Part shown: positions 1 through 64,000 of the stretch, one piece after another
Layout of the letters: every line of letters begins with the position of its first letter
How positions within the stretch are numbered: position 1 is the first letter of the stretch
Assembly: GCF_964213995.1 (NCBI RefSeq)
Contig: NW_027590160.1
Span: forward strand, 992,001 to 1,056,000
Source: Mustelus asterias
Lineage: Eukaryota
DNA length: 64,000 nucleotides
Direction: 5' to 3'
Notes under the pieces: generated by a model
What the model was told of the DNA's origin: nothing
Database searches by the model: none
What the model saw: the letters and a program-made list of their open reading frames with translations, nothing else
Program-made: the position numbers and the translations under genes

Positions 1-425
1 TGAATTGAACAAGTATTTTGCCTCGGTGTTCACAATAGAGGATACAGTTAAAACTCAGAAACAGCTGGAAATCAGAAAACAGAAGTGTGGGATGAACTCT
101 GAAAAAGCACAATTCCCAGGGAAGTGGTCCTCAGCAAACTGTTGGAGCTGTGGGCTGATGAGTCCTCGGGTCCTGCTGGGCTTCATTCTCTGGTCTTAAA
201 AGAGTGAGGTAGTTGATGTGTTGTTCAATTTTCTAAAATTCCCCATCGGGAATTGGATAAAGGGAAACCGGTGGATGCGCTGTCCTTAGATTTCCAGAGG
301 ACATTTGATGAGGTGCCACATCAAAGGTTATTGCAGCAAATAAAAATTCATGCTGTGGGGATGACATATTGGCGTGGATAGAAGGTTGGCTAACAGCAAA
401 CAGTGGGCAGAAATGGATCATTTTC
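1..425 (+). mobile_element. Degraded CR1 LINE ORF2 fragment
   Basis: NKYFASVFT motif and decayed LDFQ..FD.VPH..L RT motifs, with stops and frameshifts. Confidence 0.7.
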
Positions 426-578
426 TGGTTTGAGAGAGAGAGAAACCTGGGCCAACCTTTCCAGAGTCTGCAGCCTCCCTGGATTCACTTCCTTTCCCTT
501 CAGTTGCTGCAAGTCCCCAATTTCCCCCAGAATGAGAAAATAAATGGAAAGGGGGAGAAAAGAAAGTGTTTTACTCAC

Positions 579-780
579 AGATGTTGGCGACAGGGGGAAG
601 TTTGAGTCTGTCTGAAGATCAATCTTCATTCACACAAAGCCCACGCTCTGATTGGCTGGAAGACCAGAGTCCTTCCGGTCCTCCAACTCTTCCCATTGGT
701 CAACACCTCAGCATGAAGATCAGAGGGTGGGTTCTCCCCTGCACATGCACAGCTTCCCCTCTCCCTCGCACACTATTCTG
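579..780 (-). promoter_or_regulatory. Putative promoter and first exon of a leftward ZNF gene; donor GTGAGT at 578 (empty Tx1 target site)
   Basis: Exon/intron sequence paralogous to 51250-51350 and 59850-59957; CCAAT boxes (gattgg ~650, attgg ~695). Confidence 0.6.
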
Positions 781-1197
781 ACTTGTACTGAAAGAACAGA
801 AATTTATTTCATATAAATACTGGGAAGACTGAACCCATTGTGTTCAGTCCCCACTACAAACTCCACTCCCTCGCCAACAACTTAATCTCTCCTCCTGGCA
901 ACTATCTGAGGCTGAACCAGGCTGTTCACAACCAGGGTGAAATAGTTCATCCCAAGATGAGCTTCCAGCCACATGTCCACATCATCATCAAGACCACCTT
1001 CATTCAAAGAAGCATTGATAGTAATTAATGAATAATAATGAATAATAAAATACAGTGTAGAAGGAGGCCATTCAGCCCATCGAGCCTGCACTGACAACAA
1101 TCCCATCCAGGCCCTATCCACATATTTACCTGTTAATCTCCCTGATACCAAGTGGCAATTTATCATGGCCAAATTATCATGGCAATTATCATGGCCA

Positions 1198-1546
1198 GGG
1201 GCGGCGCGGTAGCACAGTGGTTAGCACTGCTGCTTCACAGCTCCAGGGACCTGGGTTCGATTCCCGCTTGGGTCACTGTCTGTGTGGAGTTTGCACATTC
1301 TCCTCGTGTTTACGTGGGTTTCCTCCGGGTGCTCCGGTTTCCTCCCACAGTCCAAAGATGTGCAGATTCGATTGATTGGCCATGCTAAAATTGCCCCTTA
1401 GTGTCCTGGGATGCGTAGATTAGAGGGATTAGCGGGTAGAATATGTAGGTATATGGGGGTAGGGCCTGGGTGGGATTGTGGTCGGAGCAGACTCGATGGG
1501 CTGAATGGCCTCTTTCTGTACTGTAGGGTTTCTATGATTTCTATGA
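1198..1546 (+). mobile_element. HE1-type tRNA-derived V-SINE, full length
   Basis: A box (tagcacagtgg), B box (ggttcgattcc), V-domain core, CR1-like tail ending in (tctatgat)n. Confidence 0.85.
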
Positions 1547-1552
1547 ATCTGT

Positions 1553-1721
1553 CTAACCGGCACATCTTTGGACTGTGGAAGGAAACCGGAACACCCGGAG
1601 GAAACCCACACAGACACAGGGAGAATGTAGAAACTCTGCACAGACAGCGACCCGAGGCTGGAAGTGAACCCGGGTCCCTGGCGCTGTTAGGCAGCTGCAC
1701 TAACCACTGTGCCACCGGGCC
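1553..1721 (-). mobile_element. HE1-type SINE, head and core
   Basis: Reverse complement of the SINE head and core. Confidence 0.8.
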
Positions 1722-1770
1722 ACATGTCAGTGCCATCGCCCGACTCCAGCCCAGTCTCAGCTCATCTGGA

Positions 1771-1965
1771 ACCCTCACCCATTCCATTGTGACATCACAC
1801 CCTCACCCATTCCATTGTGACGTCACACCCTCACCCATTCCATTGTGACGTCACACCCTCACCCAATCCATTGTGACGTCACACCCTCACCCATCCCATT
1901 GTGACGTCACACCCTCACCCATTCCATTGTGACATCACACTCTCACCCATTCCATTGTGACGTCA
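1771..1965. repeat. 28-bp minisatellite, 7 copies, containing CRE palindromes
   Basis: Unit accctcacccattccattgtgac(g/a)tcac; five copies carry TGACGTCA, two carry TGACATCA. Confidence 0.95.
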
Positions 1966-2319
1966 GGGCTTCACTCTCCGATCACAATCCCTGCCGGCCT
2001 CCCACATGCAGCCTCAATGGCGGCAGTCAGCCCGGGTCTAACACTACAAGCTGCCGCTTCATTTGGTACAAAGGGAGGGACCGGGAAGTTCATTTCCGGG
2101 GTTTGGGTTTGAACAACATGTTTACAAAGCCTCTCCACCCACCCACCACATTTATCATTCCCTGCGCGCCGCCCTCTACCTCGTATTGATCTCGCTTCCA
2201 AACTAAAACCAGCCGTCGCCATTACCCGCACTGATGTGGAAATGCCGGCGTTGGACTGGGGTAAACACGGTAAGAAGTCAAACAACACCAGGTTAAAGTC
2301 CAACAGGTTTATCTGGTTC

Positions 2320-2720
2320 ACCCGCACTGCGCATGCTTCAGGTCCCGCCCCTCATTCACTCCGATTGGTTGGAGGACCAGCCGCTCCCGCTCGGTCCTCC
2401 AGCCCCGCCCCCTCTTCCTATTGGTCCGGAGCCGCCGTCAATCAGTCCCCGGGCATTGTGATGTGGAGCATGCGCAGTGTCATTGCTGTCCTTGGCGCTC
2501 GTTTGTCCCGGAGAAGCGGAGTCAGCGTTAGGCGGTGGCTGGGAGGATTTGGAAACACTTTGTGGATCCGCAAACCCTTCAGAATCATTGTCAGCTCCCT
2601 GGTTTGCAGCTGCGGGGCTTCTCCCTCCCTCCCTCCCGGGAACAGGCCCAGGTTAACGGCCCCATCCTGGCTCAGCCACTGGAGGATGGTTCACATCAGA
2701 GGATGGAGGAGGGGGACAAT
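2320..2720 (+). promoter_or_regulatory. CpG-rich ZNF promoter/5' region
   Basis: NRF1-like TGCGCATGC twice, GC boxes, CCAAT boxes; upstream of ZNF 3624; near-identical inverted paralog at 13450-13840. Confidence 0.7.
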
Positions 2721-2896
2721 AAATAAGAGGTTACACTTTGGCCTCAAATCAATGAGGACTCTGATCTCTGGGAAGGAAGGAAACCCTGGGAGGTGGGCGG
2801 GGAGGATTCACAAACACCCGCTGGAGGCCCCAACACCCCCAATAAGACCCATTGGTTTTATTGTCTGTCTGCAGACAGGAGCTGGAGAACTGAACC

Positions 2897-3066
2897 CAGT
2901 AAGAGTTTTAACAACACCAGGTTAAAGTCCAACAGGTTTATTTGGTAGCAAACACCATTAGCTACCATTAGGTGTTTGCTACCAAATAAACCTGTTGGCC
3001 TTTAACCTGGTGTTGTTAAAACTCTTACTGTGTTCACCCCAGTCCAACGCCGGCATCTCCACATCA
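2897..3066. mobile_element. Penelope terminal-repeat fold-back insertion
   Basis: 60-bp inverted arms (2897-2956 / 2971-3030, 1 mismatch); TSD agaactgaacccag at 2886-2899 and 3066-3079. Confidence 0.85.
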
Positions 3067-3623
3067 GAACTGAACCCAGACAGAGGAGAGGGAGGGAGCA
3101 AACTGGGAGTGGAGAAAAGAAATGGTGAGATGGGTTTGGATTTCAGCCCAGGGAGGAGGGAGAGTTTGTGGGACAGGAATTTATTGATTTGGGGAACAAG
3201 AGAGGAAGAAATTTTCCAGAGAATTAGAATTGCCTGTTCAAAATTTCTATCCTGGACTGACAGTGATTAATTTTGTAAACTCCTTTTACAGGTGAGGTGA
3301 AGAAACATCACATCAAAATCAGACAGAGTCTCGATTCACTTGGACTTAAATATCCTCAGACTTTGAACGTGGAAGGAGAAATGTTTGTCTTCTGTCTGGA
3401 GGAGAAGATTTCAAACATCAGTGCGACTGAAAAAGCACCAAGATACACGCACACCCGAGTGAGAGTGTTTCAGTGAGTTGACTGTGGAAAGAGCTTTATC
3501 CAGTTACACAGCCTTAAAAAACATCACACCATTCACAGCAAGGAGAAACTGTACACGTGTTCTGTGTGTGGATGAGGCTTCAACTGATCGTTTAACCTGG
3601 AGAAACATAAGGACACCAGTATC

Positions 3624-4547
3624 ATGGAGAAACCGTGGAAATGTGGGGACTGTGGGAATGGATTCAGTTACCCTTCCCTGCTGGAAAACCATCGGCGCAG
3701 TCACACTGGTGAGAGACCGTTCACCTGTTCTGTTTGTGGGGAGGGATTCATTCAGTCATCTGGCCTTTGGTCTCACCAGAGAATTCACACTGAGGAAAAG
3801 CCATTCACCTGCACCTCCTGTGGGAAGAGGTTCAGGCATTCTTCAGCACTCACTGTGCACCAACGCACTCACACCGGGGAGAGACCATTCATCTGCTCCG
3901 TGTGTGGGAAGGGATTCACTCAGTCATTCCACCTGCTGTCACACCAGCGAGTTCATACTGGGGAGATGCCGTTCACCTGCTCCAACTGTGGGAAGGGATT
4001 CACTGGGTCATCCCACTTACTGTCACACCAGCGAGTTCACATTGAGGAGAAGCCATTCAGCTGCACTGACTGTGGACGGAGTTTCAGACAGGCATCCTCC
4101 CTCGTTGCACACCAGCGAATTCACACTGGGGAGAGACCGTTTACTTGCTTTGTGTGTGGAAAGGGATTCACAGCTTTACCCACCCTGCTGAGACACCAGA
4201 AAATTCACACTGAAGAGAAGCCATTCAGCTGCACTGACTGTGGAAAGAATTTCAGGCAGTCATCCAACCTCACTGCTCACCGACGCACTCACACTGCAGA
4301 AAGACCATTCACATGCTCCGTGTGTGGGAAGGGATTCAATCGGCCATCCAACCTCTCTGCTCACCAGCGAGTTCACACAGGGGAGAGGCCATTCACTTGC
4401 TCCGTGTGTGGGAAGGGATTTGCAAAGTCTTTCAACCTGCTGGCTCACCAATGCACTGACACTAAGAGGCCATTCAACTGCTCTGTGTGTGGGAAGGGAT
4501 TCACTCAGTCACAATGGCTCCTGAGACATCAGCAAGTTCATAAGTGA
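3624..4547 (+). CDS. C2H2 zinc-finger protein, 307 aa, 11 fingers (finger 10 degenerate), no visible effector domain
   Basis: Open ATG-to-TGA frame of CxxC..HxxxH repeats with TGERPF linkers; acceptor ttttacag at ~3291. Confidence 0.9.
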   Translation: MEKPWKCGDCGNGFSYPSLLENHRRSHTGERPFTCSVCGEGFIQSSGLWSHQRIHTEEKPFTCTSCGKRFRHSSALTVHQRTHTGERPFICSVCGKGFTQSFHLLSHQRVHTGEMPFTCSNCGKGFTGSSHLLSHQRVHIEEKPFSCTDCGRSFRQASSLVAHQRIHTGERPFTCFVCGKGFTALPTLLRHQKIHTEEKPFSCTDCGKNFRQSSNLTAHRRTHTAERPFTCSVCGKGFNRPSNLSAHQRVHTGERPFTCSVCGKGFAKSFNLLAHQCTDTKRPFNCSVCGKGFTQSQWLLRHQQVHK

Positions 4548-5260
4548 CTGCAGGGGTTGGATTCTGCTGTTATTGCTGCTGTTCAGCATTGATAGTCTGA
4601 CAATATTTTATTTTTGCTGATAACAAATCCCATAACTGGCTGGAATTTAATATTCTGGAGATGTCACTTCAATATTCTGCAATGTCACTTTTTAAAAGCA
4701 TCACCAGTGATCTTCCCCCTTAATTGAAGAACTCCCAACAGGAACCTGTTTGGAATAAAATTATGAACTTTTGCTTCAATTCTAAATTGATTCTTGGTTC
4801 AAAATCTACAATTCAGTATCTGAAAGATCCATCTGTCGGGTTCAAAGTATTTCTTTTCAATGCTTTTGTTGAGATTTTCTGGAAAGCTACTCTTTGATTT
4901 TAAGGGCTATTTTTTGGTTTCCAGGGGATCCTTTTCCTTTCTCAGTAACTCCTTCATTTAGTGATGTAGTCACATAGTAACATAACCTTTTGTGTGCGTG
5001 TTGAATATCTTTTGAGTTTGCTTTTTTAGATAAGATAGCACAAATACCGAAGACTGTGTGTATATTAAATCTTTCAAATTGTAATCTATAAATATGATTT
5101 TTTTGTTAATTTATTTTAAAAATACTCCGATAGTCCATTTCCAAAACTGAGTATTTGACACAAGGTAACTGAATCGGGGCAGACTGTTTATTGGATCAGA
5201 CCCTGGAGCAGGAAAAAACTAACCCGATTCTCATCTTCATTGTATGTAAATTAACATTAA

Positions 5261-5527
5261 TCTGTCCGTGTGGAGTTTGCACATTCTCCTCGTGTCTGCG
5301 TGGGTTTCCTCCGGGTGCTCCAGTTTCCTCCCACAGTCCAAAGATGTTAGGTTGATTGGCCATGCTAAAATTGCCCCTTAGTGTCCTGAGATGCGTAGGT
5401 CAGAGGGATTAGTGGGTAAAATATGTCGGGATATGGGAGTAGGGCCTGGGTGGGATTGTGGTCGGTGCAGACTCGATGGGCCGAATGGCCTCTTTCTGTA
5501 CTGTAGGGTTTCTATGATTCTATGATT
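5261..5527 (+). mobile_element. HE1-type SINE, 5'-truncated
   Basis: Matches core and tail of 1198-1546. Confidence 0.85.
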
Positions 5528-6099
5528 AATAACCCATCAATAAGCTCACTACACCAGCCGAGATCAACTCTGACCGGTGGTTCTGTATGTTGTCTGTGAA
5601 TGTTAACCTGCAAATAAAAGCAGTGTAGAATATGAACCTGGATGAATGTATCTCAATTTCTATGTGATGACCCAAGTGATTGGTAGGTAAGTTCAGAATA
5701 CCTGGTTACTCAAATTCCTGAGCTGTACATCCCTCCTACTGAGATATATAAAAATAATGTTCAGCAGAACGGAGAAAGCTCCCTGTTGTCAATGGTTGGA
5801 TCATTCCTTTTGAGGTTCACATTAATATGAAACTAGTTTTATAGCAGGAAGACACAACTCCTCCACGCATCGCAGACAGGCTGCTGGGTCAGTGAACCTC
5901 CTTTCTCAAAATACGTGGCAAAGCTGTTCCTCCAGTTTGAGACTTTGTCTCTGCAGATGTAGCAACATCAGGTTACTGATTGTATTAATAGCACTGCAAT
6001 AATACAGACAGAGTATAGTTACCCCATCCAGAGAACAGGGAGAATGTTGTTTTCTGTGGCCAGGTTGGACTTTAACCTGGTGTTGTTAGACTTCTTACT

Positions 6100-6570
6100 A
6101 CGCTTATTATGGGGACAGCACAAGAAGCAGGACAGGAGTTTATTAACAATCCATATTCCTGACTTATTTCAAGAGACCAAGTCCAATGTGTTCAAGTTTC
6201 CCGATGGGAGACTGTCTCAGGGCAAACAACATCAAGGTGGTCAATACAAATGACACAAGGACCCCGTAAAATATATCCTCACAAACTTCTGCACAGCGGA
6301 CCATCTCCCTGGGGAAAACACTGTGGCGACCGGCACATGTGGAGGCAGCACTGAAATTTTGTTCAGTTTCAAGGACCATCATCACCAAACTCTCAACATC
6401 CGAGGTATCCAGAGGAAGATCAGAAGTGGAGCGGTGGCAGAGCAAGACCAGAGGTGGAGCGGAGCCGCAGAGCTCCCCCCATCCCCTTGAGCATTAACAG
6501 CAACATCATGAACTGCCAGTTCTGTGGATGTCCATGTCGATCCCACATCAGACTCTCCTGTCAGGAGATG
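6100..6570 (+). mobile_element. Decayed RTE-like LINE C-terminal remnant
   Basis: GKQHQGGQYK and CGCPCRSHIRL resemble RTE ORF C-terminal motifs; heavily disrupted. Confidence 0.4.
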
Positions 6571-6921
6571 ATCCACAGAAAACAACATTCTCCCTGTTCT
6601 CTGGATGGGGTAACTATACTCTATTATTGCAGTGCTATTAATACAATCATTAAAAGACAATCTTTTGTTGGGAGTTTGATTAGCTGGTGTCTGAAACCAC
6701 AAGATTCAATATTTAGAGTCAACAAGATGAACAAGGAAACACATCAGGGCCCAAACTCCAGCTGGATATTCACAGGAGAAAGTCTTATCTCACTCATCGA
6801 GTGGACAGAACAGAGAAAGATCCCAACTGTAAGAAACCCTCCAATCATTTATGAATATCTTTCAAATGCTGACAGGTTGCAACTCCCAGTTTCCATTATA
6901 CTGAATCAATGGAAGGTGAGA

Positions 6922-7259
6922 GGGCGGCACGGTAGCACAGTGGTTAGCACTGCTGCTTCACAGCTCCAGGGTCCCGGGTTCGATTCCCGGCTCGGGTCAC
7001 TGTCTGTGTGGAGTTTGCACATTCTCCTCGTGTCTGCGTGGGTTTCCTCCGGGTGCTCCGGTTTCCTCCCACAGTCCAAAGATGTGCGGGTTAGGTTGAT
7101 TGGCCAGGTTAAAAATTGCCCCTTAGAGTCCTGAGATGCGTAGGTTAGAGGGATTAGCGGGTAAATATGTGGGGGTAGGGCCTGGGTGGGATTGTGGTCG
7201 GTGCAGACTCAATGGGCCGAATGGCCTCCTTCTGCACTGTAGGGTTTCTATGATTCTAT
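6922..7259 (+). mobile_element. HE1-type SINE, full length
   Basis: A and B boxes, V core, CR1-like tail. Confidence 0.9.
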
Positions 7260-8650
7260 CCTGGAACTACTAAAAACACTAGCTAGATCACAGCTAGAGT
7301 ACTCAGCACCATTCTAGTTAGGGGTTGGTTAGCCAGAGAGTGTGGCTCAGAAGGTCCTAGTTCCTTAACAGAGATGTCAAGAACTAAGGGGCAGAGAGGT
7401 AAAGAAATTGGCAGAAGGATTAGAAAAACGTGGAGATGTTTTCACCCAGAGGGTGGTGGGGAATCAAACTCACTCTCTGAAAGAGTGGTGGAGACAGAAA
7501 TGTTCATATGCAAGAGGTATTCAGGTATGGACTTGACATGCTGTGTCCTATAGGGCCATCAACCTATACCTGGAAAGTGGGACTAAACTGGACAGCTCAT
7601 TTTCACCTGGTACAGACATGATGGGCTGAATGGCATCCTGTGCAGTAAATTTCTCAGATTCTGTGATCCTCATGATTTTATCCAAGCCAGGTCTCAGCCC
7701 AGTCATTTACTCCCAGTATTGATGTGATGGTTCAGTCACGTTGTGCAAACGAGCTGCTGTGATACAGTAATAACTAGGGGATTTTCACAGTAACTTCACT
7801 GCATTGTTAATGTTGGCCTACTTGTGACTAATAAACTCTAACTTAACTTGTATTTATAGGAACAGAAGTAGGTAAATTTCAGCCCTCGGAGCCTGCTCCA
7901 CGATTCAATCAGATCATGGCTGATCTCTCCCTGGTCTCAAATCGATCCCCCCACTTGTTCCCCATATCTCCCATCCCTTTTTGTGTCAGAAATATATCTA
8001 TCTCCTTCTTGAAACCATTCAACAATTCAGACTCCACCATGCTGTGGGGCAGCAAGTTCCACAAATTTACCACTCTTGGAAAACTTCCCCCTTACATCTC
8101 GTTTAAACTTTCCCCCTCTCACTTTCAGCTGGGGATCTTTCAGAGTGTGAGGTGAATGATAATCAGTACACTACAGGAACACTTCACGGTCAGCATCTCA
8201 AAGGGACTGCACAGTATTTCAAACTGTGTCGTCATGCTGTAGTTCGTGACCTTGATTTGCGGAGATAGAATTCGGACTGGATATTTTGGAATGTTGTAGA
8301 GACATTGATCTAACAATAGAATCGTGAAATAACAGCTCATGAGGAGACACATCATGTCTGTGCTAGCTTATTTTCAAACAGTTATACAATTAGTCCTAAT
8401 ATCATTCCCTTTCATAAAAACGTGCATTATTTCTCCTTTCAAATGATCAATTCTCTTCATGAAAAATCTGAGTTAACAAACAACAACATCGGAAGAGTTG
8501 CAGAAGCCTCTGCAGTATTCATGGACATTTCTAAAAATTAACAAAGTTTCCTTGACTCAATAACATGAAGGGTCAGGTGGGAATTCACATCGAGTTTTGG
8601 AAACAAAACTATTTGCAGTTATGCAGTGGATTTCGTACCTTTTCAAGGAA

Positions 8651-8940
8651 CATAGAATTCTACAGTGCAGAAGAAGGCCATCGAGTCTGGACTGACCACA
8701 ATCCCACCCACGACCTATCTCCATAACCCCTAGCTAGTCCCCCCGACAATTTTTAGCATGGCCAATCCACTTAACCCGCATATCTTTGGAGTGTGGGAGG
8801 AAACCAGAGCACCCAGAGGAAACCCACGCAGACATGGGGAGAATGTGCAAACTCCACACAGACAGTGACCCGAGCCGGGAATCGAACCCGGGACCCTGGA
8901 GCTGTGAAGCAGCAGTGCGAACCACTGTGCTACCGTGCCT
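8651..8940 (-). mobile_element. HE1-type SINE
   Basis: Reverse complement of the same SINE. Confidence 0.85.
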
Positions 8941-8959
8941 CACAAAACATTAAATCTGT

Positions 8960-9511
8960 TTCTTGCCAGGCAAGACTGTTCTCTTCCTGTTGGGGAGCAC
9001 TCCAGCGGTCACGGGCATTCGGCCTCTGATATTCGGGTAAGCGTTCTCCAAGGCGGCCTTCGCGACACACGACAGCGCAGAGTCGCTGAGCAGAAACTGA
9101 TAGCCAAGTTCCGCACACACAAGGACGGCCTCAACCGGGATATTGGGTTTATGTCACACTATTTGTAACTCCCACAGTTGCGTGGACCTGCAGAGTTTCA
9201 CTGGCTGTCTTGTCTGGAGACAATACACATCTTTTTAGCCTGTCTTGATGCTCTCTCCACTCCCATTGTTTTGTTTCTTAAAGACTGGATTAGTTGTAAG
9301 TATTCGCATTCCAACCATTATTCATGTAAATTGAGTCTGTGTCTTTATAAGTTCTGTTTGTGAACAGAATTCCCACTCACCTGAAGAAGGGGCTCAGAGC
9401 TCCGAAAGCTTGTGTGGCTTTTGCTACCAAATAAACCTGTTGGACTTTAACCTGGTGTTGTTAAACTTCTTACTGTGTTTACCCCAGTCCAACGCCGGCA
9501 TCTCCACATCA
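8960..9511 (+). mobile_element. Penelope-like element 3' end (GIY-YIG C-terminus plus terminal repeat)
   Basis: VGEHSSGHGHSASDIRVSVLQGG..RRVAEQKLIAKF, same as 48348-48580; shared terminal repeat. Confidence 0.85.
9378..9414 (+). ncRNA. Minimal type I hammerhead ribozyme motif in Penelope repeat
   Basis: cac-CTGAAGA-a-ggggc/gctcc-GAAA-gc-TT-gtg. Confidence 0.65.
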
Positions 9512-10129
9512 TGATTGATAAAAGCAAGTGTCTCATATGCCTTCTTATTCCATTCACCTGCTCTGCTACCTTAAGTGAATAAGTACCCCAAGATCCATCT
9601 GCTTCTCTGATTTTACCTTTCCTTAATTATTTATTTATCTTGTTACTTCTTCCAAAGTGCATCACTTCGCACTTATCAAGGTTAAATACCATATTTTTTT
9701 TGTTCATTTGTGGGACATGGGCGTCGCTAGTTGGCCATCCCGAGTTGCCCTTGAGAAGGTGGTGGTGAGCTACCTTCTTGAATTGCTGCAGTATATGTGC
9801 TGTGGGTTTACCTACAATGCGGTTCGGGAGGGAATTCCAGGATTTTTACCCAGCGACTGTGAAGGAATGGTGATATATTTCGAAGTCTACCAGTGTTCTG
9901 CCCATGTGACCAACCCAACTATATCGTGCTGCAACCTATGACAGAGTGGGGTAGACTCTAAAAGGACCCTGGGTCTCTGGAACACTCGTCCAGTAACAAT
10001 CCCACCATGCACATTGGTAGATGTATCAATTTATTTAATAATTTTATATGTTAACCCTATAGTTCTGATTGTAATTGGATGACAAAGCACAATTTTGTGT
10101 TGAACATTATCTCCTTCCTATGGCGGTCC

Positions 10130-10390
10130 TCTTACCCAGCATTCGCAGCGAGAGAGAATGTGCCGTATTGTCACAATAGCAGCCGCTTGCGCAGGCGCAG
10201 TACCTGATTCCGAGTGGAGCATGCGCTGTGCGGATTCGGACTGGCCCATGCGCAGTGTGGGTGCTGGAGCTGCAGGGAGGCGGGTGCAGAGGCTTCAGAA
10301 ACAGCCAGTGGAGGAGGCCTCAAAACCCAGAATAAGGAACCCCCCGGGCCCGAGTTTGCACCGACCCGGGGGGTAATTGCAGCACCTCTA
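10130..10390 (+). promoter_or_regulatory. CpG-rich promoter candidate for ZNF at 11029
   Basis: Three NRF1-like motifs (tgcgcaggcgca, gcatgcgc, catgcgca) in a local CpG cluster. Confidence 0.55.
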
Positions 10391-11028
10391 CAATCGGGGA
10401 GATGGTGGTAATATCAGTGACACAGCCTAATGTTCTGGGGATGGGTTCAAGACCCATCATGGAGCTGGGGGGGTTTTAATTAGAATTCATAAAATGCTGG
10501 AAAATCTGGAATATAATTTCACTTGAGTAACCATTACAGCTGTGAACAATGTAAAAAACCCATCCTGTTTATTCATGGGAATCTGCTGTCTCTCCAGAGA
10601 CTTGTCAACATGCGATTCAGTCTCGAACTGCCCTCCTCAGGGGCAGGAAATAAATGCTGGTCTTGGCAATAAAACCACATCACATGAAATAGTGAAGGAG
10701 AAACACTGATAGACTTGGGTTAATAGCTGTCATCTTTCTCGGGGGCAGGACACAGGCACGGTTATCACTGTCCCTGTGAGAAAATGTGAATTTCTATCCT
10801 GGACTGACATTGATAGATTTTGGAGTCTCCTTTTCCAGAGGGTGAGAAGGGGAGGATTTACACACAGTAAACTCAAACCAAGTTTGCTTCAATTTTTAAC
10901 TTTGGACTTTTTCTTACAGGATATTAGAAGTGCAGGAGTGGAAGGGAGAAAACTCAAACCAAACATCGCATCAGGATCCGACGCTGTCGCCTAAATTAGT
11001 GTAATCTGAACATCATTGGGTTTTGAAC

Positions 11029-12066
11029 ATGGAAGGGGAAAGCACGGTTAACAGTGGAGAGAAACCGTACACCTGTTCTGTGTGTGGACGAACATTCAGC
11101 CGATCATCTGGCCCGTTGAAACATAAATGCAGTCACAACAAGGAGAAACAATGGAAATGTGGAGACTGTGGGAAGAGATTCAGATTCCCATCTGAACTGA
11201 AAACTCATTGACACAATCACACTGGAGAGAGACCATTCATCTGCTCTGAGTGTGGGAAGGGATTCACTACCTCATCCATCTTGCTGACACACCGGCGAGT
11301 TCACACTGGGGAGAGACCGTTCACCTGCTCCAAGTGTGGGATGGGATTCATTTGTTCATCCCATCTGCTGAAACACCGGTGGGTTCACACTGGGGAGAGG
11401 CCATTCAACTGTCATGAGTGTGGGAAGGGATTCACTACCTCATCAATCCTGCTGACACACCAGAGAGTTCACACTAGAGAGAGACCATTCAGATGCTCTG
11501 ATTGTGGGAAGGGATTCCCTACCTCTTCTATCCTGCTGAAACACCAGCGAGTTCACACTGGAGAGAGGCCGTTCACCTGCTCTGATTGTGGGAAGGGATT
11601 CACTGATTCATCCGACCTGCTGAAACACCAGAGAATTCATAATGGGGAGAGGCCATTTATCTGCTCCGAGTGTGGGAAGAGATTCACTCAATCATTCAAC
11701 CTCCTAAAACACCAGCGAGGTCACACCGGCGAGAGGCCGTTCACCTGCTCTGAGTGTGGGAAGGGCTTCAGTCAGTCATTCATCTTGTTGAAACACCAGC
11801 GAGTTCACACTGGGGAGAGGCCATTCACTTGCTCCAGTTGTGGGAAGGGATTTATTGATTCATCCACCCTGCAGAGACACCAGCGAGTTCACACCGGGGA
11901 GAGACCATTCACCTGCTCTGATTGTGGTAAGAGATTCAGTCAATCAACCAACCTGGTAAAGCACCAGCGAATTCACACTGGGGACAGGCCATTCACCTGC
12001 TCCGTGTTTGGGAAGGGATTCACTCAGTCACCTCACCTGCTGAAACACCAGTGTGTTCACGAGTGA
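11029..12066 (+). pseudogene. C2H2 ZNF, 12 fingers, one in-frame TGA at 11209-11211
   Basis: ORFs 11023-11211 and 11281-12066 share a frame; stop falls in finger 2 (TH*HNH); last finger has C->F. Confidence 0.8.
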
Positions 12067-12515
12067 CTGCAAGGACTGGAGTTTGCTCTTAATCACATCA
12101 AGGTCCTGACTATTTTCATTGGTGTCTGTTTCTGCTGATAAATCCTAGCCCAGTTGGAAGGTTTATATTTTGGGTGGAACTCAAATACACAAGCTTTATG
12201 TTCAACACAGTGTGATGGATGCTTTTAATACCTCAAACATGTTAGTTCCATTTGAAGGGCTTCCCCCTCTCCCGTCTCCTCCATCCTCACCTCCAACAAG
12301 TGTGAGGAGCTCATGGAGCTTCTTTGTCACCAAGATTGAGACAATCTGATCAGCTGCCTCTGCTCCTTCTCTCTCTTCCATTCGCCCACCGGGCCAAACT
12401 GTCTTTAAATTTCCTCCTGGCCTGACTCCTGAACTCATAAATACAAACAGGAAGTGCTGTAAAAACACAGCGAGTCTGACAGCACCTCTGGCGAGAGAAA
12501 CAGATTTAATGTTTT

Positions 12516-13017
12516 GGGAGGCACGGTAGCACAGTGGTTAGCACTGCTGCTTCACAGCGCCAGGGACCCAGATTTGATTCCCGGCTTGGGTCACTGTCTG
12601 TGTGGAGTTTGCACATTCTCCCCGTGTCTGCGTGGATTTCCTCCGGGTGCTCCGGTTTCCTCCCACATTCTGAAAGACGTGCTGGTTAGGCGCATTGACC
12701 CGAACAGCTTGTCTGGACTTGCAGAATCTCACTGGCTGTCCTGTCCGGAGACAATACACATCTCTCCCTCCATTCACATTGTTTGTACCTTTAAGACTTG
12801 ATTATCTGTAAAGACTGCATTCCAATCATTGTTCTGTAAATTGAGTTTGTGTCTCTGTGTGCCCTGTTTGTGAACATTTCTCCACTCCACCTGACGAAGG
12901 GGGAGCGCTCCAAAAGCTAGTGGCATTTGCGACCAAATAAACCTGTTGGACTTTTAACCTGGTGTTGTTAAACTTCTTACTGTCTTTACCCCAGTCAACG
13001 CCGGCATCTCCACATCA
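12516..13017 (+). mobile_element. SINE head/core (12516-12706) joined to a Penelope terminal repeat (12706-13017)
   Basis: A and B boxes, then repeat matching 9180-9511; hammerhead motif 12887-12923 with GAAA->AAAA. Confidence 0.8.
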
Positions 13018-13018
13018 T

Positions 13019-13840
13019 GGATTCAGTTCTCCAGCTCCTGTCTGCAGACTGACAATAAAACCAATGGGTCTTATTGGGGGTGTTGGGGCCTCCAGCGGGT
13101 GTTTGTGAATCCTCCCCGCCCACCTCCCAGGGTTTCCTTCCTTCCCAGAGATCAGAGTCCTCATTGATTTGAGGACAAAGTGTAACCTCTTATTTATTTT
13201 GCACATTCTCCTCGTGTCTGTGTGGGTTTCCTCCGGGTGCTCCGGTTTCCTCCCACAGTCCAAAGATGTGCGGGTTAGGTTGATTGGCCATGCTAAAATT
13301 GCCCCTTAGTGTCCTGGGATGCGTAGGTTAGAGGGATTAGTGGGTAAATATGTAGGGAAATGGGGGTAGGGCCTGGGTGGGATTGTCGTCGGTGCAGACT
13401 CGATGGGCTGAATGGCCTCTTTCTGTGCTGTAGGGTTTCTAAGATTTCTTATTGTCCCCCTCCCCCATCCTCTGATGTGAACCATCCTCCAGTGGCTGAG
13501 CCAGGATGGGGCCGTTAACCTGGGCCTGTTCCCGGGAGGGAGGGAGGGAGGGAGGGAGAAGCCCCGCAGCTGCAAACCAGGGAGCTGACAATGATTCTGA
13601 AGGGTTTGCGGATCCACAAAGTGTTTCCAAATCCTCCCAGCCACCGCCTAACGCTGACTCCGCTTCTCCGGGACAAACAAGCGCCAAGGACAGCAATGAT
13701 ACTGCGCATGCTCCACATCACAATGCCCCGGGACTGATTGACGGCAGCTCCGGACCAATAGGAAGAGGGGGCGGGGCTGGAGGACCGAGCGGGAGCGTCT
13801 GGTCGTCCAACCAATCAGAGTGAATGAGGGGCGGGTCTGG
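13019..13840 (-). repeat. Inverted paralog of ZNF promoter/5' region 2345-2895, with HE1 fragment inserted at 13198-13450
   Basis: Near-identical reverse complement; shadow ORFs 2236-2925 and 13515-13814/13015-13263 are nearly the same peptide. Confidence 0.9.
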
Positions 13841-13967
13841 AGGTCCGAGCGGGTGCGGCTGGTCCTCCAACCAATCGGAGTGAATGAGGGGCGGGGCTGG
13901 GGGACCGAGCGGGAGCGGCTGGTCCTCCAACCAATCAGAGTGAATGAGGGGCGGGGCTGGAGGACCA
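13764..13967. repeat. 60-bp tandem repeat (~3.3 copies), each with a CCAAT box and a GC box
   Basis: ggtcctccaaCCAATcagagtgaatgaGGGGCGGG recurs at 13801, 13861 and 13921. Confidence 0.9.
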
Positions 13968-14219
13968 ACACTCTGATAAAACCTGGTGGGGGCGGAGTCA
14001 ACATCGCAGCAGCGGAGCCGGCGGTTGGAGATTGGGGAGGATCCGCAAACCCTTCAGAATCATTGTCAGCTCCCTGGTTTGCAGCTGCGGGGCTTCTCCC
14101 TCCCTCCCGGGAACAGGCCCAGGTTAACGGCCCCACCCTGGTTTGGGAGCTGGAGCATGCGCAGTGCCTGCGGCAGACGGTAAGGAGCTCGAGCGAGCGG
14201 GTTTTAAATGGGGATTTTT

Positions 14220-14768
14220 ATAGAGTCAGAGGTTTACAGCCTGGAAACAGGCCCTTCGGCCCAACTTGTCCATGCTGCACTTTTTAAAACCCCTAAGCTA
14301 GTCCCATTTGCCTGCGTTTGGCCCATATCCCTCTGTACCCATCTTACCCATGTAACTGTCTAAATGCTTTTTAAAAGACAAAATTGTACCCGCCTCTACT
14401 ACTACCTCTGGCAGCTTGTTCCAGACACTCTCCACCCTCTGTGTGAACAAACTGCCCCTCTGGGCACTTCTGTATCTCTCCCCTCTCACCTTAAACCTCT
14501 GCCCTCTAGTTTTAGACTCCCCTACCATTGGGAAAAGATATTGACTATCTAGCTGATCTGTGCCCCTCATTATTTTATAGACCTCTATAAGGTCACCCCT
14601 CAGCCTCCTACGCTCCAGAGAAAAAAGTCCCAGCCTCTCCTTATAACTCAAACCATCAAGTCCTGGTAGCACCCTAGTAAATCTCTTCTGCACTCTTTCT
14701 AGTTTAATATCCTTTCTATAATAGGGTGACCAGAACTGCACCCAGTATTCCAAGTGTGGCCTTATTGT
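14220..14768 (-). mobile_element. CR1 LINE 3' end
   Basis: RPHLEYWVQFWSPY..LERVQKRFTR..RRLRGDLIEVYKI plus 3'UTR. Confidence 0.9.
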
Positions 14769-15514
14769 TCTCACTTTGCCAACAGGGCTATTGAATTTAT
14801 TGGATAGATCTTCCAGGCATACTGAGCTGAATGGTTTCCATCTGTGCTGTACCATTCTGTAAAATGATGAATATTCAGAATCAGGAAGAGACAGAATGAG
14901 AGGAACCAGTGACTGTGATTGAATCCAGCCAGAGTCAAGGAAGGGGAGAGAGAGGAGGCAATGTAAAAGCTTCTAAATCTCTGTAGTCCCACAGGAGAAC
15001 TTTGAGAAATTTAACATAGCAGATCAGCTTGCAATAATTTGTTTTTTAAAAATTAATTTATCTCCATAGCTAATGTTGTTTTATATTCATTGTTTGAGGT
15101 TAAAATAGTGCTGCAGAGAAGGAGGTGCTGGAAGTCTTCAAGTGCATCAAGGTAGATAAATCCCCAGGACCTGATGAAGTGTATCCCAGGAGTGGGAGGC
15201 TAGGGAGAAAATTGCAGGTCCTCCAGTGCCAGCAGGTTCTCCGGTGCCAGCAGGTTAGGTTGGTGCGGAAGGACTGGTCAGTGCCTCGGGCTGTGGCCCA
15301 GAGAGAGCGGGACCCCCTGCACTGAGATACCCTGCCCTGCACAGCCCTGGGGGAAATGTGTCAGTGCCTCCCAGGTAAGGATCTGCTTCACCCCCTCCCG
15401 CCCGCTAGGGCCTGGGCCTGGAGTTAGTGCTGCCCGTGGGGAGGCAGGCACAGCTCAGTGCCCTGAGAGCGGGGGAGCTGGGGCCTGCCTCCCCTTCCCG
15501 ACCCTCCCCTCCCT

Positions 15515-17192
15515 CTATCCAGCCTCTCCTTATAATTCACACCAAGTCCTGGTAGCATCCTTGTAAAACTTCTCTGCACACTTTCTAGTTTAATATTATC
15601 CTTCCTATAATAGGGTGACCAGAACTGTACACAGTATTCCAAATGTGGTCTTCCCAATGTCTTGTACAACTTCAGCAAATTGTGCCAACTTCTGCATTCA
15701 ATGTTCTGACCAATGAAACCAAGCATGCCAAATGCTTTCTTCACCACTCTGTCCATCTGTGACTCTACTTTCAAGGAGTTATGAACTTGTACCCCTAGGT
15801 CTCTTTGTTCTATAACTCTCCTGAGCTGAGTAAGTCCTGCCCTGGTTCGATCTACCAAGATGCATCACCTTGCATTTATCCAAATTAAACTCCACCTGCT
15901 ATTCGTCAGCCCCCTGGTCCAATTGATCAAGATCCCGTTGCAATTGGAGATGACTCTTCACTGTCCACTATGCCACCAATCTTAGTGTCATCTGCAAACT
16001 TACTAATCCCGCTGCCTATATTCTCATCCAAATCATTAATATAAATGACAAATAACAGTGGACCCAGCACCGATCCCTGAGGCACACCGCTGGTTACAGG
16101 CCTCCAGTTTGAAAAACAATTCACTACAACCATCAGAAGCCAATTTTGTATCCATTTAGATATCTCGCCCTGGATCCTGTGAGATTTAACCTTGTGTTTC
16201 CCCCTCCTTTTTGGGGAGCTGCCCCTTTTACTTTGTCCTGATTTAATCTGAGTTTGTTTACTTGGTTTGGTTTGACCTAAAAAAAAACGACCTAAAAAAA
16301 AACAACCTACCATGCGGTACCTTGTCGAAGGCCTTGCTAAAGTCCATGTAGACAACATCAACTGCACCCCCCTCATCTACTTTCTTGGTTACCCCTTCAA
16401 AAAACTCAGTCAAGTTTGTGAGACATGATTTTCCACTCACAAAGCTATGTTGACTGTCCCTAATCAGTCCTTGCATCTCTAAATGACTAGATCAAAATAC
16501 CTTCCAACAATTTACCCACCACAGATGTGAGGCTCACTGGCCTGTCGTTCCCAGGCTTTTCCCTGCAGCCCTTTTTAAACAAAGGCACAACATTTGCCAA
16601 TCTTCAGGCACCTCACCCGTGACTATCGATGATTCAAATATCTCGGCTAGGGGAACTGCAATTTCCTCCCTAGCCTCGCACAATGTCCTGGGATACACTT
16701 CAGGTCCTGGGGATTTATCTACCTTGATGCACTTTAAGACTTCCAGCACCACCTTCTCTGTAATATGTACGCTCCTCAAGACATCACTATTTATTTCCCC
16801 AAGTTCCATGCTTTTCTCAACAGTAAGTACTGATGAGAAATATTCGTATTCATTCACCCATCTCTTGTGGATCCTCACATAGGTGACCTTGTTGATCCTT
16901 AAGAGGCCCTACTCTCTTCCTTGTTACTCTTTTGCCCTTTATGTATTTGTAAAAGCTTATTGGATTCTCCTTTGCCTTATCTGCCAAACCAATCTCGTGT
17001 CCCCTTTTTGCCCTCCTGATTTCTCTCAACTCTACTCCTACACCCCCTATACGCCAAGGGATTCACTTGATCCCAGCTCCCTATGCATGTCATGTGCCTC
17101 TTTTTTCTTCTTGACCAGGGCCTCAATATCCCGAGTCCTCCAGGGTTCCCGACTTCTGCCAGCCTTGCCCTTCACTCTAAGAGGAATGTGTT
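15515..17192 (-). mobile_element. CR1 LINE ORF2 fragment, frameshifted
   Basis: [28 protein letters not shown] motifs. Confidence 0.9.
16192..16302 (+). mobile_element. Short Tx1-family 3'UTR fragment inserted in CR1
   Basis: Reverse complement of 21170-21250 and 59960-60040; A-tail duplicated (gacctaaaaaaaaac twice). Confidence 0.75.
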
Positions 17193-17194
17193 TA

Positions 17195-17450
17195 CAAAGA
17201 CCGAGTGCGGATCCAGAACCTGAAATAAAACCGGAAACATAAATGGAGTTGGTGGGTGAGTGGTGAGGCTTTATAAACACCCGGTGTTGGCCTCAATTTG
17301 CAAAGCAAATTCCTTGTGCCTTCCGAAGGCTTCGGGACTGAGTTAATATCCGCCATCTTTATAGGGATCCACATACTGCAAAGTGCATGCGCATCCGCCA
17401 TCTTTATTGAGGGTAATTTGGAACAACGCATGCACAGCCACCGTATTTCT
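17195..17450. promoter_or_regulatory. Promoter-like segment
   Basis: Two YY1-like CCGCCATCTT motifs, NRF1-like gcatgcgcat; partial inverted similarity to 2110-2160. Confidence 0.45.
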
Positions 17451-17588
17451 TGGGGGTGAAACCAAATGAATAACCCACAGGGGACAAAAAAAATCAGATT
17501 GATTTCATAACAAACTCTGTTGTTGAAAACCAGAACTGGGGGTTACAGCCAACAACAACTTCTATTGATAAAACACCATTAATATCAG

Positions 17589-17905
17589 GGTGGTTAACAC
17601 TGCCTCTCAGCTCCAGGGACCCAAGTTCGATTCCAGCCTTGGGTCACTGTCTGTGTGGAGTTTGCACGTTATCCCTGTGATTGTGTGGGTTTCCTCTGGG
17701 TGCTCTGGTTTCCTCCCACCGCCCAAAGATGTGACGCTTGGGGGGATTGGCCATGCTATATTGCCCCTTCGTGTACAAAGATGTACAGGTAAGGTGGATT
17801 AATGGGGTAAAAACATGGGTTACAGGTATCGATCAGGTGTAAAATATTCAGAGTTGGTGCAGACTTGATGGGCCAAATGCTTTCCTTCTGCACTGTAGGA
17901 ATTCT
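17589..17905 (+). mobile_element. HE1-type SINE, diverged
   Basis: B box, V core, tail. Confidence 0.75.
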
Positions 17906-18098
17906 TTGAGAAGTCATCCTTGTGCACTGAAGGTCTAGTCACTAATGGCGGAGTGATTAAAATAGGGAACGTGCAGGAAGCCAGAATCTGAGCAATGCTA
18001 GAGGTGATTCCAGAGATGGGGAAGAACAGGACTTGGAGTGATTTGGAAAAATTAGTTGTTAGCATGCATGAAAGATATGCAACATTTCATTTAGATCT

Positions 18099-18412
18099 CA
18101 TAGAATCCGACAGTGCAGAAGGAGGCCATTCGGCCCATCGAGTCTGCACCGACCACAATCCCATCCACGCCCTATCCCCATTACCCCATGCATTTACCCT
18201 AGCTAGTCCCCCTGACACTAAGGGTAATTTAGCATAGCCAATCCACCTAACCTGCACCTGTTTGGACTGTGGGAGGAAACCAGAGCACTTGGAGAAAACC
18301 CATGCAGACACGGGGAGAATGTGCAAACAGACAGTGACCCAAGCTGGGAATCAAACTTGGGTCCCTGGTGCTGTGAGGCAGCAGTGCGAACCACTGTGCC
18401 GCCGTGCTGCCC
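18099..18412 (-). mobile_element. HE1-type SINE
   Basis: Reverse complement SINE. Confidence 0.8.
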
Positions 18413-18872
18413 TCAACTCGGGGAGGAGGGAGAGTGTGTGGGACATAGATTTACTGTTTTGGGCAACAAGAACAGAAAAGTTGTTCCTTTTGAAATTAGA
18501 CTTGTCTGATCAGAATTCCTATCCTGGACTGACAGTAGTTTTGTAAACTCCTTTTGCAGCATATTTGAAGGGGAAGATTTACAGTCAGCAAAATGGAATC
18601 CAGTTTCACACCAAGATTTAACAGTTGCTCAATTCACCAGCACCTGAACACCATCAGCCTTTGAATGTGGAGTGTGGGAAAAGATTTCAAACTTCAGTGT
18701 GACTGGAAAAGCACTGAGAGAGAGACACACCCGAGTGAGAGTGTTCCAGTGAACTGACTGTGGAAAGAGCTTTAACCAGTTACACAGCCTGAAAAAACAT
18801 CACACCATTCACAGCAATGTGAATCTGTGCATGTGTTCTGTGTGTGGACGAGGCTTCAACTAATCACTCAAT

Positions 18873-19320
18873 ATGGAGAGACATGATGATACTGACACCA
18901 GAGAAAAACCGTGGATATGTGGGGACTGTGGGAAAGCATTCACTTGCCCATCCAAACTGGAAACTCATCGATGCACCCAAACTGGGGAGAGACCCTTCAA
19001 CTGTCCCATGTGTTGGAAGGAATTTACTCAATCATCCTGCCTAACATTACACCAGCGAGTTCACACTGGAGAGAGACCATACACTTGCTCTGTGTGTGGG
19101 AAGGGATTCGTCCAGATGTGTAACCTACAACTACACTGGAGAGTTCACACTGAGGAGAGGCCGTTCAGCTGCATTAACTGTGGAAAGAGCTTCAGACATT
19201 GATCCAGCCTCAAAGCACATCAGTGACTTCACACTGGGGAGAGACCATTCACCTGCTCAGTGTGGGAAGGGATTCACTACCTCCTCCCACCTGGTGACAC
19301 GCCAGCGACTTCGAGTGAGT
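18873..19320 (+). pseudogene. C2H2 ZNF pseudogene, about 5 fingers
   Basis: EKPWICGDC..., stop at 19200-19202, further stop and frameshift downstream; same leader relic as ZNF 3624. Confidence 0.8.
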
Positions 19321-20640
19321 GCAGGGAGTGGATTCTGCTGTTGCTGCTGCTGTTAATCACATCCAGGAGTGAGCCACATTCATTGACATTTGAGGTTTGT
19401 TTCTGCTGATAATAATCCCTCTGACTGGCTGGAGTTTAATATTCTGGATCGAGAGCTGATTGTGTTTTCAGGGTTGCCATTTCCCTTTAAGAACTGCTGT
19501 CTGTGATCTTTCCCCATCAGTCAGGAACTCTCATCACCACTTCTTTACAGTGCAGAAAGAAAATTCCCTCACTTGCATCAAGTGGGTCAAAGATCCCTGA
19601 GATCTTAATGACTGCCCCCAATAAAGATGGCGATGTGTGGATGGGTGATCACCATCTTTGTAAGGGGCAATGTTGTCAATGAGTGGGAGGCGCTTGTTCC
19701 CCATTGTTCAGAATGGAGACAACTTGTCCATCAAACTGCATCAACCTTGAGTCCCAATGTCTTATTGATGAGGCAAAGAGTAGGTTGGTTAGGAACCAAT
19801 TGCCCATTAGACAACCTGGGTGTGGAGCCAGGAGATGTATTTGAGGTACTAAATTAGTATTTTGCATCTGTGTTCACTGTGGAAGGACAATGTAGGTACA
19901 GAAAGCAGGGATGGGTGTGTGATATAATTGAACAAATTGTCATTGGTGGTAAATAGTGAGGAGGGCAACCTTGGATTACATAGAACACACAGAACATAGT
20001 ACAGTACAGGCCCTTCGGCCCTCGATGTTGTGCTGAGCTTTAACTGAAACCAAGGTCAAGCTATCCCACTCCCTATCATCCTGGTGTGCTCCATGTGCCT
20101 ATCCAATAACCGTTTAAATGTTCCTAAAGTGTCTGACTCCACTATCACAGCAGGTAGTCCATTCCACACCCCAACCACGGAGTAAAGAATCAAACCCCTC
20201 CCCATTACCCACACATCACTGTCCCCCTTATCAACCCACTTTCTCTCTCTTCTCCTCCCCCCCCCCCCCCCCCCGTACCCAGACTGATCGTCCTCCTCCT
20301 CCTCTTACCCCCCCCCCCCCCCCCCCTGCCAAACCAGAGAATGATCTGACCCTCCTCCCCCCCCACACCACTGATCTGAGTCAGAGAACCGTTGGAAACA
20401 CTGAACGTGCTCTTCAGAAGCTGGAGAACCCGATTCAGACTTTTATTGAGCAGGTCCATTACGGCGCAGTTCCGGATTGGCAAACGCGGTGGTAAAGTGG
20501 GAAATGTTGCAAGTTGGGCGGGCAGTTCATTCATTCAATTTAAATCACCATTGCACCTGTTTTGGGCGCAAAGCGGATCACCGCCATTCCCGGGTTTCAG
20601 TAAAGTGGCAATCTGCACAGACGCAGGTGCAGATCGCACC

Positions 20641-21137
20641 CGAGGGACAGGGCACTGAGGAGGGCAGTGCCCCAGTCAGGAGAGAGGGAGTGCCGGTGTT
20701 GGGGGCAGCAGCAGTGGGGAGGGGGACTTTACTCTTCCAGCCCTCTTGGGTGCAAACTAAGTCCAGGGTATCTTCACCCCCCCCCCCCCTTCCCCCACTG
20801 CAGATGGAAAACAGTCTAAATTTTCTTCCCCCCCCCCCCCCCCCCCCCTCCTCCCTTTCAGGCACTGACCTTCTGATGGGGGCATCAGCGCCACTCAGTC
20901 CCCTGATGTTGATATGAGTCGGCCGTGCAGTCTTCCCTCCCGTAGGTGGAAAAAAGTAAAGAAAGAGTGTGTCTCCGTGTCCTCTTTCCCCCTCTCCCTC
21001 CAGGGAGAGAGCACCCTCCAGCGGACCACAGGCAGGCGATAGCTCACCTTCCTCCCCCTTCCCTCCTCCCTTCCTTGCAGGAAGCCAACAATTTGGCAGA
21101 AACGAAAGAAAACAGGCGTCTCCAGCAAGCAAGCTCG
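20641..21137 (-). mobile_element. Tx1-clade element copy B, 5'UTR only
   Basis: Diverged homolog of the 5'UTR at 29990-30490; starts 19 nt downstream of the ZNF-type donor at 21156. Confidence 0.65.
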
Positions 21138-22022
21138 AAGAAAGTGTTTTACTCACAGATGTTGCCCTCTTAAGGTCAAACCAAATAAACAAACTCCGGT
21201 TAAGTCAGGACAAAGTAAAAGGGGCAGCTCCCCAAAAGGAGGGGGAACAGCCCGAACAGAAATCAAAGTACAAAGGAAACTTAAAGATCAAATTAAAATG
21301 TGATTATTTGGGTCAATAACGCACCCCAACCTCTGCGGTGCTCAATGGGCGCGGAAGGTGTCAACCGCGCCCGTGGACACCGCATGCTCCCTCTCCAGGG
21401 ACACCTGGCCGCGAACGTAGCTGTGGTAGAGGGGAAGACAGTCAGGATGGACGGCCCCCTCGATCGCCAGCTGCCTGGACCAGTAAATGGCGCGTTTCGC
21501 CAGGCCCAGGAGCAGGTTCACGAGGAGGTCGCCATCCCGACCCTCCCCTCTCCGCACCAGGTGTCCGTAGATCAGGAGCGTGGGACTGAAGTGCAGACAA
21601 AACATCAATAAAAGGTTCTTCAGGAAAACATAAAGGGAGTGCAGCCTAAGACACTCAACATAGACATGGTCCACGGACTCCACAAGGCCACAGAAAGGGC
21701 AGTCTTTGGAGCCCGTGAACCAGTGAATCCTACGGTTGTGCGGAACTGCTGCATGCATCACCCTCCACCCCAGGTCCCTGACGTAATTGGGGGAGATCCC
21801 TCCGTAGAGGGACCTCCACTGGGGACCTCCGCTGACCATGGCAACAAGGCCCGCCAAGGTGTATCCGGGCGACAGGCGAGGAGGCAGTAGTGGAAGGTGT
21901 GCAGCAGCAGCCCGCACAGGAAACGCCTCCGCGCGGTAGAAAAAGGCACGGAGGACATTTCTGCGAGGCGGCTCAGGCTGTGGGGCACCTCACCCGGGGA
22001 GGGGGCTGAGGCTTTGGGCCAA

Positions 22023-25000
22023 TGTGGAATTCCGTCTGAATGGCTATCTAGATAAGTCTTTAAACGTTCCCAGTGTGTCCACCTCCACCACCTTGCCTGG
22101 CAGTGCATTCCAGGCCCCCACCACCCTCTGTGTAAAATATGTCCTTCTGATATCTGTGTTAAACCTCCCCCCCTTCACCTTGAACCTATGACCCCTCGTG
22201 AACGTCACCACCGACCTGGGGAAAAGTTTCCCACCGTTCACCCTATCTATGCCTTTCAAAATTTTATACACCTCTAAGTCTCCCCACATCCTCCGTCTTT
22301 CCAGGGAGAACAACCCCAGTTTACCCAATCTCTCCTCATAACTAAGCCGCTCCATCCCAGGCAACATCCTGGTAATCCTCCTCTGCACTCTCTCCAAAGC
22401 CTCCACGTCCTTCTGGTAGTGTGGCGACCAGAACTGGACGCAGTATTCCAAATGCAGCCGAACCAATGTTCTATACATCTGCAACATCAGACCCCAACTT
22501 TTATACTCTATGCCCCGTCCTATAAAGGCAAGCATGCCGTATGCTGCCTTCACCACCTGTGACGTCACCTTCAAGGATCTGTGGACTTGCACACCCAGGT
22601 CCCTCTGCATATCTACACCTTTATGGTTCTGCCATTTATCGTATAGCTCCTCCCTACATTATTTCTACCAAAATGCATCACTTCGCATTCATCAGGATTG
22701 AACTCCATCTGCCATTTCTTTGCCCAAATTTCCAGCCTATCTATATCCTTCTGTAGCCTCTGACAATGCTCCTCACTATCTGCAAGTCCTGCCAATTTTG
22801 TGTCATCCGCAAACTCACTGATCACCCCAGTTGCACCTTCTTCCAGATCGTTTATATAAATCACAAACAGCAGAGGTCCCAATACAGAGCCCTGCGGAAC
22901 ACCACTAGTCACAGGCCTCCAGCCGGAAAAAGACCCTTCCACTACCACCCTGTCTTCTGTGACCAAGCCAGTTCTCCACCCATCTAGCCACCTCCCCCTT
23001 TATCCCATGAGATCCAATCTTTTTCACCAGCCTACCATGAGGGACTTTGTCAAACGCTTTACTGAAGTCCATATAGACGACATCCACGGCCCTTCCCTCG
23101 TCAACCATTCCAGTCACTTCTTCAACTTCCCCACCACGGATGTCAAGCTCACCGGCCTATAATTACCCGGGTTAAATAACAGGACCACATTAGCTATCCT
23201 CTGGGACCTCACCTGTGTCCAGTGACGAGACAAAGATTTGTGTCAGAGGCCCAGCGATTTCATCTCTCGTCTCCCTGAGCAGCCTTGGATAGATTCCATC
23301 AGGCCCTGGGGATTTGTCAGTCTTTATATTCTCTAACAAACCTAACACTTCCTCCCTTGTAATGGAGATTTTCTCCAACGGTTCAACACTCCCCTCCGAG
23401 ACACTCCCAGTCAACACATCCCTCTCCTTTGTGAATACCGACGCAAAGTATTCATTTCGGATCTCCCCGGCTTCTTTGGGCTCCAAGCATAATTCCCCAC
23501 TTTTGTCCCTGAGGTCCAATTTTTTTTTCCCCTGACAACCCTTTTGTTCCTAACGTATGAATAAAATGCCTTGGGATTCTCCTTAATCCTGTCTGCCAAG
23601 GACATTTCGTGACCCCTTTTTGCCCTTCTAATTCCCTGTTTGAGTTCATTCCTACTTTCTTAGGAGTAGGAATGAAGTCTCTGTCACTGCAACCACATCC
23701 AAATTCCTCGTGAGCATTAAGGCCCTAAGTTTGTCTGTCTTACCTGCTACGCTCCTTGCATTGAAGTATAAGCTCCTCCAGAGCTCCCTCCGTTTTTAGC
23801 TGCCTGGACCTAACATATGCCTCTTTTCTTGTTGACCAGTCCCTCAATTTCCCTGGTTATCCACAGTTCTTGAATCCTGTCCTTTTTTACGGGCACATGC
23901 CTGTCCTGTAGCCCTAACAACTGTTCCTTAAAAGACTCCCACTTGCCAGATGTGGATTTACCCTCAAACAGCCTCTCTCAATCAACAGCTGCCAATTTCT
24001 GCCTAATCCCACTAAAGTTAGCCTTCCCCCAATCCAACACCTGACCCTTGGGACACCACTCATCCTTTTCCATCGCTATCCTAAAGCTAACAATTGTGGT
24101 CACTATTTGTCACATGTTCCCCTACCGAAACTTTGAAGACCTGACCGGGCTCATTCCCCAGTACCAGGTCCAGTATAGCCCCCTCTCTAGTCGGGCTATC
24201 TACATATTGTTCCAAAGAACTCTCCTGTACACATTTTACAAATTCCTCCCCATTGAGTCCCTGCTCTCAGCGATTTCCAGTCTATACCAGGGAAATTGAA
24301 GTCTCCCACTACAACATTTTTCCTGCACCTACCCAGTATCTCCTGACATATCCGTTCTTCCACTTCCCTTGGGCTGTTGGGGGGGCCTGTAGTATACCCC
24401 CAACATAGTGACTGCACCCTTCCTGTTTCTAAGCTCCACCCAGAGTGACTTGTTACACAACCCCTCTGAATTGTCCTCCCTCTGCACTGCTGTAATATGC
24501 TCTCCAACTAATACTGCTACTCCCCCACCTCTTTTGGCCCCTCCTCTGTCTCACCTAAAACACTTGTACCCTGGAATGTTCAGCTGCCAGTCCTGTCCCT
24601 CTTTCAACCAAGTCTCTGTCACTGCAACCACATCCAAATTCCTCGTGAGCATTAAGGCCCTAAGTTTGTCTGTCTTACCTGCTACGCTCCTTGCATTGAA
24701 GTATAAGCACTCCAGACCTCCAGGCACAGTGAGGTCATCCTCCCCCAGAATGCACCACTTCTTTGCCAGCCTTGTCCCAGCCCCAAGCTCGTCCCCAGCC
24801 TCTACACTTGTAGACCTAATATTGTGATCCCCACCCCCCTGCCATACCAGTTTAAACCCCCCCCCCCCCGAACTGCACTAGCAAAACTCCCAGCCAGGAT
24901 ATTCGTGCCCTTCCAACTTAGTTGTGACCCGTCCTTCTTGTACAGGTGCCATCCTCTCCTGAAAACTTCCCATTGATCTAGGAAAATGAAGCCCTCCCTC

Positions 25001-26280
25001 CTGGACCAGTCCTTTAGCCAAAGATTCAATTGTACTAACTCCCTATTCTTAGCCTCACTGGCACGAGGCATTGGGAGCAGCCCAGAGATGGCCACCCTGG
25101 AGGCCCTACTTTTTAGTCTATTTCCCAACTCCCTGAATTGCTCTCGTAGGATCCCCCTGCTCTTCCTATCTACGTCAGTTGCACCAATGTGTACAATGAC
25201 ATCTGTTTCTTTATCTTCCCCTTTTTAAGATGCCTCCTATCCGCTTGGAGACATCCAGTACCCCAGCACCAGGTAGGCAGACTACCATCCTGGAGTCCCG
25301 TTCGCACCCACAGAATCGCCTGTCTGTGCCTCTAACCGACGCATCCCCCACCACTATTTCTCTCCTAATCCCTCTCTTTCCTTTCTGGGCCACAGAGCCT
25401 GACTTTGTGCCAGTGACCTGGTCACTGTGGCTTACCCCTGGAGAGTCATCCTCTTCCACACTATCCAAAACAATATACTTGTTTTGGAGTGGGACAACCA
25501 CGGGTGACCCCTCCACTAATTGCTCACTCCCCTCCCCTCTCACACCTATCGCCGAGCCCTTCCTATTATGAGAGACAGCCACTGGAGTACTCTCTGGTAC
25601 ACTACCCTTCTGACCTTTACTCCTCCTAACTGTGACCCACGTGTCTTCCTCCCGTTGCCCCGGTGTAACTAGTTCCCTATAACTCGTGTCAATTATTCTC
25701 TCATTCTCCCTGACTAGACCAAGGTCAGCAATCTGCAGCTCCAGTTCCCTGACACGGAACCTCAGGAGCTGCAGTTCCACGCACCTGGCACAAATGTGAA
25801 CCTCTGGGAGGCTAGGTGTTTCCAGGAACTCCCACATCCCACACCGGAAGCACCGAACTGGCCTATCGCTCATAGCTACCCTTATCCGATACAGGTTTGG
25901 ATAAAAATAACTTGCCCTGCCTCGCCCTTACCGCCTAAGCCCTCTGAGCCAAAGCCCTGACAGCTCTCACTCTGCTTCCCACAAGCCCTGTGAGCCAAAG
26001 CCCTGACAGCTCCCACTCTGCTTCACTTGCTCCACTGCCCGCTCGTAAGTGCTGCCTGCCTTTTAAAGCCAGCAACAAACCTCCCCAGGCCTACTTCCGG
26101 TTTTGAAAAAAAAACCTCCGATTTTACGCACAAAATTAACTGAAAAAAAAAATAAATCTCCACTAAAAAACACTCTCTTACCCTCAGTTCTCTCTGTGGA
26201 ACAGAGGCTGAAACCTCCAAGGCAATCCCTTTTTAAAGCCAGCAACAAACCTCCCCAGGCCGAGTAACCTGGGTTACATC
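22023..26280 (-). mobile_element. CR1 LINE, near full length but degraded, nested in Tx1 copy A
   Basis: ORF1 25211-25873 (C..C zinc finger, leucine zipper, SGNH esterase-like IVVGD); EN and RT fragments; same family as 52530-56650. Confidence 0.9.
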
Positions 26281-26299
26281 CCATCCGGACCTGGCGACT

Positions 26300-28440
26300 T
26301 ATCTATCTTGATGCCATTCAAAGATTCCAGCACAACCTCTTAAAGTCCACATACTCAATCTTTTCAGTCCACCACAAGCCCACAGTACATCCACCCATGT
26401 CCTTCTCTGTGAAAACCGAGGCAAAATACTCATTGAGCACCTCTGCCATTTCTACTGGTTCTGTACAGATTTTCCCACCTTCACCTTTTATAGGCCCTAT
26501 TCCGTCAGGTCTCATCCTTTTACTCTTCACATATTTATAGAATGCCTTGGGGTTCTCCTTAATCCTACCTGCCAGGGCCTTCTCGTGACCCATTCTGGCT
26601 CTCCTAATTTCCTCCTTTAGTCCCTTCCAACAAGCCGTATACTCTTCTAAATCCCTATCTTTGCCAAGCTCTGAGTCTTTTGTACGCTTTCCTTTTCTTC
26701 TTGACTAGGTCCCGCACAGCTTTCGTGCACCACGGTTCCTTTAACTGACCAACACCTCCCTGTCTGCTCGGAACGTTGTTCTGTAGAACTCTAGACAGGC
26801 ATTCCTTGAAAAACTGCCACCTCTCTTCAGTACACTTCCCTGAGAATACCTCCTTCCAATTTACTCCTCTAATTTGCTGCCTGCTGCCTTCATATTTCCC
26901 CTTACTCCATATAAACACTTTCCTGGCTTGCCTGATCCTCTCTTTTTTTTTCTAATGCAAGCCTAAAGGAGAGAGAGTTATGATCGCTATCCCCAAGATG
27001 CTCTCCCACTGAGAGATCTGACACCTGTCCAGGTTCATTGGTCAGTATCAGATCAAGTACAGCCTCTCCTCTTGTAGGCTTGTCCACATGCTGTGTCAGG
27101 AAACCCTCCTGAACACACCTAATGAACTCTTCCCCATCCAATCCCCTTACCCTCGGGATATTCCAATCTATGTTTGGGAAATTAAAGTCTCCCATCTCAA
27201 CAACTCTGCTATTACTGCATCTCTCCAGGATCTGTTACCCTATCTGCTCCTCCACCTCCCTGTTACTATTAGGCGGCCTATAGAAAACTCCCAGCAAAGT
27301 GACCGGCCCCTTTGCACTCTGTACCTCCACCCACAGAGACTCGGTGGACAATCCCTTCACAGCATACACCTTCTCTACAGCTGTGACACTATCCCTGATC
27401 AGCAGTGCCACTCCACCCCCTCTCTTGCCTCCCCTGTCCTTCCTGAAACATCTGAATCCCGGCACCTGGAGTATCCAGTCCTGTCCCTGAGACATCCGAG
27501 TCTCCGTAATGGCCACCACATCATACTTCCAGGCATCAATCCACACTCTAAGCTCATCCCCTTTATTCACTATACTCCTGGCATTAAAGTAAACAAATCT
27601 CAATCCTTTGGTCTGAGCTCTCCCCTTCTCTATTCCCTGTCCATTCACCCTCTTGCACTGCCTATAACCCTTCTGTTTGCGAGCTAACTTCCTCACTCTG
27701 ATCCCCTCCCCCAACCTATCGAGTTTAAACTCTCCCCAGTAGCCTTAGCCAACCTTCCTGCCAGGATATTGGTCCCCCTGGGATTCAAGTGCCACCCGTT
27801 TTTTGTGTACAGGTCACACCTGCCCCTGAAGAGGTCCCAATGGTCCAGGAACCTGACTCCCTACCCCCTGCACCAGTCCCTCAGCCACACATTCATCCTC
27901 CACCTCACTCCATTCCTGTCCTCACCTTCCCATGGCACAGGCAGCAATCCTGAGATTACTACCTTTGCTTTCCTCCTCCTCAGCTGTCTCCCTAATTCCC
28001 TATACTCTCTTTTCATGACCCCTTCCCCCTTCCTTCCCACATCAGCGGTACCAATATGTACCGCTACCTCCGGCTCCTCTCCCTCCCCCCTCAGGATTTC
28101 TGGGACTCGCCCAGCAACATCCTGAATCCCAGCCCCAGGGAGGCAGACCACCATGCGAGACTCCCACCTGCCTCCGCAAAATCGCCTGTCCGTCCCCCTG
28201 ACTGCCGAGTCCCCGATTAATACTGCCTTCCCCTCTTTAGCCCTCTGAGTTACAGGGCCGGACTCCTCCCCGGAGACACGGCCACTGCTGCTTCCCCCAG
28301 GCGGGCTGTCCCCCCCCCCCCCCCCCCCAACAGTACTCAGGCAGGAGTACTTGTTGTGTAGGGGCACATCCACCGGGGTGCTCTCAATCACCCGAGCTTT
28401 ACCCTTCCTGGCCGTCACCCACTTGGCCTCCTCCTGTGGA
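26300..28440 (-). mobile_element. Second CR1 LINE fragment (ORF1 esterase plus endonuclease)
   Basis: AVLIGDSAVRG..VVCLPGA; YFNARSI..ITET; GDFNFP..SDHN. Confidence 0.85.
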
Positions 28441-28746
28441 CCACCTGATGATAGGGACACGAACATTGGGGTGTTGCCCCAGTCCCCCGACAGACTGAAG
28501 AAGAACTCCGGGTTGTAACCGGCCGGGTGGAACGGAACCGTGGGGGCCCCGCTGCCACCCGGCCCCGGAGACTCCTCGCCGGGGGACTGAGGCAGCACAC
28601 GCTTTGACTTACAGGGTGCCTTGCCCCCTTTTTTCTGGGGACAAGGCACAAAGACAGGTGGGGGCACGGCAGGAGATGACTCACAAGGGGGGAGGGGCAC
28701 GCAGACCTCGAACTCTACGGTGCCCGAGGGGCCCCGCCTCTTTTTG

Positions 28747-29859
28747 TTAACCTGCTCTCGGGCAAGTGAGGCCCCTCTTCGCCTTGCCGCACCCCTCCTG
28801 ACCCCCCATCACATCCCCCCGAGGTGGTGGCGTCACCAGTGTTGCCGGCTCGGGGTCGCTAACCCCCCCATGCTCGGGCCCATGATCCTGGGCATCCGCA
28901 GCGCCGGACCCAGCACTAGGCCCCGGAGAGCCCACGGGCCCGGCAGATGGTGGTGGTGGGGGGGGGGGTGCAGGGTGCAGGTGGAGACTGAGGTGGTCCC
29001 CGAGCCGGCTGCCGGGGTGGTCGGGGTGTCTTTCCTGGGGGCCGGGGTTCTGGTACCCCCCTTCTTTTTTGTAGGTCCCTTCTGGGTCTTCTGGCCACAC
29101 GGAGGCTCCGCTCCCCCCCCCGCTGGCAGCTGAGGTGACAGCTGCTGCCGGCGTGGCCTCCCCTCGCGGGGGGGCAGATGGTACTCGCTTGGGGGGAGAG
29201 GGGGCTGCGGTGCCAGCTGCGGCCACCTTGGGTTGGCGGTCGGCGGCCTTGGAGACGGGGCAGTTTTTCCGCACGTGCCCCGCCTCCTTACAGGCATGGC
29301 ACCGCACACCGTCCGCGGACCAAAAGACCCGGTAAGTGGTCCCCTCGTGGGGGACATTGAACCATCCCTCCAGTTCCTCCTCCCGGGCCAGGCGGACAAA
29401 AACCTGGCGCCGGAAGGAGTATATATGGCGGAGGAAGGGGTCCCGAAGGCCGAGCGGGATCGGCTGCACCCCGGACCTGACCTCCCCCAGTAGATGGAGG
29501 TGGGGGAGGAGGAGCTCACTCGGTAGGAAGGGCGGGACGTTCGAGATGATGATCCCGCCCACCGTGAGCTCCCTCTCCAGGGCGAGGTGGACCGCCCGCT
29601 CGGCCTTCAAAAAGAATACGGCCCGGCCGTACATCTTAGAGGCCGCGACAATGGCTGAGGGGCCGACAACCCCAGCCATTGCCTTGACGCAGGCCTCGAT
29701 AGACATGTCGGGGTGGGCGTAGCACTTCACCCCGAGCTGTCTGGTTATCAATGAAAATGGCGGCAGGGCCTTGGGAGCGGCGGGGGCTCTGGCAGCTGCC
29801 ACGCCCGCATAGGTGGGCCGAGAAGGCCCTGCCACCGGCGACGCTGTTGATGTCGCCAT
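28747..29859 (-). pseudogene. Tx1 ORF1 (gag-like, CCHC knuckle), frameshifted C-terminus
   Basis: AIVAASKMYGRAVFFL, IIISNVPPFL, CHACKEAGHVRKNC. Confidence 0.8.
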
Positions 29860-30624
29860 CGTATCAAGGGAAGTGCTACACCCACCCCGAGACTGCCCAG
29901 ATGTACGGCAGGGCGTATGTGAGGAGGGGAAAATAAGGGTAGGTGGGGAGGGGTGTCGGTGCTCTTTCCCCGGAGTGAGAGGGGAGAGGAGGTCGGAGGA
30001 GTAGGAGGGAGACGAGGAACAAGGCCGGTGCCCCAGTCAGGAGGGAAAAAGGGGAGGGGGTGCCAATCTTGGGGGCAGCAGCAGTTGGTGGGGGACTTAG
30101 GAAAGGTCTTCACCCCCCCCCACTGCAGATGGAGAAGAGACAGTCCAAACACCTTCGCCCCCCCCTCCCCTCCAGTCACTCCCTGTCCTCTCTTCCTCCC
30201 TCCCCCCGGGGAGAGCGCACCCTCCAGAGGCCGGACGGCAGGCAGGCAGTCCAGACGGCAGGCAGGCAAAACGGCAAGACGGCAAGCAGGCAGGCAGTCC
30301 AGACGGCAGGCAGGCAGGCCGGGGGGCAGGCCGGGCGGCAGTCCGGGTGGCAGGCCAGGCAGTCCGGGCGGCAAGGCAGGCAGCAGCTCGCCTCCCTCCT
30401 TCCTTTCCCCTTCCCTCCCTCCTTCCTCCCCGCAGGGAGCCAAGAACAAGCAAGCAAAAACAAAACAAACAGAACTGGTCGTCTTCCCAAACAAACTGAA
30501 AAATAAAGTGCGTTACTCACAACAAAACAAAAAGAAAGCAAGCCCACAGTTTCCGCCTGGTTCTGACCCGGGGTTTTCCGCGTCTCCAGCGAACGTGAAT
30601 CCACTTCACTACAGAAACAAAATT

Positions 30625-30810
30625 AGATGTTGCCCAGAGGAGGAAGTGTCACTCTGAAGCTCATTGGCCAACTTCTGCATTGTGACATCACAAACCTGCC
30701 TGAATCAGCCAATCGGAATCACCCTGCTCCGCGGTGACGTCTCCGGGTTCCAGTGAGCAGGCCCTGGCGCGTGGACCCGGGAGCCCCGCCCCCACCCATT
30801 GTTCCCCTCT
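30625..30810 (-). promoter_or_regulatory. ZNF-type promoter and first exon upstream of Tx1 copy A
   Basis: 30720-30806 paralogous to 51690-51760; 30625-30663 resembles exon 51300-51345; CCAAT, CRE-like and GC boxes. Confidence 0.65.
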
Positions 30811-32193
30811 GGTGGCAAAAGGACTAAAATGGTCAGGATGATAAAGTCTGGGTTCTGATTCCCGAGCCCATGTAGAATTAACAAAATGAGTGAACCAGTT
30901 TATAAAGAACAGAAGTTACCCATCCCTAACAAAAACTGATCAAATGAAAATAATTAGGTTGAGGAAAATAACAAAAAATTAATAGATGAAGCTTAAAATC
31001 AAGTTTGTTTGGTTGATAGAGAAGTTTTTAAAACTTGTACAAAGTGACGTAATTGTGTGCCAAGTTTTTGCCGCTCACTCCCACCCCTTTAGGTTCTGTA
31101 GAAAAGTTAACCCTTTCAGCAGACATTTGATTTGTTTTTAAATCACCCAGAAACTAATCTGTCTATTTTAGTTTATAATTGAGGATTTATAGGATCCAGT
31201 TAAATGTGGAAATTTACGCATAGCCTGGAGGAATTTGGAATAACTGAGAATTTTATCGTGTTGTCACCTCAACCCCAGGTAAAGAACAAAGATTTTTCCG
31301 GTGGTAACTTGTTTGCGATTTTACATATAAATCAGGTCTTGGAAGTTGGCTAAAAAAGGTTAGAATGAAGGATCTTGTATCTTATTCAAGGAGTTGTGAG
31401 CTTGTAGTGCTCTGTCGCTTTAAGAAGCTATAGCTGCGAGAGAGAGAATGCTGACTATTCATTGTTTGAAATTTACAAGCTGTGAGAACCTGCATGTTTC
31501 ATTTGTTTTATAGATGTTTGTAGATGCGTTTTATCATTGTTTTGGGCTACATTTGTTGAGGTTTATCTTTCTGGGAAATTAACCTTATCTTGAGTCTTTA
31601 ATTAAAGGCATTTCTGGAAGTTTAAAAACAGAACCACAAGAACGCTTAAGGAATTCATTCTGGTTATTGTTGTTGTAAAGCACATGCTAAGTTTCTCTGT
31701 TTGTGTATGGATGATATTTATGGATTGAACGCTTCAAGCTTTGAGGCTTTCTGTCTGTGATTTAAATCAAACAGATTTTAAATAAGTAAGTGTGATTAAT
31801 AAAGCTTTTTTTCATAAATTATGAACCTGGAACCAGATTTACTGGCCAGAGATATGATTCCAGGATCTTTTACGAAACATGCAGGAATTTCAATCCAGAT
31901 ACAATTCACATGTGAGAATGAGAATTTTAATTTGTAATGGTTATTTAAAATTTGACACATGTGAAATGATTCTGACCAATCCTGTGTTGGATTGATCTTG
32001 AGTTAAACTTCCTGTCGGATCCAAAGATTTATCCCTGATGCAATTAACACAATGAAAAGGAAAATTCTGGAATTGGATACTGAAGGAAAGTTTAAAAGGA
32101 GAGATTATGAAATAGAAATGATTCCCAGACCATGTGGTCATTAGATTAAAACAAAGAAAGGGCGCTGACATCCATGGTGGCACAGTGACAGTG

Positions 32194-32460
32194 ACGGCAC
32201 GGTGGCACAGTTTTTAGCACTGCTGCCTCACAGCGCCAGGGACCCAGGTTCGATTCCCGGCTTGGGTCACTGTCTGTGTGGAGTTTGCATATTCTCCCCG
32301 TGTCTGCTTGGGTTTCCTTCGGGTGCTCTGGTTTCCTCTCTGCCTGAAAGACGTGCTGGTTCGGTGCATTGACCTGAACAGGCATCGGAGTGTGGCGACT
32401 GGGGGAGTTTCACAGTAACTTCATTGCAAGCCTTACTTGTGACAAATAAATAAACTTTTT
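32194..32460 (+). mobile_element. V-SINE variant with alternative tail
   Basis: HE1-like head and core, tail ...cacagtaacttcattgca...aataaataaacttt. Confidence 0.75.
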
Positions 32461-32594
32461 TAAACAACTAATTTTGAGAAATTTTAATCCACGCCTTTTC
32501 AAACGAAGGGAATCTCAGTACAAAGAAAGCCCAAGGATGGTAGATAAGGAGTTTTGGAAAGCATCATGATGGGGGCACCTATCTGTTCATGAGA

Positions 32595-33632
32595 TAGAAC
32601 AGTACAGCACAGTACTGGCCATTCGGCCCACGATGTTGTGCCAAACCTTTTCCGAAACCAAGATCAAGCTATCCCACTCCCTATCATCCTGGTGTGCTCC
32701 ATGTGCCTATCCAATAACTGCTTGAAAGTTCCTAAAGTGTCTGACTCCACTATCACAGCAGGCAGTCCATTCCACACCCCAACCACTCTCTGCGTAAAGA
32801 ACCTACCTCGTCCATCCCTCCTATATCTTCCACTACGAACCTTATAGTTATGCCCCCTAGTAACAGCTACATCCACCCGAGGAAATAGTCTCTGAACGTC
32901 CACTCTATCTATCCCCCTCATCATCTTATAAACCTCTATTAAGTCGCCTCTCAACCTCCTCCACTCTAAAGAGAAAAGCCTTAGCTCCCTCAACCTTTCC
33001 TCATAAGACCTACCCTCCAAACCAGGCAGCATCCTGGTAAATCTCCTCTGCACTCTTTCCAGCGCTTCCACATCCTTCTTATAGTGAAGTGACCAGAACT
33101 GCACACAATATTCCAAATGTGGTCGCACCAAGGTCCTGTACAGTTGCAGCATAACCCCACGGCTCTTAAACTCCAACCCCCTGTTAATAAACACACTATA
33201 GGCCTTCTTCATGGCTCTATCCACTTGAGTGGCAACCTTCAGAGATCTGTGGATATGAACCCCAAGATCTCTCTGTTCCTCCACATTCCTCAGAACCCTA
33301 TATTTGACCCTGTAATCCGCATTCAAATTTGTCCGACCAAAATGAATCACCTCGCACTTATCAGGGTTAAACTCCATCTGCCATTTTTTGGCCAGCTTTG
33401 CATCCTATCTATGTCTCTTTGCAGCCTACAACAGCCCTCCACCTCATCCACTACTCCACTAATCTTGGTGTCATCCGCAAATTTACTGATCCACCCTTCA
33501 GCCCCCTCCTCCAAGTCATTTATAAAAATCACAAATAGCAGACGACCCAGCACTGACCCTTGTGGTACACCGCTGGTAACTGGGCTCCAGTCTGAAAAAT
33601 TTCCATCCACCACCACCCTCTGTCTTCTATGA
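32595..33632 (-). mobile_element. CR1 LINE 3' part
   Basis: PQGSVLG, FADD, RPHLEYCVQFW, 3'UTR. Confidence 0.9.
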
Positions 33633-36600
33633 GACACAGTAAGAAGTTTAACAACACCAGGTTAAAGCCCAACAGGTTTATTTGGTAGCAAAAGTCACAA
33701 GCTTTCGGAGCCTTAAGCTCCTTCTTTCGGTGAGTGGGAATTCTGTTCACAAACAGGGCATATAAAGACACAAACTCAATTTACAGAATAATGGTTGGAA
33801 TGTGAATACTTACAGATAATCAAGTCTTAAAGGTACAAACAATGTGAGTGGAGAGAGCATTAAGACAGGTTAAAGAGATGTGTATTGTCTCCAGGACAGC
33901 CAGTGCGACTCTGCAAGTTCAGGCAAGCTGTGGGGATTACAGATCGTCATTACAGATCGATTGTGAGTGAGAGTGAGGAAGGTAGCTCGCAAACAGAGAA
34001 GGGTTATAGGCAGTGCAAGAGGGCAGGTGGACTGGGAACAGAGAAGGGGAGAGGTCAGACCATAGGATTGAGAGGTGTCTACTCTAATGCCAGGAGTATA
34101 GTGAATAAACAACTAGCTAAAGGAGGAGAGGGCTTGGGAGATGTTAGTAGCGCTTCAACAAACCGGGTCCAGATAAAGGCTGGCATAAAGACACTTTGCC
34201 TGAATGCACGAAGCATTCGAAACAAAGTAAATGAGTTGATGGCACAAATCCATACAAATGAATATGATCTAGTATCCATCACAGAAACGTGGTTGCAGGG
34301 TGACCAGGACTGGGAACTGAATATACAGGGTTATCAGGCATTTAGGAAGGATAGACAGGTAGAAAAAGGAGGTGGGGTAGCTTTGTTAATAAAGGATAAT
34401 ATCAGGACAGTAGTGAGACACGACATAGGCTCTAAGGAGCAAAACGTGGAATCGTTGTGGGTGGAGATATGGAATAGTAGGGGGAGAAAGACACTGGTAG
34501 GCATGGTCTATAGGCCCCCAAATAATAACTTAGAGGTGGGGAGGGCTATAAACAAGCAAATAATGGATGCGTGCAAAAGTGGAACGGCAATAATCATGGG
34601 GGATTTTAACCTACATATTGATTGGTCGACTCAAATTGGACGTGGAGGGCTTGAGGAAGAGTTCTTGGAATGCTGTCGGGATTGTTTCATTGAACAGTAT
34701 GTTACAGAACCTACGAGAGAGCGAGCTATCTTGGATCTGGTTCTGTGCAATGAGACAGGTCGGATTAAGGCTCTTCTTGTGAAGGATCCTCTTGGGATGA
34801 GTGATCATAATATGGTGGAATTTCTGATACAGATGGAGGAGGGTGAGAAAGTAGGGTCCCAAACCAGTGTCCTCTGCTTGAACAGAGGGGGGTACGATAG
34901 GATGAGGGTGGAATTGGCTAATGTAGACTGGGCGAGCAGACTGGTAGGTAGGACAGCTGAGGAACAGTGGAGGATTTTTAAGGAGATTTTTTTAAGTACT
35001 CGGCAAAAATATATTCCGGTGATAAAGAAGGACTGTAAGAAAAAGGATAACCGGACGTGGATAACGAAGGAAATAAAGGAGAGTATTAAAATAAAATCAG
35101 ATGCGTACAGAGTGGCCAAAAATAGTGGAGAATTAGTGGATTGGGAAAGCTTTAAAGAAAAACAAAGAACGACTAAGAAAGCGATTAAGAAAGGAAAGAT
35201 AGATTATGAAACTAAACTAGCTCAAAATATAAAAAATGATAGTAAAAGTTTTTACAAGTATATAAAAAGGAATAGAGTGGCTAAAGTGAATGTTGGACCC
35301 TTGGAAGATGAAAGGGGGGATTTAATAGTGGAAAACGAGGAAATGGCTGAGACTTTAATTAAGTTCTTTGTGTCGGTCTTCACGGTGGAAGACACAAATA
35401 GTTTGCTGAATATTAGAGATCGAGAGTTGGTGGGAGGGGAGGTCCTTAATACAATTACTGTTACTAAGGAGGTGGTGCTTGGTAGACTAATAGGACTGAA
35501 GGTAGACAAGTCCCCGGGCCCGGATGAAATGCATCCCAGGGTACTGAAAGAAATGGCTGAGGTAATAGCAGATGCGTTAGTAGTAATTTATCAAAATTCG
35601 CTGGACTCTGGGGTAGTGCCGGCTGACTGAAAAACAGCTACTGTTACGCCGCTGTTTAAAAAAGGAAGTAGACAAAAGGCGGGTAACTACAGGCCGGTTA
35701 GCTTAACGTCCGTAGTTGGGAAGATGCTAGAGTCCATTATTAAAGAGGAAATAACAGAGCACCTGAATAAGAATGGTTCGATCAAGCAGACGCAACATGT
35801 ATTCATGAAGGGAAAGTAGTGTTTGACGAATCTACTGGACTTTTATGAAGATGTCACTAATGCGGTTGACAGAGGGGAACCGGTGGATGCGGTGTTTTTA
35901 GATTTCCAGAAGGCGTTCGATAAGGTGCCTCACAAAAGGTTGCTGCAGAAGATTGGGGTACACGGAGTTAGGGGTAAGGTGTTGCCGTGGATTGGGGATT
36001 GGCTATCTAACAGGAAGCAGAGAGTTGGGATAAATGGGTGCTTTTCTGGTTGGCAGTTGGTGAGCAGTGGCGTGCCGCAGGGATCGGTGCTGGGGCCTCA
36101 ATTGTTTACCATTTACATAGATGATCTGGAGGAGGGGACTGAATCTAGGGTATTCAAGTTTGCTGATGACACGAAGGTGAGTGGGAAAGCGAATTGCGTG
36201 GAGGACGCGGAAAGTCTGCAGAGTTTTGGATAGGCTGAGCGAGTGGGCGAGGATCTGGCAGATGGAATATAACGTTAGCAAATGTGAGGTTATCCACTTT
36301 GCAAGAAATAATAGTAAATTGGAATATTATTTAAATGGAGAAAAATTACATCGTGCGACTGTGCAGAGGGACCTGGGGGTCCTTGTGCACGAATCGCAAA
36401 AACTCAGTCTGCAGGTGCAGCAGGTGATCAAGAAGGCGAATGGAATGTTGGCCTTTATCGCGAGGGGGATAGAATATAAAAGCAGGGAGGTCTTGCTGCA
36501 ACTGTACAAGGCACTAGTGAGGCCGCAACTGGAGTACTGTGTGCAGTTTTGGTCCCCTTATTTGCGAAAGGATATATTGGCCTTGGAGGGAGTGCAGAGA

Positions 36601-37285
36601 AGGTTCACCAGGTTGATACCGGAGATGAGGGGTGTAGCTGATGAGGAGAGATAAACAGATTGGGTCTGTACTCGTTGGAGTTTAGAAGGATGAGGGGTGA
36701 TCTTATAGAGACATATAAGATAATGAAGGGGCTGGATAGGGTAGAGGTGGAGAGATTCTTTCCACTTAGAAGGGAAACCAGAACTAGAGGGCACAGCCTC
36801 AAAATAAGGGGGGGCCGGTTCAGAACAGAGTTGAGGGGGAACTTCTTCTCTCAGAGGGTAGTGAATCTCTGGAATTCTCTGCCCATTGAAGTGGTGGAGG
36901 CTTCCTCATTGAATATGTTTAAATCACGGGTAGATAGTTTTCTGATCGATAAGGGAATTAGGGGATATGGGGAGCAGGCGGGTAAGTGGAACTGATTCGC
37001 TTCAGATCAGCCATGATCTTGTTGAATGGCGGGGCAGGCTCGAAGGGCCAGATGGCCTACTCCTGCTCCTATTTCTTATGTTCTTATGTCATGTGTGTGG
37101 AACTTGGCTATCAGTTTCTGCTCAGCGATTCTGCGCCGTCGTGTGTCGTGAAGGCTGCCTTGGAGAACGCTTACCCGAATATCAGAGGCCGAATGCCCGT
37201 GACCGCTGAAGTGCTCCCCAACAGGAAGAGAACAGTCTTGCCTGGTGATTGTCGAGTGGTGTTCATTCATCCGTTGTCGCAGCGT
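33633..37285 (-). mobile_element. Penelope 3' end split by a CR1 insertion (33633-33945 and 37090-37285)
   Basis: Terminal repeat with mutated hammerhead core; GIY-YIG C-terminus resumes after the CR1 tail. Confidence 0.75.
34105..37089 (+). mobile_element. CR1 LINE ORF2 (endonuclease plus RT) with several stops and frameshifts
   Basis: [32 protein letters not shown]; tail (tcttatgt)2. Confidence 0.9.
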
Positions 37286-38420
37286 CAAAATGGAGGAGAG
37301 AGTTCAGGGTGTGAAGTTGAACTCAATGTTGAGTCCAGAAGGCTGTAAGATGAGGGGCTGTTCGTCCAGCTTGTGTTGGGCTTCTCCGGAACATTGCAGC
37401 AGGCCGAGGACAGAAATGTGAGTGTGAGAGCAAGGTGGGGAATTCTAATCACAAGCAAGCGGAAGGTCAGGGCCAGGGAACAGGCTGCAGATGAATTAAA
37501 GAGAAACTATTTGGGTCCAGAATACTGTGAACATCCTTTTACTCTGGTTGTCTTTGATCCTCAAGTCATTTTCTGTTTGTTTTAACCATGTTCTGTTTCA
37601 TTAATAAACTTTTATCAGTAAAATATTTGATTGTTCTGGACTTTTCCTGATGAGATTGATGCACTTTAGGGAAAGTGGGTGAGAGGGGTTGGCAGGTTCT
37701 TTAACAGAAAGTGAGTCCCTCTAAGGTAATTGGCAAAGGAGCCAGAGGGGGAGATGAGATTTTATTTCATATTTTTGACACAGCGAGTTGTTCTGATCTG
37801 CCTGAAAGCAGATTCAATAGAATCTTTCCAAAGGGTAAAGACTTGAAAGGGAAGAATTTGCAGGGCTGTGGGGACAGAACAGAGCAGTTGGATGAATCAG
37901 TCCTTTCAAAGACATAGCATGGGTATGATGGGCTGAATGGACTCCTGTCAATCTCAGACTCCTGCTTCTGTGCAGGTTAAAAGGGACAGATTTCAGTGCA
38001 GCCTCTTCCCTGTATCTGTATTTAAAGAGACAGGTTTCTCTTTAGCTCTGAGTGACTGATATAACAATTGGTTGGAGGCCCATTTCCCAGTCAGTCCTCC
38101 AGCACCTTCCTGTCTCTCTATTAGTGCCACGCTCATGGCAGTTTCTCAAGTGGGGCACAGGCCCTGTTATTCTCAGCTAAATTCAGCCCTTAGCTCCACC
38201 GCCTGGCTGTCATTGACACGATAAGTCGGGAGACAGAAAGGTGCCCGAGGCTCAAATGGGAAGTTGAAACTTGTGGCTCTAAACCAACACTTCAACATTT
38301 GTCATCAAATCCATGTTATTTATACTGAAGTTTTTATTATTAGGTTTAGACACTGGAGGCAAAGGCTGGGGCTTTTTAAAGGGTAACTTTCCCTTTCTAA
38401 CTTCGTGTTGTCTATAATGT

Positions 38421-38877
38421 CAGCCGTGGCTCAGTGGGTACCATTCTCACCTTTGAGTCAGAAGGTTGTAGGTTCAAATCCCAGTCCAGGGACCTGAGGC
38501 AAAAATCAAATCCAACATTCCTCATCCAGCACTGAGGGGGTGCTGCACTGTCAGAACAGCCTTCTTTCAAATAAGATGTTAAACTGAGGCCCTGTCTGCC
38601 CCTCTCAGGTGGATGTAAAAGATCCCACAGCCACTATTTGGAAGAAGAGCAGGGGAGTTATCCCCGGTGTCCCGGTCAATATTTATCCCTCAATCAACAT
38701 CACTAAAAACACATCATCTGCTCATTATCACATTGCTGTTTGTGGGATCTTGCTGTGTGTAAATTGGCTGCTGCGTTTCCCACATTACAACAGTGACTAC
38801 ACTTGAAACGTACTTCATTGGTTGTAAAGCACTTTGGGACATCCTGTGGTTGTGAAAGGCGCTATAGAAATGCAAGT
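38421..38877 (+). mobile_element. DeuSINE (SacSINE1/AmnSINE1-like)
   Basis: tRNA A and B boxes; Deu-like core (ggtggatgtaaaagatccca...gctgtttgtgggatcttgctgtg); L2-type tail gtgaaaggcgctatagaaatgcaag; family assignment from recall. Confidence 0.7.
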
Positions 38878-40737
38878 GTTTAAATTGAAGATTTCTGTTC
38901 TCTGATCTTGTTATCTGGAACTGAGTTGATTTCAGCCACCCCCCAACTTACCATTGAATAAATTCACTTTGGTTCAGACAAGACTTTAACCAATTAAGGC
39001 AAAGGCAGAATTCTCTGGATAGTAAATTTAAAAAGAAGTTTACTCAATGAAAAGATTTTGTGAACAACTTTAAGACATTGACTTTTACAACTTCATGCAG
39101 ATGATCAGTCCGTAGAAGCGTAACCCTCTCTGGTTCCTTCTCTGACAGGAATTTCCTTGGAACTCAGCCTCGGGAGTTTTCAGTATTTGGCTCGCAAGGA
39201 AGACCTTCGGAACCTCTACTTTTATCCACAAGGTGACAATTACCTCACGTCAGAGTTGGGCCTGTTGCAACATGACAATTGGTCAATTTGATCACGAGAT
39301 TAATTTAATTGGTATCTAATTACTTGGACCACCCTTGCTCATTATCTTAGACAGGAATACAAGAAAACTGGTTCATACTATCCCCTTATCTGATTCTATA
39401 CAATCCCTTATTCTCACAGTTTCAAATGTTGAGGCTAATCTGATCTTGAAGGTCTCTCTCGCCAGTTCATTTATCTTCATTGCACATTCTTTACATACAC
39501 AGCAATTAAACTTTTAAATTTTTACAGCAAATAAAACTCAATCTTTTACGATAACTACTGATTTGTTATTCATTGATTAACTATAACTCAATTAAGGCTC
39601 ACTACTTACTCATCTGTTCATGACCAGCAGCTAATAAATACAGTAATACAATGTGGTTGACTCTCAACTGCCCTCTGAACAAGGGCATCTAGGGATGGGC
39701 AATACATGTTGGCCAGCCAGCGACGCCCATGTCCCACAACTGAATACGGTTAATACAAGATATACTGGTTCGAAAAGACACTTGCTGCAAGCCAATAGCT
39801 TTCCTTCTTACTTGAACTGAACAATCAACCTTATTCTTGAGCCAGATTTGACAGAATATAATTCCTCTAGCTAATCAAATTAATATAATAAATTATTCAT
39901 TTATACAATTCTTGCTAGCTATGCAGCTTCCACAAGCAATTAGGTGAATACAACATTCATTTTTAAAATAAAGCTCCAGTCACATGTTAGCATATAACAT
40001 GACTTCCTGGACCTTGTTGCTTATAATGTGCAAAGAACCAGCATGGGCACAATGGGTCAAACTGTCTCCTTTTGTGCTCTCAGTCCCTCTTTTGCATTTG
40101 AAGAAAGTGGTAAATATCTGGAACTCACTTCCTACAAGTGGGGGAGAAGCAGAGATGATGGAATGTTTCCAAAAGGAGATTGGACGGGCATTTCAGGGAA
40201 ATAAATCCACAGGCATACGCAGTGAGAACAGGGAAATGGTTTGGTCTGCAGAGAGTCGGCATGGACTCAATGGGATGAATGGCCCCATTCCCAATCCTAA
40301 TGCCTGTCTGATCTAAAGAGAGAAATTTCAGCTGTTCCAGTCCCTCGAACTCACTGAAGTCCCTCATCACTGGAGTCATTCTCGTAAAGCTCCTCTGCAA
40401 CCTGTCTTAAGAATTTCACATCTTTCCTAAAGTATGAGGCCCATATACAGGGTTCCATTCTAGAGAGATAGAATTGAACAGCAGGGAGGTTCTGTTCAAC
40501 TTGTTTGGAGCCAGGGTTAGACTGCACTGGGAGCACTGTCAACATTTGTGATCGTCATTGATGAAATGGAAATAGAGGCACTGGAGAAGGAGCAACAAAA
40601 ATTCACAAGAATAATCCCAGAACTGAGAGCATTTAACCCTCAGGAAAGGCTGGGGCTGCTTTTCTCTAGAAAAGAGAAGACTGAAGGGTGACCTGATACG
40701 TTCATAAAGGGGTTCAATAATCCAATCATGATTTCTA

Positions 40738-41035
40738 GGGCGGCACAGTGGTTAGCACTGTTACCTCACAGCACCAAGGACCTGGGTTCGATTCCCAGCT
40801 TGGGTCACTGTCTGTGCGGAGTTTGCATGTTCTCCCTCTGTCTGCGTGGGTTTCCTCCGGGTGCTCCGGTTTCCTCCACAGTCCAAAAAGACGAACAGGT
40901 TAGGTGCATTGGGGCGTGCTGAATTCTCCCTCAGGTGTACCCGAACAGGCGCCTCAGTGTGGCAATGAGGGGATTTTCACAGTAACTTCACTGCAGTGTT
41001 AATATAAGTCTACTTGTGACTAATAAATAAACTTT
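40738..41035 (+). mobile_element. V-SINE variant with alternative tail
   Basis: Same structure as 32194-32460. Confidence 0.75.
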
Positions 41036-41439
41036 AACGGGAGAAACCTCTTTACCCAGCGAGTGGTGAGAATGTGGAACTCACTACCACAGTGAGTGGT
41101 TGAGGTGAACAGCATGAATACATTGAAGGGGAAGCTAGATACATACATGAGGGAGAGAGGAATAGAAGGATATGCTGATGGGGGGAGATGAAGAGGGGTG
41201 GGTGGAGGCTCATGTGGAGCATAAATACTGACACAGACCAATTGGGCCGACTGGCCCGGCCCTGTGCTGTAGACTCAATGGGACAGAGACAAATGTATTT
41301 ATTGTACATCTATCTGTAGCGGGAGGAAAAACACTATTTACTATCCAGGGTTAAATGAATGTCCTTCATCAGCTTTTGTGGATCATTTCAGCGGAAATAT
41401 CCTGCTGTACTCTCTGATGGTCCTCATCACATTAGAACA

Positions 41440-44230
41440 TAGAATGAATCACCTCACATTTATCCGGGTTAAACTCCATTTGCCATTTTTCAGCCCAGCT
41501 TTGCATCCTATCTATGTCTCCTTGCAGCCTACAACAGCCCTCCACCTCATCCACTGCAAATCCACCAACATTCTGCAAATCCACCAACCTTTGTGTCATC
41601 CGCAAACTTTCTAATCAATCCAGTTCCATTTTCCTCCAAATCATTGATATATATTACAAACAGAAAGGTCCCAGCACTCATCCCTGAGGAACGTCACTTG
41701 TCACAGCCCTCCATTCAGAAATGCACCCTTCCACTGCTACCCTCTGTCTTCTATGATCAAGCCAGTTCTGTATCCACCTTGCCAGTTCACCTCTGATCCC
41801 ATGCAACTTTACCTTCTGCACCAGTCTGCCACGAGGGACCTTGTTAAAGGCCTTACTGGTGTCCATGTAGACAACATCCACTACCCTACCCTCATCAATC
41901 ATCTTCGTCACTTGCTCGAAAAACTCGATCAAATTAGTCAGACATGACCTCCCCTTCACAAAACCATGTTGCCTCTCGCTAATACGTCCACTTATTTCCA
42001 AGTTGGAGAAAATCCTGTCTCGAAGAATCCTCTCCAATAATTGCCCTACCACTGACATAAGGTTCACCGGCCTGTAATTACCTGAATTATTCTTGCTACC
42101 CTTCTTAAACAAAGGAACAACATTGGCTATTCTCTAATCCTCTGGGATTTCCCCTGTAGTCATGATGTGGAGATGCCGGCGTTGGACTGGGGTAAACACA
42201 GTAAGAAGTTTAACAACACCAGGTTAAAGTCCAACAGGTTTATTTGGTAGCAAAAGCCACACCAAACCTGTAGTGGGAGGAAAAACACTATTTACTATCC
42301 AGGGTTAAATGAATGTCCTTCATCAGCTTTTGTGGATAATTTTAACGGAAATATCCTGCTGTACTCTCTGATGGTCCTCATCACATTAGAACATAGAATG
42401 AATCACCTCACATTTATCCGGGTTAAACTCCATTTGCCAAGTAGACTTATATTAACACTGCAGTGAAGTTACTGTGAAAATCCCCTCATTGCCACACTGA
42501 GTGTGGCTTTTGCTACCAAATAAACCTGTTGGACTTTAACCTGGTGTTGTTAAACTTCTTACTGGATTTCCCCTGTAGCCAGTGAGGATACAAAGATTTC
42601 TCTCAAGGCTCCAGCAATTTCCTCCCTTGCCTCTCTCAGTACTTTGGGGTATAAGAACATAAGAACTCGGAGCAGGAATAGGCCATCTGGCCCCTCGAGC
42701 CTGCTCTGCCATTCAATAAGATCGTGGCCGATCTTTTTGTGGACTCAGTTCCACTTACCCGCCCGCTCACCATAACCCTTAATTCCTTTACTGTTCAAAA
42801 ATGTATCTATCCTTGCCTTAAAAACATTCAATGAGGTAGCCTCAACTGCTTCACTGGGCAGGGAATTCTACAGATTCACAACCCTTTGTGTGAAGAAGTT
42901 CCTCCTCAACTCAGTCCTAAATCTGCTCCCCCTTATTTTGAGGCTGTGCCCTCTAGTTCGAGTTTCACCCGCCAGTGGAAACAACTTACCTGCTTCTACC
43001 TTATCTATTCCCTTCATAATCTTATGTTTCTATAAGATCTCCCCTCATTCTTCTGAATTCCAATGAGTATAGCCCCAGTCTACTTCGTCTCTCCTCATAA
43101 GCCAACTCTCTCAACTCCGGAATCAACCTCATGAATCTCCTCTGCACCCCCTGCAGTGCCAGTATATCCTTTCTCAAGTAAGGAGACCAAAACTGTACAC
43201 AGTACTCCAGGTGTGGCCTCACCAGCACCTTATACAGCTGCAACATAATCTCGCTGTTTTTAAACTCCATCCCTCTCGCAATGAAGAACAAACTTCTATT
43301 TGTCTTCTTAATTACCTGCTGCACCTGCAAACCAACTCCTTGAGATTCCTGCATAAGGACACCCAGGTCCCTCTGCACAGCAGCATGCTGCAATTTTTTA
43401 CCATTTAAATAAGAGTCCATTTTGATGTTATTCCTACCAAAATGGATGACCTCACATTTACCAACATTGTACTCCATCTGCCAGACCCTCGCCCACTCAC
43501 TTAGATTATCTATATCCCTTTGCAGACTTTCAGCATCGTCTGTATACTTTGCTCTTCCACCCATCTTAGTGTCATCTGCCAATTTTGACACACTACACTT
43601 GGTCCCCAACTCCAAATCATCTATGTAAATCGTAAACAATTGTGGTCCCAATACCGATACCCCATTAGGCCCTGAGGACTTGTCTACCTTAATGTTTCTC
43701 AAAAACCCCAATATCTCCTCCTATTTGATCTCAATATGACTCAAACTATCTACATATCCTTTCCCAGGTTCATCATCCACCAACTCCTTCTCTTTGGTGA
43801 ATACTGACACAAAGTACTCAATTAATACCTCGCCCATTTCCTCTGGCTCCATACAGAGATTCCCTCCCCTGTCCTTGAGTGGGCCAACCCTGTCCCTGGC
43901 TACCCTCTTGCTCTTTATATATTCCACACTTGCTTCATGTGTTCCCAGCCTTGACAAGTGCTTCCTTTTTCTCTTTGACGAGACTCACAATATCTCTCGT
44001 TATCCAAGGTTCCCTAAACTTGCCATATTTATCCTTCACATGGCTGCAGGGTGACCAGGGGTGGGAATTGAATGTCTCAGGGTATTCAATATTTGGGAAG
44101 GACAGGGATAAAGGAAAAGGTGGTGGAATGGCACTGCTGGTTAAAGAGGAAATTAACACAGTAGTGAGCAAGGATATTAGCTCTGACAACATGGAGCCTG
44201 TATGGGTAGAGTTGGGAAATATCAAGTGGG
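41440..44230 (-). mobile_element. Stack of CR1 fragments, mostly minus strand
   Basis: RT motifs in ORFs 41678-42112, 43022-43711, 43721-43957; 3'UTR near 42655. Confidence 0.85.
42162..42563. mobile_element. Penelope inverted terminal-repeat insertion enclosing copied local DNA
   Basis: Inverted arms 42198-42261 / 42501-42564; TSD ggatttcccctgtag on both sides. Confidence 0.8.
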
Positions 44231-45293
44231 AATTCTCTGAGGTTTCCCCTGGGGTGCTCTGTACTTGTTGAACCTCACGCAACCAATACATAAACTGCGG
44301 AAGACAGTATATAGTTAAGGAATGAAAATGAATTTATTTGCTAATGCATGCATCAGGAGAGAGACACACAGTCAATGAGGGTTCACTGTCCTCTCAGAGC
44401 TAATATTGCAAGGTAAAATTATTATATTATTCTGAACATTTCAATATCCCGCCTAGTCTCGTCATTCAGACTGGAGGGCCCAATCACAACATTCAACATT
44501 ATTACCTGAGCCAATAACATTCTACCGGTCAACAGGAATAAGAGATTATTAGTTTATTGCCCATGGGGTTCCTTCCCCTTTACCTGGGAAACCCAACCCA
44601 CGACATCACCAGTAACCAAGGCCATAACTAATACCTGCAAATTTTAATGATAAAATGGTAAATGCGGGCAATTGGGATTAGCTAAGGGGTTTTAAAAAAA
44701 GGGTAGCATGGACAAGTTGGGCTGATGGGCCTGTTTCCATGCTGTAAACCTCTATGACTCCATAGTCCAGTCCCACAATGCCTCACATTCAAACTACAGT
44801 CCATCAATGATAATGGAATATGTGGCTGTATGTAGCTGCCTCGGCCATGGTCAACCCCAACACTGCCTTCCTGAACTGCTACAATGCCTGAGGTATAGGT
44901 ACACCCACAGTGCTCTTAGGGAGGGATTTCCAGCTACACATTCCAGACTTTCACTAGAATGTAAGTGGGTTCCAGATTGATATATTCCATTCAACCACTC
45001 CCAAAGTGAGTTATTCCAATTCCTTTATTGTCCAGGACAATATATTCACAATTTCTTTAAAACAGAAATTAAACATTCCCATTTGATTTCAGATATTAAC
45101 ATATTCTGTTAGATTGATCTTTATTGTCAATGTCAGGCTGGGGTTGTTCCCCTTGGAGCAAAGAATGTTGAGGGGAGATTTGATAGAGGTGGACAAGATT
45201 CTGACAGGTTTAGATAAGGTGGACAAAGAAAAGCTGTTCCCATTAGCTGATGGGACAAGGATGACAAGCAAATTTAAAGTTTTGGGTGGGATC

Positions 45294-45633
45294 ATAGAAT
45301 CAGATAAACCCTACAGTGCAGAAAGAGGCCATTTGGCCCATCGAGTCTGCACCGACCACAATCCCACCCAGGCCCTACCCCCATATCCCTACATATTTAC
45401 CCGCTAATCCCTCTAACCTATGCATCTCAGGACTCTAAGGGGCAATTTTTAGCATGGCCAATCAACCTAACCCGCACATCTTTGGACTGTGGGAGGAAAC
45501 CAGAGCACCTGGAATAAACCCACGCAGACATGAGGAGAATGTGCAAACTCCACACAGACCCAAGCCGGGAATTGAACCCAGGTCCCTGGAGCTGTGAAGC
45601 AGCAGTGCTAACCACTGTGCTACCGTGCTGCCC
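45294..45633 (-). mobile_element. HE1-type SINE, full length
   Basis: Absent from the paralogous position near 57730. Confidence 0.9.
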
Positions 45634-45982
45634 ACGTGAGGAAGAATATTTTGATGCAGCGAATGGTAATGATCTGGAACTCGCTGCCGACGAGGGTGGA
45701 GGAAGTGGAGACAATAAACAATTACAAAGGAAATTGGATGGGCATTTGGGGGGTTTCAAACAGAAATGCTGACTAAATATCTCTGAACTTCCTAACACCC
45801 TGTCACTCTGTGATCCTTGTGAAATTTAAAACAAGGTATTCGCAACAAGACTCAAAGAGCATCAGCCCACTGGAGGCAAAGTTGTGAGAGCGACCAGTCC
45901 AGCAGAAAGAAACCCTCCGACCCTCCCCATTGACCAATATAATTGAGAGCAGAAACAATAACAGCAGAATCGACCACTGGAA

Positions 45983-46825
45983 TCACTCGTGAACTCGCTG
46001 GTGTCTCAACAGCTCGGATGAATCTCTGAATCTCTTCTCACACACAGAGCAGGTGAACGGTTTCTCTCCAGTGTGAACTCGCTGGTGCCTCCGCAGGTGG
46101 GATGACTGAGTGAATCCCTTCCCACAATGAGAGCAGGTGAATGGTCTCTCCCCAGTGTGAACTCGCTGGTGCCTCCGCAGGTGGGATGAACAAGTGAATC
46201 CCTCCCCACACACGGAGCAGGTGAATGGCCTCTCCCCAGTGTGAATTCGCTGGTGTGTCCACAGGGTGTATAATCGAGTGAATCCCTCCCCACACTGAGA
46301 GCAGGTGAATGGCCTCTCACCAGTGTGGACTCGCTGGTGTGTCCGCAGGCTGGATGAATCACTGAATCCCTCCCCACACTGAGAGCAGGTGAAGGGTCTC
46401 TCCCCAGTGTGAACTCGCTGGTGTCTGCACATGTACGATAACCGAGTGAATCCCTTCCCACACTGAGAGCAGGTGAATGGTCTCTCTCCAGTGTGAACTC
46501 GCTGGTGAGTGCGCAGGGTGGATGACTGAGCGAATCCCTCCCCACACTGAGAGCAGGTGAACGGCCTCTCCCCAGTGTGAACTCGCTGGTGTGTCCGCAG
46601 AGTGTTTAACAGACTGAATTCCTTCTCACACTGAGAGCAGGTGAACGGTCTCTCTCCAGTGTGAACTCGCTGGTGTTTCTGCAAGGTGGCTAACAGAGCG
46701 AATCCCTTCCCACACTGAGAGCAGGTGAACGGCCTCTCCCCAGTGTGACTGCGCCGATGAGCTTCCAGCTCTGATGGGGCTCTGTATCTCTTCCCACAAT
46801 CCGCACATTTCCATGGTTTCTCCAT
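45983..46825 (-). CDS. C2H2 zinc-finger protein, ~280 aa, 10 intact fingers
   Basis: MEKPWKC start as in paralogs; uninterrupted TGERPF-linked array; acceptor ttttacag at ~47171. Confidence 0.9.
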
Positions 46826-48103
46826 GGTACAGGTGTCCTTTCCTCTCTCTTGGGTGGACAATGAGTTGAAGCCTCGTCCACACACAGGACACTGGTACAG
46901 TCTTTCCTCACTGTGAATGGTGTGATATTTATTCAGGCTGTGTAACTAGTTAAAGCTCTTTAGTCAGTGCATTGGAACACTCTCACTCGACAGTGTGTTG
47001 GTGCTTTTCCAGTCACACTGATGTTTGAATTTTTTTTCAAATCAACAGACTGGACAATCATTTCTCCTTCTAAATTCAAAGGCCGATGATATTCAGCTCC
47101 CAAGGAATATGACTGTCAGATCTAGACGTGACATTTGAGATTTCAGCCTGTGGTTCCTCTTTCAATATCCTGTAAAATGAGTTAGAAATAGAAGTAGAAA
47201 TTCAGAACAGACAATTCTAGTTTCTATGGAACATTCTTTCCGTTCTCATTCCCCAAAAGCTGTAAATCTCCATTCCACACACTCTCCCTCCATTCTCACT
47301 CTGCTGTATCTAATATTCACCCTCCCAATTCTCCTGAAGGTGCTGATTGAGGCTGATTGACAGATCCATGCTCACTGCTTCCTGTCCACCACATACAAAT
47401 CATAAGAAACAGGAGCTGCAGTTGGCCATTCAGCCCATCGAACTGCCTCAACCATTCATTGAGAATTGGCTGGTCTACCTCACACTATTTCCATAGCGCC
47501 ACTATTTCCCAAACTATCATGGAAGTTAGTAAGATAGAGGGTTATAGGTAAGCCTCGTAGCTAGGGACATGTTCGGTGTAACTTGTGAGCCGAAGGGCCT
47601 GTTTGTGGTGTAGCTTTTCTATGTTCTATGTTCTGTCCCCCATGTTGCTCAATGCCTCAAAAGTTACCAATCTCTCTCTTGAAAATATTTGATGACTGAG
47701 GCTCCACAGTCCTCTGGAGTGCAGAATTCAAAAACTTCACCACATCCTTGAGTGAGGAAATCCCTCATCATCTTAACTTTCACTCCATTTTCCCACTTGT
47801 TCGCCATAACGCTTGACTCCTTTATCAATGTAATATCCACCTAACTCATCCTCGAATATCTTCAATAACCCTCAGCTTCCACTGATCCCTGTGGAAGAAA
47901 AATCCAAAGACTAATGATTCTAATAAGCAAGAGATGAATAACTGGAAATATATAATATATATACTATTCAGGCTGATTGACAGATCCATGCTCACTGCTT
48001 CCTGTCCTGGATGTGGAGACGCCGGCGTTGGACTCGGGTAAACACAGGAAGAAGTCTCACAACACCAGGTTAAAGTCCAACAGGTTTATTTGGCAGCACA
48101 AGA

Positions 48104-48138
48104 CACGAGCTTTCGGAGCGCTGCCCCTTCATCAGGTG
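48104..48138 (-). ncRNA. Minimal type I hammerhead ribozyme motif
   Basis: cac-CUGAUGA-a-ggggc(agc)gcucc-GAAA-gc-UC-gug. Confidence 0.7.
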
Positions 48139-50677
48139 AGTGGGATTTCAGTTCACAAACAGGACATATAAAGACACAAACTCAATTTACAAAATAATGG
48201 TTGGAATGCGAGTTTTTACAGGTAATCAAGTCTGAAAGGTCCAGACAATGTGAGTGGAGAGACGTTTAAGCACAGGTTAAAGAGATGTGTATTGTCTCCA
48301 GCCAGGACAGTTAGTGAGATTTTGCAAGCCCAGGCAAGTCATGGGGGTTACAAATAGCATGACACGAACCCAAGATCCAAGTTGAGGCCGTCCTCATGTG
48401 TGCGGAACTTGGCTGTCAGTCTCTGCTCAGCGACTCTGCGCTGTCGTGTGTCGTGAAGGCTGCCTTGGAGAACGCTTACCCGAAGATCAGAAGCCGAATG
48501 CCCGTGACCGCTGAAGTGTTCCCAACAGGAAAAGAACACTCTTGTCTGGTGATTGTTGAGCGGTGTTCATTCATCCGCTGTCATAGCGTCTGCATGGTCT
48601 CCCCAATGTACCATGCCTCGGGACATCCTTTCCTGCAGCGTATCAGGTAGACAACGTTGGCCGAGTTGCAAGTGTATGTACCGTGTACCTGGTGGATGGT
48701 GTTCTCACGTGAGATGATAGCATCTGTGTCGATGATCCGGCACGTCTTGCAGAGGTTGCTGTGGCAGGGTTGTGTGGTGTCATGGTCACTGTTCTCCTGA
48801 AGGCTGGGTAGTTTGTTGCAGACAATAGTCTTTTTGAGGTTGTGCGGTTGTTTGAAGCCAAGTAGTGGGGGTGTGGGGATGGCCTTGGCGAGATGTTGGT
48901 CTTCATCAATGACATGTTGAAGGCTCCGGAGAAGATGTCGTAGCTTCTTCGCTCCGGGGAAGTACTGGACAACAAAGGGTACTCTGTCCTCCTGTCCAGT
49001 GTTTGTCTTCTGAGGAGGTCCGTTTTTCGCCGTGGCGCATCGGAACTGTCGATCGATGAGTTGAGCGCCACATCCTGTTCTTATGAGGGCATCTTTCAGC
49101 GTCTGGAGGTGTCTGTTGCGATCCTCCTCATCTGAGCAGATCCTGTGTATACGGAGGGCTTGTCCGTAGGGGATGGCTTCTTTAACGTGTTTAGGGTGGA
49201 AGCTGGAGAAGTGGAGCATCGTGAGATTATCCGTGGGCTTGCGGTACAGTGAGGTGCTGAGGTGACCGTCCTTGATGAAAATGTGTGTGCCCAAGAATGC
49301 AACCGATTCCGGAGAGTAGCCCATGGTGAGTCTGAAGGTGGGATGGAACTTGTTGATGTCATCATATCGTTGTTTCAGTGATTGTTCACCATAAGTCCAA
49401 AGGAAGAAAATGTCATCGATGTATCTAGTGTACAGCTTCGACTGAAGGTCATGTGCAGTGAAGAAGTCTTGTTCGAACCTGTGCATGAAGATGTTGGCAT
49501 ATTGAGGTGTGAATTTGGTCCCCAAGGCTATTCCGTGTGTCTGGATAAAGAACTGGTTGTTGAAGGTGAAGACATTGTGGTCAGGATGAAGTGGATGATT
49601 GTAAAATTGCATCTGGAGATTGGCAGTTGTTGGCGTTGAGTACTGAGGCAGTTGCACCAATGCCATCGTCGTGGGGGATGCTGGTGTAGAGTGCCGAGAC
49701 ATCCATTGTGATGAGGAGTGCTGCTGGTTCAACTGCTCCATGTGTGCTGTTTCTGAAGGAAGTCCGTAGTGTCACGACAGAAGCTGGGGTTCTTTGTACA
49801 ATGGGTTTCAGGATGCCCTCGACGTAGCCGGAGAGTTTCTCGCACAGGGTCCCATTGCCCGATACGATGGGACGGCCAGGTGTGTTTGCCTTGTGTATCT
49901 TCGGGAGGTAGTAGAGATCTCCAACGCGGGGAGTACGTGGGATGAGAGCACGGAGGGTGCTCTGAAGGTCCGGATCAAATGTCTTGATCTGTCTGTTGAG
50001 TTGACGGGTGTGTTCTTTGGTCGGATCTGCAGGTAACTGTCTGTAGTTTTCCTCATTGTTCAGTTGTCAGGACACTTTGCAGTAATTCGTTCTGTTCAGC
50101 ATGATGATTGCCCCTCCTTTGTCTGCTGGTTTGATGACAATGGTGCGCTTGATCTTGAGAGCGCAGATGGTGTTGCGTTGTGCTTGGGTGATGTTCGGGG
50201 CTGTCTTGTGAGTGTGACTGATGAATCTGGCATTGACGCACCTCCTGACGGCTTGGGCATACATGTCAAGTCGAGGGCAGCGGCCTTCCGGAGGAGTCCA
50301 ATTCGACTCTTTCCTCTTCGGTTGCTGTACCGTGGATCTCTCTATCGGCTGTTCCAGTTCATTGACTATCTCATTATGTTCGCTGTTGGCCTCTTGGGGT
50401 TTGTGGAAGAACTCCCGCAGCCTCATTCGCCTGATGAATTCCTCTGTGTCTGCTGCGAGACTGATGGGGTCTATTTTGGTGGTGGGGCAGAAATTGAGAA
50501 CTTCGATTTCATCTGGTTGAAGTGTGTCCGACAAGTTGACAATGGACTTCCCTGCAGTGGTACTGTTTTCTACTGTGGTACCGGGGGAGGCTTGATTGCT
50601 GCTGGTGGTGATGCCGAGTTTCTCAAGTTTCCTGTTCTACCAAATGTGGCATTGTGACGATGGCTTTGTGCTACCAA

Positions 50678-51016
50678 ATCGCTTCTCGGCCTTTTGGCTA
50701 AGATCAAGTGTAGTATGGATCGCCTGCACTTGGTTGGGGTCATTGGGTTACGCTGAGGCTTCATATGTTTCATATGAAGCAATTTTTAAAAGCGGCATCT
50801 CGGCCTTTTGGCTAAGATGCAAATGAGCTCAAGTCTTGGAGGAGGATCCTCCCCCTTCTCCAATCAGCTTGGCTCATGTAGATCGGGCCCAGGACTGGGT
50901 GGTTTTGGTCTCCCGCCCTGTCTTGTCAGCCTGGATCTGAAATGTCTCAACTTGTTGAGACTCTAAATTGGATTTGATTTGATTGAATTGGAAAAGTACA
51001 AAGAAATAAATAAATG
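50678..51016 (+). mobile_element. U2 snRNA-headed SINE-like element (~340 bp)
   Basis: 50678-50716 = U2 nt 1-39; second U2 nt 7-27 copy at 50798-50818; A-rich tail; interrupts Penelope repeat gctacca^aataaacctg. Confidence 0.75.
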
Positions 51017-51299
51017 AATAAACCTGTTGGACTTTAATCTGGTGTTGTGAGACTTCTTCCTGTTGTGGGCACAGAGAGCTGAAAATCTTCAAGCTGACAG
51101 TCACGTTACAGTTTTACATTTGGATATAAATGAGCAGACTGATGGTGTGTGTAATACACTGTATTACCTGGTTACAGATACATAAAGAATGTGAGGAGAA
51201 TCTTTACTTAGGCAGCGAGTGGTGACCCAGAAGTTAAAAATTGAAGCGCAAAATGAGAAAAGAAATGGAAAGGGGGAGAAAAGAAAGTGTTTTACTCAC

Positions 51300-51765
51300 A
51301 GATGTAGGAGACAGGAGGAAGGCTGAGTCTGTCTGAAGCTTAATCTTCATTCAGAGGGAGAGGAGCAGCAGCAACAATGGACGAAGCTCCGCGCGGCCAT
51401 TGACACAAGGCCCGGACTCTGATTGGCTGGAGGACCATCGCCCATCCGGTCCTCCTGGCAACCATTGGTCAATATGCCGCATGTGGACAATGAGGGGGCG
51501 GAACCCGAGCCCGCGTGGGGGTGGGCGGGGCTCTGACCGCCAGCCGCGCTGAGCTGGTGTCCAATCCGCAGTGTGCGGCTTCTGCAACCAGTGATATTGC
51601 TGCCAATGGGACAGTGTGTGCTGGGAACGCCCCTCTGAGTCATTGTGACGGCACAATGGAGCCCTGCCTCAATCACCCAAAAGCAATCACTCTGCTCCGC
51701 GGTGACGTCTCCGGGTTCAGGCGCACGGTCCCGGGAGCCCCGCCCCCACCCATTGTTCCCCAGTC
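51300..51765 (-). promoter_or_regulatory. Promoter and first exon, probably of ZNF 45983-46825; donor GTGAGT at 51299 (empty Tx1 target site)
   Basis: CpG-rich, CCAAT and GC boxes; exon paralogous to 579-629. Confidence 0.65.
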
Positions 51766-52529
51766 TGTACATTCCACACATTGTTAGTTCAGTCATTTAG
51801 ACAATTTCAATTCCACTCCGTTATTTTCCAGTTCTGTTCCTGTCCCGCCTGGGGTCACATCTACTCGACCTTTCCTACTCCTGAAGGAGCGCTGTCAGTT
51901 CTGGGTTACTAGTCCATAAAAGATGTAAAAGATTCTCCAGCGCTCTTTACCCCTATCCAACTTGTGGACAGTCCTTACTCAGTATTATTTCTCCCAAGCC
52001 CTTAATTGTCCCAATCCATTATATGATCCATTTTACTGTAATTTTCCTCACTTTGTGAGCATGTGCATTGTGTTTAATTGGATCCTGATTGTTTTGAACT
52101 CAGTTTCTCTGGAGTGTGTGTCAGTGCCTTGATGGTGTCAGAATGTTGTCTCAATGCCCTGGCCACATTAGCCATTTCATCTCCTGCTGTGTCTCAAGTA
52201 GCTGTGTGTGTTTGGGACCCGCTCTTCACTCCATCTCACCATGAATTTAGGCTTGCTATTTTTCACATGTAACAAATCACATCTGCACACTCACTCCAGT
52301 GTCCGAACATCATGTCACACATTCTTAACTCTCAGATGTGCTGATGAAAAGATCAAAGTGAGTGTCTGTCTTTCTTATCTCCTCTTGTTATGGTGCTGAT
52401 ATTTCATGTCGTGGCCGGGCTTTCAAATGTGGATTTCTTTAAAACAAAGTTCATGGATGTAGAAACGTTTCAGAGACCAAGTATTATGCTGGCTTTCACT
52501 GATTTACAACTCAGCTCATACAAAGACCT

Positions 52530-55500
52530 CACAAAGAACAAAGAACAGTACAGCACAGGAAACAGGCCCTTCGGCCCTCCAAGCCTGTGCCGCTCCTTGG
52601 TCCAACTAGACCAATCGTTTGTATCCCTCCATTCCCAGGCTGCTCATGTGACTATCCAGGTAAGTCTTAAACGATGTCAGCGTGCCTGCCTCCACCACCC
52701 TACTTGGCAGCGCATTCCAGGCCCCCACCACCCTCTGTGTAAAAAACATCCCTCTAATATCTGAGTTATACTTCACCCCTCTCACCTTGAGCCCGTGACC
52801 CCTCGTGAACGTCACTTCTGATCTGGGAAAAAGCTTCCCACCGTTCACCCTATCTATCCCCTTCATAATCTTGTACACCTCTATTAGATCTCCCCTCATT
52901 CTCCGTCTTTCCAGGGAGAACAACCCCAGTTTACCCAATCTCTCCTCATAGCTAAGACCCTCCATACCAGGCAATATCCTGGTAAACCTTCTCTGCACTC
53001 TCTCTAACGCCTCCACGTCCTTCTGGTAGTGCGGCGACCAGAACTGGACGCAGTACTCCAAATGTGGCCTAACCAGCGTTCTATACAGCTGCATCATCAG
53101 GCTCCAGCTTTTATACTCTATACCTCGTCCTATAAAGGCAAGCATACCATATGCCTTCTTCACCACCTTCTCCACCTGTGTTGCCACCTTCAAGGATTTG
53201 TGGACTTGCACACCTGGGTCCCTCTGTGTTTCTATACTCCTGATGACTCTGCCATTTATTGTATAACTCCTCCCTACATTCTTTCTTCCAAAATGCATCA
53301 CTTCGCATTTATCCGGATTAAACTCCATCTGCCACCTGTCTGCCCAATTTTCCAGCCTATCTATATCCTGCTGTATTGCCCGACAATGCTCTTCGCTATC
53401 CGCAAGTCCAGCCATCTTCGTGTCATCCGCAAACTTGCTGATTACACCAGTTACACCTTCTTCCAAATCATTTATATATATCACAAATAGCAGAGGTCCC
53501 AGTACAGAGCCCTGTGGAACACCACTGGTCACAGACCTCCAGCCGGAAAAAGACCCTTCCACCACTACCCTCTGTCTCCTATGGCCAAGCCAGTTCTCCA
53601 CCCATCTAGCCACTTCTCCTTGTATCCCATGAGCCTTAACCTTCTTAACCAACCTGCCATGTGGGACTTTGTCAAATGCCTTCCTGAAATCCATATAGAC
53701 GACATCCACGGCCCTTCCTTCATCAACCGTTTTTGTCACTTCCTCAAAAAATTCCACCAAATTTGTAAGGCACGACCTCCCTCTTACAAAACCATGCTGT
53801 CTGTCACTAATGAGATTGTTCCGTTCTAAATGCACATACATCCTGTCTCTAAGAATCCTCTCCAACAACTTCCCTAGCACGGACGTCAAGCTCACCGGCC
53901 TATAATTTCCTGGGTTATCCCTGCTACCCTTCTTAAACAACGGGACCACATTCGCTATCCTCCAATCCTTAGGGACCTCACCCGTGTCCAAAGAAGCGAC
54001 AAAGATTTCCGTCAGAGGCCCAGCAATTTCATCTCTCGTCTCCCTGAGCAGTCGAGGATAGATGCCATCAGGCCCTGGGGCTTTGTCAGTTTTAATGTTC
54101 CCTAAAAAACCTAACACTTCCTCTCTTGTAATGGAGATTTTCTCTAACGGGTCAACACCTCCCTCCGAGACACTCCCGGTTAACACGCCCCTTTCCTTCG
54201 TGAATACTGATGCAAAGTATTCATTTAGGATCTCCCCTATTCCCTTGGGTTCGAAGCATAATTCCCCTCCTTTGTCCCTGAGAGGTCCGATTTTCTCCCT
54301 GACAACTCTTTTGTTCCTAACGTATGAGTAGAATGCCTTAGGATTCTCCTTAATCCTGCCTGCCAAGAACATCTCGTGACCTCTTTTTGCCCTTCTAACT
54401 CCCCGTTTGAGTTCTTTCCTACTCTCTCTGTATTCCTCCAGAGCTCCATCTGTTTTCTGTTGCCTCGACTTAACGTACGCCTCCCTTTTCATTTTAATCA
54501 GATCCTCAATTTCCCTGGTTATCCACGGCTCTCGAATCCTACCTTTCCTATCTTTCCTTTTTACAGGCACATGCCTATCCTGCAGCCTTATCAATAGTTC
54601 CTTAAAAGACTCCCACATGCCAGACGCGGACTTACCCTCGAACATCCTCTCCCAATCAACATCCACCAATTCCTGCCTAATCCGGCTATAGTCAGCCTTC
54701 CCCCAATTGAGCACCCTGCCCGTAGGACAGCACTCATCCTTGTCCATTACTATCCTAAAGTTAACAGAGTTGTGGTCACTATTTGCCACATGTTCCCCTA
54801 CCGAAACTTTGACGACCTGACCGGGCTCATTTCCCAGAACTAGGTCCAGTATAGCCCCCTCTCTAGTCGGGCTATCTACATACTGTTCCAAAGAACCTTC
54901 CAGTACGCATTTTACAAATTCCTCCTCGTCCGGACCCCCAGCTCTAAGCACTTTCCAGTCTGTGCCAGGGAAATTAAAGTCCCCCACTACAACAACCCTA
55001 TTTTTTCTGCACCTATCCAGAATCTCCTGACACTTCCCGTGGGCCGAGAGGTGGTCTGTAGTACACCCCCAGCATAGTGACTGCACCCTTCCTGTTTCTG
55101 AGTTCCACCCACAGCGACTCAGTACATGACCCCTCCAAGTTGTCTACCCTCTGCACCACGGTAACATGCTCCTTAACTAATATCGCTACTCCCCCACCTT
55201 TTTTAGCCCCTCCTCTGTCTCGCCTAAAACACTTATACCCCGGAATATTCAGCTGCCAGTCCTGTCCTTCTTTTAACCAAGTTTCCGTCACCGCAACCAC
55301 ATCCAAATTCCGCATAAGCATTAAGGCCCTAAGTTCATCTGTTTTACCCGTTACGCTCCTTGCATTGAAGCAGATGCACTCCAGACCTCCAGGCCCACTC
55401 AGGTCATCCTCCTCCAGAGTGCTCCTCTTCTTAGCTAGCCTTGCCCTGGCCCCCAGCTCAACCCCAGCCTCAGTATTTACTGACCTACTGTTTTGTTCCC

Positions 55501-56650
55501 CACCCCGCTGCCACACTAGTTTAAATCCTGCCGAAACACTCTCGCAAAACTCCCAGCCAGGATATTTGCTCCCTTCCAGTTCAGGTGTAACCCATCCTTT
55601 CTGTACAGTTGCCATCCTGACTTGAAGATTTCCCAGTTATCTATGAATTAAAAACCCTCCCTCTTGCACCAGTCCTTTAGCCACGCGTTCAACTGTAGAA
55701 TCTCCCTGTTCCGAGCCTCACTTGCACTAGACACCGGGAGCAGTCCAGAGATTGCTACCCTGGAGGCCTTACTTTTTAGCCTAGCACCCAACTCCCTGAA
55801 TTTCTCTCGTATGACCCCCCTGCTCTTCCTACTGACATCATTTTCACCAATGTGTATAATCACATCCGTTTGACTACCTTCCTTTTTAAATATGCTTCCT
55901 CCCCTCTCGGAGACATCCAGTGCCCCGGCACCAGGGAGGCAGACTACCATCCTGGATTCTCGTTCACTCCCACAGAACCGCCTGTCCGTGCCTCTAACCA
56001 TTGCGTCCCCCACAACTATCGCTCTCCTAAATCGCTTCTTTCCCTTCCGGACCCTTGAGCCTGTCTCCGTGGAGGCGATCTGGTCCTCGTGGCTTACCCC
56101 TGGAGGGTCATCCCCCTCCACAGAATCCAAAACAATATACCTATTTTGGAGGGGGACAACCACAGGGGATCCCTCCACAGACTGCTCACTCCCTTCCCTT
56201 CTCCCATCTGTTGCCCATCCCTTTCTTTTATGGGAGACTGCCACTGGGGTACTTTCTGGCACATCACCCTTCTGACTATTACCCCTCCTAACTGTGACCC
56301 ACGTGTCTTCCTTCCGAGACCCTGGTGTCACTACCTGACTATAACTTTTATCTATTAATCTCTCATTTGCCCTAACTAAACTGAGTTCATCGAGCCTCAG
56401 CTCCAGCTCCCTTACACGATCCTTCAGGAGTTGCAGTTCCACGCATCTGGCACAGATATGGACTTCCGGGAGGCAAGTTGTCTCCAGGAACTCCCACATC
56501 CCACACCGAATGCAGTATACTGGCCTCCCACTCATACCAGTCATGTCCTTTTTAGTTTTTGGGAGATAAAACAAAAAAGGGGGTGTAACAGAAGAAAAAC
56601 AAACAACCTTCCTCGCCTTCGCCGAAGCCCTGTGAGCCAAAGCCCTCACA
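52530..56650 (-). mobile_element. Nearly intact full-length CR1 LINE
   Basis: ORF1 from ~56535 with one nonsense at 55648; ORF2 with one frameshift near 55035 and then ~800 open codons to 52606; tail (ttctttg)n. Confidence 0.93.
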
Positions 56651-58172
56651 GAGACAGTAATTCTGTTGAATACGTGCTTTATTGCCCAGGCCTGGTCCAG
56701 GGGCGTCAGAGAATAATTTGGGGAAGCCAAACTATTCTAAATTCCATTGCTTCCAATATTACAATTATACAACTTTCAAAAATCATTTCCCCACCCACTT
56801 TGCTCACCCAGCCAGACATCAACCAATCATTATTCGTCTAGATTATTTACCTTGGCCAATAACATGTCACTCTCTGGCAGCATGAGAATACATAGGTCTA
56901 TAAATTCAAAAGTGCTTTTCCACTGTGTCCGAGCAATTCTTTATCGGGAAACGGTATGCTCTTATTCATTCAATTGTCTGGGAAGCTTGTACTGTCTGGA
57001 GCCAACACTGATGAGTTTTTTTTTGCTTAACTCAGTAGCTGTATTGTTTTCAAAGAATGTGGTTCTTCTTACATAGCTATATACCATCATGCCTTAGAGT
57101 GTCATTAGCCAAGGTGTATGATTTTAATACAGAATATATGTTATCAAAAATACATGTTTAAATTCACTAACAATGGTTATATGTATTTCTATGCAAACAG
57201 TACCTTTGTAACTCCAGGTACTTAGTGATTCTTCTTGAATATATTCACTCTAAATTAACCTATTCTGATATATTAGTCTTTTAGTCCCAGGTTGTCCTGA
57301 ACCCCCTCGAACAATGGACAAGGATGTAAATATCTCCCAGAGAAAGTGATCAACTTATTCATCCCATCGACACATTCCAGACTTTCACTGGAATGAACCA
57401 GGATTCCACATTGATATATTCCATTCAACCTCACCCACAGTGAGCTATTCCAATTTCTTTGTTCTCCAGGACAATATATTCACAATATCTTTAAAACAGA
57501 AATTAAACATTCCCATTTGATTTCAGGTATCAACATATTCTGTTAGTTTGTTCTTTATTGTCAATGTCAGGCTGGGGTTGTTCCCCTTGGAGCAAAGGAG
57601 GTTGAGGGGAGATTTGATAGAGGTGGACAAGATTCTGACAGGTTTAGATAAGGTGGACAAAGAAAAGCTGTTCCCATTAGCTGATGGGACAAGGATGAGG
57701 AGGGACACAGATTTAAGGTTTTGGATCAGAGATGCAGCGGGGGATGTGAGGAAGAAAATTTGATGCAGTGAATGGTAATGATCTGGAACTCGCTGCCTAC
57801 GAGGGAGGAGGAAGTGGAGACAATAAACAATTACAAAGGAAATTGGATGGGCATTGGGGGGTTTCAAACAGAAATAGTGACTATCTCTTAACTTCCTAAC
57901 ACCCTGTCACTCTGTGATCCTTGTGAAATTTGAAACCAGGTATTCGCAACAAGACTCAAAGAGCATCAGCCCACTGGAGGCAAAGCCATGAGACCGACCA
58001 GTCCAGCAGAAAGAAACTCTCCGACCCTCCCCATTGACCAACTGTGAGAATGAACAAAATGTAGTCCTGGGTGTAATTAAGAGCAGAAACAATAACAGCA
58101 GAATCCAAACCCTGGAATCACTCGTGAACTTGGTGGTGTCTCAACAGATGGGATGAAAGACTGAATATCTTC

Positions 58173-58958
58173 TCACACAGAGCAGCTGAACGGTCTCTCC
58201 CCAGTGTAAACTCGCTGGTGTATTCGCAGGTTGGATAACCGAGTGAATCCCTTCCCACACTGAGAGCAGGTGAACGGTTTCTCCCCAATGTGAACTCGCT
58301 GGTGTGTCACCAGGCTGGATGAATCACAGAAACCCTTCCCACACTGAGAGCAGGTGAACGGCCTCTCCCCAGTGTGAACTCGCTGGTGTATCTGCAGGCG
58401 GGAGGACCCAGTGAATCCCTTCCCACATTGAGAGCAGGTGAATGGCCTCTCCCCAGTGTGAACTCGCTGGTGTGTCAGCAGGCTGGATGAATCACAGAAT
58501 CCCTTCCCACACACAGAGCAGGTGAATGGCCTCTCCCCAGTGTGAACTCGCTGGTGTCTCTGCAGGTGGGATGACTGAGTGAATCCCTCCCCACATCGAG
58601 AGCAGGTAAAGGGCCTCTCTCCAGTGTGAACTCGCTGGTGTTTCCGCAGGTCGGAAGACCGAATGAATCCCTTCCCACACTGAGAGCAGGTGAACGGCCT
58701 CTCCCCAGTGTGAATGCGCTCATGGACCAGCAGGTCGGAAGATTGAGTGAATCCCTCCCCACACTGAGAACACGTGAATGGCCTCTCCCCAGTGTGAACT
58801 CGCTGGTGTCTCTGCAGGCTGGATGACTGAGTGAATCCCTTCCCACACTGAGAGCAGATGAACGGCCGCTGCCCAGTGTGGATGAGCCGATGAGCTTCCA
58901 GCTGAAATGGGTATCTGTATCTCTTGCCACAGTCTGCACATTTCCATGGTTTCTCCAT
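58173..58958 (-). CDS. C2H2 zinc-finger protein, 9 fingers (9th has H->Y), 10th finger frameshifted
   Basis: Paralog of 45983-46825; last finger continues out of frame to the ancestral stop near 58119; could be a pseudogene. Confidence 0.75.
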
Positions 58959-59957
58959 GGTGCAGGTGTCCTTGCCTCTCTCTTGGGTGGACAATCAGTT
59001 GAAGCCTCGTCCACACACAACACAGGTACAGTCTCTCCCCGCTGTGAATGGTGTGATATTTATTCAGACTGTGTAACTGGTTAAAGCTCTTTCGTCAGTG
59101 CATTGGAACACTCTCACTCGAGTGTGACAGTGTGTTGATGCTTTTCCAGTCACACTGACATTTCAAATCGACAGACCGGACAATCATTTGTCCTTCTGGA
59201 TTCAAAGTCCGATGATATTCAGTTCCCAAGGAGTATGACTCTGTCAGATCTAGACGTGACGTTTGAGTTTTCAGTCTGTGATTCCTCTTTTAATATCCTG
59301 TAAAATGAGTTTACAAAAGTCATCAGTGTCAGTACAGGATAGAAATTCAGAGCAGACAATTCTAGTTTCTCTGGAACATTCTTTCCTATTTCAGTCCCAA
59401 AAAGCTGTAAATCTCCATCCATATCTATGGATTCTATTTAAAAATGAAAGTGGATGGGCACTTGAAGGAAATAAACTTGCAGGAGAATGGGATATAGAGT
59501 GGGAATGGGACTGGAATGTTATACAGAGAGTCAGCATGGACTCGAGTTACCAAATGGATTCCTTCTGTGCTGTAATGACTTTATGACTGGAAATGTATAA
59601 CATCGCTACAGCTTCATATTACAACGCAAGAGCTGTAAATCTCCATCCCACACACTCTCCCTCCATTCTCACTCTGCTGTATCTAATATTCACCCTCCCA
59701 ATTCTCCTGAAGGTGCTGATTGAGGCTGATTGATAGATCCATGCTCACTGCTTCCTGTCCTGGACAGACAGAGCTGGAAATCTCCATGCAGGCGGCCAGA
59801 CAGATATATGTCTATCTGACTGGACTAACAATGTGTGGAACATACCGACTGGATTCACTTCATTCCCTTCAGTTGCTGCAAGTCCCCAATTTACCCCAGA
59901 ATGAGAAAAGAAATGGAAAGGGGGAGAAAAGAAAGTTTTTACCCACAGATGTTGGCC

Positions 59958-60345
59958 TCTTTTAAGGTCAAACCAAATAAACAAACTCAAGTTAAATCAG
60001 GACAAAGTAAAAGGGGCAGCTCCCCAAAAGGAGGGGGAACAGCCCGAACAAAAATCAAAGTACAAAGGAAACTTAAAAACATCAAATCATAGTGTGATTA
60101 TTCGGGTCGATAACGCACCCCAACCCCTGCGGTGCCCAACGGGGGCAGAAGGCGTCAACCGTGCCTGTAGACACCGCATGTTCCCTCTCCAGGGACACCT
60201 GGCCGCGAACGTAGCCGCAGTAGAGGGGCAGACAGTCAGGATGGACGGCCCCCTCGATCGCCCGCTGCCTGGACCGGTAAATGGCGCGCTTCGCCAGGCC
60301 CAGGAGCAGGTTCACGAGGAGGTCACCATCCCGACCCGCCCCTCT
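59958..60345 (-). mobile_element. Tx1-clade copy C, 3' end
   Basis: DLLVNLLLGLAKRAIY..SLEREHAVSTG and 3'UTR as in copy A; 3' junction 11 nt before the donor at 59946. Confidence 0.85.
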
Positions 60346-60580
60346 CTGCGTGGGTTTCCTCAGGGTGCTCCGGTTTACTCCCACAGTCCAAAGATATGTG
60401 GGTTAGGTTGATTGCTATGCTAAAAAAATTGCCCCTTAGTGTCCTGGGATGCGTAGATTAGAGGGATTAGCGGGTAAAATATGTAGGGCTATGGGGGTAG
60501 GGCCTGGGTGGGATTATGGTCGGTGCAGACTCGATGGGCCGAATGGCCTCTTTCTGTGCTGTAGGGTTTCTATGATTCTA
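60346..60580 (+). mobile_element. HE1-type SINE, 5'-truncated
   Basis: Core and tail. Confidence 0.8.
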
Positions 60581-60619
60581 TTGTCCCTCTGAAGACAGAG
60601 GTTCTGAACCAGCCCCTGA

Positions 60620-60960
60620 AACCACGCCCATTGTGACCCGCCACCGACAGCAGCGCATGCGCTCTCCTTCCCCGCTGAAACAAGATGGCGGCCGATAACC
60701 GGGGCCTGTTCCCGAGATAAAAGCCTGGGAGCTGTAAACCCGGGACCTGCAGGGTCTTATTCGGGCCGTGCGGCCTACAGCGGATGTTTGTGAAGTCATA
60801 GCTCCCTCCCTACCCCACGACTCCCGGCTCCATTTCTCCCGCAGCCCCACCGACTCACCTGCTGAAAAAAGCATCTCCCGCATTCATAGGGCTCTGGGCA
60901 AAGTGACACTGCGCACGCTCCAGATATAGCACCGCGCCTGCGCAATAGGCTCCTGTGGAA
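60620..60960. promoter_or_regulatory. CpG-rich promoter candidate
   Basis: NRF1-like GCGCATGCGC, YY1-like AAGATGGCGGC, minus-strand donor CAG/GTGAGT near 60859. Confidence 0.55.
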
Positions 60961-61502
60961 TGAATAGGACACGTTCACACCCGCAGGGGCACCTGGGAAT
61001 TAACGGCGTCATTGTCAATCAAAGACAATAATAGAAAATTATCTTGTGCAATTAAGATCAATTAATTTTTAAAAATGCATTCCTCGGAATTTGTGCGCTG
61101 CCATTCTCTATTTCTAAAATTGATTTAAACCAGTGCTCTCCTGTGGGAATACCCCGAGTTTTTAAAACTTTTCCCACTGGTTTCCTCTCGTCTCTCTGCT
61201 CTCCTGAAGGTGCTCACACTGGCTGGGTAAATCCCACAGAGACAGGTTTCTTTCACTTTCTTTCTCCTGATGCTGAATATTCTGTTTTATGGAACGATAC
61301 ATCACAGATGGAAACCATTTGGCTCATCCTGCCCAGTCGGGCTGTCTTTAAGATCTGTCCAATTAATCCCACAGCCCTGCTGGCAGAGTGAGAACAACAT
61401 CTATTTATACTGCAGCAATGCAGGAGGTGAATGGAAAATGTTTTCCAGTTGCATACCTCTCAGACACACTCACCTCTAGAAAGATAAATTGGCCCTGTGT
61501 AC

Positions 61503-62455
61503 TAAGAACAAAGAAAATTGCAGCACAGGAACAGGCCCTTCGGCCCTCCAAGCCTGCACCGACCATACTGCCCGACTTAACTAAAACCCACTACCCTTCC
61601 AGGGACCATATCCCTCTATTCCCATCTCATTCATGTACTTGCCGCTTAAAAGTCAAGACCGTATCTGCTTCCACTACCTCCCCCGGCAATGAATACCAGG
61701 CACCCACCACTCTCTGTGTAAAACATCTGCCTCGTACATCTCTTTTAAACTTTACCCCTCGCACCTTAAACCTATTCCCCCCAGTAATTGACTCTTCCAC
61801 CCTGGGAAAAAGCTTCTGACTATCCACTCTTTCCATGCCTCTCATAATCTTGTAGACTTCTATCAGGTCTCCCCTCAACCTCCATAGCTCAAGTGAGAAC
61901 AAACCAAGTTTCCCAACCTCTCCTCATAGCTAATGCCCTCCATACCAGGCAACATCCTGGTAAATCTTTTCTGGACTCTCTCCAAAGCCTCCACATCCTT
62001 CTGGTAGTGTGGCGACCAGAATTGAACACTATATTCCACGTGCGGCCTAACTAAGGTTCTATAAAGCTGCAACATGACTTGCCAATTTTTAAACTCAATG
62101 CCCCAGCCGATGAAGGTAAGCATGCCGTATACCTTCTTGACGACCTTCTCCACCTGCATTGCCACTTTCAGTAATCTGTGTACCTGTACACCCAGGTCCT
62201 TTGCCTATCAATATTGTTAAAGGTTCTGCCATTTACTGTATATTTCCTATCTGTATTAGACCTTCCAAACTGCATTACCTCACATTTGTCCGGATTAAAC
62301 TCCATCTGCCATCTCTCCACCCAAATCTCCAACTGGTCTATATCCTGCTGTATCCTCTGATGGTCCTCATCGCTATCCGCAAATCCACCAACCTTTGTGT
62401 CGTCCGCAAACTTACCTATCAATCCAGTTACATTTCCTCCAAATCATTTATATAT
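61503..62455 (-). mobile_element. CR1 LINE 3' part
   Basis: FADD, RPHVEYSVQFW, 3'UTR. Confidence 0.9.
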
Positions 62456-62469
62456 ATTATATATATCCT

Positions 62470-62900
62470 GTTTGAATTCGCTGTTGTGTCCAAAGACTGG
62501 ATGGCCCAGCAAAATCCTTCCCACACAAGGAGCAGGTGAACAATCTCTCCCCAGTGTGAACTCGCTGATGTGCATTGAGGTTGGATGAACATGAGAACCC
62601 CTTTCCACAGGCAGAGCAGCTGAACGGCCTCTCCTCAGTGTGAATTTGCTGGTGTAACAGCAGGTGGGATGAGATAGTGAATCCTTTCCCACGCACAGAA
62701 CAGATGAATGGCCTCTCTCCAGTGTGACTGTGTCTATGGTTTTACAGCAAGTATGGATAATTGAATCCTTTATCACAATCATCACATTTCCATGGTTTCT
62801 CCATTTTCCCAGCCCCAATGTGACCGTGTCGATGGGTTTCCTACCGGGATGGAGAATTGAATCCTTTACCACAATCCTCACATTTCCACGGTTTGTCCAT
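62470..62900 (-). pseudogene. C2H2 ZNF pseudogene, about 4-5 fingers, cut by CR1
   Basis: MDKPWKC start, TAG in finger 1, C->R in a later finger, same leader relic as paralogs. Confidence 0.8.
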
Positions 62901-63865
62901 GGTGCTGGTGTCCTTCTGTCTCTCTAGGTTGGATGATTAGTTGAAGCCTCATCCACATACAGACCATGGTGTGATGTTTTTCAGGCTATGTAACTGGCTA
63001 AAGCTCTATCCACAGTCAGTTCACTGGAGCACTCTCACTTGGGTGTATGTGTGTGTCTCAGTTCTTTTTCTGTCACATTGAATTTTGAAATTTTCTCCCA
63101 CTGACAAAACAGGGAACGATTTATCCCTCCACTGTCAAAAGCAATCATATTTAGGTCATGATGAATCGAATGGCTCTGTCAGACTTTGATGTGAAGTTTA
63201 GTTTGAGTTTCCTGTCTGTGAATCTTCCTCTTCTATTTCCCTGCACAAAGAGTTTTAAAAAACTGCTTCAGAACAGACAATTTCAGTTTCCACGAAACAT
63301 TTCTCTGTCTCATTTATCTTGAGCTGTAATCCCCATCCTACACACTCTCTCTTGTCCCTGAGCTGAAATCAAACTCATTGCCCCAACTCCACTCTGAGCT
63401 CAGCTCCCTCTCCCTCCAGCTGGATTCAGTCCTGCAGGCCATGTGCAGATTGAGAGTACAATCAAGGAGTCAATTATTTTCCTTCCAAGTCAGGGGATGT
63501 GCAGCCCCACTGACTCTGTTGTTACCATAATGGGCACACGTGCTCTGTTCAACAATGAAACACCACGATGGCCATTAACATGGGCCTGTTCCTTGGAAAG
63601 GCTCCATTTTATTTGTGCCAAAACAGCAGCGGAATTACCTCCTGCACAGGGACAAAGGTATCATCAGTCACAGAAAATAATTGCAGCTGGTGTCTCAAAT
63701 CTCATTTTACCATTTGCTCCCAGACATTCTCAATTCAATTTTGAAATGCAAACTGAAATCTGGCAAAGTGGGGTAAATTAAACACATTTTAATGGTCATT
63801 TTCAGAATGACTATTCCCAAGAATTAATTCCTAAGTCAGTAAATTAAAATTCTCATCAGCAATGT

Positions 63866-64000
63866 AGGCAGCACAGTCGTTAGCACTGCTGCCTCACAGC
63901 TCCAGGGACCTGGGTTCGATTCCCAACTTGGGTCACTGTCTGTGTGGAGTCTGCCCGTTCTCCCCATGCCTGCGTGGGTTTTCTCCAGATGCTCCGGTTT
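63866..64000 (+). mobile_element. HE1-type SINE head, runs off the window
   Basis: A and B boxes, start of core. Confidence 0.8.

Follow-up and report, generated by a model that had tools for sequence, protein, structure and literature searches.

Recurrent insertion of a Tx1-clade LINE at two sites of a putative ZNF first exon in Mustelus asterias, likely aided by the read-through tail of its RNA

The window analysed here is one 64-kb stretch of the genome of Mustelus asterias (3.68 Gb). It harbours six C2H2 arrays (three per strand), putative 5' exons of zinc finger (ZNF) genes and several pieces of a Tx1-type retrotransposon. A first-pass annotation had described three copies of this element (A, B and C) and supposed that it targets the exon-1 splice junction of the ZNF family. 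The features concerned are listed below by window position; L195 is an intact genomic copy of the element, and other L numbers denote further genomic loci.

560..632, minus strand: empty host exon, predicted donor at 578 (locus L260)
16198..16282, plus strand: short dispersed 3'-end copy, off the ZNF site (alignment to L195)
20660..21137, minus strand: "copy B", a 5'-UTR fragment of the same family without ORF (sequence comparison with L195 and L183/L185)
21138..21165, minus strand: target-like motif matching the element-internal copy in the 5' UTR of B (aligns to L183/L185)
21166..22040, minus strand: 3' part of copy A, C-terminus of ORF2 and 3' UTR ending in GAGG (95 % identity to L195; weak zf-RVT match)
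22041..28454, minus strand: nested, presumably CR1-type fragments where the Tx1 endonuclease and reverse transcriptase (RT) would stand (no match to L195)
28455..30547, minus strand: 5' part of copy A, 5' UTR and broken ORF1 (88 % identity to intact L195)
30548..30618, minus strand: degenerate tRNA-Val-like head of the element 5' UTR (aligns to the head of L183, an ARAGORN tRNA-Val)
30625..30670, minus strand: last part of the host ZNF 5' exon in its G-type variant, preceding copy A (found empty in L310 and L292)
45983..47170, minus strand: ZNF coding exon downstream of the 51281 site (profile match, predicted acceptor 47170)
51281..51360, minus strand: empty host exon with both insertion sites, predicted donor 51299
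58124..59298, minus strand: ZNF coding exon downstream of copy C, predicted acceptor near 59298
59928..59955, minus strand: host site 1 following copy C, with a predicted donor (59946) that reads GTGGGT
59956..60349, minus strand: copy C, a 390-bp 3' piece ending in GAGG at site 1, its 5' end adjoining a SINE

The target motif, a 21-mer, is exact at 566-586 and carries one mismatch at 51287-51307, in agreement with the letters quoted by the first-pass annotation for the two empty sites. It occurs three times in the window and in none of 100 shuffles of the window. Genome-wide, 626 exact occurrences were found; ordered by contig, they begin at C12, with clusters on C12, C23 and C71 (first 100 of 626), and contigs C1-C11 bear no exact motif among the matches listed. 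The surroundings of 20 motifs were inspected (19 hand-picked across the first 100 listed, plus the window site at 560): the first downstream C2H2 finger is sense in 18 of them, at a distance of 0.6-7.9 kb, the first array is antisense in none, and two have none within 9.7 kb. Downstream of the 560 site, seven sense fingers begin at 2.0 kb, beyond the window. CCAAT-like boxes are located upstream of the motif, and GTGAGT is kept in 11/11 copies of the C-type motif, which had not been chosen by exact motif. A G-type variant of the exon has GG in place of GT in 11/13 empty copies; GT is present in 4/4 filled G-type exons vs 2/13 among the empty ones, which hints at longer pairing of an RNA tail with the target. 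The supposed CpG promoter behind the landing site is modest, with an upstream CpG o/e of 0.25-0.77 compared to a window median of 0.38. Two other assignments of the motif were rejected: if donor 51299 is connected with acceptor 47170, the open frame reaches a stop after 8 codons (read by eye), so that exon 1 is likely 5' UTR rather than coding, and for a snoRNA or snRNA Rfam gives nothing at the three window sites. Judged from these sequence features, the target motif likely represents the non-coding first exon (5' UTR) of a large ZNF family.

Copy A had been read as one 9.5-kb element. In alignment with the 7.07-kb intact L195, only positions 23-2377 and 6197-7072 map, which leaves 2.4 kb from the 5' end and 0.9 kb from the 3' end of the element, with 6.4 kb of foreign pieces in between and neither endonuclease nor RT present. 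These pieces, which contain an esterase-like ORF1 match, are taken to be CR1-type on the basis of their ORF features. ORF1 of copy A starts near 29860 and shows a weak CCHC knuckle match (PF00098, E 0.0024) with a score of 18.3 bits, below the curated cut-off of 20.8. The exon upstream of A was also considered as element-borne, which was rejected as the same variant is found empty (L310, L292). The 11-mer described as a target-site duplication flanking A is present at 30625-30635 and 21157-21167; however, GAGG at 21166 is the end of copy A, and the GG of the 11-mer thus belongs to the element. Moreover, copies of the block bear at least three heads and two tails, and since the duplicates differ in this way the 11-mer is not readable as the duplication of one insertion.

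The sequence beginning 19 nt after 21156 is B-like, as described, but corresponds to a 5'-UTR fragment of about 0.5 kb instead of a separate diverged tandem copy. The motif preceding it runs unbroken into the 5' UTR of full-length L183 and L185 and has the element-type TAAC, not the host-type TAAA, in 18/21 duplicates. The same B sequence follows the 3' end of A in 21 of the best 30 genomic matches; the CR1-type interior is common to 9/9 upstream stretches fetched, and the window block at 19.3-16.3 kb to 10/10 downstream stretches. These common flanks and the common interior indicate that A and B form a single old block multiplied by segmental duplication. Its duplicates share 71-87 % identity in the UTR vs 93-98 % in the CR1 interior, vary in 5' head and promoter, and have GC or CC as tail; element copies are thus demonstrably mosaic.

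The annotated end of copy C before the donor at 59946 was confirmed by the letters. Copy C occupies a genuine host site located 650 bp upstream of a predicted ZNF acceptor, and its structure (390-bp piece plus SINE) is common to 5/20 loci compared, i.e., C has been duplicated too. Of the three copies said to be sense to ZNF genes, only C is: within the window no sense array follows A/B, and the arrays at 18.4-19.3, 11-12 and 3.1-4.5 kb are all on the opposite strand.

The intact element measures about 7.1 kb, encodes ORF1 and an endonuclease-RT ORF2 of 1297 aa, and ends in GAGG without poly(A). Its assignment to the Tx1 clade holds: ORF2 of L195 contains an APE endonuclease (PF03372, residues 6-227) and an RT domain (PF00078, residues 512-760), shares 48 % identity across its whole length with ORF2 of Xenopus laevis Tx1L (YTX2_XENLA, P14381), and its RT falls into a 100/100 clade with Tx1L and with turtle and sturgeon relatives in a tree of 27 rows, for which one of 26 chosen proteins was dropped for short coverage and in which the CR1 outgroup sits on a long branch. 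ORF2 relatives of highest identity, over parts of the protein, are from a ray (70 %) and the horn shark (64 %). In full-length copies, which directly follow the host exon, the head is tRNA-Val-like, and ARAGORN predicts a tRNA there for 3/10 loci (tRNA-Val in two). As in the Tx1 clade generally, 5' truncation and target-site duplication are present among genomic copies. For dispersed copies, exact duplications of 11-16 bp were found in 13/70 and of at least 14 bp in 12/30, the null maximum being 9 bp. As a side observation, a turtle gene model (P0019) fuses a related RT with KRAB and C2H2 domains.

Across the genome, 89 element 3' ends lie at one and the same base of the motif (site 1), with 0.00008 expected by chance. 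The older marker class has 898 exact 3' ends, so that about 10 % (89/898) are exact at site 1; both counts are lower bounds obtained with strict and slightly different patterns. Duplicates were merged, and four rows were left out in which the closest exon was part of a different gene or element. This leaves at least 16 different 5' junctions immediately following the host exon, with insert lengths from 9 bp to 7.2 kb; three further junctions were recognized by eye (L185, L189 and the L296 group). Clean 5'-truncated insertions (L061, L067, L072, L169) are flanked by a 14-bp duplication spanning the predicted donor, and some sites were struck twice in series. Among the first 30 listed motifs 14 are filled, 12 by the Tx1 family and two by a non-coding family of 1.2-1.9 kb, which uses the same base and generates the same duplication. 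Insertions of 44 and 274 bp are also segmentally duplicated. A younger subfamily uses a second site (site 2) about 50 nt upstream in the same exon. Its 69 exact ends there compare with a total of 554 ends in two younger marker classes (12 %); of the 213 ends of the site-2 class, only 39 lie before contig C71 among the matches listed. This subfamily forms 7-kb tandem arrays, retains an intact ORF2 in L194 and L195, and bears a diverged copy of the host exon at its own 5' end.

Recurrent targeting of the ZNF-linked motif by this Tx1 family is thus very probable. That the element inserted repeatedly and independently at a single base of a 5' motif linked to ZNF genes, as first proposed from the window, is borne out genome-wide, not by A/B; family-level targeting is real, but it is poorly represented by copies A and B. 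What does not hold is that the splice junction as such is targeted: the duplication extends across the donor and a second site lies about 50 nt upstream, hence the junction itself is not the recognized feature. Spread of a single insertion by ZNF duplication, and an element-internal origin of the motif, are both true for A/B and false for the family, which has at least 16 distinct junctions. Unrelated 3' flanks are indeed the rule for about 90 % of the older subfamily, yet these flanks share 3-4 bases.

The first 3-4 bases after GAGG at dispersed sites match the ZNF flank of the respective subfamily (CCA, GCA, ACA or TCT) and track internal subfamily markers 8-20 nt upstream; the dispersed tails equal the flanks which the same marker classes have in ZNF clusters. 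The tail is CCA in 11/11 dispersed copies of one marker class; another with 39 copies has G in 28 and C in 11 (Fisher p 2e-5), and one with 20 copies has A in 13, G in four, T in two and C in one. TCT follows in 21/30 dispersed copies of the site-2 subfamily vs 0/50 (p 1e-12). These counts include a few tandem neighbours and one transduction. Where duplications are visible at dispersed copies, they start at the first tail base, indicating that the host matched the tail; 56/70 dispersed copies have no duplication. C occupies position +2 in 127/130 dispersed ends, which may be the share of the endonuclease in specificity, and a weak pyrimidine bias is apparent upstream of duplications.

Two 5'-truncated insertions at the ZNF site (L292 and the L296 group) have the host C in the 5' copy of the duplication and G in the 3' copy, and dispersed G-tail copies with a duplication have a host G in 5/5 cases. 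At the ZNF site, the mismatch was likely tolerated under long pairing and the RNA base written over the host base. A third such case (L293 group) is ambiguous, since heads of full-length copies may be RNA-derived; mismatch polarity past the first base in L067, L087 and L254 was left unused because the 3' copies had been selected by exact pattern. Locus L266 holds the head of the next element together with poly(A), and the repeat flanking it has A as its first base. L037 carries a ZNF intron stretch of 159 nt or more on a chromosome that lacks any ZNF in the 9.4 kb downstream; inspection revealed no duplication at this locus. By their sequence, both are read-through products preserved as DNA.

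Over 240 endonuclease residues, no fixed amino-acid difference separates 15 copies with TCT tail from nine with other tails, and L189 at site 1 shares 98.2 % identity with L195 at site 2. Old site-1 copies can be told from the site-2 clade by about 19 majority differences in the endonuclease, with only L189 and L200 bridging the two clades. The comparison argues against the endonuclease alone setting the target, with the qualification that copies are mosaic and an endonuclease may therefore not belong with its tail.

Taken together, it is fairly probable that a Tx1-clade LINE inserts repeatedly at two ZNF-exon sites by pairing of its read-through RNA tail, not by endonuclease specificity alone; for the RNA-tail mechanism taken by itself, the chance appears somewhat better than even. 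Transcription of full-length copies would be driven by the ZNF promoter (co-transcription) or by the tRNA head and would run on into the flank, so that target sequence forms the end of the element RNA. The endonuclease would be weakly specific, possibly requiring C at +2, and would nick many sites, and priming would succeed where the tail pairs, i.e., over 3-4 bases at dispersed sites and many more at paralogous ZNF exons. Landing at a new spot could then provide a new tail and thereby a new subfamily with a new target, such as site 2, the element's own head or the non-coding partner element. Several observations weigh against this mechanism: about 90 % of older-subfamily ends have no exact site match, a duplication is not seen in 56/70 dispersed copies, the G-over-C replacement comes from two clean events explainable by later mutation, and the differences at about 19 positions separate older site-1 from site-2 endonucleases.

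Classical Tx1 targeting, in which the endonuclease would read about 10 bp of the exon, each subfamily would have acquired a new specificity and dispersed copies would be off-target cuts at partial sites, is considered unlikely, though it is the strongest competitor. The Tx1L endonuclease is reported to be sequence-specific and to recognize about 10 bp on its own (PMC1919474), which also speaks against guidance by the tail, and the endonuclease is described as mainly setting the target (PMC4494074). The near-invariant C at +2, the pyrimidine bias and the separate clades of site-2 and old site-1 endonucleases agree with such targeting; on the other hand, it is difficult to reconcile with tail classes lacking a fixed endonuclease difference, with L189 residing at site 1 despite a site-2-like endonuclease, with G written over host C and with four different tails within one marker class.

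Two further explanations dispense with a targeted exon. A microhomology-primed LINE might merely pile up in open, dispensable ZNF promoters, its count being inflated by segmental duplication; most element ends are dispersed, A/B is one block in 21 of the best 30 matches, and copy C as well as the 44-bp and 274-bp insertions were duplicated too. Open chromatin, however, yields no single-base precision, which was observed over at least 16 distinct junctions including products below 30 bp and serial re-insertion, and a second, non-coding family inserts at the same base; being already contradicted by junction diversity, this scenario is very improbable. Still more improbable is that the target is an old repeat or element-derived sequence riding along with ZNF duplications instead of a working exon. 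A similar motif inside the element's 5' UTR and GG for GT in most empty G-type copies could be understood this way, but not the lack of exact motifs on C1-C11 among the matches listed, the sense C2H2 array first downstream in 18/20 motifs (antisense in none, absent within 9.7 kb in two), the CCAAT-like boxes, or GTGAGT in all C-type copies chosen irrespective of the exact motif.

Targeting by the RNA tail may be set against the known site-specific systems. Like Tx1L, the shark element has two ORFs, an APE endonuclease and a fixed target; the target of Tx1L is the DNA transposon Tx1D (PMC4494074, PMC1919474), whereas the shark element targets a host gene-family motif at two sites and has many dispersed copies. 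Keno (U2), Kibi/Koshi (microsatellites), the crocodilian Tx1-Mar and Tx1-9_AMi with SINEU partners are Tx1-clade families with multicopy targets, and share with the shark element tandem insertion around a duplication and non-autonomous partners at the same site (PMC4494074); the RT tree includes no named sequence of any of them. Their targets are RNA genes, microsatellites or transposons and are not known to include a protein-coding family (PMC4494074). A target of the Keno, Mutsu, Dewa, Kibi or Koshi type (snRNA, 5S, tRNA, microsatellite) does not apply to the shark element, as there is no Rfam match at the three window sites and C2H2 exons follow. As a rule, Tx1 families are termed target-specific if more than 20 % of flanks lie in one target (PMC4494074). 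R2 and R1Bm (28S rDNA) belong to other clades and use one rDNA site fixed by a specific endonuclease. For R1Bm, read-through 3' sequence reportedly plays a role. A natural target switch with near-unchanged endonuclease was not found in the literature on R2/R1Bm. In case of R2, co-transcription with the target strengthens targeting (PMC4494074). The ZNF exon likely represents a new class of target for a Tx1 family; among the open papers listed by literature searches, none describes in its title or abstract a Tx1 element with a protein-coding family as target, and further Tx1 targets in figures S3-S5 of PMC4494074 may bear on this novelty.

Known site-specific LINEs use RNA genes, microsatellites and other transposons, to which the promoter exon of a protein-coding gene family would add a novel kind of safe harbour. 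It would also tie the target to a gene family thought to police transposons, as shown for ZNFs of zebrafish (PMC10547256; the words shark, chondrichthyan and cartilaginous are absent from its main text); the first-pass annotation supposed that repressors of the element itself may be among these genes. Young intact copies are 99-100 % alike, with targets 50 nt apart and near-identical endonucleases, a setting in which exchanging tails would separate the contributions of RNA and protein. An APE-type inserter of small size whose target depends on a short 3' tail would moreover interest builders of RNA-templated insertion tools. One may tentatively go further and picture, as a possibility somewhat short of even, a LINE that reprograms its own site, the read-through flank acting as RNA priming guide: a near-unchanged endonuclease would have walked between ZNF-exon sites, the element's own head and a partner element, and the element would live in the promoters of a several-hundred-member ZNF family, occupying as many as about half in some clusters; recombination between copies would shuffle ZNF promoters and segments. 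Of the present findings, the most valuable are those pointing to a target that shifts together with the RNA tail.

Site 1 of the Tx1-clade element, one fixed base in the likely non-coding ZNF first exon, is also used by a non-coding family of 1.2–1.9 kb (loci L197, L198, L199 and L331–L360) with a 14-bp duplication. In the genome, 243 exact ends of this family were counted. No similarity was found between this family and Tx1 sequence. Among its dispersed copies, the first bases after the 3' end were CCA in 10 of 30 and TCC in 16 of 30 cases (5 of the latter forming one tandem array), and the TCC tails point to a second, CCAAT-containing target for this family. At L186, a short copy of the Tx1 element is nested in the non-coding family at a site starting with ACA, with a flanking repeat.

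Contigs C4 (68.68–68.70 Mb), C89 (2.43 Mb) and C19 (82.8 Mb) carry tandem arrays, whose units stem either from element 3' ends, at lengths of ~680 and 132 bp, or from the non-coding family. The matches listed for contig C71 include divergent pairs of the target motif spaced 450–770 bp apart (e.g., 6454420 and 6455186), which by their sequence arrangement look like bidirectional promoters.

The intron of the ZNF gene with the empty exon at 51281..51360 (-) contains two further features:

50678-50884, + strand, U2 snRNA-like sequence (Rfam, 50.9 bits)
48581-50636, - strand, reverse transcriptase fragment (RVT_1 match), presumably Penelope-like

A similar U2-headed element, resembling SINEU, is present in L151, 19 nt past the donor and just after the target motif.

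Full-length Tx1 elements start with a tRNA-Val-derived head, possibly representing an RNA polymerase III promoter or the relic of an earlier tRNA-gene target:

window, 30548-30618
L183, 2497-2569 (ARAGORN)
L189, 4237-4311 (ARAGORN)

In a Caretta gene model (P0019), one protein joins a Tx1 reverse transcriptase to KRAB and C2H2 domains; the turtle relative may also be located in ZNF genes.

Duplicates of the window's Tx1 mosaic (28455-30700 versus L321–L329) differ in 5' head and promoter, switching within the Tx1 5' region, while the CR1 interior is kept. This exchange suggests, at the sequence level, that ZNF promoters are reshuffled through recombination between element copies.

What the first reader, a model, noticed from the sequence alone, without database searches (positions are those of the whole stretch)
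50678..51016. U2-snRNA-headed, highly structured SINE-like element with a second internal U2 stem-loop
Seen: exact U2 nt 1-39 (ending just after the branch-point-pairing GUAGUA); a perfect 10-bp hairpin gcttcatatg-ttt-catatgaagc (50758-50780); an Sm-site-like AATTTTT; a second copy of U2 stem-loop I extended by GCATCT/AGATGC pairing (50795-50820); further hairpins (gtctcaa/ttgagac 50944-50961; ttggag/ctccaa); an A-rich tail. It splits a Penelope repeat, so it was mobile; no clear TSD. Known: snRNA-headed SINEU elements occur in crocodilians, and Keno and Utopia insert near U2 nt 37-38. Inference: a shark SINEU-like family or a non-autonomous Keno/Utopia parasite retroposed from a U2 read-through transcript, possibly with snRNA-mimicking architecture.
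Basis: partly seen in the sequence, partly recalled or inferred. Interest (0 to 1): 0.7.

Follow-up and report, generated by a model that had tools for sequence, protein, structure and literature searches.

The report
Shark retroposon with self-locked U2 head
A short mobile element in a shark genome starts with the front end of the U2 splicing RNA and carries a strand predicted to fold that piece away, which suggests a parasite that lives in U2 genes and borrows their promoter.

Summary
A 339-nt non-coding insert (50678-51016) begins with U2 nt 1-39, carries a second U2 stem-loop I, folds far better than shuffles (z about -7.4 to -8.4) and splits the terminal repeat of a shark Penelope element with at most 3 nt duplicated. 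New here: 50724-50749 is complementary to U2 nt 11-36 (22 of 26 positions pair; 8 G-U, no A-C; 0 of 4000 shuffles match this), so the head is predicted to be locked, not displayed; the internal stem-loop is clamped by three pair-forming changes. U2 identity ends at the published Keno/Utopia insertion site (38|39). A k-mer index lists part of the element in 10 studies under 11 organism labels, so it is probably a family, but no other copy could be read. Best reading (0.45): an off-target copy of a non-autonomous element resident in U2 genes and transcribed from the U2 promoter; a dispersed SINEU-like family is the main rival (0.30). snRNA mimicry is weakened: the Sm-like site lacks the consensus G and the head is buried. 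Copy number, flanks of other copies, covariation and expression are untested; Repbase and Dfam were not searchable.

The parts
48010..50658 (-). Host Penelope-like retroelement, 5'-truncated, ORF in three frames (50067-50636, 49581-50066, 48581-49771); intact terminal repeat with hammerhead-like core near 48135
   Evidence: ORFs; RVT_1 E 2.9e-06; best homolog 86% identical from Mustelus asterias; hammerhead core pattern (recalled)
50659..50677 (+). Left half of an inverted Penelope terminal-repeat fragment (5' flank of the insert)
   Evidence: matches the empty site of other terminal-repeat copies in the window
50678..50716 (+). U2 snRNA nt 1-39 (stem-loop I, U6-pairing segments, branch-point recognition sequence); ends at the Keno/Utopia junction 38|39
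   Evidence: junction
50724..50749 (+). Antisense strand to U2 nt 11-36; forms a long rod that captures the head
   Evidence: 22 of 26 paired (14 WC, 8 G-U, 0 A-C); 0 of 4000 shuffles reach 22. Helix probabilities 0.83-0.99
50758..50780 (+). Perfect 10-bp hairpin, 3-nt loop
50781..50788 (+). Single-stranded U-rich, Sm-site-like stretch at about the U2 Sm register, lacking the consensus G; also a potential Pol III stop
   Evidence: unpaired probability 0.82-1.0; aligned to the U2 Sm site
50795..50820 (+). Second U2 stem-loop I (nt 4-29); its three differences from the head each close a new base pair at the base of the stem
   Evidence: 23 of 26 identity and 9 WC + 1 G-U + the native A-C mismatch; Rfam U2 model 7-26
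50823..50877 (+). Long interrupted hairpin (6+5+10 bp), no known homolog
   Evidence: z -6.9; helices
50879..50939 (+). Long interrupted hairpin (6+4+6+6 bp), no known homolog
   Evidence: z -4.8; helices
50944..50961 (+). 7-bp hairpin just before the tail; candidate RT-recognition stem-loop (inference)
50962..51016 (+). Tail: degenerate pentamer repeats, then A-rich repeats with AATAAA; no poly(A). The 3' junction may lie as far right as 51022 because tail and target share AATAAA-type sequence
51017..51063 (+). Right half of the inverted Penelope terminal-repeat fragment (3' flank)
   Evidence: 46 of 47 identical to 48044-48090

Best explanation
This is a stray copy of a short non-autonomous retroposon whose source sits inside a U2 snRNA gene at the 38|39 site used by Keno and Utopia. 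Inferred steps: (1) the external U2 promoter makes a capped RNA that starts with U2 nt 1-38 and runs into the element; (2) the element's first segment base-pairs with that leader and folds it into a rod, so the chimeric RNA cannot pair with U6 or branch sites and does not act as a poisoned U2; (3) a U2-targeting non-LTR retrotransposon binds the 3' hairpin and tail and reverse-transcribes the RNA; at a U2 gene the leader would anneal to the target and vanish into it, while at an off-target site the leader is copied along, giving an insert that starts exactly at U2 nt 1. Shown: the anatomy, the junction position, the predicted lock, the insertion into Penelope. Inferred: the U2-resident source, the promoter, the driver and the purpose of the lock. 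This copy has no U2 promoter and is probably silent.
For: U2 identity stops at nt 39; Utopia and Keno 3' flanks start at U2 nt 39 (PMC4640811; PMC6136364), so nt 1-38 is the expected leader and one extra match is a 1-in-4 event. The insert starts at U2 nt 1. The head is unchanged from U2 while its partner strand departs from perfect complementarity at 12 of 26 positions, 8 of them G-U and none A-C (one-sided p 0.004; rod ends were taken from the predicted fold): the pattern expected if the head is supplied by a constrained gene and only the partner is free to evolve. Opening the head costs 8.2 to 12.7 kcal/mol. No poly(A), AATAAA near the end and no real TSD resemble off-target crocodilian Utopia insertions. 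At one of 7 possible 3' junction registers the downstream target matches the U2 target at 5 of 6 letters (4.7% of random stretches do so; post hoc). No B box and four T runs argue against a Pol III promoter. Precedent: R2 SIDEs and R2 RNAs that keep upstream 28S sequence (abstracts).
Against: No copy flanked by a U2 promoter or by U2 nt 39 onwards was seen; this copy has Penelope on both sides. No autonomous Keno or Utopia was shown in sharks: the Utopia paper lists none ('shark' 0 occurrences), and the one Tx1 in this window shares nothing with the tail. Reptile Utopia make 20-bp TSDs in U2 genes, which would give a longer leader. The reptile Utopia 3' ends seen are U-rich, unlike this tail (by eye). 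U2 heads can be added by template switching, with break points that vary (PMC4494074). The upstream side of the target is not U2-like. The internal stem-loop I is not explained by this model without a second event. All structure is predicted from one sequence.
Confidence: 0.45

Rival explanations
1. A dispersed SINEU-like family: U2 pieces were added to an anonymous structured body by template switching on two occasions (internal stem-loop I is the older head, nt 1-39 the newer), the head became a fixed part, and a Tx1, L1 or L2 element mobilises it from read-through transcripts.
For: Crocodilian SINEU-1 subfamilies grew by repeated 5' addition of U1/U2 pieces, contain T runs, lack Pol III boxes and show TSD, deletion or no change at targets. 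Two U2 pieces here. Partial presence in 10 studies. Insertion into another repeat, as for SINEU in Mariner-N4.
Against: Does not predict a break at exactly 38|39, nor an unchanged head beside a partner that differs at 12 of 26 positions. SINEU all have poly(A) tails; this has none. One copy only in 64 kb.
Confidence: 0.3
2. Retrocopy of a host Sm-class RNA gene conserved in sharks (a remodelled U2 variant): the first 200 nt keep the U2 layout of 5' domain, hairpin, single-stranded Sm site and two 3' stem-loops.
For: Rfam aligns 50678-50884 end to end to U2 with the U-rich site in the Sm register; that site is single-stranded; word sharing of 0.21-0.38 in other organisms equals about 95-97% identity if changes are spread evenly.
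Against: Outside the head the Rfam alignment rests on generic hairpins, not sequence; the Sm consensus G is missing; the functional U2 segments are predicted buried; 140 nt of further hairpins and a repeat tail follow, as in a retroposon. Slow shark sequence evolution (recalled) can also explain conservation.
Confidence: 0.12
3. Passenger of Penelope or one-off chimera: the structured RNA was copied in by template switching of the Penelope RT at the shared AATAAA during synthesis of the inverted terminal fragment, or travels as part of a composite Penelope subfamily.
For: The insert lies inside the inverted terminal fragment; tail and target share AATAAA-type sequence and the 5' junction has 2-3 nt of overlap.
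Against: None of the other 10 terminal-repeat matches in the window carries it. This explains the route to this site, not the origin of the locked U2 head, which needs selection on an RNA.
Confidence: 0.1

Closest known systems
SINEU-1/-2/-3 of crocodilians (Kojima 2015, PMC4494074; parts 1-4 of 5 of the text read, figures and supplements not available)
   Same: Short, non-coding, U2-derived 5' head, more than one snRNA piece, internal T runs, no Pol III promoter, inserted in another repeat
   Different: Reported only from crocodilians; all have poly(A); no antisense lock on the head is described in the text read; sequence homology could not be tested
Keno (Tx1 clade) and Utopia, U2-targeting non-LTR retrotransposons (PMC4640811, parts 1-2 of 5 and passages of S1 Fig; PMC6136364, passages; Kojima and Fujiwara 2004 not seen)
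   Same: U2 sequence ends at their insertion site; ends with AATAAA and no TSD like off-target Utopia copies
   Different: No ORF; this copy is outside a U2 gene; no shared terminus shown; no non-autonomous derivative with a U2 leader found in the searches
R2 SIDEs and R2 RNAs with upstream 28S leader (PMC3414825, PMC3774820; abstracts only)
   Same: Non-autonomous element co-transcribed from the host RNA gene it targets; host leader retained on the RNA
   Different: R2 uses an HDV-like ribozyme; none of the simple ribozyme core patterns was found here; target would be U2, not 28S
U2 snRNA (Rfam RF00004) and truncated U2 retropseudogenes (PMC5322556, passages)
   Same: Exact 5' 39 nt; passes the Rfam cut-off
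   Different: 300 nt of unrelated, selected structure follow; tailless pseudogenes have 8-35 nt TSDs and no body

Membership tests
SINEU | 5' head derived from U1 or U2 snRNA | tested here: met
SINEU | Short (under 500 nt) and non-coding | tested here: met
   339 nt; longest stop-free frame inside the element 58 aa, 0 hits among 1.84 billion proteins
SINEU | 3' poly(A) tail | tested here: not met
   A-rich repeats with AATAAA, no A tract; one search states all SINEU groups have poly(A)
SINEU | No Pol III promoter, internal oligo-T | tested here: met
   no B box, four T runs; one A-box-like match inside the second U2 piece (recalled patterns)
SINEU | Multi-copy dispersed family with shared structure | tested here: inconclusive
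   one copy in the window; partial word sharing in 10 studies, not resolved into copies
SINEU | Sequence homology to crocodilian SINEU bodies; Tx1-Mar driver | not testable with these tools
Non-autonomous Keno/Utopia derivative | 5' junction at U2 nt 38|39 | tested here: met
   identity ends at nt 39; site
Non-autonomous Keno/Utopia derivative | 3' flank is U2 from nt 39 on | tested here: not met
   3' flank is Penelope; 5 of 6 match to the target at one register, 4.7% by chance
Non-autonomous Keno/Utopia derivative | Termini shared with an autonomous Keno or Utopia | not testable with these tools
   no shark Keno/Utopia DNA available; no match to the Tx1 in the window
U2 snRNA gene | Rfam RF00004 score above cut-off | tested here: met
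   50.9 vs 46 bits, driven by the head
U2 snRNA gene | Consensus Sm site (purine-A-U4-6-G-purine, recalled) | tested here: not met
   no match inside the element
U2 snRNA gene | Accessible branch-point and U6-pairing segments; native stem-loop I at the 5' end | tested here: not met
   predicted only: head stem-loop I probability 0.00, nt 25-36 paired at 0.95 or more
U2 snRNA gene | Upstream snRNA promoter | tested here: not met
   upstream DNA is Penelope

The most novel reading that the evidence does not exclude
Sharks carry a conserved family of U2-gene parasites whose RNA is made from the U2 promoter, silences its own U2 leader with a built-in antisense strand, and uses a U-rich site between hairpins to enter the Sm/snRNP maturation route for capping, stability and nuclear import. 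That would be a retroposon class defined by a borrowed snRNA promoter and snRNP hijacking, and would supply the missing answer to how snRNA-headed SINEs are transcribed.
Probability: 0.15. Interest if true: 0.85.

Novelty: new variant of a known kind. Interest (0 to 1): 0.57.

Why it matters
Kojima (PMC4494074) names SINEU transcription as an open question, because snRNA genes have no internal promoter, and found SINEU only in crocodilians. A shark element whose U2 head stops at the Keno/Utopia site and is unchanged beside a co-adapted antisense strand makes one answer directly testable: the source copies sit in U2 genes and use their promoter. The predicted lock also suggests how a cell tolerates a transcript that starts with the working end of U2. 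If the family proves dispersed, it still extends snRNA-headed retroposons to a second vertebrate lineage.

Tried and rejected
No whole genome is held for this window, and no read or contig pile-up was obtained, so copy number, flanks and substitutions of other copies remain open. Sequencing-run index: no RNA holder listed; four rows with shares of 0.09-0.12 and four at 0.00 are no evidence; a row labelled 'hot springs metagenome' (0.29) was not examined. Exact-pattern scans for body sequence: viral contigs 0 and 24 loci, metagenome contigs 2 loci, prokaryote genomes 0 and 0; all 26 loci matched only the pattern plus at most 6 letters and were dropped as chance. The 58-aa frame found 0 proteins. 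Earlier scan notes: none by sequence or place. Rfam on the body: nothing above a cut-off; SNORD94 (E 0.015, opposite strand, 20 of 60 bits) and a U6-like stretch at 50964-51005 (E 4.4) were judged chance or undecided. Hammerhead, HDV-like and twister-like core patterns (recalled): none in the element. Tail homology to the window's Tx1, CR1 or SINE copies: none. L2-type pentamer tail: recalled resemblance, not confirmed in the passages read. Strand difference in folding energy (33.9 kcal/mol) is not distinctive: 11 of 73 windows reach it. The overall 15 G-U to 1 A-C count is biased by choosing helices from the plus-strand fold and is not relied on. CpG ratio 0.47 is close to the window's 0.41 and gives no age. 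One script returned no answer and was rerun in parts.

Full report
Setting. The window is a repeat-rich stretch with several C2H2 zinc-finger arrays. The reverse transcriptase next to the finding has its best homologs in sharks, led by Mustelus asterias at 86% identity, then Scyliorhinus and Heptranchias, so the host is a shark, probably a ground shark (inference). No whole genome is held.

The observation. The first 39 nt are U2: they match the Rfam model and the human U2 sequence printed in S1 Fig of PMC4640811, from which the window departs at nt 40 (by eye). The element folds at -136.8 kcal/mol with z -7.4 (-7.9 and -8.4 on repeats). Among 73 control windows only a GC-rich Tx1 coding stretch stayed as low after re-testing; the common 350-nt SINE-like repeat of the window scores +1.6. 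The part free of U2-related sequence scores -5.4, so the signal is not just the U2 pieces.

The insertion. A Penelope-like element runs on the minus strand from about 50658 to 48010. Its truncated 5' end carries an inverted piece of the terminal repeat, and the insert splits that piece. Eleven matches to the right flank exist in the window including this one; comparison with the intact copy at 48090 shows the left flank following the empty site 3 nt past the point where the right flank resumes. Two of those three letters are also U2 nt 1-2, so this is microhomology or a duplication of 1-3 nt, not a LINE-1 or Tx1-sized TSD. Because tail and target share AATAAA-type sequence, the 3' junction can lie anywhere from 51017 to 51023; at the last register the target matches the published U2 target at 5 of 6 letters, which 5974 of 127972 random stretches also do. 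This is weak and post hoc.

Positions 50724-50749 are complementary to U2 nt 11-36 in one ungapped register: 14 Watson-Crick pairs, 8 G-U, 4 other mismatches, no A-C. None of 4000 shuffles of the segment reached 22 paired positions, and no other place on either strand of the window did except the trivial complement of the head itself. An inverted duplicate decaying as DNA should give G-U and A-C equally and should mutate both arms; here the head has no change and the partner has 8 G-U against 0 A-C (p 0.004; the ends of the rod were taken from the predicted fold). In the ensemble the native stem-loop I of the head has probability 0.00 and nt 25-36 are paired at 0.95 or more. Forcing stem-loop I or freeing the branch-point segment costs 8.2 kcal/mol, a fully U2-like open head 12.7. 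The second stem-loop I differs from the head at 3 of 26 positions and each difference closes a pair (two of them may lie just beyond the U2-derived part). Both U2 pieces are thus predicted to be shut. The U-rich site is single-stranded between hairpins at about the U2 Sm register but lacks the G of the recalled consensus.

Is it a family? The window holds one copy. The sequencing-run index listed 24 runs; 16 hold 0.21-0.53 of 34 sampled words, in 10 studies, under 11 organism labels and one metagenome label; leaving out the best study as a possible source, 9 studies and 10 organism labels remain. Only 9 of 309 words lie within the U2 head, so 7 or more sampled words cannot plausibly come from U2 alone (p 3e-06 if sampling is random). 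The shares equal 95-98% identity if changes are spread evenly, or a shorter well-conserved part. These runs were not resolved into sequences, so which part is shared, in how many copies and with which flanks is unknown. Pattern and protein searches elsewhere gave only chance matches, as expected of collections poor in shark DNA.

How it most likely works. Utopia and Keno insert so that the downstream U2 starts at nt 39 (PMC4640811; PMC6136364). An element at that site in a live U2 gene would be transcribed from the U2 promoter with nt 1-38 as leader. That predicts what is seen: a start at U2 nt 1, an end of identity at nt 38-39, a leader that stays U2 while the element's own 5' strand adapts to pair with it, and no Pol III promoter. 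I infer that the pairing keeps the chimeric RNA out of the spliceosome, and that the copy here is an off-target product in which the leader was copied along. R2 offers the analogy: non-autonomous SIDEs live in 28S genes, and many R2 RNAs keep upstream 28S sequence (abstracts). None of the inferred steps is shown; no copy in a U2 gene was seen, and no shark Keno or Utopia was demonstrated. Confidence 0.45. A dispersed SINEU-like family built by repeated template switching (0.30) explains the second U2 piece better but not the exact break or the unchanged head; the two readings may be stages of one history, since the Tx1 group that drives SINEU clusters with Keno and one member has a U2 head. 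A host U2-variant RNA (0.12) and Penelope co-mobilisation (0.10) are less likely.

Comparison and novelty. It works like a SINEU or an R2 SIDE. It is not filed as a SINEU (no poly(A); homology untestable), as a Keno/Utopia derivative (3' flank not U2; termini untestable) or as a U2 gene (no promoter, non-consensus Sm site, buried head). Seven library searches (listings and abstract starts) returned no shark U2-headed element; the shark SINE paper PMC5499810 has no occurrence of snRNA or SINEU. The library lacks most subscription papers, Repbase and Dfam could not be searched, and the SINEU figures and supplements were unavailable, so an existing entry is not excluded. One unchecked note from this scan reports a U2-derived SINE-like element in an arthropod.

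Verdict. A real, selected RNA structure in a real insertion; a new variant of snRNA-headed retroposon, with a self-locking head as its distinctive trait and a clear genomic test. Interest 0.57.

Noticed in passing
window 21156-30632 (minus strand): A Tx1-type element (ORF1 from about 29850, ORF2 end at 21342) bounded by an 11-nt direct repeat and interrupted by nested CR1-type pieces; its ORF1 stretch at 29601 folds unusually well (z -8 to -10).
   Followed up: partly
window 3463-4547, 11212-12066, 18900-19340, 45983-46945, 58124-58994, 62444-62923: Cluster of C2H2 zinc-finger arrays with 84-nt repeats, interleaved with dense retroelements.
   Followed up: no
window 50964-51005: Weak U6-like match in the element's tail (Rfam E 4.4, 11.4 bits); undecided, of interest only because the element already carries U2 pieces.
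   Followed up: partly
window 2272-3066, 6064-6099, 9430-9476, 12936-12983, 33636-33682, 42198-42564, 48044-48090: Ten further Penelope terminal-repeat matches, several short and in inverted pairs (2897-3031, 42198-42564); hammerhead-like cores at 9381 and 48135.
   Followed up: partly
window 27861-28808 (minus strand): Frame with a weak GDSL-lipase-like match (E 1.4e-05, below cut-off), as in esterase-type ORF1 of CR1-group LINEs (recalled), nested in the Tx1 element.
   Followed up: no
window 1771-1965 and 13768-13966: Well-kept GC-rich tandem repeats of 28 nt (7 copies) and 60 nt (3.3 copies) near zinc-finger arrays; related sequence at 51390-51760 may be promoter-like.
   Followed up: no
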